From: Takakia lepidozioides
Taxonomy: Eukaryota > Plantae > Bryophyta
Direction of reading: 5' to 3'
Length of the DNA: 64,000 bases
Assembly: GCA_030704615.1 (NCBI GenBank)
Contig: CM060731.1
Coordinates: 91,884,001 to 91,948,000 of the forward strand
Part shown: positions 1 to 64,000 of the stretch, one piece after another
Layout of the letters: the number at the start of each line of letters is the position of its first letter
How positions within the stretch are numbered: position 1 is the stretch's first letter
Notes under the pieces: generated by a model
The model's input: the letters and a program-made list of their open reading frames with translations, nothing else
What the model was told of the DNA's origin: nothing
Database searches by the model: none
Translations under genes and position numbers: made by a program

Positions 1-644
1 ATTCAAAATCATCTGTAGTTTTGTGAGGTCAGATAATTTCGAGGGAACACCTGGAATCACCAAAGTTACATCCTAGACCTCTACTGAACAAGCACTCTTG
101 TTGAATATGAATCAATTTAGAGCTGAACATTTCAGATTTTCTTGCGTGGCGCTGTTCCCTAAATCATGACCCATGTATTGCAATACATAATTCCTCAACC
201 CACCAGCTTAGGCCTATTGCACGCAACGCTGCCACAGTATGTATACTAAAACTAGGTGCACTCCGTATTACTGTTTACAGTTAAACACAGCTGGCCACAA
301 CATCCCAAGGAGACTCGAAACAGAGACTCCTGATGTTCTTTCGACTTGGTACCTAACACACTTTAAGTTCTACTCCAAGAATAAGGTCCAAATTTGATCA
401 TATCCACAAAAGAGACCTCCTCAGCCACAAGCTCCGTGATCCTTGAACGTCACAACTAAGTACTATAGATCCAGCCAAGTAGCCTAAACATGTAAACAAG
501 CCAACTAACAATCCCACATGACGTCCCCTTGATGTTAGCTGCGTGCTCAATAAGACTCTCCATATTGAACTGTACACACAACGATATCCTCTATCAAAAA
601 CTCTCAGACCAAGTCCAACTATATTTCCAAGCTGGACCACTTAC

Positions 645-3600
645 GGGTGAAGGAAGTGCTCAAACAACCAAGCCCGTAGTACGGAGACAGCACGCTCTGG
701 AAGCCCTCGCTGTGGTCGCCATGCATGCTGCTGTAGCATCCCTAATTGCTGGAGTGCCCGCTGCTGACGTAAACGTTGGTCCACGTATCGCAACCTTGAT
801 GTCTCCCCTCTTCCAGTAGTTCTGTAAAAATCATCTTCCCCCAATGCTCTTCTCATCACTCTGTATTGACCACCTATTGCATCCCTTAAACACCTGTAAT
901 GAGAGGTCGAAGGTGCATGCCATATTAGAATCACTCTTGGACATATGAGTTCACATTTGAAACCAGCTCATAAGATATTCCAGATTCTGTGTGCATGATA
1001 CATCTGAATATGTGATCCGTCTTCAGTGACTAATGGCAATGATGGAAATGTATAATAAACATGGAATACCAAAAGAAAGATCGTGCAGCCAAATGAGAGC
1101 CAAATTCAGAATCCAGTAAGAGAGCATACGTATATGTACATGCATGATGGAACTGACAGCCTGATGCAGGGAAGCTTGAAATGTAAAATTCAAGTTAGAG
1201 GATGATGTCAACCACAAGGTCTCATCAGAACTTCGTTCAGGGCATATTTCAATAGAAGATGGTACGTACCTGAAGTGACGTGACATTGCTTGCAGAGCCA
1301 AAACAGTATAGGGTGTGGCTGCGTGTAGTCCTGCTTGAGAATTGAAGCCACTTATCACAATTTGTAATTGATCGCAGTACTGCCGGTAACTTCTTTCCAC
1401 CTGTCAGATTGCAAACTTGTCAGATCTAAACAATCTCTGGGGCTCGTATCGACTTTTAGCAGTGATATATAGACCACCAAAAGGCAAACCTGACATTTCC
1501 CAATTCAGAGGGATCAAAGAGCATCGACATTTCATACTTCTACAGAAATATAGCTATCATCATAACCTTTGTCGTCCTTTAAAAGATTATGTACAGATTT
1601 TTGTTGAGAAGATCATGAAACAGAGACATTGTAAACTGGCCAGTTGAATTGATTTGCCTTATCCTGCAAATCAAAACCGCAACTCTTGTCATGCTGACCG
1701 ATCTGAGGATCCTTCTAAACATCATGATCATGATGGTTTCTTCCAGTTCCACATGGGATTGGGAGCTGTAGATGGTGAATTGACGGTTATAATGTAATCA
1801 CCGCACTCGACAGAATTACAGCTTTACACACTTTGCTTCCTGAAAAAGGTCTCTATACTCCATGTGCACTGTCGACACTAAATTCATGGCTTGATGTGTG
1901 TACAGAGGCCTCCTGTGCATCTACTAGTGCATCTGATTAAGTACTTTAGGTCTCAAACCACTTGGATACCACAAAGATGTACATTTTCATGTTATACGTG
2001 GCTCGTACGTGGTGGAAGCTGGGTTCATAAATCAGTGATTCTTATTCCTGAAAAGTATTATATAGCAGAGATAGCCTTGGTTAGCAGCCTGGACCAGTGC
2101 TATTAGATTACATGCCTATGTAGAAGAAAGCGCATAGAAGCAGCTCCAGATTTTGTTTTTACCTCATCCAGCATCAATGCAAGCTTCCCCTTCTTTATAT
2201 GAAGATCTTCTCTGTTATCTGTCCTTAGAGTGGTATCAGCAGCGCTTTGACTCACTTCGGATAAATGGGAAACGGCGGTCACCGATGCTGACGTGTCAGG
2301 AAACGATCCGTGATTCCTTGTAGATTCAACTTCAGATATCGCCGTTACAGTACACTCATCTTTGCCGTGATGAGTTAAATTCCCTTCGATGCTTGCAGAG
2401 CTTCCAGCAGCCATCCAGTGCTCTGACCTTGCAGGCTTAGAGCGTTTGCAGGGGGTCACCCTACAAACTTCAACCAATATTTCCTGGGCAGATCTCAGGA
2501 ACCTAGAGGCTGTGAAATAATTGTTGGATCCACCTGATCCTGCTGGCCCACTTGTTCTGAAATCTACGTGATGCTGTCTACCCCCGATAATGTCCACAGC
2601 TTCTCTCACGGATCTTCTAAAGCGACTCAAGCTTGCATTGGCGCCTGTAACATATCTGCTGGATGCTCCCTCGGCCTTCGCTTCCGCAGCAGCATGAGAG
2701 AGAGCAGCAGCAACAGTACCGATTCCTGACTCAGGAAGATGTGAATGCAGAGATCGGAATTGCAAAGCCGAGGATTGTGGTTGATGTGAAGAGAGAGACA
2801 AAGAGAGGCCCTGGCCAATATTGACAGAACCATATGAATGCTCAATGTGTGAACCACTTCCATCTCCACCGTGAACAGAGGTTGTTGGCTGGTGATGCAT
2901 ATGCGAGAGATCATTAGCACCACGGCTGACTCCGAACTGAGACAAACTGCCAAATTGAGACTGAGCATTCAGAGATGCTTCATTTGAAGGTAGAAATAAG
3001 AGCTCGTTTCCTCCATTGCGCCAACTGTTATAGTTTTGGTTTTCAGTACGGGACCCCTGTATATTTCGAATGTGGGCCTGGTAAGTCAGAGGTACATTGT
3101 TGGGAGCAATGGCTTCCAAAGCCCGCTGACTCAACGCACTCTGTGCAAGAGAAGGTGGGATAAATGGAACACGGAACTGATGCTGGTCCTGTTGATCAGT
3201 GGAATCCTGCTGTGAAGATGGGGCTGTTTCCCCAGGCTCTGGAGGATACAGCACTGTAGCTGACGCATCGGAGCTGTATCCGTGCGCAAAACCTGGGTTC
3301 ACGTAATAAAGCTGCATTGCTTCCGGTTGGGAATTTGATGATGAGAAGTAGATGGCAGTGGCATCCTTATGATCACCCCTCTCAAAGGAGCTTCCGTGTA
3401 GACCACCTACGATTTGAGCAGTTTCCGCCGTATTCGAAGTGGTCGCCAGTATACCAGATCCACTTGTGAGAATATTCTGCAAAGAAATGCTCAAATGTCC
3501 AGCCTGCTGCCCAGCGGCTGCACTCAAGCTGCCCCAGCTGTTGGACTTTGATAGAGCAGTCGAATGACTTGAAAATTTTCCAGAATTTGTAAGGATTGGA

Positions 3601-3893
3601 TTAGAATAATCGTCAAGCGTTCCAAGCAAAGATGAGCGCTGTGCAGTTCCAACATCAGCACCTGGTGAATGGCTCGAGGACTCTGAAGGCGCTGCGAGTA
3701 GCTCAGCCCCTGTCAGGAAATTGTATGAATCTGACGATATCAGGTGACTATTGTAGCCGGGAAGCACATCGCCGTGCAGTGCATGGTCGTTGGGATGCTG
3801 TCCGTATCCTCGTAAAGATGAGACTTCTGATGGTGGCTCAAAGTTTTCTGATTCTGGCTGGACCTTTGGCACCTGCTTGCAACAGATTTCCAA
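645..3893 (-). CDS. BEL1-like (BELL/TALE) homeodomain transcription factor, partial. Exons about 3893-2163, 1400-1270 and 893-645; the rest of the homeodomain lies left of the window.
   Basis: GLSLSLS motif, SKY-like box ([15 protein letters not shown]), BELL/POX domain ([12 protein letters not shown]|[18 protein letters not shown]...[14 protein letters not shown]|CLRDAI) and homeodomain start ([26 protein letters not shown]). GT-AG junctions join the exons in frame. The true start codon is unresolved because the ORF track starts at a TTG. Confidence 0.93.
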
Positions 3894-6800
3894 GCACGTG
3901 TTACAAGCACTGCAGATTATGATATATCAAGGAATCTTAGAAAGGCCGCGTAATAGAAACAGAGTCCTCGTATCCATGGAGGCCGAAACAGAGTCTTCAG
4001 GGGCCTGCTGACTGAAAGCAATAATCGGCATGATCCAATAAAGTCACAGGTAAGAATAAATCAAGGAGCCCTACCAGAGGATATGCTTGATGAGGGAGAA
4101 GTCCTGAAGAGTGGTTAGCCATGGAACTCAACTGGAACTGATGTCTCTGCACAAGCATAGATATCATTTTGTTCGAGAGATAAGGCAGCTGTTTTCCATG
4201 TTGTAGCTTTGTAGTCTCTTCTCCCTTAGGAACCTCTTAAGAACCAATTTGTTAAAGCTTGATAGATCCTCAGCATTCACCTGTACAGGTGAGCCTATCA
4301 GCTTTTTCAGTTACTGAATGACCAACATTTTACTTGGTTTTGCAATCAGAGCAACCAGCAGAGCATAAGAAGCAGACTTTCTGGGATTCATCTCATAACA
4401 GATCATGATAGATCTCATCTTTATCCCCCCTGGATCGCATCTATGCAAGATGTAGGGCAAAGAGTGAAGATGGACCTAATGTCCCACGAAGCACGGATAC
4501 CTGAAAGCAGCCTGGATTTCTGCTTTCAGTTGGAAGCGGCCAACTTCAGTCTTCGCTTCTATGAGATGGATTCGTACTTGCCATTCCTCATCGAGTGTCA
4601 CCTCCTGCTGGCCCATCTCCCTTTCATTCTTCTTCTGCTATGCAAGTAGCCCTCAAACAAAATCTTCCGGGTACTAATCACAACACAAGAGCTGTCAACG
4701 TCCGGGTCCGTCCCGAGGTATCAAAGTCCCGAGAGTGAAGGGAGAGCTGCGAGGTAGAGCTGTAATGATTTGACCCATACTCCTCCCCCCGCTGCCGACG
4801 TGCACCCAAGTTCGGAGCACCCTCAGTGCACAAACCTCCGACGGCCAATGCATTTGCAAGCGTGCGTCAGTGCGAAGCCGATTGCAATGGTCCCTGTCCA
4901 GATCCGAGAGGGACCTGCGGCATCCATCTCTTAGGCCCGGCCCCAGCTCTCTGACCGCAGCTCAGCTTGCCAGTACCCACTTTCCTCCTTCCTTTTCATT
5001 CACTTCATTTCGTCCCCCGTCCACCTTCACCCTCGCCTGCGCAGCCGGGTCCATTTGTGCCGCAGTTTGGATGAGTGCTCTCGACCATAAACGGATGCAG
5101 TATGCGGACCAATGATCTCATTCATCTGTCGGCTACTCTTGCGGGCAGCTTCCATGGCAGCCCAACTTCTGCCCAAAGTGCAAAATGCTGAAAGTTTTAT
5201 ATCCTTCGTTAAAAGTGAAAACCCCGTCGAAAGATATTTCTACTGCATGCCCGGCCTGCCCCATAAAGACCCTGACTGGATCCACTGCATTTGCTCTCTA
5301 ACAGCCGACTCCATCCATCGGGACCATTTAAACTACTAAGAGGAGGCTATCATCACAAGTGGAGGCGACCTCCACGTGGCGGTGGAGGAATACGGTAGCG
5401 CGCGAACCGAAAATGGGCGGCATTTAAGGGTGCAGCCTTAGGAGATCACACGCGTTGCCCACTGATGGCGACGGCGAATTTGGATCCTCCGGATACAGCG
5501 ATACTCTGTCAGACAAAGAGGCCTGCACTTCTGACCCAGCGGTCCACTCCACACCTCCCAGGTGACGAAATGTATGTTTGATGAGTATTCGTTAATGTCG
5601 ACGAAGGGACGACGACAGGATAAACCTTGTGCGTTTAGCCAGCTGGGAAAAACAAGAGGACGTGATGGCGATCGCTGTCTTGGCCTCGGGCCCACAATCG
5701 CCATGCACATAGTACGGAAATCGCCATTTCCTAGATGGACAACCGTGGTATTCTTTTCATGTGCATTTTCTTGGCGCTGAATCGGCGGGACGGTGACGAA
5801 CGAATCTTCTTATATCCCAAATTCATTTGTTCATCACTTAACAGAGTAATTCAGGATGAAATAGGAGGCATCGATGTGTATATGGAATTGTTTTTGGATA
5901 TAGTATGGTTGAAGACATGTGAACAAACAATGTGTGACTGTGCAAGGAGAAGACGCTCTTCTTTACGCTAGCTAACCGCTAGCATATATATATATTTATA
6001 TACACATGTGACCGGACGCTCCCCGAGAAACACCAAAATCAATTGATGCGTCATCATCGTAAACGTCCATGTAAAGACCAGCAACGTATGCCACAGTGAG
6101 ACCAATCCACCAGATTTCTCATTATCACCCAGATATCAACTCAACCCCCCGTTGAATGGGATACAGGTCACGTCGACCATGGAGGAGACGCTATAACGGG
6201 GACAGCAGCCTTGTAGGAATACGACTTTTGGCCCTTGTGTTAGTCTAACCGAGACTTTTCAGAAGTCATTGACAGAGTCATGTTCGATTCAACATACGAT
6301 AGCTACCGACAAATACTTCACTGCTTACCGACAAGACAACCAACATAAGGGGTGATATCTTACTAGTTGTCCTTGGAAACAATGGAACTTTGTAGAGCAT
6401 TTGTCTGAAGCTATAAAACTGGGTGCACAGGACGAACGACTCTATATCGTTAGTTGACTAATTGGGTAGACTAACATCAGTATCAGTGGTCCTATTGTTG
6501 ATGGTCTTTGGGGGTGAATATATGTAACTTACAACAATTAGGGTTTTGGAAACCGGTATTATTACGAATTATAAGGTTTGCCAGAGGGATGTGTGATAGG
6601 CTTATATGTAAACAAGCACCGTACACAGACATATCGAATCGAAACCAGGACTCCGTGTACCCAGTTTTAAATGGTGTTCTTGGGCGTGTTGCCTCATTTT
6701 CAAGTAATGCATTGTTGCAAAGTTGCGAGCGATGTTCCGGTACTTCAAAATTGGCCAGTTGGGTAGGCCCATGGTACATACATTGCTCTTGTCGGCCTCA

Positions 6801-7607
6801 ACACCCCGAACGATCATGTGCCGCATCCAGATTTTTAAGCATATGCCATGAAGTTGGCACATCCGGGCAGGCCCTGCAGGTATTTTCTTTTTCTGAGGAA
6901 AGGGACACACCCCAGATATAATAAGATCAAGGGCAGGCCTTCCTCATGGGCCCAGATATTACAGGGTCTCTTTATATGATGGCCATCAAAACTCTTAGGG
7001 CTCGGGGATGCATCCGTCCAGAAGGACGGATGATACGGATGACTTCATTCATCCAATGACGGGATCCTTGCGTGTGTGTCCGTTGCGTGCGACAGCTCGC
7101 GGGGGAGCATCGGAGCCGTTGACAGGGCGACGGACGGGTACAGAATACGAGAAATACTAGGGCGGGAGACCGGCGACGCGGCGCTCTGTGGGCCGTCAGA
7201 TGGAAAGCACGGGCAGATGGCGTGCTCATTAGACAATGGCCCGCCTCCCCGTACTGATGTGACCCATGCACCGTTGCGATGGCAGGCTCGTGCCATCCAC
7301 GGCCGCTAATCTCTGGCGGGTCGGACGTCGACCTGGCACGTTTGCCCTGTGCTGGACGCCTTTACTAGAGGCCTTACAAAGCTGCCCTAATGGACGGATG
7401 ATCTCCGACCATCCACAGATGAACAGACCCGGGGATGATGTCAGACGAGTACCTGACGTGGAAGCTTCCCTCCTTGGCTAGATACTCGGGCAGAAAAATA
7501 AATCCGTACCACTGCCCGATCAGGTATATTTGTTTGGGGCGAAATTGGTCAAAACATTTAAATTAGTTAAATTAGCGGTCTGAAACATCAATATATGAAG
7601 GGAGACG

Positions 7608-7642
7608 TTTGTTTGTTTGTTTGTTTGTTTTGTTTTGTTTTG
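7608..7642. repeat. (GTTT)n/(GTTTT)n microsatellite
   Basis: Directly visible run gtttgtttgtttg...ttttg. Confidence 0.8.
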
Positions 7643-7925
7643 TAGCGTTGAGATGTCCCAAACCGCGAGGCCCCGGCGCTGGTGCTTGGTACCGTTGGAA
7701 AGCCCTCGATGAGGAGGGGAGCACCGGCTTGTTTCACGAGTTTTGGACCTACGGTGTGGGAGATGTGGAATTCCAAGTACTTTTGGTCGCTGGAAATTCA
7801 CAAAAAATAGCAAAAATGGCAAAGTGGGCATTCCTGGACAATGGTTGGAGCCTTGACGGGATAGATATCAAGGGAAAGGTCTCCGGTTCAAATCTGGTCG
7901 TACGCTCTGTGGAAAAAAAACTTAC

Positions 7926-8201
7926 TTAGATGACATTGGACACTTGGGCCAACAGCAAAGGCTACCCTAGAGATTGTATTTGGGCCCGGACATAGGAGAC
8001 ACACTTTGATACATAGGGGATTGCACTTGGACTTAGATGACACTGGACACTTTGGGCCAACGGCACATGCTACCCTAGGCCTAGATCTCCCAAACAGGAT
8101 TCTTCACACATGGGCCTGGACAGAGGAGATTCACTTGGATACATAGAGGATTGCACTTAAATGACACTGGACACTTGGGCCAACGGCACAGACTACCCTA
8201 G
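7926..8201. repeat. About 2.4 copies of a 107-124 bp tandem repeat
   Basis: Unit start tta(g/a)atgaca(t/c)tggacact(t)tgggccaac...ctaccctag recurs at about 7926, 8033 and 8157. Confidence 0.8.
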
Positions 8202-9324
8202 TTAATATATAAAAATAAAATGTACTGTGTATACGGCTTCATCCCAGCCGCTGATCTCAAGGGGAGGTCATTTCCAAATATTACAACTTGACGTGCAAAA
8301 AAATATCGGGTGCCGAAAATTCTGAGAAAATAAAATTTAGAATATATTTAGAAATACTGTAGGGTACTAATATATTGACGGCACCGCATTTAAATTGAAA
8401 TAGGGTCCAAAATGAAGACGGATTCTTCAAAAAAATTAAAATTAATATATGGTGGAGATAAATTAAAGGGACACGTGTCGATCAGTGACACGCATCGGAG
8501 AGGGCGTAGGCGCATGTGCACAACAACCCTAGGCTTCCCTCTCTCCTGTCGGTTGCAATTCGTGGTGACATTGTGCTACAGAGAGAGAGAAAATGTTGTG
8601 CGCTCAGTGGTGCAAGCATTGTGGCCTACAGGTTTTGAAGTTTGCAGGGCGTGACAATGGAGAAGCGTAGATTGAGGGGGAAGGATGGCAACACAAGCAT
8701 GGCGGCCCATAGGTTTTGAGGGAAATGGTGGATAGGCGGAATACAAAAAATGAGAAGAAAGGTAGGGAGCAGGTGGGAGGTCGCTCGACAACCAGTTGAT
8801 CTCCTTAACAAGCCAGCCACAACAATCATGGTGCTTCTCAACTACTTCTCAAAATCTAGAGGGCATCTGAAATTCAAATATGATGTAACCGATAGACATA
8901 AATTCGATTATTAGTTCAGTTACTATGAGATTTGATTTTGCTCGGAACCTTTATACTTTAAATGATGCTGATGCATCTACTTTGGATAAATTTTTTTCCA
9001 GCAAATAAAAAAATTATTACCCCGTAATTATTTAAAAAAAAATTAGGTTAATATAGGATGTCCAATATTTGTTACCTGCTATAAAATATAAATAATATAG
9101 CCTACAAGAAAATATGTCATATTACAAAATTATGTAATAATAGGGTGGCCAAAAATTCAGAAAATAAAATTAATACCCCCATAGAAAATGCCTATTTGCC
9201 TCAACTAGATAGGGAGTGACCTCCCCGAGGCTGGTCTCCATTTATCCATCTCTCGGGCCCTGCTATCACTAACTGTTGGTTACAAATTACAAACGCAAAT
9301 ACTTACAACATAGAAAATTTATAC

Positions 9325-9480
9325 ACAAAGCTAACATGGCGCACAGTCAAACAGGTGTGGAGGGGATCCAAAGACAAGAGAATCAAAACAGTAATTCCCC
9401 CACACCAAAAACACTCCATAGTGCCGCTCCTGCAAGCTACCCCAACCCAAACCCGGACTGACTCTTGCCTCCACCTACGG
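9325..9480 (-). mobile_element. Fragment of the pre-gag leader of the methyltransferase-bearing Gypsy family
   Basis: Its reverse complement aligns by eye with about 42175-42335 (shared aacatggcgcacagtcaa, ggggatccaaa, ccccacaccaaaa, cccggactgact). Confidence 0.7.
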
Positions 9481-11569
9481 AAAGGTTTTGGCCTACAGAG
9501 AGGGTGAAAAACTACGGGGAGGAGAGACTAAAGCAATTCCTAATCCTAGAATGCTCTTATCCCACCACTCTCCCTCATGTCTCTACCCACTCGCTTGGGC
9601 GACCGCGCGCAGCGGGCGGGCGGGCGGGCGGGGGCGCCCCTTGTCCGTGCGTGGGGCCTCGCGCGTGCGCTTGGAAAATGCTATTATCTTAAAATGAGAG
9701 GCACAACAAAATGGAATCGAATTAGCACCTCAAATCTCTTCCCATCTAGAATGTGAGAAAATGATTTTATGTAAGTCAAATTGAATACTACGGATAACAT
9801 GTGTGTTGAAACAAGTGAATGTAACTATTGCAATATTTCATGAACAATGTGATTATCAACACAATTTTTTTTTACTTGTACAAATACCGTAGCAGGGTCG
9901 CGCGGTGATCAGCACCATTGAGGAGTGCGTGGGGCGTACCATCTGTGGTCATCGCCCCACCTTAGTAGATTGGCTGATTGGGATCGGCCCAGGATAGGAC
10001 GGGTTCGAGGGCGAGAGTCTCCGCATCCGAGGAGAGCCTGTCGGCCGTTCTTGCCTCCCTGATACTACCATCGCGGTTCCACACCAGCAGCTCTTATTCG
10101 TGAGTTGATTGCATCCGGTTCGCTCTCCTTAGTACGTACATTGAGGGATCACCCCGCAGAGAGTTCTTTCATTGCATCATTTCCTGCGGTTCGTAGGTCT
10201 GTCCCACCGGATCCAGCACGACCGGTGGCTTTTCCTTTTGGCCTGAGAGTTCCCCGGGCTTATTCGTCTCGCTTACCATTTCGAGTGGTATATGCGACTT
10301 CCTCGGTGGATAGTGCCCCAAGTGGACCTTTAGAGTATACCTCCTCAAAGGAGGACGATCCAGTGTCTGGTAGCCCTCGGGGAGCCGAGTGATTAGTACT
10401 GAGATCTCAGGAACCTCTAGGGTGAGGGGTCATGAGAATCCAGTTGATTTCAGCAGGACTAGGATGCAGTAGCAGAGTACGGTTATGCATTGTTGTATTT
10501 AAACCATCCAGACTGCATCACGTCCATTTTATTATTTCCATTGACTAACGCATTGTGCAAACAAGTATGAGAATGTCAATATCAGGGAAAAAGTTGGTAT
10601 GACCTTCGACGCGAAAATCAAACGCCTCTGACATCGGTTCTTCCATGCTCCACTAGAAGTGCGAATCCGAATTGAGGCCTATCTCCGTTATCTGGCTGAA
10701 AAGAAGGAACACCAAAAAACGTTGGATTGACGAACGAGTTTGGTGTACCCGACAACTTCCAACGGGTGTCTCTCAAAAAAATTATTGATGCCCAGATAGA
10801 TTTGTGTTTCCAGGGTGCTCGTGCCCAGAAATTTATTTGGGTGCTCTACACCCCAGGTCATCATTAGTGGCCCATTTAAGGTGGCAGATTGATTTATTCG
10901 GGATTTCTTTACCCATTGTGACTCATGTCAATTCTTTGCGGCACAACATCTGGTCCTGAAGGCAGATTGTGAACATTGTAGAGGTCCTTGGCCTATAGGA
11001 CGGCCGTTAATGCATAGTCGGTTACACACGGAGGTACCACCATTACCAAGGTTCCACGGTAGGTATCCTGATTTAACCTCCTTCATTCTTGATATGGTCC
11101 TTCAAGGGAATATATGCCCTTTGGTGCAACCAAAAGTAGGAGAGTCATCATTTCAATAGTGAGTGTACGTCTAGCTCAAGATCGAGAGAAACATTCCTAA
11201 GTTTAGATAGTATATCTTTTGACACTAGACTGCAGCGTCGGCTAGCCAAGGAGGCAGTCAGGGACCAGTTGCTAGGAAAGAATCTAGAATTGAGTCCAGG
11301 ATCCGATTCGGACACCCGCAGTCTAGAAAGGATAGATTGGGAACAAGATGATATTGTCCAGGGATGCCTCGGCGTGAGCCTGGTCACGTGAGCGCAACTG
11401 CGCTCACGCCACGTCACCTTGCGCAAATGCCACGTCACGGGGCTCACTCCACGTCATCACACGTGAAGGCCGCGTCACCACGCGCCCAGAAAGAAGTGGA
11501 GTGTATTCCCGCGGATTGGCACCCTTTACCGCGGAAACAAGCTGGACGACATAATAAAAGGCATTGAAT

Positions 11570-11920
11570 AAAAGATGGATGAATGTACAGTTGGATGATA
11601 AACAGATGGATGAGTGTGAAAAATGAATGTAGATGGATGAATGAGGGATGGATAAGAGTAAAATGGATGAATGTATAATGGATGTTGAGCAATGACAAAA
11701 ATTCATGACAGGAAGATGCATGACCAAATCTTTTGACGAATGCACAACGTATATGAAATGAGTGTGGAAGGTTTGTGGGGTGGATTAAGAGTACAGAGGA
11801 TGAATGTACAATGGATGTTGTACAAAGGAAAAAATTCATGAATGGAGCACGCATGAATACAGTGTAGATGAATGCACAATGGATATGAGAAGAGTCAGGG
11901 AGGTTTGTGAGATGGATTCA
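11570..11920. repeat. Low-complexity GGATGAATG-type repeats in the left subterminal region of the MULE
   Basis: Repeated atggatgaatg / gatgagtgtg motifs. Confidence 0.6.
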
Positions 11921-12370
11921 TACATATTGCAATTTAAATGAAAGTTGATTCTGTGATTATTATTTGTTCTAAAGGAACAACTACGGTGGAGGAAGGGGAT
12001 TCAACGTTTTCCAGATAATATGAAAATGAATATTAAAAGAATACAGTTCAGTCTAACTCAGAGTCAGTACAATGTATCCCCGCTTCCTCTGCATCTAAGT
12101 CTAAGTATTTTAGAACACCGGATCCACGCTGGATACACCTACGGTTGGCCACTAAAAAGTCAGGGGATAGGGACTCGGCCGCGTGAAGTGCCATTGCTTC
12201 GGCATAAACAGGAAGCAGAAAATTGGAAAGGGGGCTGTCGAAAACAGACTCGCCAGAAATGACTGTATCTCCTAAAGATCCACCGCTGCCTTTCCTGAAA
12301 GACAGCCTGAAAAAGTTATTACTGTAACTTTGATGTTATTGAGAAATTGAGTATGACTCCCAAAGAGGGT

Positions 12371-13486
12371 TTAGCACTTACTCACATGAAAAGTCGTTGT
12401 CGACCTGCTATCTTCGGGATCGTCATCATTTCGAATTTGAATCCGATCAGTCTGTGTGCCTGAAGTGGAGCCAGACAAAAGGGGGAGGAGCACTGTGTTG
12501 TAGAGGTCAGAATCACCCTCCATGCCAAAAAGGCTTCTTCCGCCTGCCTTGCATGCATGGTAAGTTGCTCCTGCACCAGACAGGAGAACATGAACAGTTT
12601 GGAGGGGGGGATTTAAGCAGATGAAACTATTGAAAGAAAACCAATTCGGAAGGGAAAAAACAAACCTGTGGACACAGAAAGATCGACCACCCGTGCACAG
12701 CGGTGGCTGCATGACTCCAGCAGTATTTGCATGAACGCTGGGGACTTTTCCTTTGCACCTCTCCAGGGAGTGCCATCTAGTCTCTTCAGAGTCTGACTGA
12801 ACTGCATGAAGTTGTACAAAATGTCATCGACATGGGGCTCATAAGGGGGGTTGACGAAACAACCCTGGTCAGAAATCTCAAAGCTGCGGATGGAGGATGG
12901 TGTCTTTGAGGTGCGAATCCTCCGCAGGCAGATCGCCTCGAACATCCTTGTCTGCCAAAGATAGCAGGTTAGTGTGGTAAACACAATCTATAGTGGAAGT
13001 GTGTACATCGGCTATTCAGAACTCAGACACAAAAAAATCATGAATCGGTGTTGATCGGTGTCGATCATAACACATTCTACTAAAGTGGAGCTGCAGAGAA
13101 AATTGAAACTCATGATCAACGCACAAGCAGAAGGGAGACGGCATACCAGCTGACTAGGGAAACCCCCTTTCACAAGGTAGAGGCTGTTCACACAATTCCA
13201 TGTGCGCAAAACTTCAAACCCTGAAGACTTGAGGTATGATGCCAATGCCCGATGACTATCATTGTCACATGACTGAAAAAGCAGAAGTGTCCCTGCATCA
13301 GAGAGGAAGTTGTTACAGAACCCGAACACCCAACTCCAGTAGTTGTCCTCGAATTTGTTCCAGCCTGGCGTCTTGCCCTTTGGAAGAACTTCTGGCACAG
13401 CCTGGCCATCCGGGATGTCGAGAATGACAATGTCGGCCGCATAAGTTTTCTGCACACCGCACACGAAGGTGGGGACCTGTGCTCAC
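12371..13486 (-). pseudogene. 3' exons of the MULE cargo gene: beta-class N6-adenine/N4-cytosine DNA methyltransferase-like domain
   Basis: ADIVILDIPDG sits at the motif IV position (cf. DPPY), followed by NFLSDAGTLLLF. After splicing, GAKEKSPAFMQILLESCSHRCARVVDLSVSTG|ATYHACKAGGRSLFGMEGDSDLY follows the HPTxKP..L...LI......VLDPFxGSGTT..A....R..IGIE.D..Y pattern. A GT-AG intron (about 12571-12665) joins STG|ATY in frame. Confidence 0.72.
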
Positions 13487-13489
13487 CTG

Positions 13490-16400
13490 CAACAGACATG
13501 TTTTTTATAAGAACGATGGCAAGATTGTTTTCAAAGAACGAGACTGAAATACTGCCAACGAAACTTTCAGAGAAAAAGGAAAGAAACTGGAATTCTCACC
13601 AGATTGAGGAATGAGATTATATTGTCCCAGGTAGGGGATGGCACCCCAGTGTATCCTCTCTTTCGACTCTTCATCATCGAAAGCCAACCCTCATTAACAA
13701 TTTTTATCTCTCCTGCTGAATCAGAACGGGAAGGGTGTGGCTTGGCATCGAACACGCACTGAAGAGTGCGGGTATATCTTCCAGCAGTAAAGTCCTGCCC
13801 ACTCTCCATCTCCTTTTCATTCTCCTTCCCCTTGTCCTTTTCCTTCTCTTTGGACTTGTCTTTGTCCTTTGGCTTTGCTGGTGAGATGGCTATGACATCA
13901 ACAGCCTTGTCTTTTGGTTTGCGGCCCGCCTTCTTTCCCTTCTGCGGCGTTCCTGAGCATCAGGCTCCTTGGCAGCCAATGTTGCTATGTTTCGTTGATA
14001 CTCTTCGTCAGTCAAAGGCGCCAGCATCTCAGCGTTATTGTTCAAGTATTTCATATGTTGTTCTTGAAAGGTCGTGTGCTCAGGTGGGCAGTCAAGGTAC
14101 CACCCACAGTCTCTGAAGTGAGAAGGACTCCAGTCCTTCAATATCCCTGCAGTATACATGGTTGGATCGTTTGCAGGGTCCGACCACATGTCAAGATAGT
14201 CGGGAATTCTGCTCAGGTGATTTCCTTCCATAAGCACATATTTCGTATACCTGAAAAAGGAGATAAATCCCAACCCACAAAAGCGCTCAGTGAGTAAGAT
14301 GCAAGTAGAACAGAATGAAAAAAAACATAGATTGAAATGGCTCTGAGAACTGCTCCAAGGACCTTTCAGGACCACACTACTGCTCCAGATATGAATGTCG
14401 TCAACGCCATTCAAAACATTCCATTCAATGATACTATAAATACACCCTAATCCAGGTGAATGCAAATTATCGTTTAGGAATGACACAGACATAGAAGTGA
14501 ATGTCGTCAACGACATTCACTAATGAAGCCTAATTATTACTTAAATGAAGCAAAATCACAGGATGGAAATCATAAAATCGAGTAAGGAACCCTCCAGGAA
14601 AACTCAATGCACATTCATAACGAACATATCACTGAGGACCTCACAACATCACTGTATGTGAATGGCGTCAACGCCATTCACAAAAATACCAAAAAGAAAC
14701 CAATTACTTAGCTCCCAATCCATGTAAATTCAAATTGTCGCTGTTGAATAATACAGACACAGAAGTGAATGTCGTCAACGACATTCACTTTGGATTTCTC
14801 ATAACAGAGCTTATCAAGCCTCCAGATTCCTCGCAAAGGCAAAAACAATGCAGAACAACTGAATGTCTGCATTGACATTCAGCAAAATGAAGTGAGGAAC
14901 CCTCACTGTAAACTCTATGGACATTACAAAATTTACATAACTCTGAGGACCTCTCAACAACTCCGTATGTGAATGTCGTCAACGCCATTCAAGGACATTA
15001 TCAATTCTAATCAGGGACACTATAATTACACCCTTAGATCCTAACCAGGTGAATTCATATACTCGCTTAAGAATGACTCAGACAAAGAAGTGAATGTCGT
15101 CAACGACATTCAATCTGGATCTATGATTTGCAATCCTTATGAAGCCACATTTTTCCCAAAAAAAACAGTAGAGTTTCAAGTATGACATTGCACCTGTACA
15201 CAACTCGCATCATGGCCCACTCTCCTCCAACCTGACTGTCAAAGTCATTGGACCGTAAAATGTTACCATTCTTTGGAGAACTCCCGGAAAAAACAGTATC
15301 TCCAGGTGAGACCTCTCCACTTCCTTATGTATGCCTCCAATGACATTTGGGGAGGGGAAACAATCGAAATGTTCAGGTCCTTCAAAGTCTGATCCAACAC
15401 AATGACGGCGCGCTTTTCGAGCTGCAAATAGTATATTTGTCAGAATTGCAAATAAGATACTCATCACATACTTGAAGAAAAGAAAACAGCAAGTTTGAAT
15501 ACACACCTGACTCCAAAATGTAGCCTTGTGGAGCAGTTATCAAACACCAAATCACTGATTCCTTCCACCTTTGTGTCAGGCTGTATGGTGCTCTTTGGGA
15601 ACTGATTCAAGTCATTTACTGTTTGATCTGAGTTCCATATCTCCAGCCACCTTATTTTTGTTGTGGGTCGACCATCGATATGGCCAGCCGGTGCAATTTC
15701 TCCTGCTGCATCTCCGGATGCACATGCTTGTCATAGTGTGTTTTGATCTGCTGAAGGAACTCAGGACCAAGTCCAGGATCTACTATTCTAAGCTGCTTTC
15801 CGAAGGCGGACATCAATTTGGTTCTTCGCATTTCAAACTCCTTCTTTATTGCAGCTTCCACACCCTTTGATGTCCTTAGTTCTTCTGGGTAGTGCGGTAA
15901 TATTCGGATTTTCCCTTCTCAGCTGCCTCTGCCAGTTCTTGCTGCATAAATTCAAGTAGTGATTAGCTCCGAAGGGACTACAAACATGTATTCAAAAAGT
16001 AAACAGAGTACAGACTCGGGCTTACCGCATCCATGTACTCCAGAAACGCCTCTCGTGTCAAAGAATACCAAGTGCCTGCAACTCTTCCTGTTTCGCACTT
16101 CTTGATGATATTGGGTGGTAGTACTGTCCAAAAATCATCCAGCTTCATCAGACCAATCCTCTGAATTCGGAATAGTGTGTGAACCAAGCTTGTTGTCACA
16201 TGCGATTTCTCTGTCGATCTGCAAAAACATTGGAAACATTGCATTCCTTAACACTGTTTTTTGAGGATTAATAAGACATTACAGAGGGAATGAAATCTCC
16301 TGGATGACTTACTTGTTCACGTCGTGCATAGCTGTAAGAAGCCTAGCGATGTCGTTTCCAGGATCCAAAACCATTGCCTCCACAGCAAATGCTTGTCTTT

Positions 16401-16584
16401 GTCTTTCGCATGGTGTTTTCTGAATGTATCCCATCCATGCCAGCAATCGGTGGTTGCCGTCCCAGACGTAGAACATGTGGTTGCAGAATGCTGGGTGTTC
16501 TTTCCCATCATGAGGGCCAGCTCGAACTCCTCATTGGCATCTTTCCAGCACTCATCCCAGTTATCACTGATCTCTGGAGACACT
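13490..16584 (-). pseudogene. Middle exons of the MULE cargo gene, including the C-terminal half of a ParB/Sulfiredoxin-like domain
   Basis: A frame not listed in the track, about 16500-16315, reads EHPAFCNHMFYVWDGNHRLLAWMGYIQ...LLTAMHDVN and ends at a gtaagt donor. DGNHR matches the ParB/Srx GxxR box. Further exons are bounded by GT-AG sites. Confidence 0.68.
14392..15112. repeat. Three ~270-325 bp tandem units holding six 22-bp palindromes TGAATG(T/G)CGT-CA-ACG(A/C)CATTCA
   Basis: Copies start at 14392, 14498, 14659, 14766, 14970 and 15091, all inside predicted intron 14251-15193. Confidence 0.9.
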
Positions 16585-17581
16585 TGTTAGAGGACTGCCA
16601 GGGACTTAGACATTTTACGGGATCTGTAGGGTACCCTTAATTTTTTGCACAGACTGAGATCAACAGGAGCCTTAGGGGTGACAGCAGCACACTGTAAAAG
16701 GGGGTTACACAGTCCATCACAGCCAACACAACCCGTCACAGTCGTCACAGCCGACACAGCCATCACAGCCGTCACAGTCGTCATAGCCGACACAGCCATC
16801 ACAGCCAACACAGCCCGTCACAGCCGACACAGCCACACAGCCAGTCACAGCCCGACACAGCCAAACACAGTCGCACAGCCAGTCACAGCCAGTCACAGTT
16901 TCACACAGCCAGTCACAGCTTGACACAACTGTCACGATCATAGCGAACGAGAGAGCAGGACAGGGAACGACTGTGGGGAACAACACCTGCAAATGGAACA
17001 TGTTAGTTCACGGCGACGGTTAGTGAGGAAAACGGTTAGAGCCACGGGTAGGAAGATAAAGGAGAAGCAAGGACGGAGAAGGGGGGATCAATCTTGGAAG
17101 CACTCGAGGGGGGGACTTTTTTGGTCATGGATGAGAGGGGATCGGGCGGAGAGCAAGAACGAAAGCAAGCATGGAGAGCACGGGGAAGGAGGAGAGATGA
17201 TTAGTAAATGCTTGTTATATGCAAAGCTGTAGTGATATTGTAGAGGAGATTAGAGACACAATGGCTTCGGCCTGATACCTGATAAAAATCATAATCTGAT
17301 ACTGATACGATACAATCACACTGTGTAGAAAGATCTGAGTGAAGCTGTGGAATGAATGGATGAGTTGATGAGCAAACTGATACTCAATTATCAATAGTAA
17401 GGTAGCTAGCTAACATGAATGCGGAAAGGGAAAACAAATAGGAAACACCCCCATGATACACTAGCTGTAGGTCATGACTGATTGTTCTGAGCGGGCTGAG
17501 TACTTAGAGATTTCCAACTCTTCTATCTTGGAGTTTCCACCTCGGATAGCGAAGGGATGGGTGAGTAAAAGCCCCGCGACA
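16585..17581 (+). repeat. 5' LTR, containing a CACAGC-based microrepeat tract
   Basis: Direct repeat of 28783-29762 with TG...CA ends. Confidence 0.96.
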
Positions 17582-17583
17582 TT

Positions 17584-17601
17584 TGGCGACCATACTGGGG
17601 A
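17584..17601 (+). promoter_or_regulatory. tRNA primer-binding site TGGCGACCATACTGGGGA (tRNA-Arg-like)
   Basis: Begins with TGG 2 nt after the LTR and resembles the TGGCGACTCC(A/G)CTGGGGA PBS of plant non-chromoviruses. The tRNA identity is inferred. Confidence 0.7.
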
Positions 17602-18899
17602 TCTAGGTCATGAACAACCAGATGTAACAGGCATCTGGTGGGATCATGGTGGATGGAGAATTAAAGAATTTGATGTGAATCAAATTCCTTGTGAAACTGA
17701 GAAGGAAAGATTGTCCAAACGATTCTTCCAGAGGTTTTTGGAATTGCCGGACGGTTGTAAAGAAAACATTCTTAAGAGAGTGCATGATGCTGACCCAGTA
17801 TGGGGTCTGGAGAAAGGAGTGATAAAGATTTATCAGGTGGCCTGTAGAGGAAGAGCACGTTGGTTACCAACATTGGTATATGTGATAGCATTGCTATCCA
17901 TTAAGCGAGTAGAGTTTGAAGGCTGGGAGGAAAGAAAAGTAAATGTTTATACTGATATGCATGAAGAGCTTGTAACGGAGACTTCAAGTATAACCAAGGG
18001 TGCATTGAAGCTTGAAAGAAACCCAGGCATATACGAGAGATATTACAGAAGAGAGTTTTGGTTATTGCCACATTAAAAGAAATGAAAGACATGGGACATG
18101 AGTGATGAAAGAGAAGCTAGACGCCAGAGATATTCAGCAAAAAGAGAAAACTATCTTAAAGCTAATTATCCATATCTTTGGGAGAGAGGAATAGACATAG
18201 GGGAATCATCTGGACCTCTCACGCCATTAAGATCAAAGAGTACATCACCCATACCAGAAGAACTAGAGTTGAATGACACTCCTTCTGTTTCTTTGCGAGA
18301 AAGATTAAGTCTTTGATAAGAGTTGGCATGGACACCAAAAAAAAAGCAGGAACTCCAGTTTCTGAGCGGAAAGGTTGAAGAAGGAGGAGAGAGGTGGCGA
18401 TTTAGAGCCAATGGAGAGTTCAGACTCTCCAACACCATTACAGTGAGTTACATGAGTGAAGAAGAAACCCAAGGGCAGAGAACTTGGAGGATGAAACAGA
18501 GAGAAGAAATTGGAAGAGGAAGAATAGAAGAAGTAGACCCAACAGCTGAGGTTGAGACTACAACCAGGACATCCCAACCCGTTGCGACCTGGATCAAGTG
18601 GAGCACTTTGGATCACATGCCAACGAAGGTGTCGGCTCAGGGGGATCAGGCGGGCTGCCTGGATCTCGCTCGGGGGGGGACAGGGAGTGTGGGGAGGACG
18701 TAGTGCCAACTCAAGCTGGGAATACTGTGATTGAATATAGTGGGGCCAGAAGCAGGGAGTGACTCAAGGGCCACAACTTGGTGGAGAAGATCCACCACCA
18801 CAAAACAAGAGTCCAGAAGGACCAGCACCAGGCAAGGGTTGCCAGCACCTGTCAGGGGCAGAAGGTAGGGCCACAGATGGCGTTACAAACCCAACACGG

Positions 18900-21800
18900 G
18901 CAAACCAAATGTTCCAAATATATTCAGGAAAAGGGGCCTGATGTACACATTAGCAATTTGAGCACATGTGTATAGTGAACAATGAGAATGGCGATGATGC
19001 CAAGATGAAGACTGTTTCCGTGTTCACTTATAAAGAAAGCAACGTGAATGGTATGCAAGATTCCTGATAATCATTTCCTAACCTGGAATGGCTTGAATAC
19101 AGCATTTCAAAATAGGTTCAAGGACAAGTAAAACTGAGGATGAAGTGTATGGAAGTTTACAACAGTTAAAGCAAAAGAAGCATGAAACTGTTGAGGAGTA
19201 TATGGAAAAGATGGAATTGATGATGAAAAAGCTGGGCAGTACCAGCACCCGGTTTACAGAAGACTTGGTTTGTGAGTGGACTAAGGCCAGAGTTTTGCAA
19301 AAGAAAGTGGATATGTTACCCCATAATACAGGGGAGGAGGCATTTGAAACTGCAAACAGAATTGAGCAATGGGGAATGCTCAGGAGAGAGAAAAGGGATG
19401 ATGAAGACTCTGAGGGAGGGGAGTCAGATGAAGAAGAAGAGCAAGAACTAAAAAGGAAGAGTAAGAGAAAGGAGAAGTTGAAGAGGGATAACTATGAAAA
19501 AAGATTGGAAGAAATCTTGAAGAAATATGCCACAGAGGCTGCAACACATTGGAGGAAGGGTGCGTGTATGGTGTGCAAAGTGCCAAAATGAAGGCCCATA
19601 CCACAAAGAATGCCACAATGAAGGAGAAACCTTGTACTATCTGTAAAATGTGATAACCATTTTCTATTGAGAATTGTTATACAACAGAAGGACAGATGCA
19701 AAGAGAAACTAGGCAAGTAAGGTGCAGCCAGGTGCAAGCCCCAAGCCAGAAGAGAACAAATCAGGACCACTATGGTGTCTGGTGGTTATAACAATGGCAT
19801 GGAAGGGAGAGGTAATTCAAGGGGAATTACCAAGGAAATTCCAGAGGCAACTATCAGGGTAATCCAAGGGGGAATACTAGCCCGGGAATCAGGATTACAG
19901 AAATAATCCAAGAGCAGACCAAGGGCGAGGACCCAATGGTGAAGAACTATGTTACTATTGTAATCAGCCAGGACATCGCAAGGCAGCCTGTTCATTCTGG
20001 ATAAGACACAATCAGAATGAGATGAGAGCTCCTGTGAATGAGGGCCCAGTGGTGGCAGCTCACATGGTTAGGCCATGTGTTGTACCAGAAGTAAGTACAA
20101 TGATAGTAACCAGAAGCAAAGCCAAGCAAATTAATACCTCCGGTAGTTGAGGAAGATGATGATAATGAAGGTGGCAGTGATATGACCTGAAGATGATGGG
20201 GCTTGGAGAGAGGAGAAGGAACTGCACAAGGAAGTTGCAGATACCATAAGGGAAATGCGCAGAAGAGTACTGATATTCCTGTGGCAGATTCCTCTGATTC
20301 TGATGGAGAAGAAGAAGGGAGTGAGGATGAAAGGAAAAGAAAAGAAGATGCAGACATGCAAAGTAATGAAGAAACTTTGGCTGAAGTAATATGCCAGACA
20401 AAGAAAGCAGAAATTACCATTGGACAAGCTATTGGCTGTGGCACCTATTGTAGGCACAGGCTGTATCAAGCAATCAATCGAATTGCCCAGGAGACCGGAA
20501 ACACAGACCTAAACAGCAAGGTGACCAGTTATATGGAACTCGGAAAGCCGGAAAGGCAAGAAACAGTCATGGACTTTGATGATTTTATGCCAGTAATCCA
20601 ATTGAGAATTGGAAGCACAGAAAGTAATTGATGTACTGATAGATGGAGGTTCTGGAGTAAATATCATGACAGACCAATTGAGAAAGAAGCTTGGTCTAAG
20701 TAATAACATGAAACCAGCCCCATTTACAGTAACAATGGCAGATCAAAGAAGTGTACAGCCATTGGGATTAATAAGAGGAGTTAGATACAGATACAGAAGA
20801 TGATCTTTATGATCACAGTAACTGTGTTGAAGATGGATGAAGTCATGGAGGCTTACTCCTTATTATTGGGACGTCCGTGGCTGACGCAGGCCAGGGTATT
20901 CCATGACTGGAATTCTCAGTTATTAACCGTGCATAATGGGATACACGAGATACAAATTACCACAAAGAAATCTAGTAGATTATCTGCTACGAGAAGACCT
21001 CGAGGAGTCAGAGAGTATGACTGGAGAGAAGGACTGGATGAGGAGCAGGAAGCTACCTGTTTGCTGCACACCCAGAGTGGGAGCAAGTTGCAGAGATGCG
21101 GCTGGAAAGCCTAAGTTGTTTAAGATGTATCTGCTGTGGTGTAGTGACAGCAACACAACTGAAGAGGAAACCAACAGTTACCCATCACATTTCTATGAAG
21201 AAAGAGAAGGAGAAATGGAAATCCTAGAGGAACCAGCCACTGTGAGCTTACAGGATGAAGTGGTGACTGGTTGGACAATCACAGCTGATGAGCAGGTGAG
21301 GGAAGTGAATGTGGGAACTAAAGAGGAACCGAGGATGGTGAAAGTAGGAGGAGCTGATTTGGAGCCAGAATTCTTTGAAGAAGCTAAGAGCTTGTTCATC
21401 AAATACAGAGATGTATTTGCTTGGAGCTATGAGGATCTAAAAGGAATACCACCTGAAGTCTGTCAGCATAAGATTGAACTGGAACCAGGGTCAGTACCAA
21501 TCAAGCAGGCGAGGTACAGAATGAATCCCAACTACGCACAGAAGGTTGGAGAAGAGATCAAGAAGTTGGCTGAGGCTAAGTTTATATACCCAATAGAGTA
21601 TACAACTTGGTTGTCACCCATTGTTAGTTCCCAAGAAGAATGGTAAACTAAGAGTATGTGTGAACTACAAGAAGCTAATGCTTGTACGAAGAAAGATCTT
21701 TTTCCTTTGCCATTCACAGAAGCAGTATTGGACACTGTGGCAGGCCATGAGATGTACTCATTCATGGATGGGTTCAGTGGTTATAATCAAGTACAAGTGG

Positions 21801-24090
21801 CAGAAGACCAGCAAGGGAAAAACAGCTTTCATCACAGACTGGGGTGCTTATGCATACAAAGTCATGCCCTTTGGACTTTGTAATGCACCAGCGACCTTTC
21901 AGAGAGTGATAAGTGAATCTTTTCATGAGTATCTGGATGATTTCATGCAGGTGTTCTTGGATGATTTCAGTGTGTACAGCTCTAAGAATGAACACTTGCA
22001 TAAATTGGAGTTATGCTGGCCAGATGCAGGATGAGAGGTCTGGGCCTGAATCCAAAGAAGTGTACTTTTTGTGTGAACTCAGGGGTGCTTCTGGGACACA
22101 TTGTGTGTGTAAGAGGGGACTTCTTGTGGATCCCAGGAAGACAGAGGCCATTAAAGCCTCTCCACCACCAGTGAATGTTAAGAGTCTAAGGAGATTCCTT
22201 GGGCAAACCAGTTATTACAGAAGATTTGTCAAAAGGTATGCACAAATAGCAGCACCATTGAGCAAGACTAGAGAAGAAAGATGCAGTGTTTGCCTGGACA
22301 GCTGAATGTCAACAGGCGTTCGAGGAACTTACACTATCAGTAACAACTACACCTGTGCTGATTAACCCTCACTGGCATGTAGTATTTCACGTTCACTGCG
22401 ATGCATCAGAGAGAAGCGTTGGGAGCGGTGTTAGCCCAGAATGTTACAGGAAATATAGATTCACCTGTGTACTATGCTAGCAGGTTGATGAACAGTGCTA
22501 AAAGGAACTATAGCACAACTGAAAGAGAAGCACTGGCAATGATTTATGATGCAGTCAAGAAATTCAGGCATTACCTATTGGGAAGAAAAGTTTATGTTTA
22601 TGTGGATCACCAGGCTCTGATATATCTGGTGAACAAACCCTTGATAAGTGGAAGGATAGCGAGAGGTGGTTGATAATCTTGCATGAGTTTGAGTTCGAAG
22701 TTATTTACAAGCCTGGCCGTTTGCATCTTGTGGCAGATCATTTGTCACGACTAACAACAGGAGAGGCTGCCACAGGAGTGGACGATCAGTTACCTGATGC
22801 GAGTTTATTTGTAATGGAGGTGCAAGGAAGTGCAGATGAATGGTTAGATTGGCAGTGGCCAATCAGATACTACCTTACTCATGGTCAATGCCCACCTAGT
22901 TATGGTAAGGAGCAGAGGAAGAGAATCGCTATCAAAGCTTTACCTTATACTATGGTAGGAAGCAGAATGTATAAGCTAGGACCTGATGGAGTACTAAAAC
23001 GATGTTTGTACCACCATGAAGTAAATAAAGTTTTGGAGGAAGTTCATAAAGGAGTGGCTGGAGGTCATTTTGGAGAGAGAGACTACCAGTAGGAAGCTAC
23101 TACTCGCAGGTTACTGGTGGCCTACTTTGTTCAAAGATGTACACGAGTATTGTCAGAGTTGTGATGAATGTCAGAGGCTAGGACCTTTGCAGAGATCTGG
23201 AAGGATGGCCTTGCATCCTACAATGCCTACGGAACCATTTCAGAAATGGGGACTAGATTTTGTTGGACCAATTAACCCACCACCAAGAATACACGGAACA
23301 GGTACATAATTACAGCCACTGATTATACTACGAAATGGGTGGAAGCTAAAGCTTTGAGGGACAACACAGCCAAGTCCACAGCAAGGTTTCTATATGAGAA
23401 CATACTTACACGATTTGGCTGTCCCTTAGAATTTATCAGTGATCAGGGAAGTCACTTCATTAATGAGACCATTGAATTATTGACTAAAGAATTCATGATT
23501 GTGCATAGGAAGAGTACAACATATTACCCACAGGGTAATGGACAGGCAGAGGCTACCAACAAAATACTATGTACTATCTTGGCTAAGATAGTCAATGCAA
23601 ACAGAACGGATTGGGATACAAAGCTGTTGACAGCTTTGTGGTCATACAGGACTTCATATAAAGTCACCACTAAGTATACACCATTCCAATTAGTTTATGG
23701 TATGGAAGCCTTACTTCCAGTGGATTCCTGTTACCTACCATGAGAACGGAGTGGGGAAAGAGAATGGAATTGCAAGATTCCATTAAGGTCAGGAAACATG
23801 AATTATACCATGTGGAAGAAGTAGTACGTGCTGATGCAGCTGATAATATGACCAGAATTCAGATGAAGAGGAAGGAACAGTTTGATGAAGGCAAGTTAAA
23901 AACTTTTAAGACGGGAGATTTGGTTCTATGGTTGCAAGAAAAAAGGAAAGATTAAAGCTTCTAAGCTTAAATCACCATGGAAAGGACCTTATGTCATACA
24001 AAAGATGTATGATAACAACACCGCCATGTTACAACCATTAACAAAGAAATGCTGGGAAGAGTCAATGCCAATAAGTTGAAGGGGTACAGT
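18900..24090 (+). pseudogene. gag-pol of the nested Gypsy (frameshifted)
   Basis: Gag LKQKKHETVEEY; protease VLIDGGSGVNIM; RT YKVMPFGLCNAPATFQR...FLDDFSVYS; RNase H FHVHCDAS...NYSTTEREALA; integrase H-x6-H...C-x2-C, WGLDFVGP, ISDQGSHF, NGQAEATNK. Confidence 0.93.
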
Positions 24091-25159
24091 GGTATCCATG
24101 ACAAACCATTGCAGCATGATTTGCATGATGAAACGCAAGAGCAGTCACAGGGCTGCACCAGTGTTACGAACGGAGTATGGAGCACTTGTCGCTAGGCCGA
24201 GCATATATGACCAGGGAGGGCAAAACAAGCGTGACACAGCCTATCACAGCCCATCAAGGCGAAACACACGCCTATCACAGCCATCACAACGTGACACAGC
24301 CATCACAGCCCACATCGACGTGAACAGTCCTATCACAGCCTAGCACGGTGCATCACAGCCTATCACAGCTTACCACAGTGCATCACAGCCTATCACAGCG
24401 TACACACAGTATGACACAGCCTGTCACAGCTCAACACAGCCTACTAGGGTTACACAATCCATAGAATCAGTGACAGGTGGACGCACATTAACTTCAGGAA
24501 AATGGCCGACGGAAGAAAAGGACGGAAACCAGTTTAAAAATAGACACGTGGAAGTCAGGGGGCGACACACAGCTGAGAAGGAAGTGCAAGAACAGGTGTC
24601 ATCAAGAAAGAAGACAAGAATGGCCGTCAAAGTACCTACTTAGCGCGTCAATTCGGATGAATGGCGGGCCCATTAATGAATACGAAAAAAGGGGAACGGA
24701 ACAAACGGCAAGTACAGAAAAGCGAAATTCTTGTCACATGTGTGATCCTAGTGGACAGTCCAATAGGGAAAGTCCACTAAAGAAAATTAAATCTAAAATC
24801 CAGTCACAGCGGTTACAGCCAATCAAAAGCCAGAGAAGGATCAAGAAATTGGAGGGAAATTAAGCGCAAGAGACGGCGTCGTTCTAGTAACGGGCGTCTC
24901 GAAGGGACAAACCATCAATGCTATAGCTTTGAAGCTATGGAGGAACTAACAGACTATACGCTTGCAATATTACTTACGCAGTGGCATAGGGACGAAACAA
25001 CAGAGCGGAGCTTTTCTCTTGAGCGATGCTTGCAAGCCCCACAGGCTTACAAGAAATTACCCATAGCTTTTGTGGCAACCATACGTTTATGCTTTGTGCA
25101 CTACAGGCATTTCTTCAGTTGTTACAGCCAAAACATTTCTGTGGGTCTAGAATGAGAGA

Positions 25160-28100
25160 GTGAGAGGAATGGAGGAAATCAGGGGTGAAGAGCACCACAA
25201 TCCTGCAGAAACAAACGATTGCTACTCCACAGGCATACAGATACTAAAGGAGCTGAGATTGCAAGGATTGCAAAGCATAGATTGGACATTGCACCATAGA
25301 CAGTACATGTTACAATTCTTGCAGAACTTTGAGCCAAGGACAGGAACAACAACGGTGAAGGGAGTTGAATTAGTAATTACTCCCCTATACCTCCAGCAAT
25401 TGTTTCGATTGCCAGCAGGTCAGGTGCATGTGGAGGAGCACAGGGCAAGACTGCAAATAGGGGACTTATTCCAAGAAGGGAGTTTCTTTAAAACTCAGGG
25501 TTATGCTTGTACCAAGGCCGTGTACCCAGGGCTAAAGGAGGTAGGCCAGGTATTGAACGTTCTGATTGCCATGAAACAGAACCAACAGTATTTGAGCAGA
25601 TCCTTCACGGAGGAAATACTCAAAGCCCTGAAAGGACAAGAAGAGTAGAATGGGCGGACATAATGTACAACGCACTGGTAGAGGAGATGAAAAGATTACA
25701 AGGTACTACCGCAAAGTCTCCTATCATAGTGTCTGGCCCAATCATTGCTCAAATAATTCTTGATTCTGGCATACTTGATGCGCAAGAAAGAAAGGAGATG
25801 GGAGTGTTTGAGCCAAGAAACCACTGCAATGGAAGAGCAAGGCTCTTCACACAGTGAGGGTGGACTAGCAGGGCAACCCGAGACTAAGAGGCAGAGACGG
25901 GGAAAGACTGTAGTTGCGGATCCACTGGCTTCACGGATTCCGCATGATAATGTTTCCCAAGCTCATGTGTGCAGGAAGGGGCACAGCAGCACAGAGAACT
26001 GCTATTACTGGAAGCAGGACCTTCAGAAAAGGGAGGAGGAAGTTACTTCAGTATCACAACCATCACAGCCAGCTGATCGGCTTGTCACAAGGTTACAAGT
26101 TGTCCATGCAGCTCAACCAGAAATAATTGATTTGGAAAAAGAAGGGTTAGATATTCCAACTACAGAACAGATAGTGGCAGAAATTGAGAAGGGGGACCTT
26201 CTCTATGAATATTCTGGTCTGGTCAAGGAGACAGAGATTCCAGAGGTGCAACAGTTGCCCAAGGGAAATCCTGAGGTGCATATAATACACACACCTGTGG
26301 CGGGGGTACCACAGGTAGAATGTCAAGACACTGCAGCACCGGTGATGGATGATGTGGTTCAGGAAGAAAATCCGGTGGGGACAATGGCCTGAATGGTTCG
26401 TGAGACATCACACGGTTGAGGATCAGGAGGAACAGCAGCAACCTCACCATGATGACCCTCAACAGGCAATGCTGATGAGTTCCATAGGCAGGACACTTAA
26501 TTTGTTGGGGACTTATGTCAAATCCCATGTTCCAACTACCCAATTGACAGCCTTGAGAGAGGAACTCAGGAAGGAGTTTGAGGCTCGACTAGCCACTGAG
26601 TGTGCAAACAAGGTCGATGAGGAGGTCACTCTCAAGATGCAGCAGGACTTGGAAATACAGAAGCGGCTTGCAATTGGCCAAGGAACAATTGATTGAGGCA
26701 GGCCTCGCGCAAGACCAGTTGCACGAAGCACATAAGCAACAGCTATACCAAATGCAGGTGAAGCATGAAAGCAAGTTGCAACAAGTAAATGCACTACATA
26801 CGGAGTTGCAGACAGTGCATGACAGGATGGCCATCCATGTGCTACACTCACAACTATGCTTGACCAATCTACAATAGAAATAAACAGTCAAGCGAAAAAA
26901 GTATGAAGGAAGAGAGAAGCATGAGAATGTTGAGCAAATGAAACTCATTGTCGACATGAAGAATACAATCTGTCGCAATGAGGATACTTTCAAGCAATAC
27001 AGGCAGGTTGAAGCTGACCAAGAGAGGCACATCCTGGAGTTGCAACAAACGGTCATGGCCAATAGAAATGAACTCTCTGTGGCTAACAAAGCTTGGAAGG
27101 AAGCCAATAATCTGGCTGCTGCCTATGCGAATTTGGTTGAACCTCATGCGAAGCGTATGGAGGCTTTACAACAGCAGTTAGATGTGTAAAAACTAAGAGA
27201 GGAGCACACTCTCAGAGGAACCACAAGCAACTTGGTGGATAACCACCTTATGCAGGTCTGGTTAGCACAAGGGCCAGTGGAGGGCAAAGCACCACGAAAG
27301 CTCACCCAAAGCGAGATGAATGAGCTCAGGCTGCAAGTGCAGAACATTGCCACAACTACTATAGACAATGTCTATAGTAGGATAGCAGAGTTACAGGAGG
27401 ATATAGACGGCCTGCAGACTCAAGTGGAGGACCTCACTTCAAATATCGACAAAGAGAGTCTGTGTACCTGATGAACAGCTAATGGCTTCTTATTTAAAAG
27501 CGCGAGAACTTTAGCTTTTCAGTCTTCTTCCACAGGAGGTGCAGGAGATGCCAATGGTACAAGAGCCAGTGCCACCAACATCCAACAAGTCACTGTGCCA
27601 ATAGCTGACCCTGTTGTTACTACAACCACACCACAGCCACCACAGTCTGAGGTATGGGGCAATGCTGCTTTTAACCCACCTAAAACTCCAGCTGCAAGGG
27701 AGTACAGTAGGGCTATGATTCTGCCCTTCAACCAAATTCCCATCATGTTGGATTTGGCTTGGAAAGAATTTAGTCCTCCGCAGTCATTTCGCACATTCGC
27801 CACCATACTACCAAATCATGCGTATTTGGCTGCCAGTGGCAACTAGGACTAAAGTTCTTCCGAACAATCGACCAATTGAAGATCATCACTTTGCACAATA
27901 CTGGCATGAGGCAGGTACAATGTTGAGGAATTAATTTCCTTCCAGTTGTACATGGATTCATTTATACCAAGACCAAGGAGGTAGCGAGTAGTAGTTATTG
28001 TCCTGGATGTGGATTATACTACGCTGCTTGTTTTCTGGTACGTTATCACATTGAGCAGCAAAAGATGCAAGCGCGCTTTCTGAGTTATTCCAGTGGGGAT

Positions 28101-28751
28101 CATTGGGTCTATTACCTTCAGTGCCACCTCATATGTACCTATATGAGCCAAAAGTTATGATGCAAAAACGATTCTCAAATTCGTTCATGGTTTCAGGCAG
28201 CCTGGAACAATTTGTCAACACAGAAATTCGGCATTGATGATATTTTCTCTAAGGGCACATGTGGCATGGAAATACTTGAACAAGCCACAAGTCATGGTAC
28301 CCCACTCACCTGGACAGACAGAAGCTCAGTGTCTTCACCAATTTTGCAGTTCAGCGTTTTTATACCAAGTTTTAAAGTTTTAAAATATAAACTTCCAGAC
28401 ATGGTAGGACAACATTGTATGCCCCAGGGATTCCACAAAAAGTTCGACAACCAAAAACACCTGAGAGGCGATGAGGATTCTGATACAACTGTTTCTTCAG
28501 GGATTCTTTTGACATGGGAGAAGACTATGCAATTCAGATGGCAGAAAAGAAGCGACGGGGGTCCCATGCCTGAAAGTTACCTCGATATCAGCCTCCAGAG
28601 GGCCTCACTTATCCAGGTAGTGTTCAATCATCTCCGTCAACCAGTGACAGACCTCGGGCTCGCACACAAAGTCCTTCACGAGACTCTCAACGTCAGAAGG
28701 GTGCTCACTCACAAAGGTTTGCTAATCCCAAACGTAATCAGTAAACCGTGA
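25160..28751 (+). pseudogene. Accessory sense ORFs between integrase and the 3' LTR, function unknown, partly coiled-coil
   Basis: Chain of overlapping frameshifted ORFs (25160-26392, 26349-27850, 28212-28751). The first resembles the extra 3' ORF of plant non-chromoviruses (QFLQNF...TVKGVELVITPLYLQQLFRLP). Confidence 0.55.
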
Positions 28752-28765
28752 GGACACGGCTTTTT

Positions 28766-28779
28766 GAGAGGGGAAGGGG
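28766..28779 (+). promoter_or_regulatory. Polypurine tract
   Basis: GAGAGGGGAAGGGG, 3 nt before the 3' LTR. Confidence 0.85.
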
Positions 28780-28782
28780 TAA

Positions 28783-29762
28783 TGTTAGAGGACTGTCTGG
28801 GACTTAGACACTTATACGGGATCTGTAGGGGGTACCCTTAATTTTTGCACAGACTGAGACCAACAGAGCCTTAGGGGTGACAGCAGCACACTTTAAAAGG
28901 GGGGTTACACAGTCCCGTCACAGCCAACACAGCCGTTCCACAGCCGACACAGCCATCACAGCCGTCACAGTCGTCACAGCCGACACAGCCATCACAGCCA
29001 ACACAGCCCATCACAGCCGACACAGCCACACAGCCAGTCACAGCCCGACACAGCCAAACACAGTTGCACAGCGAGTCACAGCCAGTCACAGCTTGACACA
29101 GCTGTCACGACCATAGCGAAAGGGAGAGCAGGACAGGGAACGACTGTGGGAACAACACCTGCAAATGGAACATGTTAGTTCACGGACGACGGTTAGTGAG
29201 GGAAACGGTTAGAGCCACGGGTAGGAAGATAAAGGGAGAAGCAAAGAGGAAGAAGGGGGGGGGATCAATCTTGGAAGCATTCACGAGGGGGGGAATTTGT
29301 GGTCATGGATGAGAGGGGAGGGGAACGGGCGAGAGAGCAGAACGAACGAGCAAGCATGGAGAGCACGGGAAGGAGGAGAGATGATTAGTAAATGCTTGTT
29401 ATATGCAAAGCTGTAGTGATATTGTAGAGGAGATTAGAGACACAATGGCTTCGGCCTGATACCTGATAAATCATAATCTGATACTTATACGATACATCAC
29501 ACTGTGTAGAGAGATCTGAGTGAAGCTGTGGAATGAATGGATGAGTTGATGAGCAAACTGATACTTCACTTATCAATATAAGGTAGCTAGCTAACATGAA
29601 TGCGGAAAGGAAAACAAATAGGAAACACCCCCATGATACACTAGCTGTAGGTCATGACTGATTGTTCTGAGCGGGCTGAGTACTTAGAGATTTCCAACTC
29701 TTCTATCTTGGAGTTTCCGCCTCGGATAGCGAAAGGGATGGGTGAGTAAAAGCCCCGCGACA
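28783..29762 (+). repeat. 3' LTR
   Basis: Direct repeat of 16585-17581. Confidence 0.96.
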
Positions 29763-31139
29763 ACACCACTAAATGTGCTTTCCCATTTATACCGTCGTGA
29801 CACATAAAAAAAAACTTGTGTACACCAAGTCTATATCCATGCAACAAAATCACTCTCCAATTGTTGGGGCTTATGTCATGGGAAGAAGGAAAGAGGGGAC
29901 GCACAAACAGGCATTTGAATATCATCCGGCACAGAGGTTATGGCCAGACGCCCTCCAGATACGAGCATGTCCCCTTATAAACCTCCTGAGAGTTAGCCTT
30001 CTGGAATTGACATGAGTCTTCACCTTGTAAGTTAGTGCACTTCAGATTCATCTGCTTCATCTGTATTCTCTAAGGCTTTTTGCGGACTGGTCCCAACTCC
30101 AGACATTTCCCCTCGGATCCTGGTAGGCTTCGACCCACACGTTTTTCTGCACGATGCCATTCAGTTCTGACTGAGTGATTTTTGCAAATAGTGAATGGAC
30201 GGTAACGACATCCAACCTTGTCTTTCAAAGAAACTCACCATGAAATGATGTGAAAGAATTCAGGCACAATCTACACAAGCCAAAGCTGATTGCCGTATTC
30301 AAAACAAAAGCGAGAGCGATAGCGAACGGCGTTAACGACAATCACAAAGATAACGACCTGCCGGATCGGTGTTGTGTAATGACATATATGTGTAACTGAT
30401 TGGCGGCAACGACATTCAGTATTTTAGGGCGGACAATAAGTGCAGATTATTCAATTGTGTGGCCAGCATGGCAAGGCAATCAGACAGACTGTATGGTCTG
30501 AACTGATTGACAAAATGCCAACCCTCACTCTCTCTTCAAACACATAGGTACATAAATCTCATGAGGAGAATCGAATGGCGTTAACGACGCTCGCAATTCA
30601 GTAGTTCCTGCTAAAGAATGGAAGAGGAAGGACTCCTTGAAAGGCAATCAGACAGACTGTATGATCTGAACACAGTGAATGACTGTACCAATAGTCACCA
30701 ACTCATTGTGCGTAAACCCTTCGCAGAGGAGTAGAAAGCAAATCACCTTTGTGATGGTCGGTAGCGACAATCCCTGTCTGGGACATTCCACTCAATCTCT
30801 ACGCATATCTTCAACAATGAAATGTAAGTTAGATAAAACTTACTGGCACCTTCTTAGGTTTTGAAATTTGATCCCCTTCTGCAGCTTTCCTCTTCCCTCT
30901 CACATCTGCTGGAATTTCTGTCTGCGCTAGGGTTTCTGGACCTTCTCCGGTTCGGCGTTCCGCGTGCTTCCACCTCCTTCAGTGTCCCTGCGAATCATCT
31001 CTGCCTCCACAGGCTGGCGCACTCTTATCGCCGACTGTGTCACAGCCGCTGCCTCAGTCTCCGTCTGCTCTTGTGAATCAGTCTCCGCGTTCACCTGCTG
31101 CCTTGGCCCTGTGTTCTCCAACAAACGACGCCTCGTCAT
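29763..31139 (-). pseudogene. 5' exons of the MULE cargo gene: low-complexity N-terminus and the N-terminal half of the ParB/Srx-like domain
   Basis: ATG at 31139 (MTRRRLLENTG...), donor about 30843, acceptor about 30147. Then, across frameshifts, PLCRMI...VRPL...QQLESDF..HGYRLGVHKFF...GINGKAHLVV, which continues into SPEISD at 16583. Confidence 0.6.
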
Positions 31140-31987
31140 TTGCTCTCTTGCTCTGCGTCTCTCTCTAAGGGAAGTAAAATAAAGAGACTTTCTTCTCTTT
31201 CGTATTCTAGAAGGAACCCTCTCCAGCTTGACTACCACTCTCCCTCTAAGCGCGAAAAGTAGAAAAACGCAGTGACTCCCGATTTCTTGCGGGATTGCCT
31301 GCGTTCTTGCGTGTCTCTAGAAGCATCGGATTCCCTCTCGCGTGACCGTTACACATAGTCGTTCCCTTTAGTGCACATGCCAGCAATTGGTGTACAGCTG
31401 TTCGTATTCAGTTATGGATGTCTGACGTGTGTCGCCCAAAAAAAACGGCGTGTTCTTTATTAGAACGGTTTCAATATTTAAAAATAACAGCGAATCCCAG
31501 AAATTTTGGCGCAGTCTTACACAAATAAATGTAAATGAACGAGAGTTTGATGACAAATCTTGGAATATCATACACGGTCATCCTTGTTAGCCAAACCCCA
31601 CGTTCGTTTCACATTTGGAACTTTCCAGGTGCGCATGATCATTGGTAGTAGTATAAGATACATTTACTTAATCTGCAATCCCATTCTCAGATCCTGTGGC
31701 ATGCTTCCAGGAAGTCGGTTTTGTTTTTGGGTTTATTGATGAGGTTCTGGTTAACGGTTTACAGCTGCCGACACTGCCCTAGGGATACTCTGACCACTGG
31801 GCCCACAAGAAAAGTAATTAAAATGGACGGCTGCATATCTGGAAAGAATAACATAATATGCACAGTCGTTATCTGAGCTTCCTCCGCCATATTCTCTGCT
31901 CATTCTTCTTCAACTGTGTTCTGGAGACATCAGTAAACCGATTTACACTAGATCTGCGATAGCAAGGTACAAACGTACGCGAGGAAG

Positions 31988-34900
31988 ATGGCTTCCTCTG
32001 AAGCGGAGTTCTTCTCTGACGACAAACCAGTGCCGTTCTCCCAGGAAGTCCTTGACAATGGATTTGCAATTGTTCTGGAACATGTCTTGGCTACCCGTTT
32101 TCAGCTGCAGAATGGCTCCATCTTTTTGGAGAAAGAGGTGTACGATCTTAAAGGGAAGTTGTTGAAATATTCTTTCCAAAACCGTGATGAGACGGCTCAT
32201 ATCAGCCAGTGGAGAGTGCGTCCTGGTCGATACAGAGTACTTGGAGAGCCTCGGCGAAAGTCCCTTGGGTCATATGTGACGCCCGGGACTGCTGCTTCGG
32301 TCGTTGAAGACAAGAGGGAGGTGGTGGTGAAAAAGAACAGACGTCCTCCACTCCAATCGTTGAGCTTTTGGATTCTTCCGATGATGACATAAGTGAAATT
32401 CCAAATCCAGTCCTTCCTACTGTGGTTGGAGAAGCTGATGAAGAAGAGATTTGTAGTGTCATTCCAAAATTGCGGGCGATGGAGGAATGGCTGGATTCAA
32501 AAGTGAGTTGCGGGGAATTGATTGGGAATCTTTGAAGCAGGTGCCTGTGAAGTTCTTGCCGGAGACTTTTGATGGCGATATCCTATTCGAGCTGCCTCCT
32601 CCTCCGCGAGTTGGAGGTGTAACAAATCATGATGCATGGAATGGACAAGAAACACGACGGGCACCCGTGGTGCAGAACAAAAACATCCAATATTCAGAAT
32701 GATGACAAGCTTGTTTTCAGGAGGACAGTTTGCAATGGACACCTTAGGTGTGATAATTTGAATTGCAGACACTTTCTTCAGTCTGGGGTTCATAATCAAA
32801 GCGAATGGGAGGGTCTGGCGGAAAATCCATTTCAGCCTGGGACTGCCCCCCTCCACCGGCAAACACTTTCGTCTGCAAATTCTGCAAACTTGTGCCATCC
32901 TGTTTGGCGCTCTGCGGAGCGAATGTACTATGTTGTCCACCGTTTGAATACAATGACGAGAGCTTGTGTGCATTTTGGATTCCATAACCATCCTGTCTCG
33001 AAGGGGGATTACAGGGAGAGTGTTGAGACAGTATCGAGGTTGATCAAACAGGAGTTCGGGAGAAACCCATCCGCAACAACATCTGCAATTGCTCTTGGCG
33101 CAAGCAAGTCCTTCTTGGAAAGCCATATTTTGAGTGAAGGGATTCTGTGGGGACTAAACTTGACGGTGCAGCATTGGACCTGGTCATGGATCATTTCTCC
33201 ACTTTAAGTTCACCTAACATTCGGCATCAGATCAATGCATTGAGAATGGGCTCTGGGATCAGAGGCTACATAGACAATATTTTGGAATTGAAACGAGTGA
33301 GCAAGTACGATTACATCCAGGACAATGTATCCCAGGTCAAGGTGCCATCAAAGTTTTTCTTTTCAAAATGTCGACTGTTGGGGAGGGCAGTGGGGTTAGC
33401 CTCGTGAAGCGGATGCAGAAGACTGGGGACTTGCAGAACTGTTTTCTTATGTTTGATCATGTGAAACGAGTGAAGGATTGGACGACAATGGCTTGTCATG
33501 TCTACGATCCAGTGTACCAACGAGTTATGACAATTGCAGTTTGTGACATGCAATCCGAGGATATGGAATCCCAGAAGCTCATGTGGAATTCCCTGATACG
33601 TGTCATGGGCTGCCATGGGCTGCCATCTCCAAATTTCGCAGGTTTCATGGCGGATAGTGCTCAAGCAAATTTCAATGCTGTTCGTATTGTCTTCGGATCG
33701 GGCGACCCAAAAGTGCCTATGCCAGGAAGAGAGCGTACATGTCTATTCCATTGGACACAATCTCTGGAAAAACATACAAAGTCGGACATCAAACCAGAGA
33801 TGCAGACTCAGCACCGTAAATTGTGCAAAGAGTACAAGATGCTAGAACAATGAAGGAGGCGGACACTTTGTTCCAGACAATTCGTGCCTGGTGGTTCTCT
33901 TCTGAGCTGCATCACTTGAGAGTATGAGAGCATTGGAAGATTGGCTGGCGTTTTGGCACTTCCGGTATAGACAGTGGGAAGCAGCCATGACAATGGTACG
34001 AGGCTTCTATTTCATGCTTTATTCATACATTTGCTTTCCATATTTTTGACTCATTGCTTTCTTTATGTTGTTTTCCTGTGCACTATTCTGAAGTGTGGTT
34101 ATCCTCTTGCAGAACATGTCCATTGAGGAAATGGCGGACATGCCATCTTGCAATTTGGCAGAAACTGTGCACAACGCATGGTTGCAGCAGTCTGGGAAAC
34201 GAGGTCGGGATTTGTATGTGGCAACAACAGATGATTTGATACGTGCCTTGCAACAACAACCCGATACCGTGATTTCTTACGAGGTGGGGTTGGTGGCAAG
34301 GGTCCGGACAAATGGGAGTTGATGTTGCGTGCTGCAAACAGATCTGGGGATCCAATCAAGATAGCACGGGCGGTGAGCATGTATGCCCAGGGAACGCCAC
34401 TTGTTTCTAGAGTTCCACATCTTGAAGGGGAGGAGAGATTCGGCTCCTGTAAGAGGAAATTGAACACTCCACCTGGTTCGGATTCAGATTCCCACAGGGC
34501 AGACCGTGATAACTTCTCGAAGCCTCATGTTCCCCTGCATGACAGCTCCATGTCCGGAACCTCCATTGTGGAGGAACCTCCAACACGACGGCAAGCTCCA
34601 GCATCAAACAGTGCCACTGAAATGGTGCAGGAGAGAAACAACCCCCTTGATGTGCTTGAGTCCGCATGCCCCGACCACGTTTGGCACATAGAACGCACAA
34701 GTGTAGGGTCTCGTGTGAAATGTACAGCGATCAGGGCAACTAATTTCGAGAAGTGCACTTCATCTATATCCAGAGGTGGTGCCCGAACTCCTGCTCCGAC
34801 TTTCACGGGCTTGATGCGTCCATACGGTCAACCAGAAGCCAAGAACCACAAGTTCTGGTTCTGCGCAGATGATTGTGCCAGATGTGTACATGGAACTGTG

Positions 34901-35569
34901 CGTCCTTCCGTAGTGATGAAGCCAACTCCTCCAACCGTTTGGCCCGTGAAGGTGGGAACACATCTCAGCTTTCAGGAGATTGAAATGCTGGAGGAGGCAG
35001 GTTTTTCCCTTGCGAGACAACCCCAACTCCATGCATGTGCTACTACTTCTGCGTCCTCCCGGTCCCCCGGCAAATCCTGACTTGTGGCCAACCAAACGAG
35101 ATGGAAAGCTCGTTCGGCGTTTCCCTCCAACGCTGAACACTTTGGCAAAGTGGAGTCCGCAAGAATGCTCCAAGCTCGTGTTGGAAGCACCACGGAAGTA
35201 CCCGATCCAGGATATGGTCGGGTATTCACAATCATCACTTCCACATCTGCTGTTCATGACAGGACCTACGACATCACGGTTTCCAATTTCCCTTGCACAT
35301 GTCCTGATTTTGTGAATATGCTATCAACCAGTTTGGGCAAGAGAGGTAAATTCATACCCTGCAAACATTTGTATTTCATATTTTTGAGGAGGATGGTTTG
35401 CGATCCCAAACGTGACAACTTCATTCACCAGGCCACTATGAGTTTCAACGAGGTCGATACTCTTTGCAGCGGGATACAACACATGGGTAGCATGAACTAT
35501 GTAATGTGGTATGTGGATGACCATGATTTGAAATGTGTAATTCACATCAATTCGTCGGCTGTGCAATGA
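31988..35569 (+). pseudogene. MULE transposase: GCM/WRKY-like Zn domain, DDE core and C-terminal SWIM finger; frameshifted, intron about 33996-34112
   Basis: CNGHLRCDNLNC...CKFC...HNHP; FLMFDH (D1), FMADSA (D2), CLFHW (CxxH), CNLAETVH (E); SWIM CTCPDF...PCKHLYFI. Confidence 0.88.
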
Positions 35570-36254
35570 TATGGCCTCCAACTATACGGAGTGAGCTCTG
35601 AGTGACAACTTTTAGGTAGTGCACATTTGTCATTGCACCGTTCGAAGTCTACATGTCTTGCTGTCGCTATGCACTACAATCATCTTTTGAAGATGATCCT
35701 AACTCTCATTGTTATTTGAGGAGGGAGGAAGGTCTTCCCGTGGCAGCCTTTATGGCGCACACTTTGTGAGGATATTTTGTCGTCCTCGTAATTGTAAAAG
35801 TGAAACAAGCATTTGTAATTGCACAATGTTGGATGCTGCAATTGTAGGCCTCAATGCTCGTCTTGATTCTATTTAGGCAAGATTCCCTGCATTAATTCCA
35901 CGGTCATCCATGGTTATAGGCGGCGCATGTTAATGCTGACGTGGCAGATGACGGACAGTGCCATGTCATCATTTACCGCCACATCAGCATGCTGACATGA
36001 CGCTCACGCCACGTCAGCGTGTGTGCAGGCTCACGCCACGTCACTGGCGTGAGCGTACGCTCACGCCACGTCACTCCTGCGTGAGCGTACACTCGCGCGC
36101 TCACGCGCAACGCTCACGCCATTGCGTCGTTGGATATTGTCAACCATTAATGCACCCCATTAACAATTGCATACTGAATTTAAAGTTCGTGTTAGACAGA
36201 GTCATGTTAGGTCCCGAAGGCGCCGCCTAGCTCCAAGGGTGCTGCTAGTGGGAA

Positions 36255-37595
36255 TGATGACCAGCAAGACCACCAGTGTTTCTTCTATGGTGAGGCTGGG
36301 TTGATGACCAGCAGACCATAGGAGTGTTTGCGGTGGATGCAGGTATAGGTGCAGGTTTATGTTACGAACCTAGCAGTCTAAGCCATAAGCCGCAACAGGT
36401 TCTCTACCCGGTTACCGTGTTGATAGGGGGATTAGAGACAGGTTGACAGCCGGTTGGGTTGTGAGTTTTCATCACGGAGGTGTCACCAGTTGCTGAGGGG
36501 AGTGCCGGTACAAGCACCAGCAATACTAGTGGGTATACAAGACGAGGTGTGCGGTTTAGGCCACGTTCACCTTCAGTGTCTTCTGAGGAAGATTCAGACT
36601 CGGAATCACGAGGATTCTCGCCAAGTGTGCAAGCCATTTCCGTGCCATTGTTGTGGGACACGATGGAGGAGATGTATAGAGCTACCAAGGGGCCACGTAG
36701 GTACTCTAGAGCTGTGGGCACCATCGAGCTTGATGACTTCATACATGAGTTTGATAATTGGTGTGCTTTGCAGCAGATGCGCAATCCACAACTGTTTACG
36801 CCCTTTATGGCGTAGAAGGGGCTATTCCAGCACCTTGAGGGCTCGCCCATAGATGATTACCATGAGTTTAGGCGGGGACATGAGGTACAAATTGAGGAGT
36901 GGCGACAATATTGGTCACCTAATTATGTCTCTATCACTAGAGGCACAGTGACAAGATCCACGATAACCACACCAGCAGCTACACCAGCAGCTTCTGCAAG
37001 TAGCAGTGGAACAAGTGGATCAGGAGCTGGGACATCCACTCCAGCTCCTGCCGCAGCATCAACACCTATACTGCTTGCCTTCAACCTGGTTGTGGAGTTC
37101 TTCCAAGAGTTGAGAAGGAACAACCAGGGGGTGAGGACAGAGAAGTTGCGGAGCTTGCAAGAGTTCCAGCGCAAGCCTACTGAGAGTTTGCGGGAGGCTT
37201 ACACTCGCATGAGGCATTTGATAAGTATAACCCAAGGGGTTACAGAAGCTCAGGCAGTCCAAATTTGGTATGGGATTTTGGACAAGGAGCTTAGGGTACA
37301 AGTGGCCCAAACCCACCTTAGCAAATGTGTTTTTGCTGGCAGAGTAGATAGAGCTCAATATGGTGGAGGAGCGTGTGGTTATGGTGGGACTTGGCAAGGA
37401 GACACAACGAAGTGGTGCTCTTAGCCAACAACAACCACTACCCCAACGCGGCAACAAGGGGGCTCAGACGAAGCCCATGGAAGGTCAGAGAGGATCTCAG
37501 ATGCAGAGGTCTCTTCCTTCATTCTCAGGCCAGCAACAGCCGAGTGTGTCATGTTGGGATTGTAGAGGACCATATGTGAAGGATTGCCCAGAGAG
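36255..37595 (+). mobile_element. Decayed leader and gag fragment of the methyltransferase-bearing Gypsy family
   Basis: Homologous to about 42410-43790 (ATKGPRRYS..VGTIELDDFI.EFD.WC.LQQMRNPQLFTPFMA), with in-frame stops. Confidence 0.88.
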
Positions 37596-37692
37596 AGGCA
37601 AAGGGTCGGCAAATGCTACCCCACTATACCTACTCCCCGCCAACTCTACCCACATTCTTACCGTCGTCTCTCATCACATCACTCCACAGTGC

Positions 37693-38475
37693 TGTCGTGC
37701 GCATACATATCGCTACACAACTACATCGCTGTCCAAAACCACACAACACATGTGCACACCAAACACTAGTCTATCACTAGTCCACCACTAGTGCAGCCAC
37801 TAGTCCATCACTAGGCCGCCACTAGTCCATCACAATGATAAGGAAAAGAATGATACAAGCACACAAGCTTTCTCAAACTCACACACTTGCACATGAAAAC
37901 ATCACTCAAATATTAAGTCGAGCCAAGTGCACCCCACGCCATGGGGAATCCACACTACGGCGCCATAGCTAGACGCGGTGAGGCTCAACTCGAGAAAGAT
38001 GAGCCCACCATGATCTGCCGTGAAGATAACAATGCCAAGTGCCCAAACATATATTGGCCCCTGGATTGACACTTGGGTCAATCTCAAATGTCAATATATA
38101 AAAGCTAGCTATTTCCTAGCTAACTTCACACTAGTGGTAAAATAACTTGACAGCTATTGTGCGCATACATATCGCTACACAACTACATCGCTGTCCAAAA
38201 CCACACAACACATGTGCACACCAAACACTAGTCTATCACTAGTCCACCACTAGGCTGCCACTCCACCACTAGCTAGCACTAGGCTGCCACTAGCCACCAC
38301 TAGTGCAGCCACTAGTCCAACCACTAGGCTACCACTAGCCACCACTAGTGCAACCACTAGTCCATCACAATCGCCCCCCTAGCTGGCGTTAGGTCCCTCT
38401 AAGTCCAGGTAGCCACAAGATGTGATAGTGGCCATAGCCTCACTAAGTCCTCCACCACTGTCCCTACTACAATCA
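37693..38475 (-). mobile_element. 3' end (3'UTR-PPT-B-A-B) of a second subfamily of the permuted-LTR Gypsy
   Basis: Read on the minus strand: PPT at 38383-38371, B1 38370-38155, GC spacer, A 38152-37836 (TGTCAAGTTA...TTATCA), B2 37835-37693 ending GCGCACGACA. Confidence 0.88.
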
Positions 38476-38563
38476 ATACCCGAGATCTCAGGCTCAAGTT
38501 CACAAGTTGCAAGATGGCGACTAACGATGGGGCAACTCTTGTACCCGGCCTCTTGATCTATCG

Positions 38564-38920
38564 TGTCAAGTTAAATAAGCACAGTGTGAAAACAGCTAGA
38601 ATAAAACTAGTTATTTGTATTTAACACTTGGATTTAGGTCAAGTGTTAAATCAGGTGTCAAGTTTAGTTTGACACCTGGTCTGTCTTATCTTCACGAGAG
38701 CGGCAGTCGCGCGGCTCATCTCTCTCGAGTTGAGCCTGCGCGACCGAGCTCCTGCATTCTTCAGATCTGAGTGTGCTTATGATGGGAGTGTAGGTTGTTG
38801 TGGGGTGGAGTCTCCATAGCTTGGGGTGCCCCTGGCTCGACTATTATCTTAAAGAGTGATGTTGAGGGATTGCATATTTCTTGTGTTGAGAGTGTGTGTC
38901 CTTATCTAGTTTGGTTATCA
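38564..38920 (+). repeat. Terminal repeat A1 (357 bp)
   Basis: Direct repeat of 50231-50580. Confidence 0.93.
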
Positions 38921-38934
38921 CTCGAGAGAGATGA
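38920..38934 (+). promoter_or_regulatory. Putative self-priming primer-binding site ACTCGAGAGAGATGA
   Basis: Perfect 15-nt reverse complement of 38716-38730 inside repeat A. No TGG-initiated tRNA PBS follows the repeat. Confidence 0.72.
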
Positions 38935-39809
38935 CTCTATCTAGTTTTCCAGTGCTAAGCTAGATATGATGTTTTTGTTTTTGTTAAGCACTATTGTAAT
39001 ATAGCTTGGCCACAGGGATCAGAACAGGAGGCTTGAGATGCTGCTGCGGTTTTTGTCAACCTGTGGTTATATCTAAGAGTGGGGTGTGTAGGCTGCGCTG
39101 CTGACTGCTTGGCTGGATGAGAGCCGTGCACCGCCGTAGGCAGGGAAGGCGTCAGCTGATCTGAAGAATCGAGTTGATTCTGCTGCCCGCACCAGCAAGA
39201 GGAATCTGGAGGATGGTACCGACCAGGCAGAGAATCTTGGCTCGACTATCCGACAGCAGGCTGAGAATCTGAAAGAAGTTGTCCTTGGCTCCACACCAAG
39301 GAGCGATGGCGAGGGAGCGAGGGAGCGATGGCGGTCTCGCTGCTGAGGCTGTGACGCTGCGCGCCCCCTTCCCACGCTGACAACGCCTATGGCCCCTTCT
39401 TGCAGCCCGCGCTCTTCTCGAGGAGTACTGACGCAGTCGGTGATCGAGCATTCCATCAGCTTGACCAGGGCGCATCTTATGGGGCTGTGTATGCGGTCTC
39501 AGACACTATCAGAAAGGGAAGACAAAGAAGAGGACCTGGAATTGGAGCCAACAGAAGTTTAGGAACTATCCGTGGTAAATATGATGACATGGGAATGCAA
39601 GAGAACTGGAAGAAACGACGGGTGAGTAAGCTGGGTGCACGACTGAAAGTGGGAGTTACCTGCTGGAGATGAGAGAAGCTTAATCTGTTTTAGAAGTCCA
39701 TGGACGCCAGCTTGAAGGTCTAACACTGGTATTACAATACTGGTGTTGAACGGGCTGTGCAACTTGTGGCAGCCTCCTCTTTAGAAACACCAAAGCATAC
39801 CAATATTTT

Positions 39810-40228
39810 GAAGCTTCTACTTGATGGAGCAGTGGCTGGAGCCACGGCAGGTGTAGTTGTGGAGACAGCCCTGTACCCGATTGACACCATAAAGACCCGC
39901 CTTCAGGCAGCGCGGTGTGGTGGGGGGATAGTGTTCAAGGGCCTATACTCAGGTCTTTCCGGCAATCTTGCTGGTGTTTTGCCGGCATTGGAGTGTACGA
40001 ACCCTTAAAGCGCAAGCTGCTGGAGATCTTCCCAGATCACCTCAGCTCTGTTGCATATCTGACAACGGGAGCTGCAGGAGGTGCAGTAGCATCGCTGGTT
40101 TGGGTGCCCACTGAGGTAGTGAAGCAAAGGATGCAAAAGGGCAGTTTGCCTCAGCCTCTGGAGCAGTGCGAGGAATTGTGGCCAAGGAAGGTTTGCGGGG
40201 TCTCTACGCAGGATTTGGATCATTTCTG
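39810..40228 (+). pseudogene. SAMC1: Captured intronless fragment of an S-adenosylmethionine carrier (mitochondrial carrier family, SAMC-like)
   Basis: AGATAGVVVETALYPIDTIKTRLQAAR.GGGIVFKGLYSGLSGNLAGVLPA...GVYEPLKRKLLEIFPDHLSSVAYLTTGAAGG..ASLVWVPTEVVKQRMQ, with two Px(D/E)xx(K/R)x(R/K) carrier signatures. Internally deleted and 3'-truncated. Confidence 0.85.
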
Positions 40229-41317
40229 AATGGCAATCAGCTTGATGGAAGCAGATCTTGGATTGCCTTCTATCTCAACCGGAGTCTGCCCTACTAGGTA
40301 CTTACAACAGTCCCGGCGCACGTTCACCGTCAGATTACCGCAATGCAAGTCAATAGTCAATACGGATTAAGGAAATTCCATGTGGCATGGAGGTCAAGAC
40401 ACATTGAGTTACTGGGTTGCAAGACACATTGCCGCCACTTGAAACCAGTGGGGCATTCTGCGGTCAGAGACTGCCGGTCGATTGGCGAAAGTGTAGGTGA
40501 ACCCGTGTACGTCTACGGTGTCTTTTCTCTGTTGTCGCCACCTTGAAAAATCAGCGCGCTTGTTCCACAAACACAGAGCGCATGTTACAATCAACAGCAA
40601 ACGCAGGAACCTGCAGCTCATCGACATAGACAAACGCATCAGTGCCAAGGGCTTCCTCCCGTAACTAGAATGGGCCGGGACCCGCAAGCTCCAGCACAAA
40701 GTCCAGTGCTTCCCGCTGGTAATCCTCCTCAGTGAGTTTATCGTTAGCCACCAAGGCCTCGAACAGACTGTGAGTGACCCCTCGCCTGTACATGGCGTCC
40801 GTAAAACATGTTTCTTTCCTTCCCCTCTCTTGGTGCGCAGCCTGCAAGCAATCATGGAATCCACTTCTTTCACAACAAGACACTACTGAGTGCCACAATT
40901 CTCTCTCTCTCTCTCTCTCGGTATGCAGAAGACTGGAGCAAGGTGCGAAATATAGGGCACGTGGCCAGGGAACCTAGGATGCCATATAGAACTTAGGGAA
41001 CCGGGAACCAGTTACCAGACATTTGGGTGTAACTTTGAATTTTTAAAACTTGAAAACCTTTAAAAAAAAAAACCCCTTTTTAATCTAATTTGAATGAGTT
41101 GGAGCCAAATTCATCATATCTTTGTCAAATGGACTCTGTTTGACCCAGTTTTTGGGGGGATAGCTGCAGAAAGGGGAAATCTACCTATCTAAACCTGGTT
41201 TCTGTTTGGGGACTCTGCTAAAAATCTATGGAATTTTTAGAGTGTGAGTGTGCCATGAAAGATCCACAATCCTGTCTCTAGAACCTGTGCTGGTCTATAT
41301 GAGAGACAAATTGGTGG

Positions 41318-42079
41318 ATGTACTCCATGCATGGCTGGGGAAATGAGGACGTAATTGAAGGGCAGGTCTCTTCTCTTAGTCTGTGCACACAAGGGGACAC
41401 GATTTATGTTTCCCAAGGAACTCAGACTGATTTGAGTGGAGAACAGTTGGACGAGTTGATTGCATACTGGGAGTCAGGCATTAGCAGTAGACCACAGACT
41501 GCTGTAGTTGGCATTGAGGGCCTCAATATCGCCTTGGACAGTCAGAACTCTGTTGGAGCCAGCAGTTCTGCAGCTGTAGGTGAAATACCAAAGTGGGTGA
41601 AAGCTAGGCTTGGAACACAGCCAAAGACAGCTCCGGGGACCAAGGTGTTCAGCCACAAGGCCGTGGTGTACTGGAGCAGAGGAGCAGGAGCTGCACAAGT
41701 TTGTGCAATTAGACAGTGTTGCAGTCGGACACGCTCTGCACAAGGCAACCACGAGCGGGGGTTCATTAGCGAGGACAAGTTTGTTCTGTTTGAAGGCGAT
41801 GCAGTCATTCGCAATGAAGACACCCGCAATCGTCTCAAAGCTTTCGAGTTGAGAGACTATCAGACCCTACCTTTGTTTTCTTTAGTGTTCAGTGAGCGGG
41901 AGATAGGGGAGTACTGCTTTGTCTCTACCTGGCAGAAATAGGAGGAGGGTTGGTTAGAGCGAGCTACTGTAGCTTGGGACAAGGTTAGTGGCAGGTTTCT
42001 GGACATAGATATACCTCCTACACCTTACCATCAAGCAGAGCGAGGCACTTTGAGAGAAGTCTGGAAGTTGATAGCATAG
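41318..42079 (+). CDS. Orphan ORF upstream of gag (207 aa, about 250 aa if the TAG at 41939-41941 is a lesion)
   Basis: Long ATG-initiated ORF with protein-like composition. The frame stays open for about 45 codons after the stop. No motif recognised. Confidence 0.4.
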
Positions 42080-42596
42080 ATCAGGATTAGATCTTGCTTG
42101 GGCGGGCTTCTATTCTTCCCCTCCATCTCTGTACTATTTTCATTACCTTGTACTTGTAGTTGCCAAAGCCTCTCTTGGTGGAGGCCAGTCAGTCCGGGGT
42201 TTTGGGCTGGGGATATTCTGCAGGATCAACATTGCAGCTGGATTTTGGTGTGGGGGTGTTGATGTTTTGATTTCTTGTGTTTGGATCCCCCCAACACCTG
42301 CATGCTTGACTGTGCGCCATGTTGGTTTTGTGTGGGCGCTTGCTTTCATAGGGATTAGGCCGGATTTGATCACCGGTCAATCCTAGAGTATGCTGTGGTG
42401 GTGAGGCTGGAGTGATGACCAGCAAGACCACCAGTGTTTCTTCTATGGTGAGGCTGGGTTGATGACCAGTCAACCATAGGAGTTCTTGCGGTGGATGCAG
42501 GTGCAGGTGCCCTGAGCCATTGGGATATGACCCTTAGACTGCAACAGGTGCCCACCCGTGTCACTATTAGATTAGTACTAGAGCCTATAGTGTCAC

Positions 42597-45200
42597 GTGG
42601 AGGAGGTGCACATTGTGAGTGTCATTACGGAGTTACCCAAGGGTTTTGAGGGGAGTACGGCTACAAGCAGTGACAGTGAGAGTGGGGTCACAAGACGAGG
42701 TATTCGGTTCAGACCACCTTCACCGCCACCCTCAACTACTGTAGCGTCAGACACAGACTCGGAGGCTTCATCAACAGGTGTGCACTTTCATTCGCCATTG
42801 TTGTGGGACGACATGGAGGTGATGTATGGAGCTACCAAGGGGCCTCGTAGGTACTCTGGAGCTGTGGGCACAATCGAGTTGGATGACTTTATCCAGGAGT
42901 TCGACAGCTGGTGTGATTTGCAGCAGATGCGCAATCCACAGCTATTCACCCCATTCATGGCGTGGAAGGGACTGTTCCAGCATTTGGAAGGCCCGCCTAT
43001 GGACGATTACCACGAGTTCAGGCGAGGACATGAAGCAGAGATTGAGGAGTGGAGGATGTATTGGTCACCTGACTACGTCTCCATTACTCGAGGCACGACG
43101 CGACCAGTAGCGCATCAGTACCCAATAGCTTCCACTGCCAGGCACTAGTAGTGGAGCAAGTAGTGCTGGTACTTCTGCAGGTGGTACCAGTTCAAAAGGT
43201 GCTACTACTCCTCCTGCCACGACAACACATGTGCCTAGATTCAACCCGGTGGTGGAGTTCTTCCAGGAGTTGCGGAGGAACTACCAAGGTGTACGGACAG
43301 AGAAGCTGCGAAGTTTGCAAGACTTCCAGCGCAAACCCAGTGAGCCTGCGAGAGGCGTACACTCGTATGAGGCGCTTGATAAGTGTGACCCAAGGGGTTA
43401 CTGAAGCTCAGGCAATCCAGTTTTGGTATGGAATTCTGGACAAGGAGCTCAAGAGAAGGGTGCGAGATGCAACCCTGTTACAAGCAGCCCAACCCACATT
43501 AGCAGATGTGTTTTTCTGCTGGCTGAGCGGATTGAGCTCAACATGGTGGAGGAGCGAGTTGTTACAATTGGATTTGGCAAGGACATGCCTGTACGGGGCA
43601 CAGCTGTCAGCCCACAGGCACAAGGGACTGCCCAACAGCGTGGTCAGGGGGGCAAGGTTGCCCAGCCCAAGTTCCATGGAGCTTACAGGGGACCTCAGGT
43701 GCAGAGGCCCGTGGCATCTTTTGCAGGCCAACAGCAACCAGGGGTGATATGTTGGACATGTGGAGGACCCCATGTCAAGAGATTGCCCAGAGAGTGGCAG
43801 AAGGCCGGCAAGCACAGCCTGCACAGTTGCAGTGTGGGCATTGTGGCAAGTATGGGCATGGAGATGCCCAGTGTTATGACTTGCATCCTGAGTTGCGCCC
43901 AGGCCAGTTCCAAGGGAACAATGGTGGCCGGGGCGAGGTGGACCAGCCCAAAGAGGACGAGGTGGTCGGGCACGAGGTGCAGGCCAAGGGCAAGCTCCAC
44001 ATGGCCAAGGACGCGGAGGTCAGGGTGTTGACCAAGGCATGGCCAATCGGCTTCAGCAGCTAGAGCAGAGGCTCGCTGCCATGGCTATAGCTCAGGCGGT
44101 ACCGGCTCCCAGGCGGGATGGTCCACCTCCTGCTCCTGAGGGAGGAGATATGGGAGGCATGGGATTCATGTGCGGAGCAGCACTACCACTAGAGCAGGTG
44201 GAGTCTGCTGCAGCCGTGACTCGAGGAGCAGCGAGTTCCTGAGCCACGAGGTGCAGAGGTGGAGTTGGATCCACAACGTGGGGAGGCAAGCCGTCAGGCA
44301 AGGCTGCCTCAGTCATTCACCTTGGCGGAGACAGTGTCAACGCCATCCATGCCTAGTTCTCGCCCGACTGTTACCGAGGCGGAGGTTACTATGCCATTGG
44401 GGAGAGCTACACGTGCAGCACTGACACCTACTACCCAAGGCTAGTGCAGCCGGTGTGTTATTGGGGGCAGCCACCTCTGTGTGTCAAGCCCCACTGTTCT
44501 CGGCAACCATGATTGCGACGCCGGGGTGAGACCAGCTGCAGTGTTCAGACTAGCAGCAACACTCTGTGAGAGTGGGGAGGTCACTTCATCTTCTGCGGAG
44601 TTAGTGGAAGGTGTAGTGGCAGAGGGATCCTCGGATTTGAGGGTCAAGACTGCCACGGCTGCGCCCTGGCAAGCTGCAGCTGCCAGGTTGACGGAGCTGC
44701 CAGCTAGGCCAGCCTTTGAGCGCGCCATGGTGACACCTGGAGTTGTCTTGTTAGACAACCAGGGAGGCATTTTCACTTTGAGTGGACCGGCAGGCAAGAA
44801 GTACCGGCCACTGCGGGTCTTGTTGGACTCAGGAGCTCAGCCACTGATGTTGGGCAGAGCTGCTATTGCAGGTTTGGGCCTCATGGAGGCGGATATGGAG
44901 CCTTGTCCTTTCCAGATACAGACATCTCTGGGAGGATCAGAGCAGGCTCGGGCATGACACGGCATCAGTTGGCTATTAGACTGCAGCCGGATCATCCTGT
45001 AGATGGCTCAGTGATGCGAGCCAAGGCCATTGTGACAGACGCGGTCTCTTACGATGTCCTCGTTGGTGGGGCAGTGTTATACCCCATGGGCTTCACCCTG
45101 GATTTTGGGAGGAGTCAGCATCCTACAGCCTGGATGGCAGTCAGGGGATGGTCGCCGTGCACAGCTCCCTGTGACATTCATTGGGGGTATTGCGCTGCCC
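42597..45200 (+). pseudogene. gag (two Zn knuckles) and aspartic protease of the MTase-bearing Gypsy, frameshifted
   Basis: CWTCGGPHVK.DC and CGHCGKYGHGDAQC knuckles; protease RVLLDSGAQPLML...YDVLVGG. Confidence 0.85.
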
Positions 45201-45519
45201 AGCGGGGCAAGATGCCAACACTAGCCGCCTTCACAGCTGCAGTTAGTTGGCCTGGAGAGTTGCTGGAAGGCAATGCCCATGCAGAGGATGTGCCACCTCC
45301 AGCAGAGCAGGATGACATGCATGGTATGGCGGAGTTGCCTGCCATGGTTGCTCACACTCCATTGTGGGGTACGAGCAAGGATTTGCAGCAGCTGCTGATG
45401 ACGGGTGCAACAAGCTTGGGTAGAAGCTTTTGTACCGTCAGGAGAGGAGGAGAGTGCGGTGATTGCACCAGGGCCACCTCAGTTGTCGCCATTGGACACC
45501 ACACCTCTTGTGTGGCAGG

Positions 45520-46752
45520 CCCGGATGAAGGCATTGCCTTCTGGACTGTTTGGCGGGATCAGCACCGGATTGGCTGCTGTGCTACAGGCAGGTGTACGGT
45601 TCGACGTTACCTGTATGTGGAGAGGGATGAGACTGCACGACGCGTCTCACTGCGCCATGTTGCTCAGTTGGTACAGCAGTACCCTGAGTTGTTGCCGTGT
45701 CTGCAGTTCGTGGATACAACAAGCCTTGCCAGCAGACATTTCGTTGCTGGGGGCGCAGGATTTGGAGCGGGTTGGCTCCATTGATCTGGTAGTGGCAGGT
45801 TGGCCCTGCCAAGGGCATTCATCAGCCGGGCATGGCAATGGATTGCGAGACTCGAGGACGGGTCTGTTTTGGGAGATGGTGCGGATTTTGCGCCACTTGC
45901 AGCTTCATCAAGCTGTATCTCCAGCATACATCTTGGAGAATGTGCCACTGATGGGTGATTCTCGGGGCCAGGGTGATGGCCAGTGTGCATCAAGTCCGGT
46001 CGTGGCTTGGGTCAGCAGTGTTGCTGGATGCAGCTGCAGTGGGGTCACGGGCTCATCGTCCACGACTATGGTGGACTAACTTGATGCCACCCGCACTGCT
46101 CAAGCGTGCATTTGATGGGGTGCAGCGGCCAGCACACCTCACCGTGGATGGCATTTTGGACACAGGAAGGCAGTCTCAACGTGTGAGACACGATGACCGT
46201 TCGCCTTTGGCAGTGGTCAACAGGGTGGGTCAACCACGAGCAGCATTACCTACACTGCTCAGCTTCCCAGGATCCCATGCTTTTCGGGATGGTGGACCTG
46301 GCCTCCTGTGGGATGCTCAGTTGCAGCAGTTAGTGGAGCCTAATGCCGACGAGCGAGAGCGGGCTATGGGGTTTTCCACTGGGACCACGGCGGTGCCTTC
46401 TCTTTCTGAGGCATCACGTCGTCAGGTGTTGGGGCAAGCAATGGATCTCAATTGCTTGACCTGGATTGTCAGCTTGGCTATGGCTGAGCAACGTAGAGTG
46501 CGGAGTGCACTTCCCTTGACGGTCTCTCTGCCTACCGAGACGGTACAGGCAGCGAGTGGGGGCGAGCCGGTGAGGACCACGAGGTGTAGACATCCATGGC
46601 ACACGTGGGAGGTGCTCGAGGTTCAGAGGGAGTTGGCAGCGAAGGCAGCTGTGATGGATGAGGAGGTTCTCAATGATGAGATGATGGGGCAGGATGAGGC
46701 CTTGTCATTGACTGAGCAGGAAGGGGGTACTGCTCAAGAGGTTGCAGCATAG
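45520..46752 (+). CDS. C5 cytosine DNA methyltransferase domain (DNMT3/Dcm-like) embedded in the polyprotein
   Basis: Motifs in canonical order: I LFGGISTG, II YLYVERD, IV IDLVVAGWPCQGHS, VI YILENV, VIII HRPRLWWTNL, IX ERERAMGF, X RQVLGQAMD. The same motifs recur in the second copy at about 52820-53740. Confidence 0.93.
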
Positions 46753-49700
46753 CAACCACGGGACGCGTCCTCTACCTCTAAGCCCACTGGACTTAAGGTT
46801 GCAGTTACGGAGGACAATTGGGAGCCTGACATTGGACCCATTGTCACCGGAGGAGAGAGACGACGTATACGGCGGTTCCTGAGGGCTTACAGGAATTGCT
46901 TTGCCTTCAGTTTGAAGGACTTGGGAGCACTGAAGGGTCAAGAGATCCGTATTGAGTTGGCCACTGACACGCCAATCTTTCGGAGACCCTATAGATACAG
47001 TGACATGGAGAGGTCTTTGATTCAGATGAGGACTCAAGATCTCTGGGAGGCAGGTTTGGTGGAGCTCTCTGGTGGAGAGTATGCTTCAGCCACAGTGATG
47101 CCAGCTAAGAAGGATGTCTATGGCAATTGGACGGAGAGACGTATGTGCGGTGATTACCGGCCTGTAAATCGTCAGACCAAGTCCGATAGGTATGCCATGC
47201 CAACACCAGAGGAGATCTTTGATGCCATTGGGCATTCCAAGGTCTTTAGCACGTTGGATTTACGATCCGGATATCACCAGTTGCCGATCAAGGAGGCGGA
47301 TAAGCAAAAGACGGCATTCTGGGGGATCAATGAGCACGGGAAGGATTGCCTATACCAGTGGCGGTTCTTACCATTTGGGCTTAAAAACGCCCCGCTGAGT
47401 TTCAAAGAGTCATGGACAGGATTCTAGCAGGGGTGGAGTTTGCTCGGTGCTACATATGACATCATCATCTTTAGTGCTACGGTGGAGGAGCATGAGAGAC
47501 ACCTTCAGGGGGTATTTGAGCGCTTGAGGACGCACGGATTGAAGTTACATCCGGGAAAGTGCAAGTTTTTCCACAACCAGATTGAGTATCTGGGTCACAT
47601 GATATATCCTGGAGGATTGGGGGTACAGCAGACTAAGGTAGAGTCCATTGCACAGGTTCCACGCCCCACGGATGTGAGCCGAGTTCGAGCTTTCATGGGG
47701 TTAGCAAACTATTACAGACGGTTTGTTAAGGGATTTAGTGCCATTGCAAAGGCTCTAACCAAGCTGACCAAGGTGGACCAGGAGTGGCAGTGGGAAGATG
47801 AGCAAGAACAAGCTTTTCAAGAGCTCAAGGCGAGGTTGACCTCGGCGCCCATCTTGAGACGACCTATCAGGGGGCGTCCTTTTCAGCTGCATACAGATTG
47901 GAGCATGCTGGGGCTTGGAGCGGTGCTCACACAGGTGGATGATGAGGGAAGAGAGTTCGTAGTGGCTTATGCTAGCCGCTCGAACAATGCTGCAGAGTCT
48001 AAGTATAGCTCATATGAGGAGAATGCTTAGCTGCAGTGTGGGCCGTGGCACACTTCAGGTGCTATCTATACGGCAATCTCTTCACCCTTGTCACGGATCA
48101 CCAACCACTCAAGTGGTTGATGGAGTCAGACAAGCTTACGGGGAAGCTTGCACGGTGGGCACTCATCCTTCAAGAGTATGACTTTCAGGTGGTGCATCGA
48201 CCGGGTTTGGTCAATCGAAAATGCAGATGGGTTGAGTCGCAATCCATGCACGAGCCAGCAGGATGACACTGGAGCTCGGTGGCATGGTGAGACGGACGAG
48301 GAGATGGTGCCCGGATGGCATGCATCTGCATTTCTGTGTATCTTGGCAGCGGAAGGCCAGGTTGGACCTACAACAGGGATGACTGTAGATCAAGTGTCTG
48401 AGGACCCTGAGGCCAGCAATGAGCAAGGTGGCGCCAAAGATATACATGAGGATTCAGTTGTGTTGGACTACCTCCGCACTGGAGACACGGCAGCCACTGT
48501 GACTGCCAAGGAGAGGGATCGGATCCTACAACGAGCCAAGAGGTTCAGTGGGAGGGGACACACCTGCTCCGAGTGTGGGAGGATGGTCGAGTGAGGATTG
48601 TGCCTCACCCAACACAGCGGGCACGGTTAGTGCGGCATGCCCATGAGGAGTTGGGGCATTTTGGGGTGCGACGCACTCATAGTCTACTGCAGGGGCAGTA
48701 TTGGTGGCGTGGTATGCACACAGAGGTGCAACAATTTGTGGCTAGGTGCATGGTGTGTGACAGGTGCGTGCTTCTTCATTCAACGCCCCTACTCCACAAT
48801 TGCACCCTCTTCCGATCATGGGATTGGGCTACAGGTGGAGTCTTGACTTCGCAGGGCCGTTGCCACTGACCATGCGCCACAACAAGTACGTGTTGGTGAT
48901 GGTGGAGCACTTCTCCAAGTGGATTGAATTGGTTCCATTGCCTGATAAGGCTAGTGAGGGAGGCTGCGTATGCATTCTGGATTGTGTGCTTAGCCGATTC
49001 GGTGCTCCAGCTGAGGTACTCACGGACCAAGGGAGAGAGTTCTTGGGGGAGTTTCAGGCTTTGTGTGACAAGGCCTTGATAGACCACCGCACCACTTCTC
49101 GGGATCATCCTGAGCCGATGGCTTGGCAGAGAGAGTTGTTCAGACAGTAAAGAGGGGTTTGCGCAAGTATGGCTTGCAGAAGGGACACCTAGGAGATTGG
49201 GACCTTCAGTTACCCTGGTTAGCCATGGGCTACAGGTTCAGCAAGCAAGCATCACTTGCCTCCTTCTCACCATACTTTCTTCTCTTTGGCCGAGAGCCGG
49301 ATTTGCCTACATCCATTCGCAGAGAAGCTGCTACAGTTCTTAACCTTGACGATCCGGACGTGTGGGCACGTGCATGTGAGCAGCGTGCAGAGTTGTTCAA
49401 GAGAGTCATGCCCATGGCTTTCGAGAACCTTGCCATTGCACAACACCGTGATACGTTGAGGTATGCTACCATACGTGGTGGGGGCTATCGTCCTGGGGTT
49501 CGGAGATTCAACCCTGGTGACTATGTCTATCTGCAGCAGACTGCTCCTACGACCCTGGATGTGACTGCAGGACGTGTTATTTTGAGGGTTCGAGAGGTCT
49601 TGCCCTCAGGCGTCTTGGTCTTGGAGGGTCGGGATGGCATAACTTGGAAGGACCATGTGCGTAATTGTGCGCCATGTCACCTTCCGAATGTCGATGGCAG

Positions 49701-49884
49701 GATTGACCCAAACCTGGCAGTGGTATCTGCAGGTTTGAGGTGCATGTTGTGTGGGTCTGCTAAAGGGGCAGCCACCATGCTGGTGTGTGATCGATGCTCT
49801 AGAGGTTGGCATATGGGATGCTTGACTCCACCTCTTGAGATGGTTCCGGATGGGGATTGGTTATGTCCACATTGCATTGGATAG
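46753..49884 (+). CDS. RT - RNase H - integrase - PHD finger (frameshifted in this assembly)
   Basis: RT FSTLDLRSGYHQ, LPFGLKNAP, YIDD (intact in the second copy); RH LHTDWS..GLGAVL; IN H-x4-H...CMVC, WSLDFAGP, LTDQGREF, AERVVQTVK; PHD CMLC...MLVCDRCSRGWHMGCLTPPLEMVPDGDWLCPHC. Confidence 0.93.
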
Positions 49885-50128
49885 TGGGAGTGGATACAAC
49901 CATGGAAGGCTAACAAGAAACGCAAGGCCCAGCTACTAGGAGACCTTGAACACACGAGATCTTGGCTCAAGTTCACAGATTGCAAGACGGCGACTAACGA
50001 TGGGGCTACTCTTGTACCCGGCCTCTTGGTCTATAGAGTTTGAGTACATAGGGACAGTGATAGAGGACTTAGTACGGCTGTGGCTATTACATCTTGTAGC
50101 TATCTGGAGGTAGAGGGACCTATCCACC

Positions 50129-50142
50129 AGCTAGGGGGGCGA
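50129..50142 (+). promoter_or_regulatory. Polypurine tract AGCTAGGGGGGCGA
   Basis: Abuts repeat B1 and is conserved in the minus-strand copy at 38371-38384. Confidence 0.75.
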
Positions 50143-50665
50143 TTGTGGCAGACTACTTTATTGTGCATATATGTGTGGTGTGGTTTGGACAGCGATGTAG
50201 TTGTGTAGCGATATGTATGCGCACGACAGCTGTCAAGTTAAATAAGCACAGTGTGAAAACAGCTAGAATAAAACTAGTTATTTGTATTTAACACTTGGAT
50301 TTAGGTCAAGTGTTAAATCAGGTGTCAAGTTTAGTTTGACACCTGGTCCGTCTTATCTTCACGAGAGCGGCAGTCGCGCGCTCATCTCTCTCGAGTTGAG
50401 CCTGCGCGACCGAGCTCCTGCATCTTTAGATCTGAGTGTGCTTATGATGGGAGTGTAGGTTGTTGTGGGGTGGAGTCCCCATAGCTTGGGGTGCCCCTGG
50501 CTCGACTATTTTTAAAGAGTGATGTTGAGGGATTTCATATTTCTTGTGTTGAGAGTGTGTGTCCTTTCTAGTTTTTATCATTGTGCAGACTACTTTATTG
50601 TGCATATATGTGTGGTGTGGTTTGGACAGCGATGTAGTTGTGTAGCGATATGTATGCGCACGACA
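50143..50665 (+). repeat. 3' terminal repeats B1 (50143-50228), GC spacer, A2 (50231-50580), B2 (50581-50665)
   Basis: B1 and B2 are near-identical 85-86 bp direct repeats, A2 matches A1, and the B1/A2 junction is the palindrome GACAGCTGTC. Confidence 0.93.
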
Positions 50666-51077
50666 ATCGAGTTTGATTTTTATTTTATTTTTTTCTTTTT
50701 CACTCTGACTGTTCGCGGCCTTCCGTGGCTCCAACCGCCACGACTCCGCACGCCCGCCCTAGGCGCTCGTTGGCCACGGGCTGCCCCGTGATACCCCATG
50801 GTACCCCACACCCCGAGCCTTCACGACCCGCCATCCCCACGATCTGGTCACCGTGCCCACCCGTGGTGTCCGCACCACGGCTTTCCACGGTCACGGTCAA
50901 CGGTCACGGTCAACAGTTACGGCCTGAGCTCGTGGTATCTCGTGATACCACCCCCACGGCCCATCACGGCCACTGTTCCCTACGTTCCCAAGAACTCCAC
51001 ACGAGTTTCTATGCGTTTCCGATCGCTCCCCGGGACGTTCCCACGTTCCCGAGCTCTCCCCCCGAGCTGGGTTTGCT

Positions 51078-54000
51078 CCTGAGTTGCGCCCGGCCAGTTC
51101 TAAGGAACAATGGTGGCCGGGGCAAGGTGGAGCAGCCCAGAGAGGACGAGGTGGCCAGGCACGAGGTGCAGGCCAAGGGCAAGCTTAACATGGCCAAGGA
51201 CGCGGAGGTCAAGGTGTTGACCAAAGCATGGCCAACCGGCTTCAGCAGCTAGAGCAGAGGCTCGCTGTCATGGCCACAGCTCAGGTGGTACCGGTTCCAA
51301 GGCCGGATGGTCCACCTCCTGCTCCTGAGGAAGGAGACATGGGAGGCATGGGATTCATGTGCAGGGCAACACTACCACTAGTGAGGGGTGCCACTACCAC
51401 TACCACTATGGTGGGGGCCACTACCACTACCACTATGTGCGGGGCAGGACTATCACTAGTGCAAGTGGAATCAGCTGCGGCAGTGACTCAAGGAGCAGCA
51501 CGAGTTCTTGAGCCACGGGGTGCGGAGGTGGAGTTGGATCCACAACATGGGGAGGCAAGCCGTCAGGCCAGGCTTCCTCAGTCATTCACATTGGCGGAGA
51601 CAGTGTCGACGCCGTCCATGGCACCTAGTTCTTACCCGACTGTTACCGAGGCGAAGGTTATTATGCCATTGGGGAGAGCTATACGGGCAGCACCACTACC
51701 TAGTGTTGCCAAGGCTACGGCAGCTAGTGTGCTGCTGGGGGCGGCCACATCTGTGTGTCAGGCTCCATTGTTCTCGGCTATCATGATTGCGACGCCAAGG
51801 GTAAGACCAGCTGAGGTGTTCAGGCTGGCAGCACACTCTGTGAGAGTGGGGAGGTTACTTCATCTTCTGCGGAGATAGTGGGAGGTGTAGTGCCGGAGGG
51901 ATCCTCGGATGTGAGGGTCAAGACTGCCACGGCGATGCCATGGCAAGCTGCAGCTGCTAGGTTGGCGGAGCTGCCAGCTAGGCCAGCCATTGAGCGCGCC
52001 ATGGTGACACCTGGAGTTGTCATGTTAGACAACTAGGATGGCATTTTCTATTTGAGTGGACCGGCAGGCAAGAGGTACCGGCCACTGCGAGTCTTGTTGG
52101 ACTCGGGAGCTCAGCCATTGATGTTGGGCAGAGCTGCTATTGCAGGCTTGGGCCTCACGGAGGCGGATATGGAGCCGTACCCTTTCCAGATACAGACATC
52201 TCTGGGAGGATCAGAGCAGACTCGGGGCATGACACGGCGTGAGTTGGCTATCAGACTATAGCCGGATCATCCTACAGATGGCTCAGTGATGAGAGCCAAG
52301 GCCATTGTGACAGACGCGGTCTCGTACGATGTCCTTGTTGGTGGGGCAGTGTTGTACCCCATGGGCTTCACCCTGGATTTTTGGGAGGAGTCAGCTTCCT
52401 ATAGGCCTGGATGGCAGTCAGGGGAGGGCCGGCGTGTGCAACTCCCTGTGACTTTCATAGGAGGAGTTGCGGTTGCCCAGCGAGGCAAGATGCCGACACT
52501 AGCAGCATTCACAGCTACAGTGAGTTGGCCTGGAGAGTTGCTTGAGGGCAACGCTCATTCAGAGGATGTGTCACCTCCGGGAGAGCAGGATGACATGTAT
52601 GGTATAGCAGAGTTGCCTGCCATGGTTGCTCACACTCCATCGTAGGGCTCGAGCAAGGATTTGCAGCGGGTTACTGATTGTCGTGTGCAACAAGCCTGGG
52701 TAAAGGCTTTTGTACCGTCAGGAGAGGAGGACAGTGCGGGGATTGCACCAAGACCACCCTCAGTTGTCACCATTGGACACCACCACACCGATCGTGTGGC
52801 GTGTCCGGATGAAGGCATTTGCCTTCTGGACTTGTTTGGCGGGATCAGCACCGGATTGGCTATTGTGCTATAGGCAAGTGTATGGGTACGGCGTTACTTG
52901 TATGTGGAGAGGAATGAGACTGCACGACGCATCTCCCTCCATCTTGTTGCTCAGTTGGTGCAGCAGTACCCTGAGTTGTTGCCGGTGTCTGCAGTTTGTG
53001 GATATCAGCAGGCCTTGCCAGCAGACATTTCGTTGCTGGGGGCACAGGATTTGAAGCGGGTTGGCTCCATTGATCTGGTAGTGGCAGGTTGGCCGTGCCA
53101 AGGGCATTCATCAGTTGGTCATGGCATGGATTGCGAGACTCGAGGTCGGTCTGTTTTAGATGGTGTGCGGGTTTTGCGCCACTTACAGCTTCATCAAGCT
53201 TATCTCCAGCATACATCTTGGAGAATGTGCCACTGAGGGCGATTCTCCGGGCCAGTGTGATGGCCAGTGTGCATCAAGTCCGGTCGTGGCTTGGGTCAGC
53301 AGGTTTGCTGGATGCAGCTGCATGGGGTCACGGGCTCATCGTCCACGGTTATGGTGGACTAACTTGATGTCACCTGCACTGCTCAAGCGTGCATTTGATG
53401 GGGTGCAGCGGCCAGTACACCTCACAGTTGATAGCATCTTGGACATAGGGAGGCAGTCTCAGCGTGTGAGACACGATGACCGTTCGCCTTTGGCAGTGGT
53501 CAACAAGGTGGGTCAACCACAAGCAGTACTACCTACACTGCTCAGCTTCCCAGGATCGCATGCTTTCTGGGATAGTGGACCTGGCCTCCTGTGGGATGCT
53601 CAGCTGCAGCAGTTAGTGGAGCCTAATGCCGACAAGCGAGAGCGGGCTATGGGTTTTCCACTAGGACCACGGCGGTGCCTTCTCTTTCTGAGGCATCACG
53701 TCGTCAGGTGTTGGGGCAAGCGATGGATCTCAATTGCTTGACCTGGATTATCAGCTTGGCTATGGCTGAGCAACGTAGAGTGCGGAGTGCACTTCTTTTT
53801 ACGGTCTCTCTGCCTACCGAAACAGTATAGGCAGTGAGTGGGGGCGAGCCGGTGAGGACCACGGGGTGTAGACATCCATGGCACATGTGGGAGGTGCTCG
53901 AGGTTCAGAGGGAGTTGGCAGCCAAGGCGGCTGTGATGGATGAGGTTGGGGATTCTTCTCGGGTTGAGGAGGTCCTCAAGGATGAGATGATGGGGCAGGA

Positions 54001-56800
54001 TGAGGCCTTGTCATTGACTGAACAGGCAGGGGTACTACTCATGAGGTTGCGGCATAGCAACCACAGGACGCGTCTCCTACCTCTAAGTCTGCTGGACTTA
54101 AGGTTGCAGTTACGGAGGACAATTGGGAGCCTGACATTGGACCCATTGTCACTGGAGGAGAGAGACAACGTATACAGCGGTTCCTAAGGGCTTACAGGAA
54201 TTGCTTTGCCTTCAGTTTGAAGGATTTGGGAGCACTGAAGGGTCAGGAGATTTGTATTGAGTTGGCCACGGACACGCCAATCTTTTGAAGACCCTACAGA
54301 TACAGTGACATGGAGAGGTCTTTGATTCAGCTGAGGACTCAAGATCTCTGGAAGGCTGGTTTGGTGGAACTCTCTGGTGGAGAGTATGCTTCAACCACCG
54401 TGATGCCAGCCAAGAAGGATGTCTATGGCAATTGGACGGAGAGACGTCTGTGCGGTGATTACTGAGCTGTAAATCGTCAGACCAAGTCCGATAAGTATGC
54501 CATGCCCACACCGGAGGAGATCTTTGATGCCATTGGGCATGCCAAGGTCTTTAGCACTCTGGACTTGCGGTCCGGATATCACCAGTTGCCGATCAAGGAG
54601 GCAGACAAGCAGAAGACGGCATTCTGGGGGATCAATGAGCATGGGAATGATTGCCTATATCAGTGGCGGTTCTTACCATTCGGGCTTAAGAACGCTCTGC
54701 AGAGTTCCAGAGAGTCATGGACAGGATTCTAGCAGGGGTGGGCTTTGCTTGGTGCTACATAGATGACATCATCATCTTTAGTGCTACGGTGGAGGAGCAC
54801 GAGAGACACCTTCAGGTGGTGTTTGAGCGCTTGAGAGTTCACGGATTGAAATTACATCCGGGGAAGTGCAAGTTCTTCCACAACCAGATTGAGTATCTGG
54901 GCCACATGATATATCCTGGAGGATTGGGGGTACAACAGACTAAGGTAGAGGCCATCGCACAGATTCCACGTCCCACGGATGTGAGCCGAGTTCGAGCTTT
55001 CATGGGGTTGGCAAACTACTATAGGCGGTTTGTCAAGGGATTTAGTACTATTGCAAAGGCTCTAACCAAGCTAACCAAGGTAGACCAGGAGTGGCAGTGG
55101 GAAGATGAGCAAGAACGAGCTTTTCAAGAGCTCAAGGCGAGGTTGACCTCGGCGCCTATCCTGAGACGACCTATCAGGGGGCGTCCCTTTCAGCTGCATA
55201 CAGATTGGAGCATGTTGGGGCTTGGAGCGGTGCTCACACAGGTGGATGATGAGGGAAGAGAGTTTGTAGTGGCTCATGTTAGCCGCTCAAACAACGCTGC
55301 AGAGTCTAAGTATAGCTCATAGCTGCAGTGTGGACCGTGGCACACTTCAGGTGCTATCTATATGACAATCTCTTCACCTTTGTCACGGATCACCAGCCAC
55401 TCAAGTGGTTGATGGAGTCAGACAAGCTTACGGGGAAGCTTGCACGGTGGGCACTTATACTCCAGGAGTATGACTTTGAGGTTGAGATGGACGAGGAGAT
55501 GGTGTCGGGATGACATGCATCTGCCTTTTTGTGTATCTTGGCATTGGGAGGTCAGGTTGGACCTACAACAAGGATGACTGTAGATGGAGTGTCTGAGGAC
55601 CCTGAGGCTAGTGATGAGCTAGGTGGTGCCAGAGATATACATGAGGATTCGGTTATGCTGGACTACCTCCGCACTGGAGACACGGCAGCTAGTGTGACTG
55701 CCAAGGAGAGGGATCGGATCCTACAACGAGCCAAGAGATTCAAGTGGGAGGGGATACACCTGCTTCGAGTGTGGGAGGATGGTCGGGTGAGGATTGTGCC
55801 TCACCCAACACAACGTGCACGGTTAGTGCGGCATGCCCATGAGGAGTTGGGGTATTTTGGAGTGCGGCGCACTCATAGTCTACTGCAGGGACAGTATTGG
55901 TGGCGTGGTATGCACACAGAGGTGCAACAGTTTGTGGCTAGGTGCATGGTGTGTGATAGGGTGCGTGCTTCATTCAACGCCCCTACACCATAGTTGCATC
56001 ATTTACCCATCATGGGATTGAGCTACAGGTGGAGTCTTGACTTCGCAGGGCCATTGCCACTGACGATGCGCCACCACAGATATGTGTTGATGATAGTGGA
56101 GCACTTCTCCAAGTAGATTGAGTTGGTTCCATTGCCTGACAAGACTAGTGACAGGGCTGCGTATGCATTCCTGGATCGTGTGCTTAGCCGATTCGGTGCT
56201 CCAGCTGAGGTACTCACAGACCAAGGGAGAGAGTTCTTGGGGGAGTTTCAGGCTTTGTGTGATAAAGCCTTGATAGACCACCGTACCACTTCTCGGGATC
56301 ATCTTGAGGCCGATGGCTTGGCAGAGAGAGTGGTGTAGACGGTAAAGAGGGGTTTGCGCAAGTATGGCTTGCAAAAGGGACACCTAGGAGATTGGGATCT
56401 TCAGGTACCTTTGTTAGCCATGGGCTACAAATTTAACAAGCAAGCATCACTTGCCTCCTTCTCACCATATTTCCTTCTCTTTAGCCGAGAGCCAGATTTG
56501 CCTGCGTCTATTTGCAGGGAGGCTGCAGTAGTCCTCAACCTTGTTGATCCGGATGTGTGGACACAAGCATGTGCCCAGTGGGCAGAGTTGTTCAAGAGGG
56601 TCATGCCCATGGCTTTTGAGAACCTTGCTATTGCCCCACACCGAGACACATTGAGGTATGTCACTATAAGTGGTTGCACTAGTGGCAGGACTAGCGGTGC
56701 ACTAGTGGTGGATTAGTGATAGACTAGTGTTTGGTGTGCACATGTGTTGTGTGGTTTTGGACAATGATGTAGTTGTGTAGCGATATGTATGCGCACGACA
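51078..56800 (+). mobile_element. Decayed 5'-truncated copy of the MTase-bearing Gypsy (gag C-terminus, PR, C5-MTase, RT, RH, partial IN, B repeat)
   Basis: Colinear homology to about 43887-49475 with many stops. A deletion joins IN to a B repeat that ends at GCGCACGACA (56800). Confidence 0.92.
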
Positions 56801-58585
56801 AAGAAAACAATGAAGCTTGACAGATTGCCGTAGCTGCCCCCAACAATGTGCTGGCTGCACCTTGCTTTGCAGCATCACCCATTGGCATTTCCCGAGCCAC
56901 ACCAACTCTCCCCAATGGCACTCTTAGCTCTACCTCCGACACACTTGGACGAGCCGGCACCATCGATGGTGTGATTGGCACTGTCTCGGTCAATGTGAAA
57001 GATTGCGTAAGCCTTGTCTGCCGACTTGCTTCCCCCCTTTGTGGATAAAAATCCACATCCGCTCGGCTCAGGAGTACGCGTTGCTGCTCAAGTGACAACA
57101 GCAATAGAGTCTAGTACATGCAATGGTCATGCAAGTGCGGTTCCACACATGAAGCCCATACCAATCTGGTCTTCCCTAGGCCTCTACAGCAAATGGGGGG
57201 GTTTGCGACGCCAGCCGCGGCGCTAAGCCTGCGACGTCAACCCTGCGACATCAACCCCGCGACGCCTTTTTGCGACGCCCCGGCATCGCAATCCTCCACT
57301 ACGACGCCCTTGCGACGCCCCAGCCGTCGCAAGATGGCATGAAGGGGAAAGAAGGCCCCCGCTGCGACGGATTTTTTTTTCTTGCAACGCCCGACGTCGC
57401 AATACAAAAAATAAAATAAAATTGTTGTAAAAGCATCACTGAGGGCTCCCCAGCGCCTCTGCGATGGCGTCGCAACAGCATAGCCACAACGAGGGTTTAT
57501 TTGTTTGTTTTTTTTTGGGGGGGGGCTTTGCGGTCTTCAATGTCACAAAAGCGTCGCTAGGGGTGCCCCGTGCTGGGACGCCCAACGTTGCGACGCCAGG
57601 GGGTCGCAACGGCGTCGCCACAGGGGGTCATAACGGTGTTGTAGTCAGCTTAGGTCATCACAAGGATGTCGCTTGGGGCGCTTGGCGGTGGAGCTGCAAC
57701 AACGGCGACGACGCTGGGCTAGGGCTGGGGCTGGGCACTAAAGCTATGGAGGTTGCAACTCCCGGGCGTCACAAGAGGGACCCCCTTAGAAGGAACTTGA
57801 AAGAAATCTTGATATGTATGTATATATATATATAGATTGCTTTTGTGATACATAGATGTATCGTAGGTGTGTTGGTTAGTCAGTAATGTCTTAGAAATGT
57901 TATAACGTGGAGGTCCTAGGTTCAAGTATGCATTGCCTAATATATATAGAACAATGAACATATTGCCATTGGATAGAACCGGAGTCAATGATCAACGCCG
58001 GAGTCAATGGTCAACAAGTTTTTGAAATTCAAAATTCAAATTCAAATTTTCCCACCTAAATTCAAATGTACCCCCTTAAACTGCGACGTCCGGGCGTCGC
58101 ACTTTGCGACCCCCGGACGTTGCTAATTCGGCATTGCAGAGTGTCGCAAATTTGCAACAATTTTTTGGCGACGCTCGTGCGATGGGCCTACGACACCTGG
58201 ATTGCCCCCTCCCCCCTGCCCAAAAAAAATTGTTTTGCGACGCCACGGCATGGCTGGGGCATCGCAAAACCCCCCCTTTTCCTATAGTGGGCATATGAGG
58301 TTGTGCAGGTGGGACTTGAACCTCGGGCGTTGGAGCTGGCGCAACATGAGTGGTGGCCATGGCAGCAAGATGTTGCTCTAGCTGGGCAAGCCTATCCACC
58401 ATGCCTTGGTCATGACCTTGACCCTGACCTTGCGCTCATTGGTTTTGGTTACGACCTCCACCATGACCTCTGCCTCCTCTACCTCCCTGGACCACATTGC
58501 CTCGTCCTCGGCCACCATTGTTCCCTTGGAACTGGCCTGGCCGTAGCTCAGGATTCAAGTCATAACAATGGGCCTCCTCATGCCC
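56801..58585 (-). mobile_element. More diverged gag-PR linker fragment of the same Gypsy family, split by a CACTA insertion
   Basis: GHEEAHCYDLNPELRPGQFQGNNGGRG, DRLAQLEQHLAAMA and PQRGEASRQTRLTQSFTLTETV match 43855-44520. Confidence 0.8.
57182..58289. mobile_element. Non-autonomous CACTA (EnSpm) element, 1.1 kb
   Basis: Right end (reverse complement) CACTATAGGAAAAGGGGGGGTTTTGCGATGCC against left end CTCTACAGCAAATGGGGGGGTTTGCGACGCC. 3-bp TSD GGC (57179-57181 and 58290-58292). Many subterminal GCGACG/CGTCGC repeats. Confidence 0.88.

Positions 58586-58589
<4 letters not shown>

Positions 58590-58648
<59 letters not shown>
58590..58648. repeat. (GA)n microsatellite, about 29 units
   Basis: Directly visible. 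Confidence 0.97.
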
Positions 58649-58649
<1 letters not shown>

Positions 58650-58651
<2 letters not shown>

Positions 58652-59485
58652 CACTGGCCGTGGCCAGCGTAACTAAGAGCCACTTGGTCTTGCGGCTACT
58701 GCCCATTTTCAGGGGTGGGCCCTATGTAAAAATAACCGGTGTCCAGGGGACACCAAGTAACCAGTCTGGGGGGGAGGCCTCCGGTAGGGACGGTACCGCC
58801 TGGCACCCAGGGGGGGGCCCAGGGGGGCACCCCATGGGTGCCCACCAGGTAACCAACTATATGTATCTATGAGGCAAGAGCGGGGTTTGATTCAAGCTGT
58901 CGTTTGTTGGTGATGATAGCAGTGAGAGAACGGAGGGCCGTGAGGTGTATGGCTTTGAAGCATTTGTGGATGGAAATGATGGGGAGTTTAAAGTTATTGT
59001 GAAGTTCAAAGATGTTGGCATTGTGGATGCCTCCTCTGGTACCGGCAGTGATGACACTGAGGGGGCCTGTGGCCCAACCTCTCCGGCGGATAGCAAGAAT
59101 AAGTGGTGCATATTTTTGGCGTTTCTTGAGGATGGAGGAGCTGGGGTAGCGGTCATGGCAGAATGTGAATTCTAAGAAGTGTATGGTAATGGCGGGGGAC
59201 GGGGCAGAGGGTGGTGGGGCATTGATGGGGAGCCCCTGGACTACGAGGATATCCAGACAGAGGCGGGAAGGGCATATACACATGATGTGTGGGGGCGGCA
59301 TATACAGGGGAGAAGCCACGGAGGTACCGTATGGTCTGGGGGCCGGCCTTGGTAAGGTGCCCGCATTGATGAGTGAGAACCATCGAGTTTCATTACGTCG
59401 TTGTAGGAGTTTGTGGATTTGCCATACAGCGTGGTTGTGTCGTGCAATACGAAGCCCGTGAATGACTGGGTTGGGGCATTCGCTT
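58650..59485 (-). mobile_element. 5'-truncated non-LTR retrotransposon with a restriction-like endonuclease (RLE) C-terminus
   Basis: C......LRIARHN...RL(C/P)(L/P)DIL...IHFLEFTFC...KKRQKY..L...GW....VITAGTRG matches the RHN / PD-(D/E)xK / K..KY layout. A GC-rich 3'UTR follows and abuts (TC)n. Confidence 0.75.
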
Positions 59486-59612
59486 CCAGCTTCGAACAAC
59501 TCCATAGTCCGTGACTGGATCAAAGACCTCTCCATGTCACTATATACCTGTAGGGCCTTCGAAAAATTGGCGTGTCACTTGTCAAATCAATACGAATCTC
59601 CTGGCCCTTCAA
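59486..59612 (-). mobile_element. Short RT N-terminal fragment of the MTase-bearing Gypsy family
   Basis: LKGQEIRIDLTSDTPIFRRPYR...MERSLIQSRTMELFEAG matches 46930-47055. Confidence 0.8.
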
Positions 59613-59804
59613 ACCCTAGTTATCATTCCTGACGTGACGTGGCACTGACACGTCGGCTGTCACGTTGAATCCGGACGTTTATCCATGTAATTTTTTTTAC
59701 ATTTGACTTTTACGATTTATTTCTACCCTTTGTAATGACATGGCAGCCACGGTATAAAACAGACGTGGCCAATAATTAATATTTACTAATTCTTTAAGAA
59801 AAAT

Positions 59805-60240
59805 GTATCCACCTATATTGGCGGTCGCATATAATTTATTATTTTTAAAATAAAAGCAACCGCCCATATTGGCGGTCGCTTGTAATTTAATATTTTGTTA
59901 AATTAAGAGACTGCCTATATTGGCGGTCGCCGGTAATTTATTTATTTTTAAATGAAGCGACCGCCCATATTGGCAGTCGTCGGTAATTTATTTATTTTTA
60001 AATGAAGCGACCGCCCATATTGGCGGTCACTTGTATTTTATTATATTTTAAAATAAGAGACGGCCTACATTGGCGGTCGGTTGAAGTTTATTATGTTTTA
60101 AGTGAAGCGACCGCCCAGATTGGCGGTTGCTCGCACTTTATTATATTATTATTATTATATCTTTGATATATTCTGTAAAAATACAGCGACCACATGTGGC
60201 GGTCGCTATATATATTTTTTAAATTTAGCTACCGCCATTT
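59805..60240. repeat. ~60-bp tandem array of the hairpin GCGACCGCC-CATATT-GGCGGTCGC with AT-rich spacers
   Basis: About 7 copies visible near 59810, 59857, 59908, 59957, 60007, 60058 and 60107, plus a variant near 60186. Confidence 0.85.
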
Positions 60241-60274
60241 ACCGTTTTTCTTCCTCTTGTCAACGCCGCTGGAT

Positions 60275-61620
60275 TGAAATGCGGCGCCGCATTTCCGTCC
60301 ATACGGTGGGGGGGGCTGTGGGGGAGAAAAATTTATTTATTTATTTTATTATTTTTTGGTTTTTCTCTAGTCATCCCCGCTGGATGGAATGCGGCGCCGC
60401 ATTTCCAACAACAGGGGGAATAGAGAGGAAAAACAACAACCCTAACCTTTTTTTTCCTCTTGTCATTGCCGCTGGATTGAAATGCGGCGCCGCATTTGCA
60501 TCCATAGGGGTAAAAGTCATAAAAAAAAACAAAAATGGAGTTTGTTTTTTTGTTTTATTTTTTGCCCTCTCTAGTCATCCCGGCATGATCGAAATGCGAT
60601 GCCGCATTTCCAACAACGGGGGGTAGAGGGGGAAAAAAAAAAAACCGTAAATTTTTTTCTTTTCTCTTCTCATCGCCGTTGGATTGAAATGCGGCGTCGC
60701 ATTTCGGCCTATAGGGGGTAGAGAAAAAAAAATCCAAAAAAGTTTTTTTCCTTGTTTTTTCTAGCTCTACCCTGTTAGATGGAAATGCGGTGCCGCATTT
60801 CCGACCACAGGGGGTGGTGGGAAAAAAAAACCAGAACCCTAAATTTTTATTTTTTTCTATAGTCATCGTCGTTGGATAGAAATGCGGCGCCGCATTTCCA
60901 GAAGGCAATGGGTGTATGGCAGGTGGGATGGAAATGCGGTGCCGCATTTCCGTCCCACTGTCATGGAGGCAAGGGTAACTGGTAGTGGCGATTGAAATGC
61001 GGCACCGCATTTCCGTCCCACTGTTATGGAGGCAAGGGTAACTGGTAGTGGGGACGGCCAAAATGCGGCACCGCATTTGCGTCCCCACTGTTATGAATGC
61101 AAGGTCTTCTGGCAGTCCGGACAGAAAAACGGCACTGCATTTGCGTCCCCACTGTAGTGAAGGCAAGTGTCCAATGGCAGTTCGGACGGAAATGCAGCAT
61201 TTCCGTCCGTCCCCACTGTCATGAAGGCAAGGTCCAATGGCAGTCCGGACGGCACCGCATTTCCGTCGCCAATGTCATGAAGGAAGGGTCTCAGGGGTCT
61301 CAGGGATCTCAGGGCAGTCTGGACGGAAATGCGAAACCGATTTTCCGTCCCCACTGTCATGAAGGCAAGGGTGTATAGTAGGTGGGATGGAAATGCGGTG
61401 CCGCATTTCCGTCCTACTATTATGAGGCAAGGGTAATAGTAGGACTGAAATGCGGCACCGCATATCGCCCCACTGTCATGAAGGCAAGGTCTAATGGCAG
61501 TCCGGATGGAAATGCGGCACCGCATTTCCGTCCCCTCTGTCATGAAGGCAAGGGTGTATGGCTGTCCGAACGGATATGCGGTGCGGCATTTCTGTCCCAT
61601 TGTCATGAAGGCAACGGTAA
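60275..61620. repeat. Array of the palindrome GAAATGCGG(C/T)(G/A)CCGCATTTC; about 100-bp period to 60900, then about 63-bp period
   Basis: About 18 recognisable copies, with further isolated copies near 62883 and 63025. Confidence 0.9.
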
Positions 61621-61867
61621 GTGGTAGTGGGAACGACCGTCCCCACCACAAGCTCGAATGGCAGTCCGCCCACCTCACTTCCCCAAAATCCACTGAAGGG
61701 GTACATGTTGATGGCAGCCTGGACGAAAATGCATTGTCAGAGTTCCGTCCCCTTGACATCCACCCGTACTCGCTCCTCGGTGGATCAAATTCGGTGTCAG
61801 TCTGCGGCACCCCATATGAGGCAAGAGTTCTGCAATTCGAGTGATACACGACAAACATTGTGGATAG

Positions 61868-62614
61868 ATGATAAGAAGGAACCCAGTTGGGGCTGTCCCT
61901 ACTCCTACTTTCACGGGAAGATTTGTCCATGCAAAGTTTGCGGAGGCGACGACGACCCAGTTCTGGTTCTGTAGGCATGACATTATGACTTGTGTCTATG
62001 GAAAGCCTAAGTACAGCATACAAGCAATGCCAGAGGCTCCCCCGGTGTGGCCAGTGGAACCGGGATACAATTTGAGTCAGGTTGAGGCCGACGCCCTTAC
62101 TGCAGCAGGATTTTGGATGGTGCAGCCCACTGACGTCCCCAGACAACCATTTCCAGTTCCACAGCCTCCACCACCGACCCCTATGAGAGCAAGAACAAAC
62201 GTACGTGACAACTCTAAGCATCCTACACACCGTTGGGGAAAACCGAAGAGACGGCGACCTCCCTCAAAAGTGAACGAGACAAGGATGGGGAATGCACTTG
62301 GGATGAACTATACAATCCAGAGCTCAACAGAAGTGCCCCCACCAGGCTTCGGGCGTGTGTATCAGATGGCCACGGCAGGCTCAGTTGTCCGCAATGAGGT
62401 GTGCACCATCACCATTTCAGAATTATCCACCTGCAATTGCACCGACTTCCAGATCATGGCGAAGAAGGGGGCATCATACTGCCCTTGCAAGCATCTGTAC
62501 TACGTGTACCTAAAGAGACTCCAGTGTAATTCCACAACTCGTCACTTCATACATGCACTAGCGTTGAGCCCCGACGAGATGTACACTCTTCTGAATATGG
62601 ATCCAGGGGACTGA
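61868..62614 (+). CDS. C-terminal part of a MULE transposase with SWIM finger, no DDE core
   Basis: Homologous to 34780-35460 (PTPTFTG...FWFC...C..G...PPVWPVEPG..LS..E...L..AGF; GFGRVY; CNCTDF...CPCKHLYYV). Confidence 0.82.
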   Translation: MIRRNPVGAVPTPTFTGRFVHAKFAEATTTQFWFCRHDIMTCVYGKPKYSIQAMPEAPPVWPVEPGYNLSQVEADALTAAGFWMVQPTDVPRQPFPVPQPPPPTPMRARTNVRDNSKHPTHRWGKPKRRRPPSKVNETRMGNALGMNYTIQSSTEVPPPGFGRVYQMATAGSVVRNEVCTITISELSTCNCTDFQIMAKKGASYCPCKHLYYVYLKRLQCNSTTRHFIHALALSPDEMYTLLNMDPGD

Positions 62615-64000
62615 GCTTGGCTTGCGGGGCACAAGACAATGTCACGCCCATCTTTTTTGGAGTTTCAGTTATAGTAGAACTGTACTACTGCAAGTACCTC
62701 TAACTTTGGCTACAGAAAGGTTTGACTTATGTCTTGTCTACCAGTAATCTTTTTTGGTCAAACTAAGATAATACTATGCCATTACCTTCTGTTTCCACGT
62801 GCCTGGATTTTTGTTTTTTTTTTGGAATTCTTGTTTTTCTGCTTTCCCAAACTTTGCTTACCTCATTCGACCCCCGGCAAGAAAATGCGGCGCCGCATTT
62901 CCAAGTAACGTAGTAGGTACTGGTAGTTGCAGCCTTGGTCATAGTAAGATAATCGCACCGAGTCTTCAGGGCACCGACCGTCGAGAACACTGAACCCCTC
63001 AAAATTCTTGCACGTGCGAACCGTAATGCGGCACCGCATTTCCTAGTGGAGTGACAAACCTTTCCCGCAGAATGCAGGAAGAAGCAAGAATTTTCAAGCA
63101 CTGCAGAATGTGTTGTTGCATTGGGATCATACAATCGTGACAGAAGGGTCAGCTTCATTCCAATGTTAGGGCATATAAAACCGCGGAATACTCTATACAC
63201 GCCAGTATGCAGCGTCCTTTTGCTGTGGTATACTGAATTTCTCATTGCACGGTCAGTTTTTTCCATGAGCAAATTTACAAAACCATGAGCGAAATTGTTA
63301 CTCACGACATATCTTCGCCGCATTATAGGATCTGGAACTTCCAAAAACGACAATGTCAAATTAAAAACTATTATTTTAATACTTTTTTAATCTGCCGCAT
63401 TGCCAAATTTGGAGAAGTCCGCTCATGAAAACCGCGTGTCTTAGACTTCGGCTCACCGCTCATGCGGCTCATGGCTCATGGCTCATGGTTTCTGCTCATG
63501 AAATAGTAAACCTCTTAAGGAACAACGAATTGCGGATGAGAGAAGGAGGAAAGGAAAAGAACCAGTACTGTAAACCGGGGAATGCTCGAGGGTCGCCATT
63601 CAATCGGAGATGAACCCGATATTAGATGTCGACCGCGTTCCAAAAGAGCGGGACATTGCCATGGCAACTGCATGGCGCTTGTCCAAAACGTTGGAGATTC
63701 GGGCATGGGTCCCACTGAATGGCGATTGGGAGAATTGGGTATAATGGACGATCCATTTGGCCTCCAGAGAAGCACGGGTAGAGCGGGCACTGTCAGGCTT
63801 GCAACGTGTCGCACGCATGTCAAACCGTAACGTGGATAACATTTATGCCAACATGCAAAGGTATAACGATCTCCGCATCGCATCAAGCGTGTTCGCCGGA
63901 TATACCAATTGGGCAGATGTGGATTCTATGTTCGATCGATGTGAGCACAGAATTTCGGGGTCGAACAGAAGCATAAACTGGGAATTGGAGATAGAGGAAA

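Follow-up and report, generated by a model that had tools for sequence, protein, structure and literature searches.

A broken Gypsy retrotransposon of Takakia lepidozioides with split terminal repeats and ends that match an internal palindrome

How does an element with Gypsy proteins come to have the split repeats of a different class of retrotransposon? The question is raised by a copy in a stretch of 64,000 nucleotides (the window) of the Takakia lepidozioides assembly GCA_030704615.1. The element (38564-50665) runs in the order A1, internal region, polypurine tract (PPT), B1-GC-A2-B2, and lies between 4-bp target-site duplications (TSDs), ATCG on both sides. The first-pass annotation of this DNA had recognised the A...B-A-B anatomy and the TSD, and both are borne out and strengthened by the relatives described below. 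It had also read the ends, TGTC...GACA, as the two halves of a palindrome minus its central 2 bp and had pointed to the A2/B2 join TTATCA/TTGTG; palindrome and join are both in place (Table 1). The window holds a single exact copy of the palindrome GACAGCTGTC, at 50225-50234.

Anatomy and coding content of the window element

The element belongs to the Ty3/Gypsy retrotransposons of the green lineage and is no longer intact. Reverse transcriptase, RNase H and integrase follow in Ty3/Gypsy order, the DDE integrase bears an H2C2 domain and the TSD is 4 bp long. A primer site follows the 5' repeat and a PPT precedes the 3' repeat. The element lacks a pair of complete, identical LTRs delimited by PPT and primer site; A stands on the left and B-A-B on the right, which are the split direct repeats of DIRS, PAT and Ngaro elements. 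The element is thus Gypsy by its proteins and not by its end structure.

Table 1. Features of the element and of related copies, in window positions
Feature	Position	Strand	Remark
Diverged subfamily copy, PPT-B-GC-A-B end	37693..38383	-	B-A-B part 37693-38370
Left TSD, ATCG	38560..38563	+	repeated at 50666-50669
A1, right part of the LTR as reverse transcribed (promoter part, R, U5)	38564..38920	+	starts TGTC, ends TTATCA
Likely RNA 5' end and self-primer	38716..38729	+	exact complement of primer site
Predicted self-priming primer-binding site	38921..38934	+	adjoins A1
Captured intronless mitochondrial-carrier fragment (passenger)	39724..40226	+	Pfam Mito_carr, E 4e-9 and 2e-7
Frameshifted region resembling gag and protease	42591..44954	+	LLDSGA motif spotted by eye
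C5 cytosine methyltransferase domain, DNMT3-like, frameshifted	45540..46500	+	PF00145, E 6e-13
Reverse transcriptase and RNase H, interrupted by stops and frameshifts	46753..48263	+	RVT_1, RT_RNaseH
DDE integrase (H2C2, rve) with C-terminal PHD finger	48450..49881	+	
PPT	50130..50142	+	adjoins B1; placed alike in relatives
B1, left part of U3	50143..50228	+	ends CACGACA
Palindrome GACA-GC-TGTC, right and left element ends abutted with 2-bp spacer (candidate att junction)	50225..50234	.	
GC spacer between B1 and A2	50229-50230		
A2	50231..50580	+	
A2/B2 join TTATCA/TTGTG	50575..50585	+	U5 end joined to PPT-defined U3 start
B2, right end of the element	50581..50665	+	42 run X2 contigs exit B at GACA into unlike flanks
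Right TSD, ATCG	50666..50669	+	
Third copy, 90% identical, deletion from integrase into B	51073..56800	+	ends GCGCACGACA

The integrase retains D, D and E, spread across a frameshift. A Pfam search found no chromodomain after it; the PHD finger takes that place. The gag-like and protease-like region has no Pfam match in this copy, and a paralogous stretch (36816-37421) matches Retrotrans_gag weakly (E 0.006, under the cut-off). The methyltransferase domain matches Marchantia P0128 at 57%, and all 24 of the 24 PDB matches of P0128 are DNMT3A, B or C. The first-pass annotation had overlooked the methylase, the PHD finger and the self-priming primer site.

The element sits within a piece of its own family's 3' region: 38475-38563 and 49949-50035 match at 90%, and the right flank carries the same homology onward (AGTTTGA). 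Because both flanks are continuous in this homology, ATCG is a true target duplication. Over about 350 bp, A1 and A2 differ by 5 substitutions and a few gaps of one base; a single gap is the only difference between B1 and B2.

Related copies lie nested in the window. The diverged subfamily had been noted at first pass to share the B-A-B end; its join is a second TTATCA/TTGTG (minus strand, 37841), and its B1 end is mutated and reads CAATA-GC-TGTC. The third copy ends at 56800, as first described, is internally deleted and has no visible left end. Such nesting, together with many single-base coding frameshifts for an LTR divergence of 1.4%, could suggest an assembly artefact or an ordinary BA-internal-BA element nested by chance. 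That reading is largely refuted, and we give it almost no weight, because other assemblies contain 17 independent B-A-B ends, TSDs lie at TGTC/GACA, and contigs of sequencing runs leave B at GACA.

Repeat layout and the A2/B2 join among relatives

Relatives were surveyed at 80 loci, of which 26 were uninformative. A PPT-B-nn-A-B end is present at 24 of the 80 (17 insertions) and a single-B end at (G/A)ACA at 25 (22 insertions). Judged from these sequences, the B-A-B end is a lineage trait. The single-B copies can equally derive from recombination between B1 and B2 or from assembly collapse. One locus, L013, runs PPT-B-A directly into a primer site; this canonical-looking BA arrangement could be a collapsed contig, a tandem or a circle. 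An exact DNA search of metagenome contigs with the B end gave 0 matches.

Allowing for decay, the palindrome follows the PPT in 21 relative insertions. These include L035, sister to a Klebsormidium protein in the integrase tree (100/99) and with no B2 within 1.29 kb after the palindrome, and L052 on the chlorophyte side, so that the GACA-GC-TGTC junction is found on both sides of the tree. The two-ended copies carry perfect 4-bp TSDs in 6 of 9 cases, TSDs with one mismatch in 2 and none in 1 (L075 has no TSD); six perfect duplications among nine would arise by chance with P about 2e-12 in AT-rich DNA. Four two-ended copies are A-internal-BAB. All 10 distinct left ends start with TGTC after unrelated DNA, and none of them is preceded by B.

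Runs X1 and X2 represent one sample, possibly the source of the assembly. In X2 at least 42 and at least 36 contigs exit B at GACA into unlike flanks. Among the X2 loose ends listed, the B-end rows are large and no A-start row appears; rows missing at the A start and at the canonical ends (50143, 50580) are not taken as evidence. One X2 contig runs from the left flank into A (50034 to 50231) with 26 letters on one side, and X2 contigs at the A'/B2' join have 27 letters, both below the bridging threshold. In X2 a variant of the A end is also joined to the G-run of the PPT (50567 to 50135); this may be a PPT-retaining join.

The A2/B2 join varies among 14 insertions of one family: 6 are blunt, 3 have +AT, 1 each +ATTT, +ATA and +T, and 2 have deletions (about 220 bp in L044, short in L047). 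Both blunt and +AT joins are found in every one of the three B-sequence sub-lineages. The +AT joins could reflect slippage on the first bases of B rather than remnants of the primer site. Variability of this kind among sister copies is what end-joining would leave and favours it. B2 is closer to B1 within an element than between elements (distance 0.081 versus 0.111), a comparison that rests on mean distances and shared indels only; the test of B2 against its own B1 as nearest neighbour is weak (4/15) because of CpG decay.

A templated origin of the layout, as in DIRS and PAT elements, has to be weighed against this variability. Here the transcript would run from A1 to B2, the A/B2 join would be inherited, B1-GC-A2 would template 2-nt extensions and the integrase would trim ordinary linear ends. 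The repeat order is the same as that of tyrosine-recombinase elements (PMC5890265, Fig. 1e legend), CA plus 2 nt is the geometry of normal 3' processing, and the join is identical in the window's two subfamilies, as inheritance would also lead one to expect. However, the join types are scattered over sub-lineages, the PPT adjoins B1 in every family, and self-priming would set the RNA 5' end in the middle of A. We consider templating improbable.

Self-priming and a candidate route to integration

The primer site of the window element has a 14-nt exact complement in A, equalled in 0 of 200 shuffles, and the pairing appears in both the MFE and the centroid folds (z -3.3). The primer site differs among three families, in each of which it is complementary to its own site in A; in the two relative families this site lies about 30 nt past a TATAAA. 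The complementarity is significant in the window element, L003, L006, L009 and L048 and weak or absent in L022, L025 and L078. No tRNA gene was found in the window. Priming by tRNA was rejected in favour of self-priming on the grounds of the complement in A and the folding. Since the self-priming sites co-vary across three families, the cDNA should be BA-internal-BA. Its PPT-defined start is not conserved (TTGTG, GTTGTG, ATACATG, TTTGAG, ATGACG), and the PPT adjoins B1 in every family examined.

The route we prefer, somewhat more probable than its competitors taken together, is that self-primed cDNA has its ends joined into a 2-LTR circle, which the integrase would open at the internal palindrome. 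The RNA would start in mid-A and prime itself, and the PPT would prime at B, to give BA-internal-BA cDNA. Its blunt ends would be joined by end-joining, the A/B2 join being made afresh each round. The integrase would nick each strand of the palindrome after CA, with a 2-bp stagger that would leave two CA-3'OH ends and 5'-GC overhangs; the geometry of this cut is that of processed retroviral ends. Strand transfer would then create the 4-bp TSD with loss of the GC. Copies of the form A-internal-B could come from 1-LTR circles or from linear cDNA cut at both palindromes. Overall the route would resemble the junction integration of the IS3 family with reverse transcription placed upstream.

The step in which the integrase cuts the internal site of abutted ends is very probable. 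The use of an att-like palindrome by a DDE integrase, proposed in the first-pass annotation, gains strength from the palindromes, ends and TSDs of the relatives. A tyrosine recombinase, from a missed ORF or acting in trans, could instead integrate the circle at the palindrome; the layout is like that of tyrosine-recombinase elements, and a decayed domain in broken ORFs can escape Pfam scans. However, the profile search for such a domain, a check already named at first pass, gave no match among all 74 window ORFs of at least 70 aa, nor among 68 ORFs from four relatives. The integrase has kept its D, D and E, and the insertions show DDE signatures: the central GC is lost, and the 4-bp TSDs vary and lie outside the element. 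The involvement of a tyrosine recombinase is therefore highly improbable.

The circularisation that had also been proposed stands in part. The variable A2/B2 join favours end-joining; the mirror form A-B-A-internal-B, expected because a circle is symmetric, is seen at 0 of 10 left ends, against the four two-ended A-internal-BAB copies (about 0.06 under 50:50, with small n), and speaks against a closed 2-LTR circle as the substrate, which we still infer. Use of the palindrome with no monomer circle would account for the absent mirror form and fits the variable joins and the single-B copies. In that case B2 would arise by an end-to-end jump of the reverse transcriptase or by head-to-tail joining of linear cDNAs, with the left palindrome preferentially cut in a linear or concatemeric substrate. 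It requires an additional, hypothetical cutting bias, and the deletion of about 220 bp and the short deletions at the join suit end-joining repair well. We regard it as unlikely, although less so than the other alternatives.

The chances are about even for a broader proposal built on the end-joined circle. It holds that a green-lineage Gypsy clade, from chlorophytes to bryophytes, no longer has its integrase attachment sites at the cDNA termini but has shifted them into U3, where they form a permanent palindrome of abutted ends. End-joined 2-LTR circles would be its obligatory productive intermediate, integration would be like that of an IS3 minicircle, and host end-joining would be needed. 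Published work presents two-LTR circles as by-products that the host makes when integration fails (PMC7197481; PMC5314604). If the proposal is true, circles that are dead ends for other LTR elements and retroviruses are productive here, and a retroelement integrates like an IS3 minicircle. An old, widespread natural lineage with ends at an internal palindrome would make the circle junction directly testable as a normal substrate of a retroviral-type integrase; Marchantia offers relatives for this, and Chlamydomonas may offer an active one. Annotation by LTR pairs would mis-bound such elements, as A..A pairs lack a TSD and A-B solo products resemble ordinary LTRs. DNMT3-carrying retrotransposons are extended from one alga to bryophyte genomes.

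Comparison with known systems

PAT, Ngaro and DIRS elements use a circular intermediate and, to our knowledge, have no PPT or primer-binding site and make no TSD. They share the A-coding-B-A-B order drawn for DIRS-type structures (PMC5890265, Fig. 1e legend) and differ from the window element in having a tyrosine recombinase and no DDE integrase.

The first-pass statement that no described Gypsy lineage behaves in this way was too strong. The A-coding-B-A-B layout is already published, without explanation, for KnitGypsy-Dnmt3 of Klebsormidium nitens (de Mendoza et al. 2018), in which DIRS-type repeats accompany Gypsy domains (PMC5890265, Fig. 4c legend). Both it and the window element combine this layout and a Gypsy Pol with a Dnmt3-related methylase. 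In the available text of that article no TSD, palindrome, primer site or mechanism was found. A search of titles and abstracts likewise found no mechanism for the layout, most subscription journals, theses and Repbase reports lying outside it. A K. nitens integrase-PHD protein (KFL_015960010) is 55% identical to that of the window, and the integrase tree places the two in one clade (27 rows, 100/99), which may also take in the published KnitGypsy-Dnmt3 copies.

Gypsy-7a_cRei of Chlamydomonas reinhardtii, compared by description only, is also a Gypsy element with a PHD finger. Its LTRs have subparts, the left LTR is without the last 8 bp of the right, and it is active in laboratory strains; it differs in its length of 15.4 kb and in that no methylase is listed (PMC9940879). 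Tf1/Sushi and Tcn1 share the self-priming primer site, DDE integrase and TSD, but have a chromodomain rather than a PHD finger and ordinary paired LTRs (PMC6317226). The words PHD and methyltransferase are absent from the main text of that survey.

Precedents for the chemistry of the proposed integration lie further afield. IS911, of the IS3 family, uses a DDE enzyme to insert a circle by way of its abutted right and left ends (PMC1636345). It is a bacterial DNA transposon whose transposase makes the junction each round, whereas the junction here is fixed and inherited in U3. Foamy-virus integrase cuts 2-LTR junctions at their palindrome and so opens the circle to give processed ends (PMC1180852). 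That cut falls at the LTR-LTR join and restores a normal provirus, whereas the cut proposed here would fall inside the LTR and permute it.

Anatomy of the element and its surroundings

The first-pass annotation described the two parts of the LTR, A and B, as lying in the order A-internal-B-GC-A-B between target-site duplications (TSDs). Comparing the window with itself and mapping the repeats exactly reproduced this layout and its coordinates. A1 and A2 are separated by 5 substitutions over ~350 bp, and one gap is the sole difference between B1 and B2. The element begins with TGTC and ends with GACA. GACAGCTGTC has a single exact occurrence in the 64 kb, at the B1/A2 junction, where the palindrome GACA-GC-TGTC is located. 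The left flank is a 90% match to 49949-50035 and the right flank continues the same match; ATCG is therefore a real duplication. The element had inserted into a leftover piece of 3' region from its own family.

Features of the element and of the rest of the window
Feature	Position	Remarks
TSD ATCG	directly before A1 and directly after B2	exact mapping
A1	38564-38920	self-comparison and exact mapping; internal region, then polypurine tract (PPT), downstream
B1	50143-50228	self-comparison and exact mapping; adjoins PPT
GC	between B1 and A2	exact mapping
A2	50231-50580	self-comparison and exact mapping
B2	50581-50665	self-comparison and exact mapping; right end of element
ORF, 212 aa	41303-41941	5' internal region; no Pfam match
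BEL1-like homeobox gene exon	2103-3926	long minus-strand ORF with POX domain
Second, unrelated LTR element	16585-29762	repeats about 1 kb, 91% identical; decayed RT and integrase near 21700-23700
Short RT fragment	59406-59612	adjoins the arrays at 59800-61700
Imperfect-repeat arrays	59800-61700	50-, about 60- and about 100-bp units; internal palindromes

The other family members noticed earlier were also recovered. A second, diverged B-A-B end lies on the minus strand (37693-38383) in the order PPT-B-GC-A-B and shares the TTATCA/TTGTG join with the window element. The third copy carries a deletion and has its end at 56800. The diverged end is inside another gag copy (36251-37612). Immediately left of the element (38358-38563), two pieces of the family 3' region adjoin each other head to head in opposite orientation; the family is nested within itself. 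B of the diverged subfamily (38230-38370, 37760-37835) contains short units with ACTAGT in a variable array, and in one copy B1 and B2 are unequal in unit number.

Coding capacity

The Pfam domain order is C5 DNA methylase, RT, RNase H, integrase H2C2, integrase core and PHD. The integrase D, D and E residues are all there, split by a frameshift, and the copy is broken as assembled. Many single-base frameshifts are found in 42591-49881 although A1/A2 divergence is 1.4%; part of these may be assembly errors. The earlier annotation had asked for a check for a tyrosine recombinase, and none was found among all 74 element ORFs of >=70 aa or among 68 ORFs of >=90 aa from four two-ended relatives.

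A Marchantia protein for which 24/24 solved-structure matches are DNMT3A/B/C shares 57% identity with the methylase, and named relatives come from Marchantia, Sphagnum and Calypogeia. For the integrase-PHD part, identity is 80% with Marchantia Mp_7g09570, 55% with K. nitens KFL_015960010 and about 46-51% with proteins of chlorophytes. Judged by these matches, the host is probably a seed-free land plant. A methylase-like stretch lies 3' of RT-RNase H in several more distant proteins, including that of Pleodorina. Among the related proteins, this domain follows RT-RNase H in P0040, P0041, P0043, P0061 and P0082, and precedes RT in P0017 and the window. The position of the methylase is a domain-order switch within the clade.

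A mitochondrial-carrier fragment (39724-40226, Pfam Mito_carr), intronless and frameshifted, is probably a captured mRNA. We take it to resemble the plant S-adenosylmethionine carrier, which is curious beside the methylase. In relatives the stretch from primer site to gag is shorter by 2-3 kb. In L052, a chlorophyte-type locus, the reading frame stays open well past the PHD finger (about +1 to +1100), with the PPT and palindrome 3.8-3.9 kb downstream.

Ends of the relatives and the predicted cDNA

Among the best 80 of at least 434 relatives from a scan of metagenome contigs, the right end is PPT-B-nn-A-B (nn, the 2-bp spacer) in 24 rows, which represent 17 distinct insertions. In 25 rows (22 insertions) it is a lone B that gives way to unrelated DNA, in five (L013, L015, L035, L041, L052) the palindrome is present without B2 in view, and 26 gave no information. 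Each of the 39 distinct right ends terminates in GACA or in AACA, which derives from it by decay. With the window counted, all 10 distinct left ends start with TGTC, and B precedes none of them. The TSDs of nine two-ended copies are perfect 4-bp duplications in six and have one mismatch in two; one copy has none. The CGACA-GC-TGTCA junction can be recognised in 21 relative insertions, which fall on both sides of the integrase-tree midpoint root and include the sister of the Klebsormidium protein as well as a locus that lies among proteins of chlorophytes. Families do not share a conserved PPT-defined cDNA start, and in one of them it lacks a terminal TG. In sequencing runs of the source organism, among the matches listed, 42 and 36 X2 contigs pass out of B at GACA to dissimilar flanks, while X6 (an independent study) has one contig that departs A at TGTC and one that departs B; X1 and X2 are one sample. 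The end structure is real and lineage-wide.

Directly after A1, 14 bases form an exact complement to 38716-38729 within A (0/200 shuffles), and fold prediction pairs the primer site with this segment (z -3.3). The primer site has another sequence in two relative families, yet again pairs with a site in A ~30 nt past TATAAA. Among seven relative loci, complementarity is significant in four and weak or missing in three. Self-priming, an established feature of Tf1/Sushi, is predicted for Tcn1 as well (PMC6317226). The element RNA therefore likely starts mid-A. The standard reverse-transcription pathway, with the PPT against B and an RNA start mid-A, yields BA-internal-BA, and the cDNA should therefore have this form.

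The A2/B2 join is variable. In one family, whose primer site begins ATTC, the joins of 14 insertions are blunt in six and deleted in two; three have +AT, and +ATTT, +ATA and +T occur once each. Both the blunt and the +AT type are present in all three sub-lineages set by B sequence, and B2 bears the same sub-lineage marks as B1 of its own copy. The join is also blunt in the window's two subfamilies, as it is in L012 and L022. An invariant B1/A2 beside a sloppy A2/B2 is the pattern expected if ends are joined and the product is then cut precisely at an internal site.

Proposed integration route and known systems

From these sequences, it is very probable that a DDE integrase cuts internally in some form. 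With less assurance, we favor a route in which joined cDNA ends form a circle that the integrase opens at the palindrome. Nicking after CA on both palindrome strands would produce a 2-bp stagger; the processed ends would then be ordinary ones, the TSD would measure 4 bp and GC would be lost. Circles with one LTR, or linear cDNA cut twice, are predicted to give single-B copies, and the TSD is perfect in 3/5 two-ended examples of these; recombination between B1 and B2, or assembly collapse, would give an identical shape. The mirror form A-B-A-internal-B was seen in 0/10 left ends, which counts against a symmetric circle. Three loci were also counted against circle opening: PPT-B-A runs into a primer site in L013, L035 has no B2 within 1.29 kb and L075 has no TSD.

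The first-pass annotation knew of no described Gypsy lineage of this kind. This does not hold for the structure, since KnitGypsy-Dnmt3 was reported to combine a DIRS-element repeat structure with Gypsy domains (de Mendoza et al. 2018, PMC5890265); the accessible portion of that paper offers no mechanism for the layout, and the name occurs only there in the literature searched. It does appear to stand for the mechanism: no published description of Gypsy integration via an internal palindrome was found in the largely open-access literature searched. The structure has been noted once in print, and the putative mechanism is apparently new. Foamy virus integrase is reported to cleave circle palindromes (PMC1180852) and IS911 to integrate through a circle junction (PMC1636345), while plant 2-LTR circles are described as by-products of end-joining (PMC7197481). 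Gypsy-7a_cRei, an active PHD-bearing Gypsy with a left LTR 8 bp short of the right (PMC9940879), is a candidate relative.
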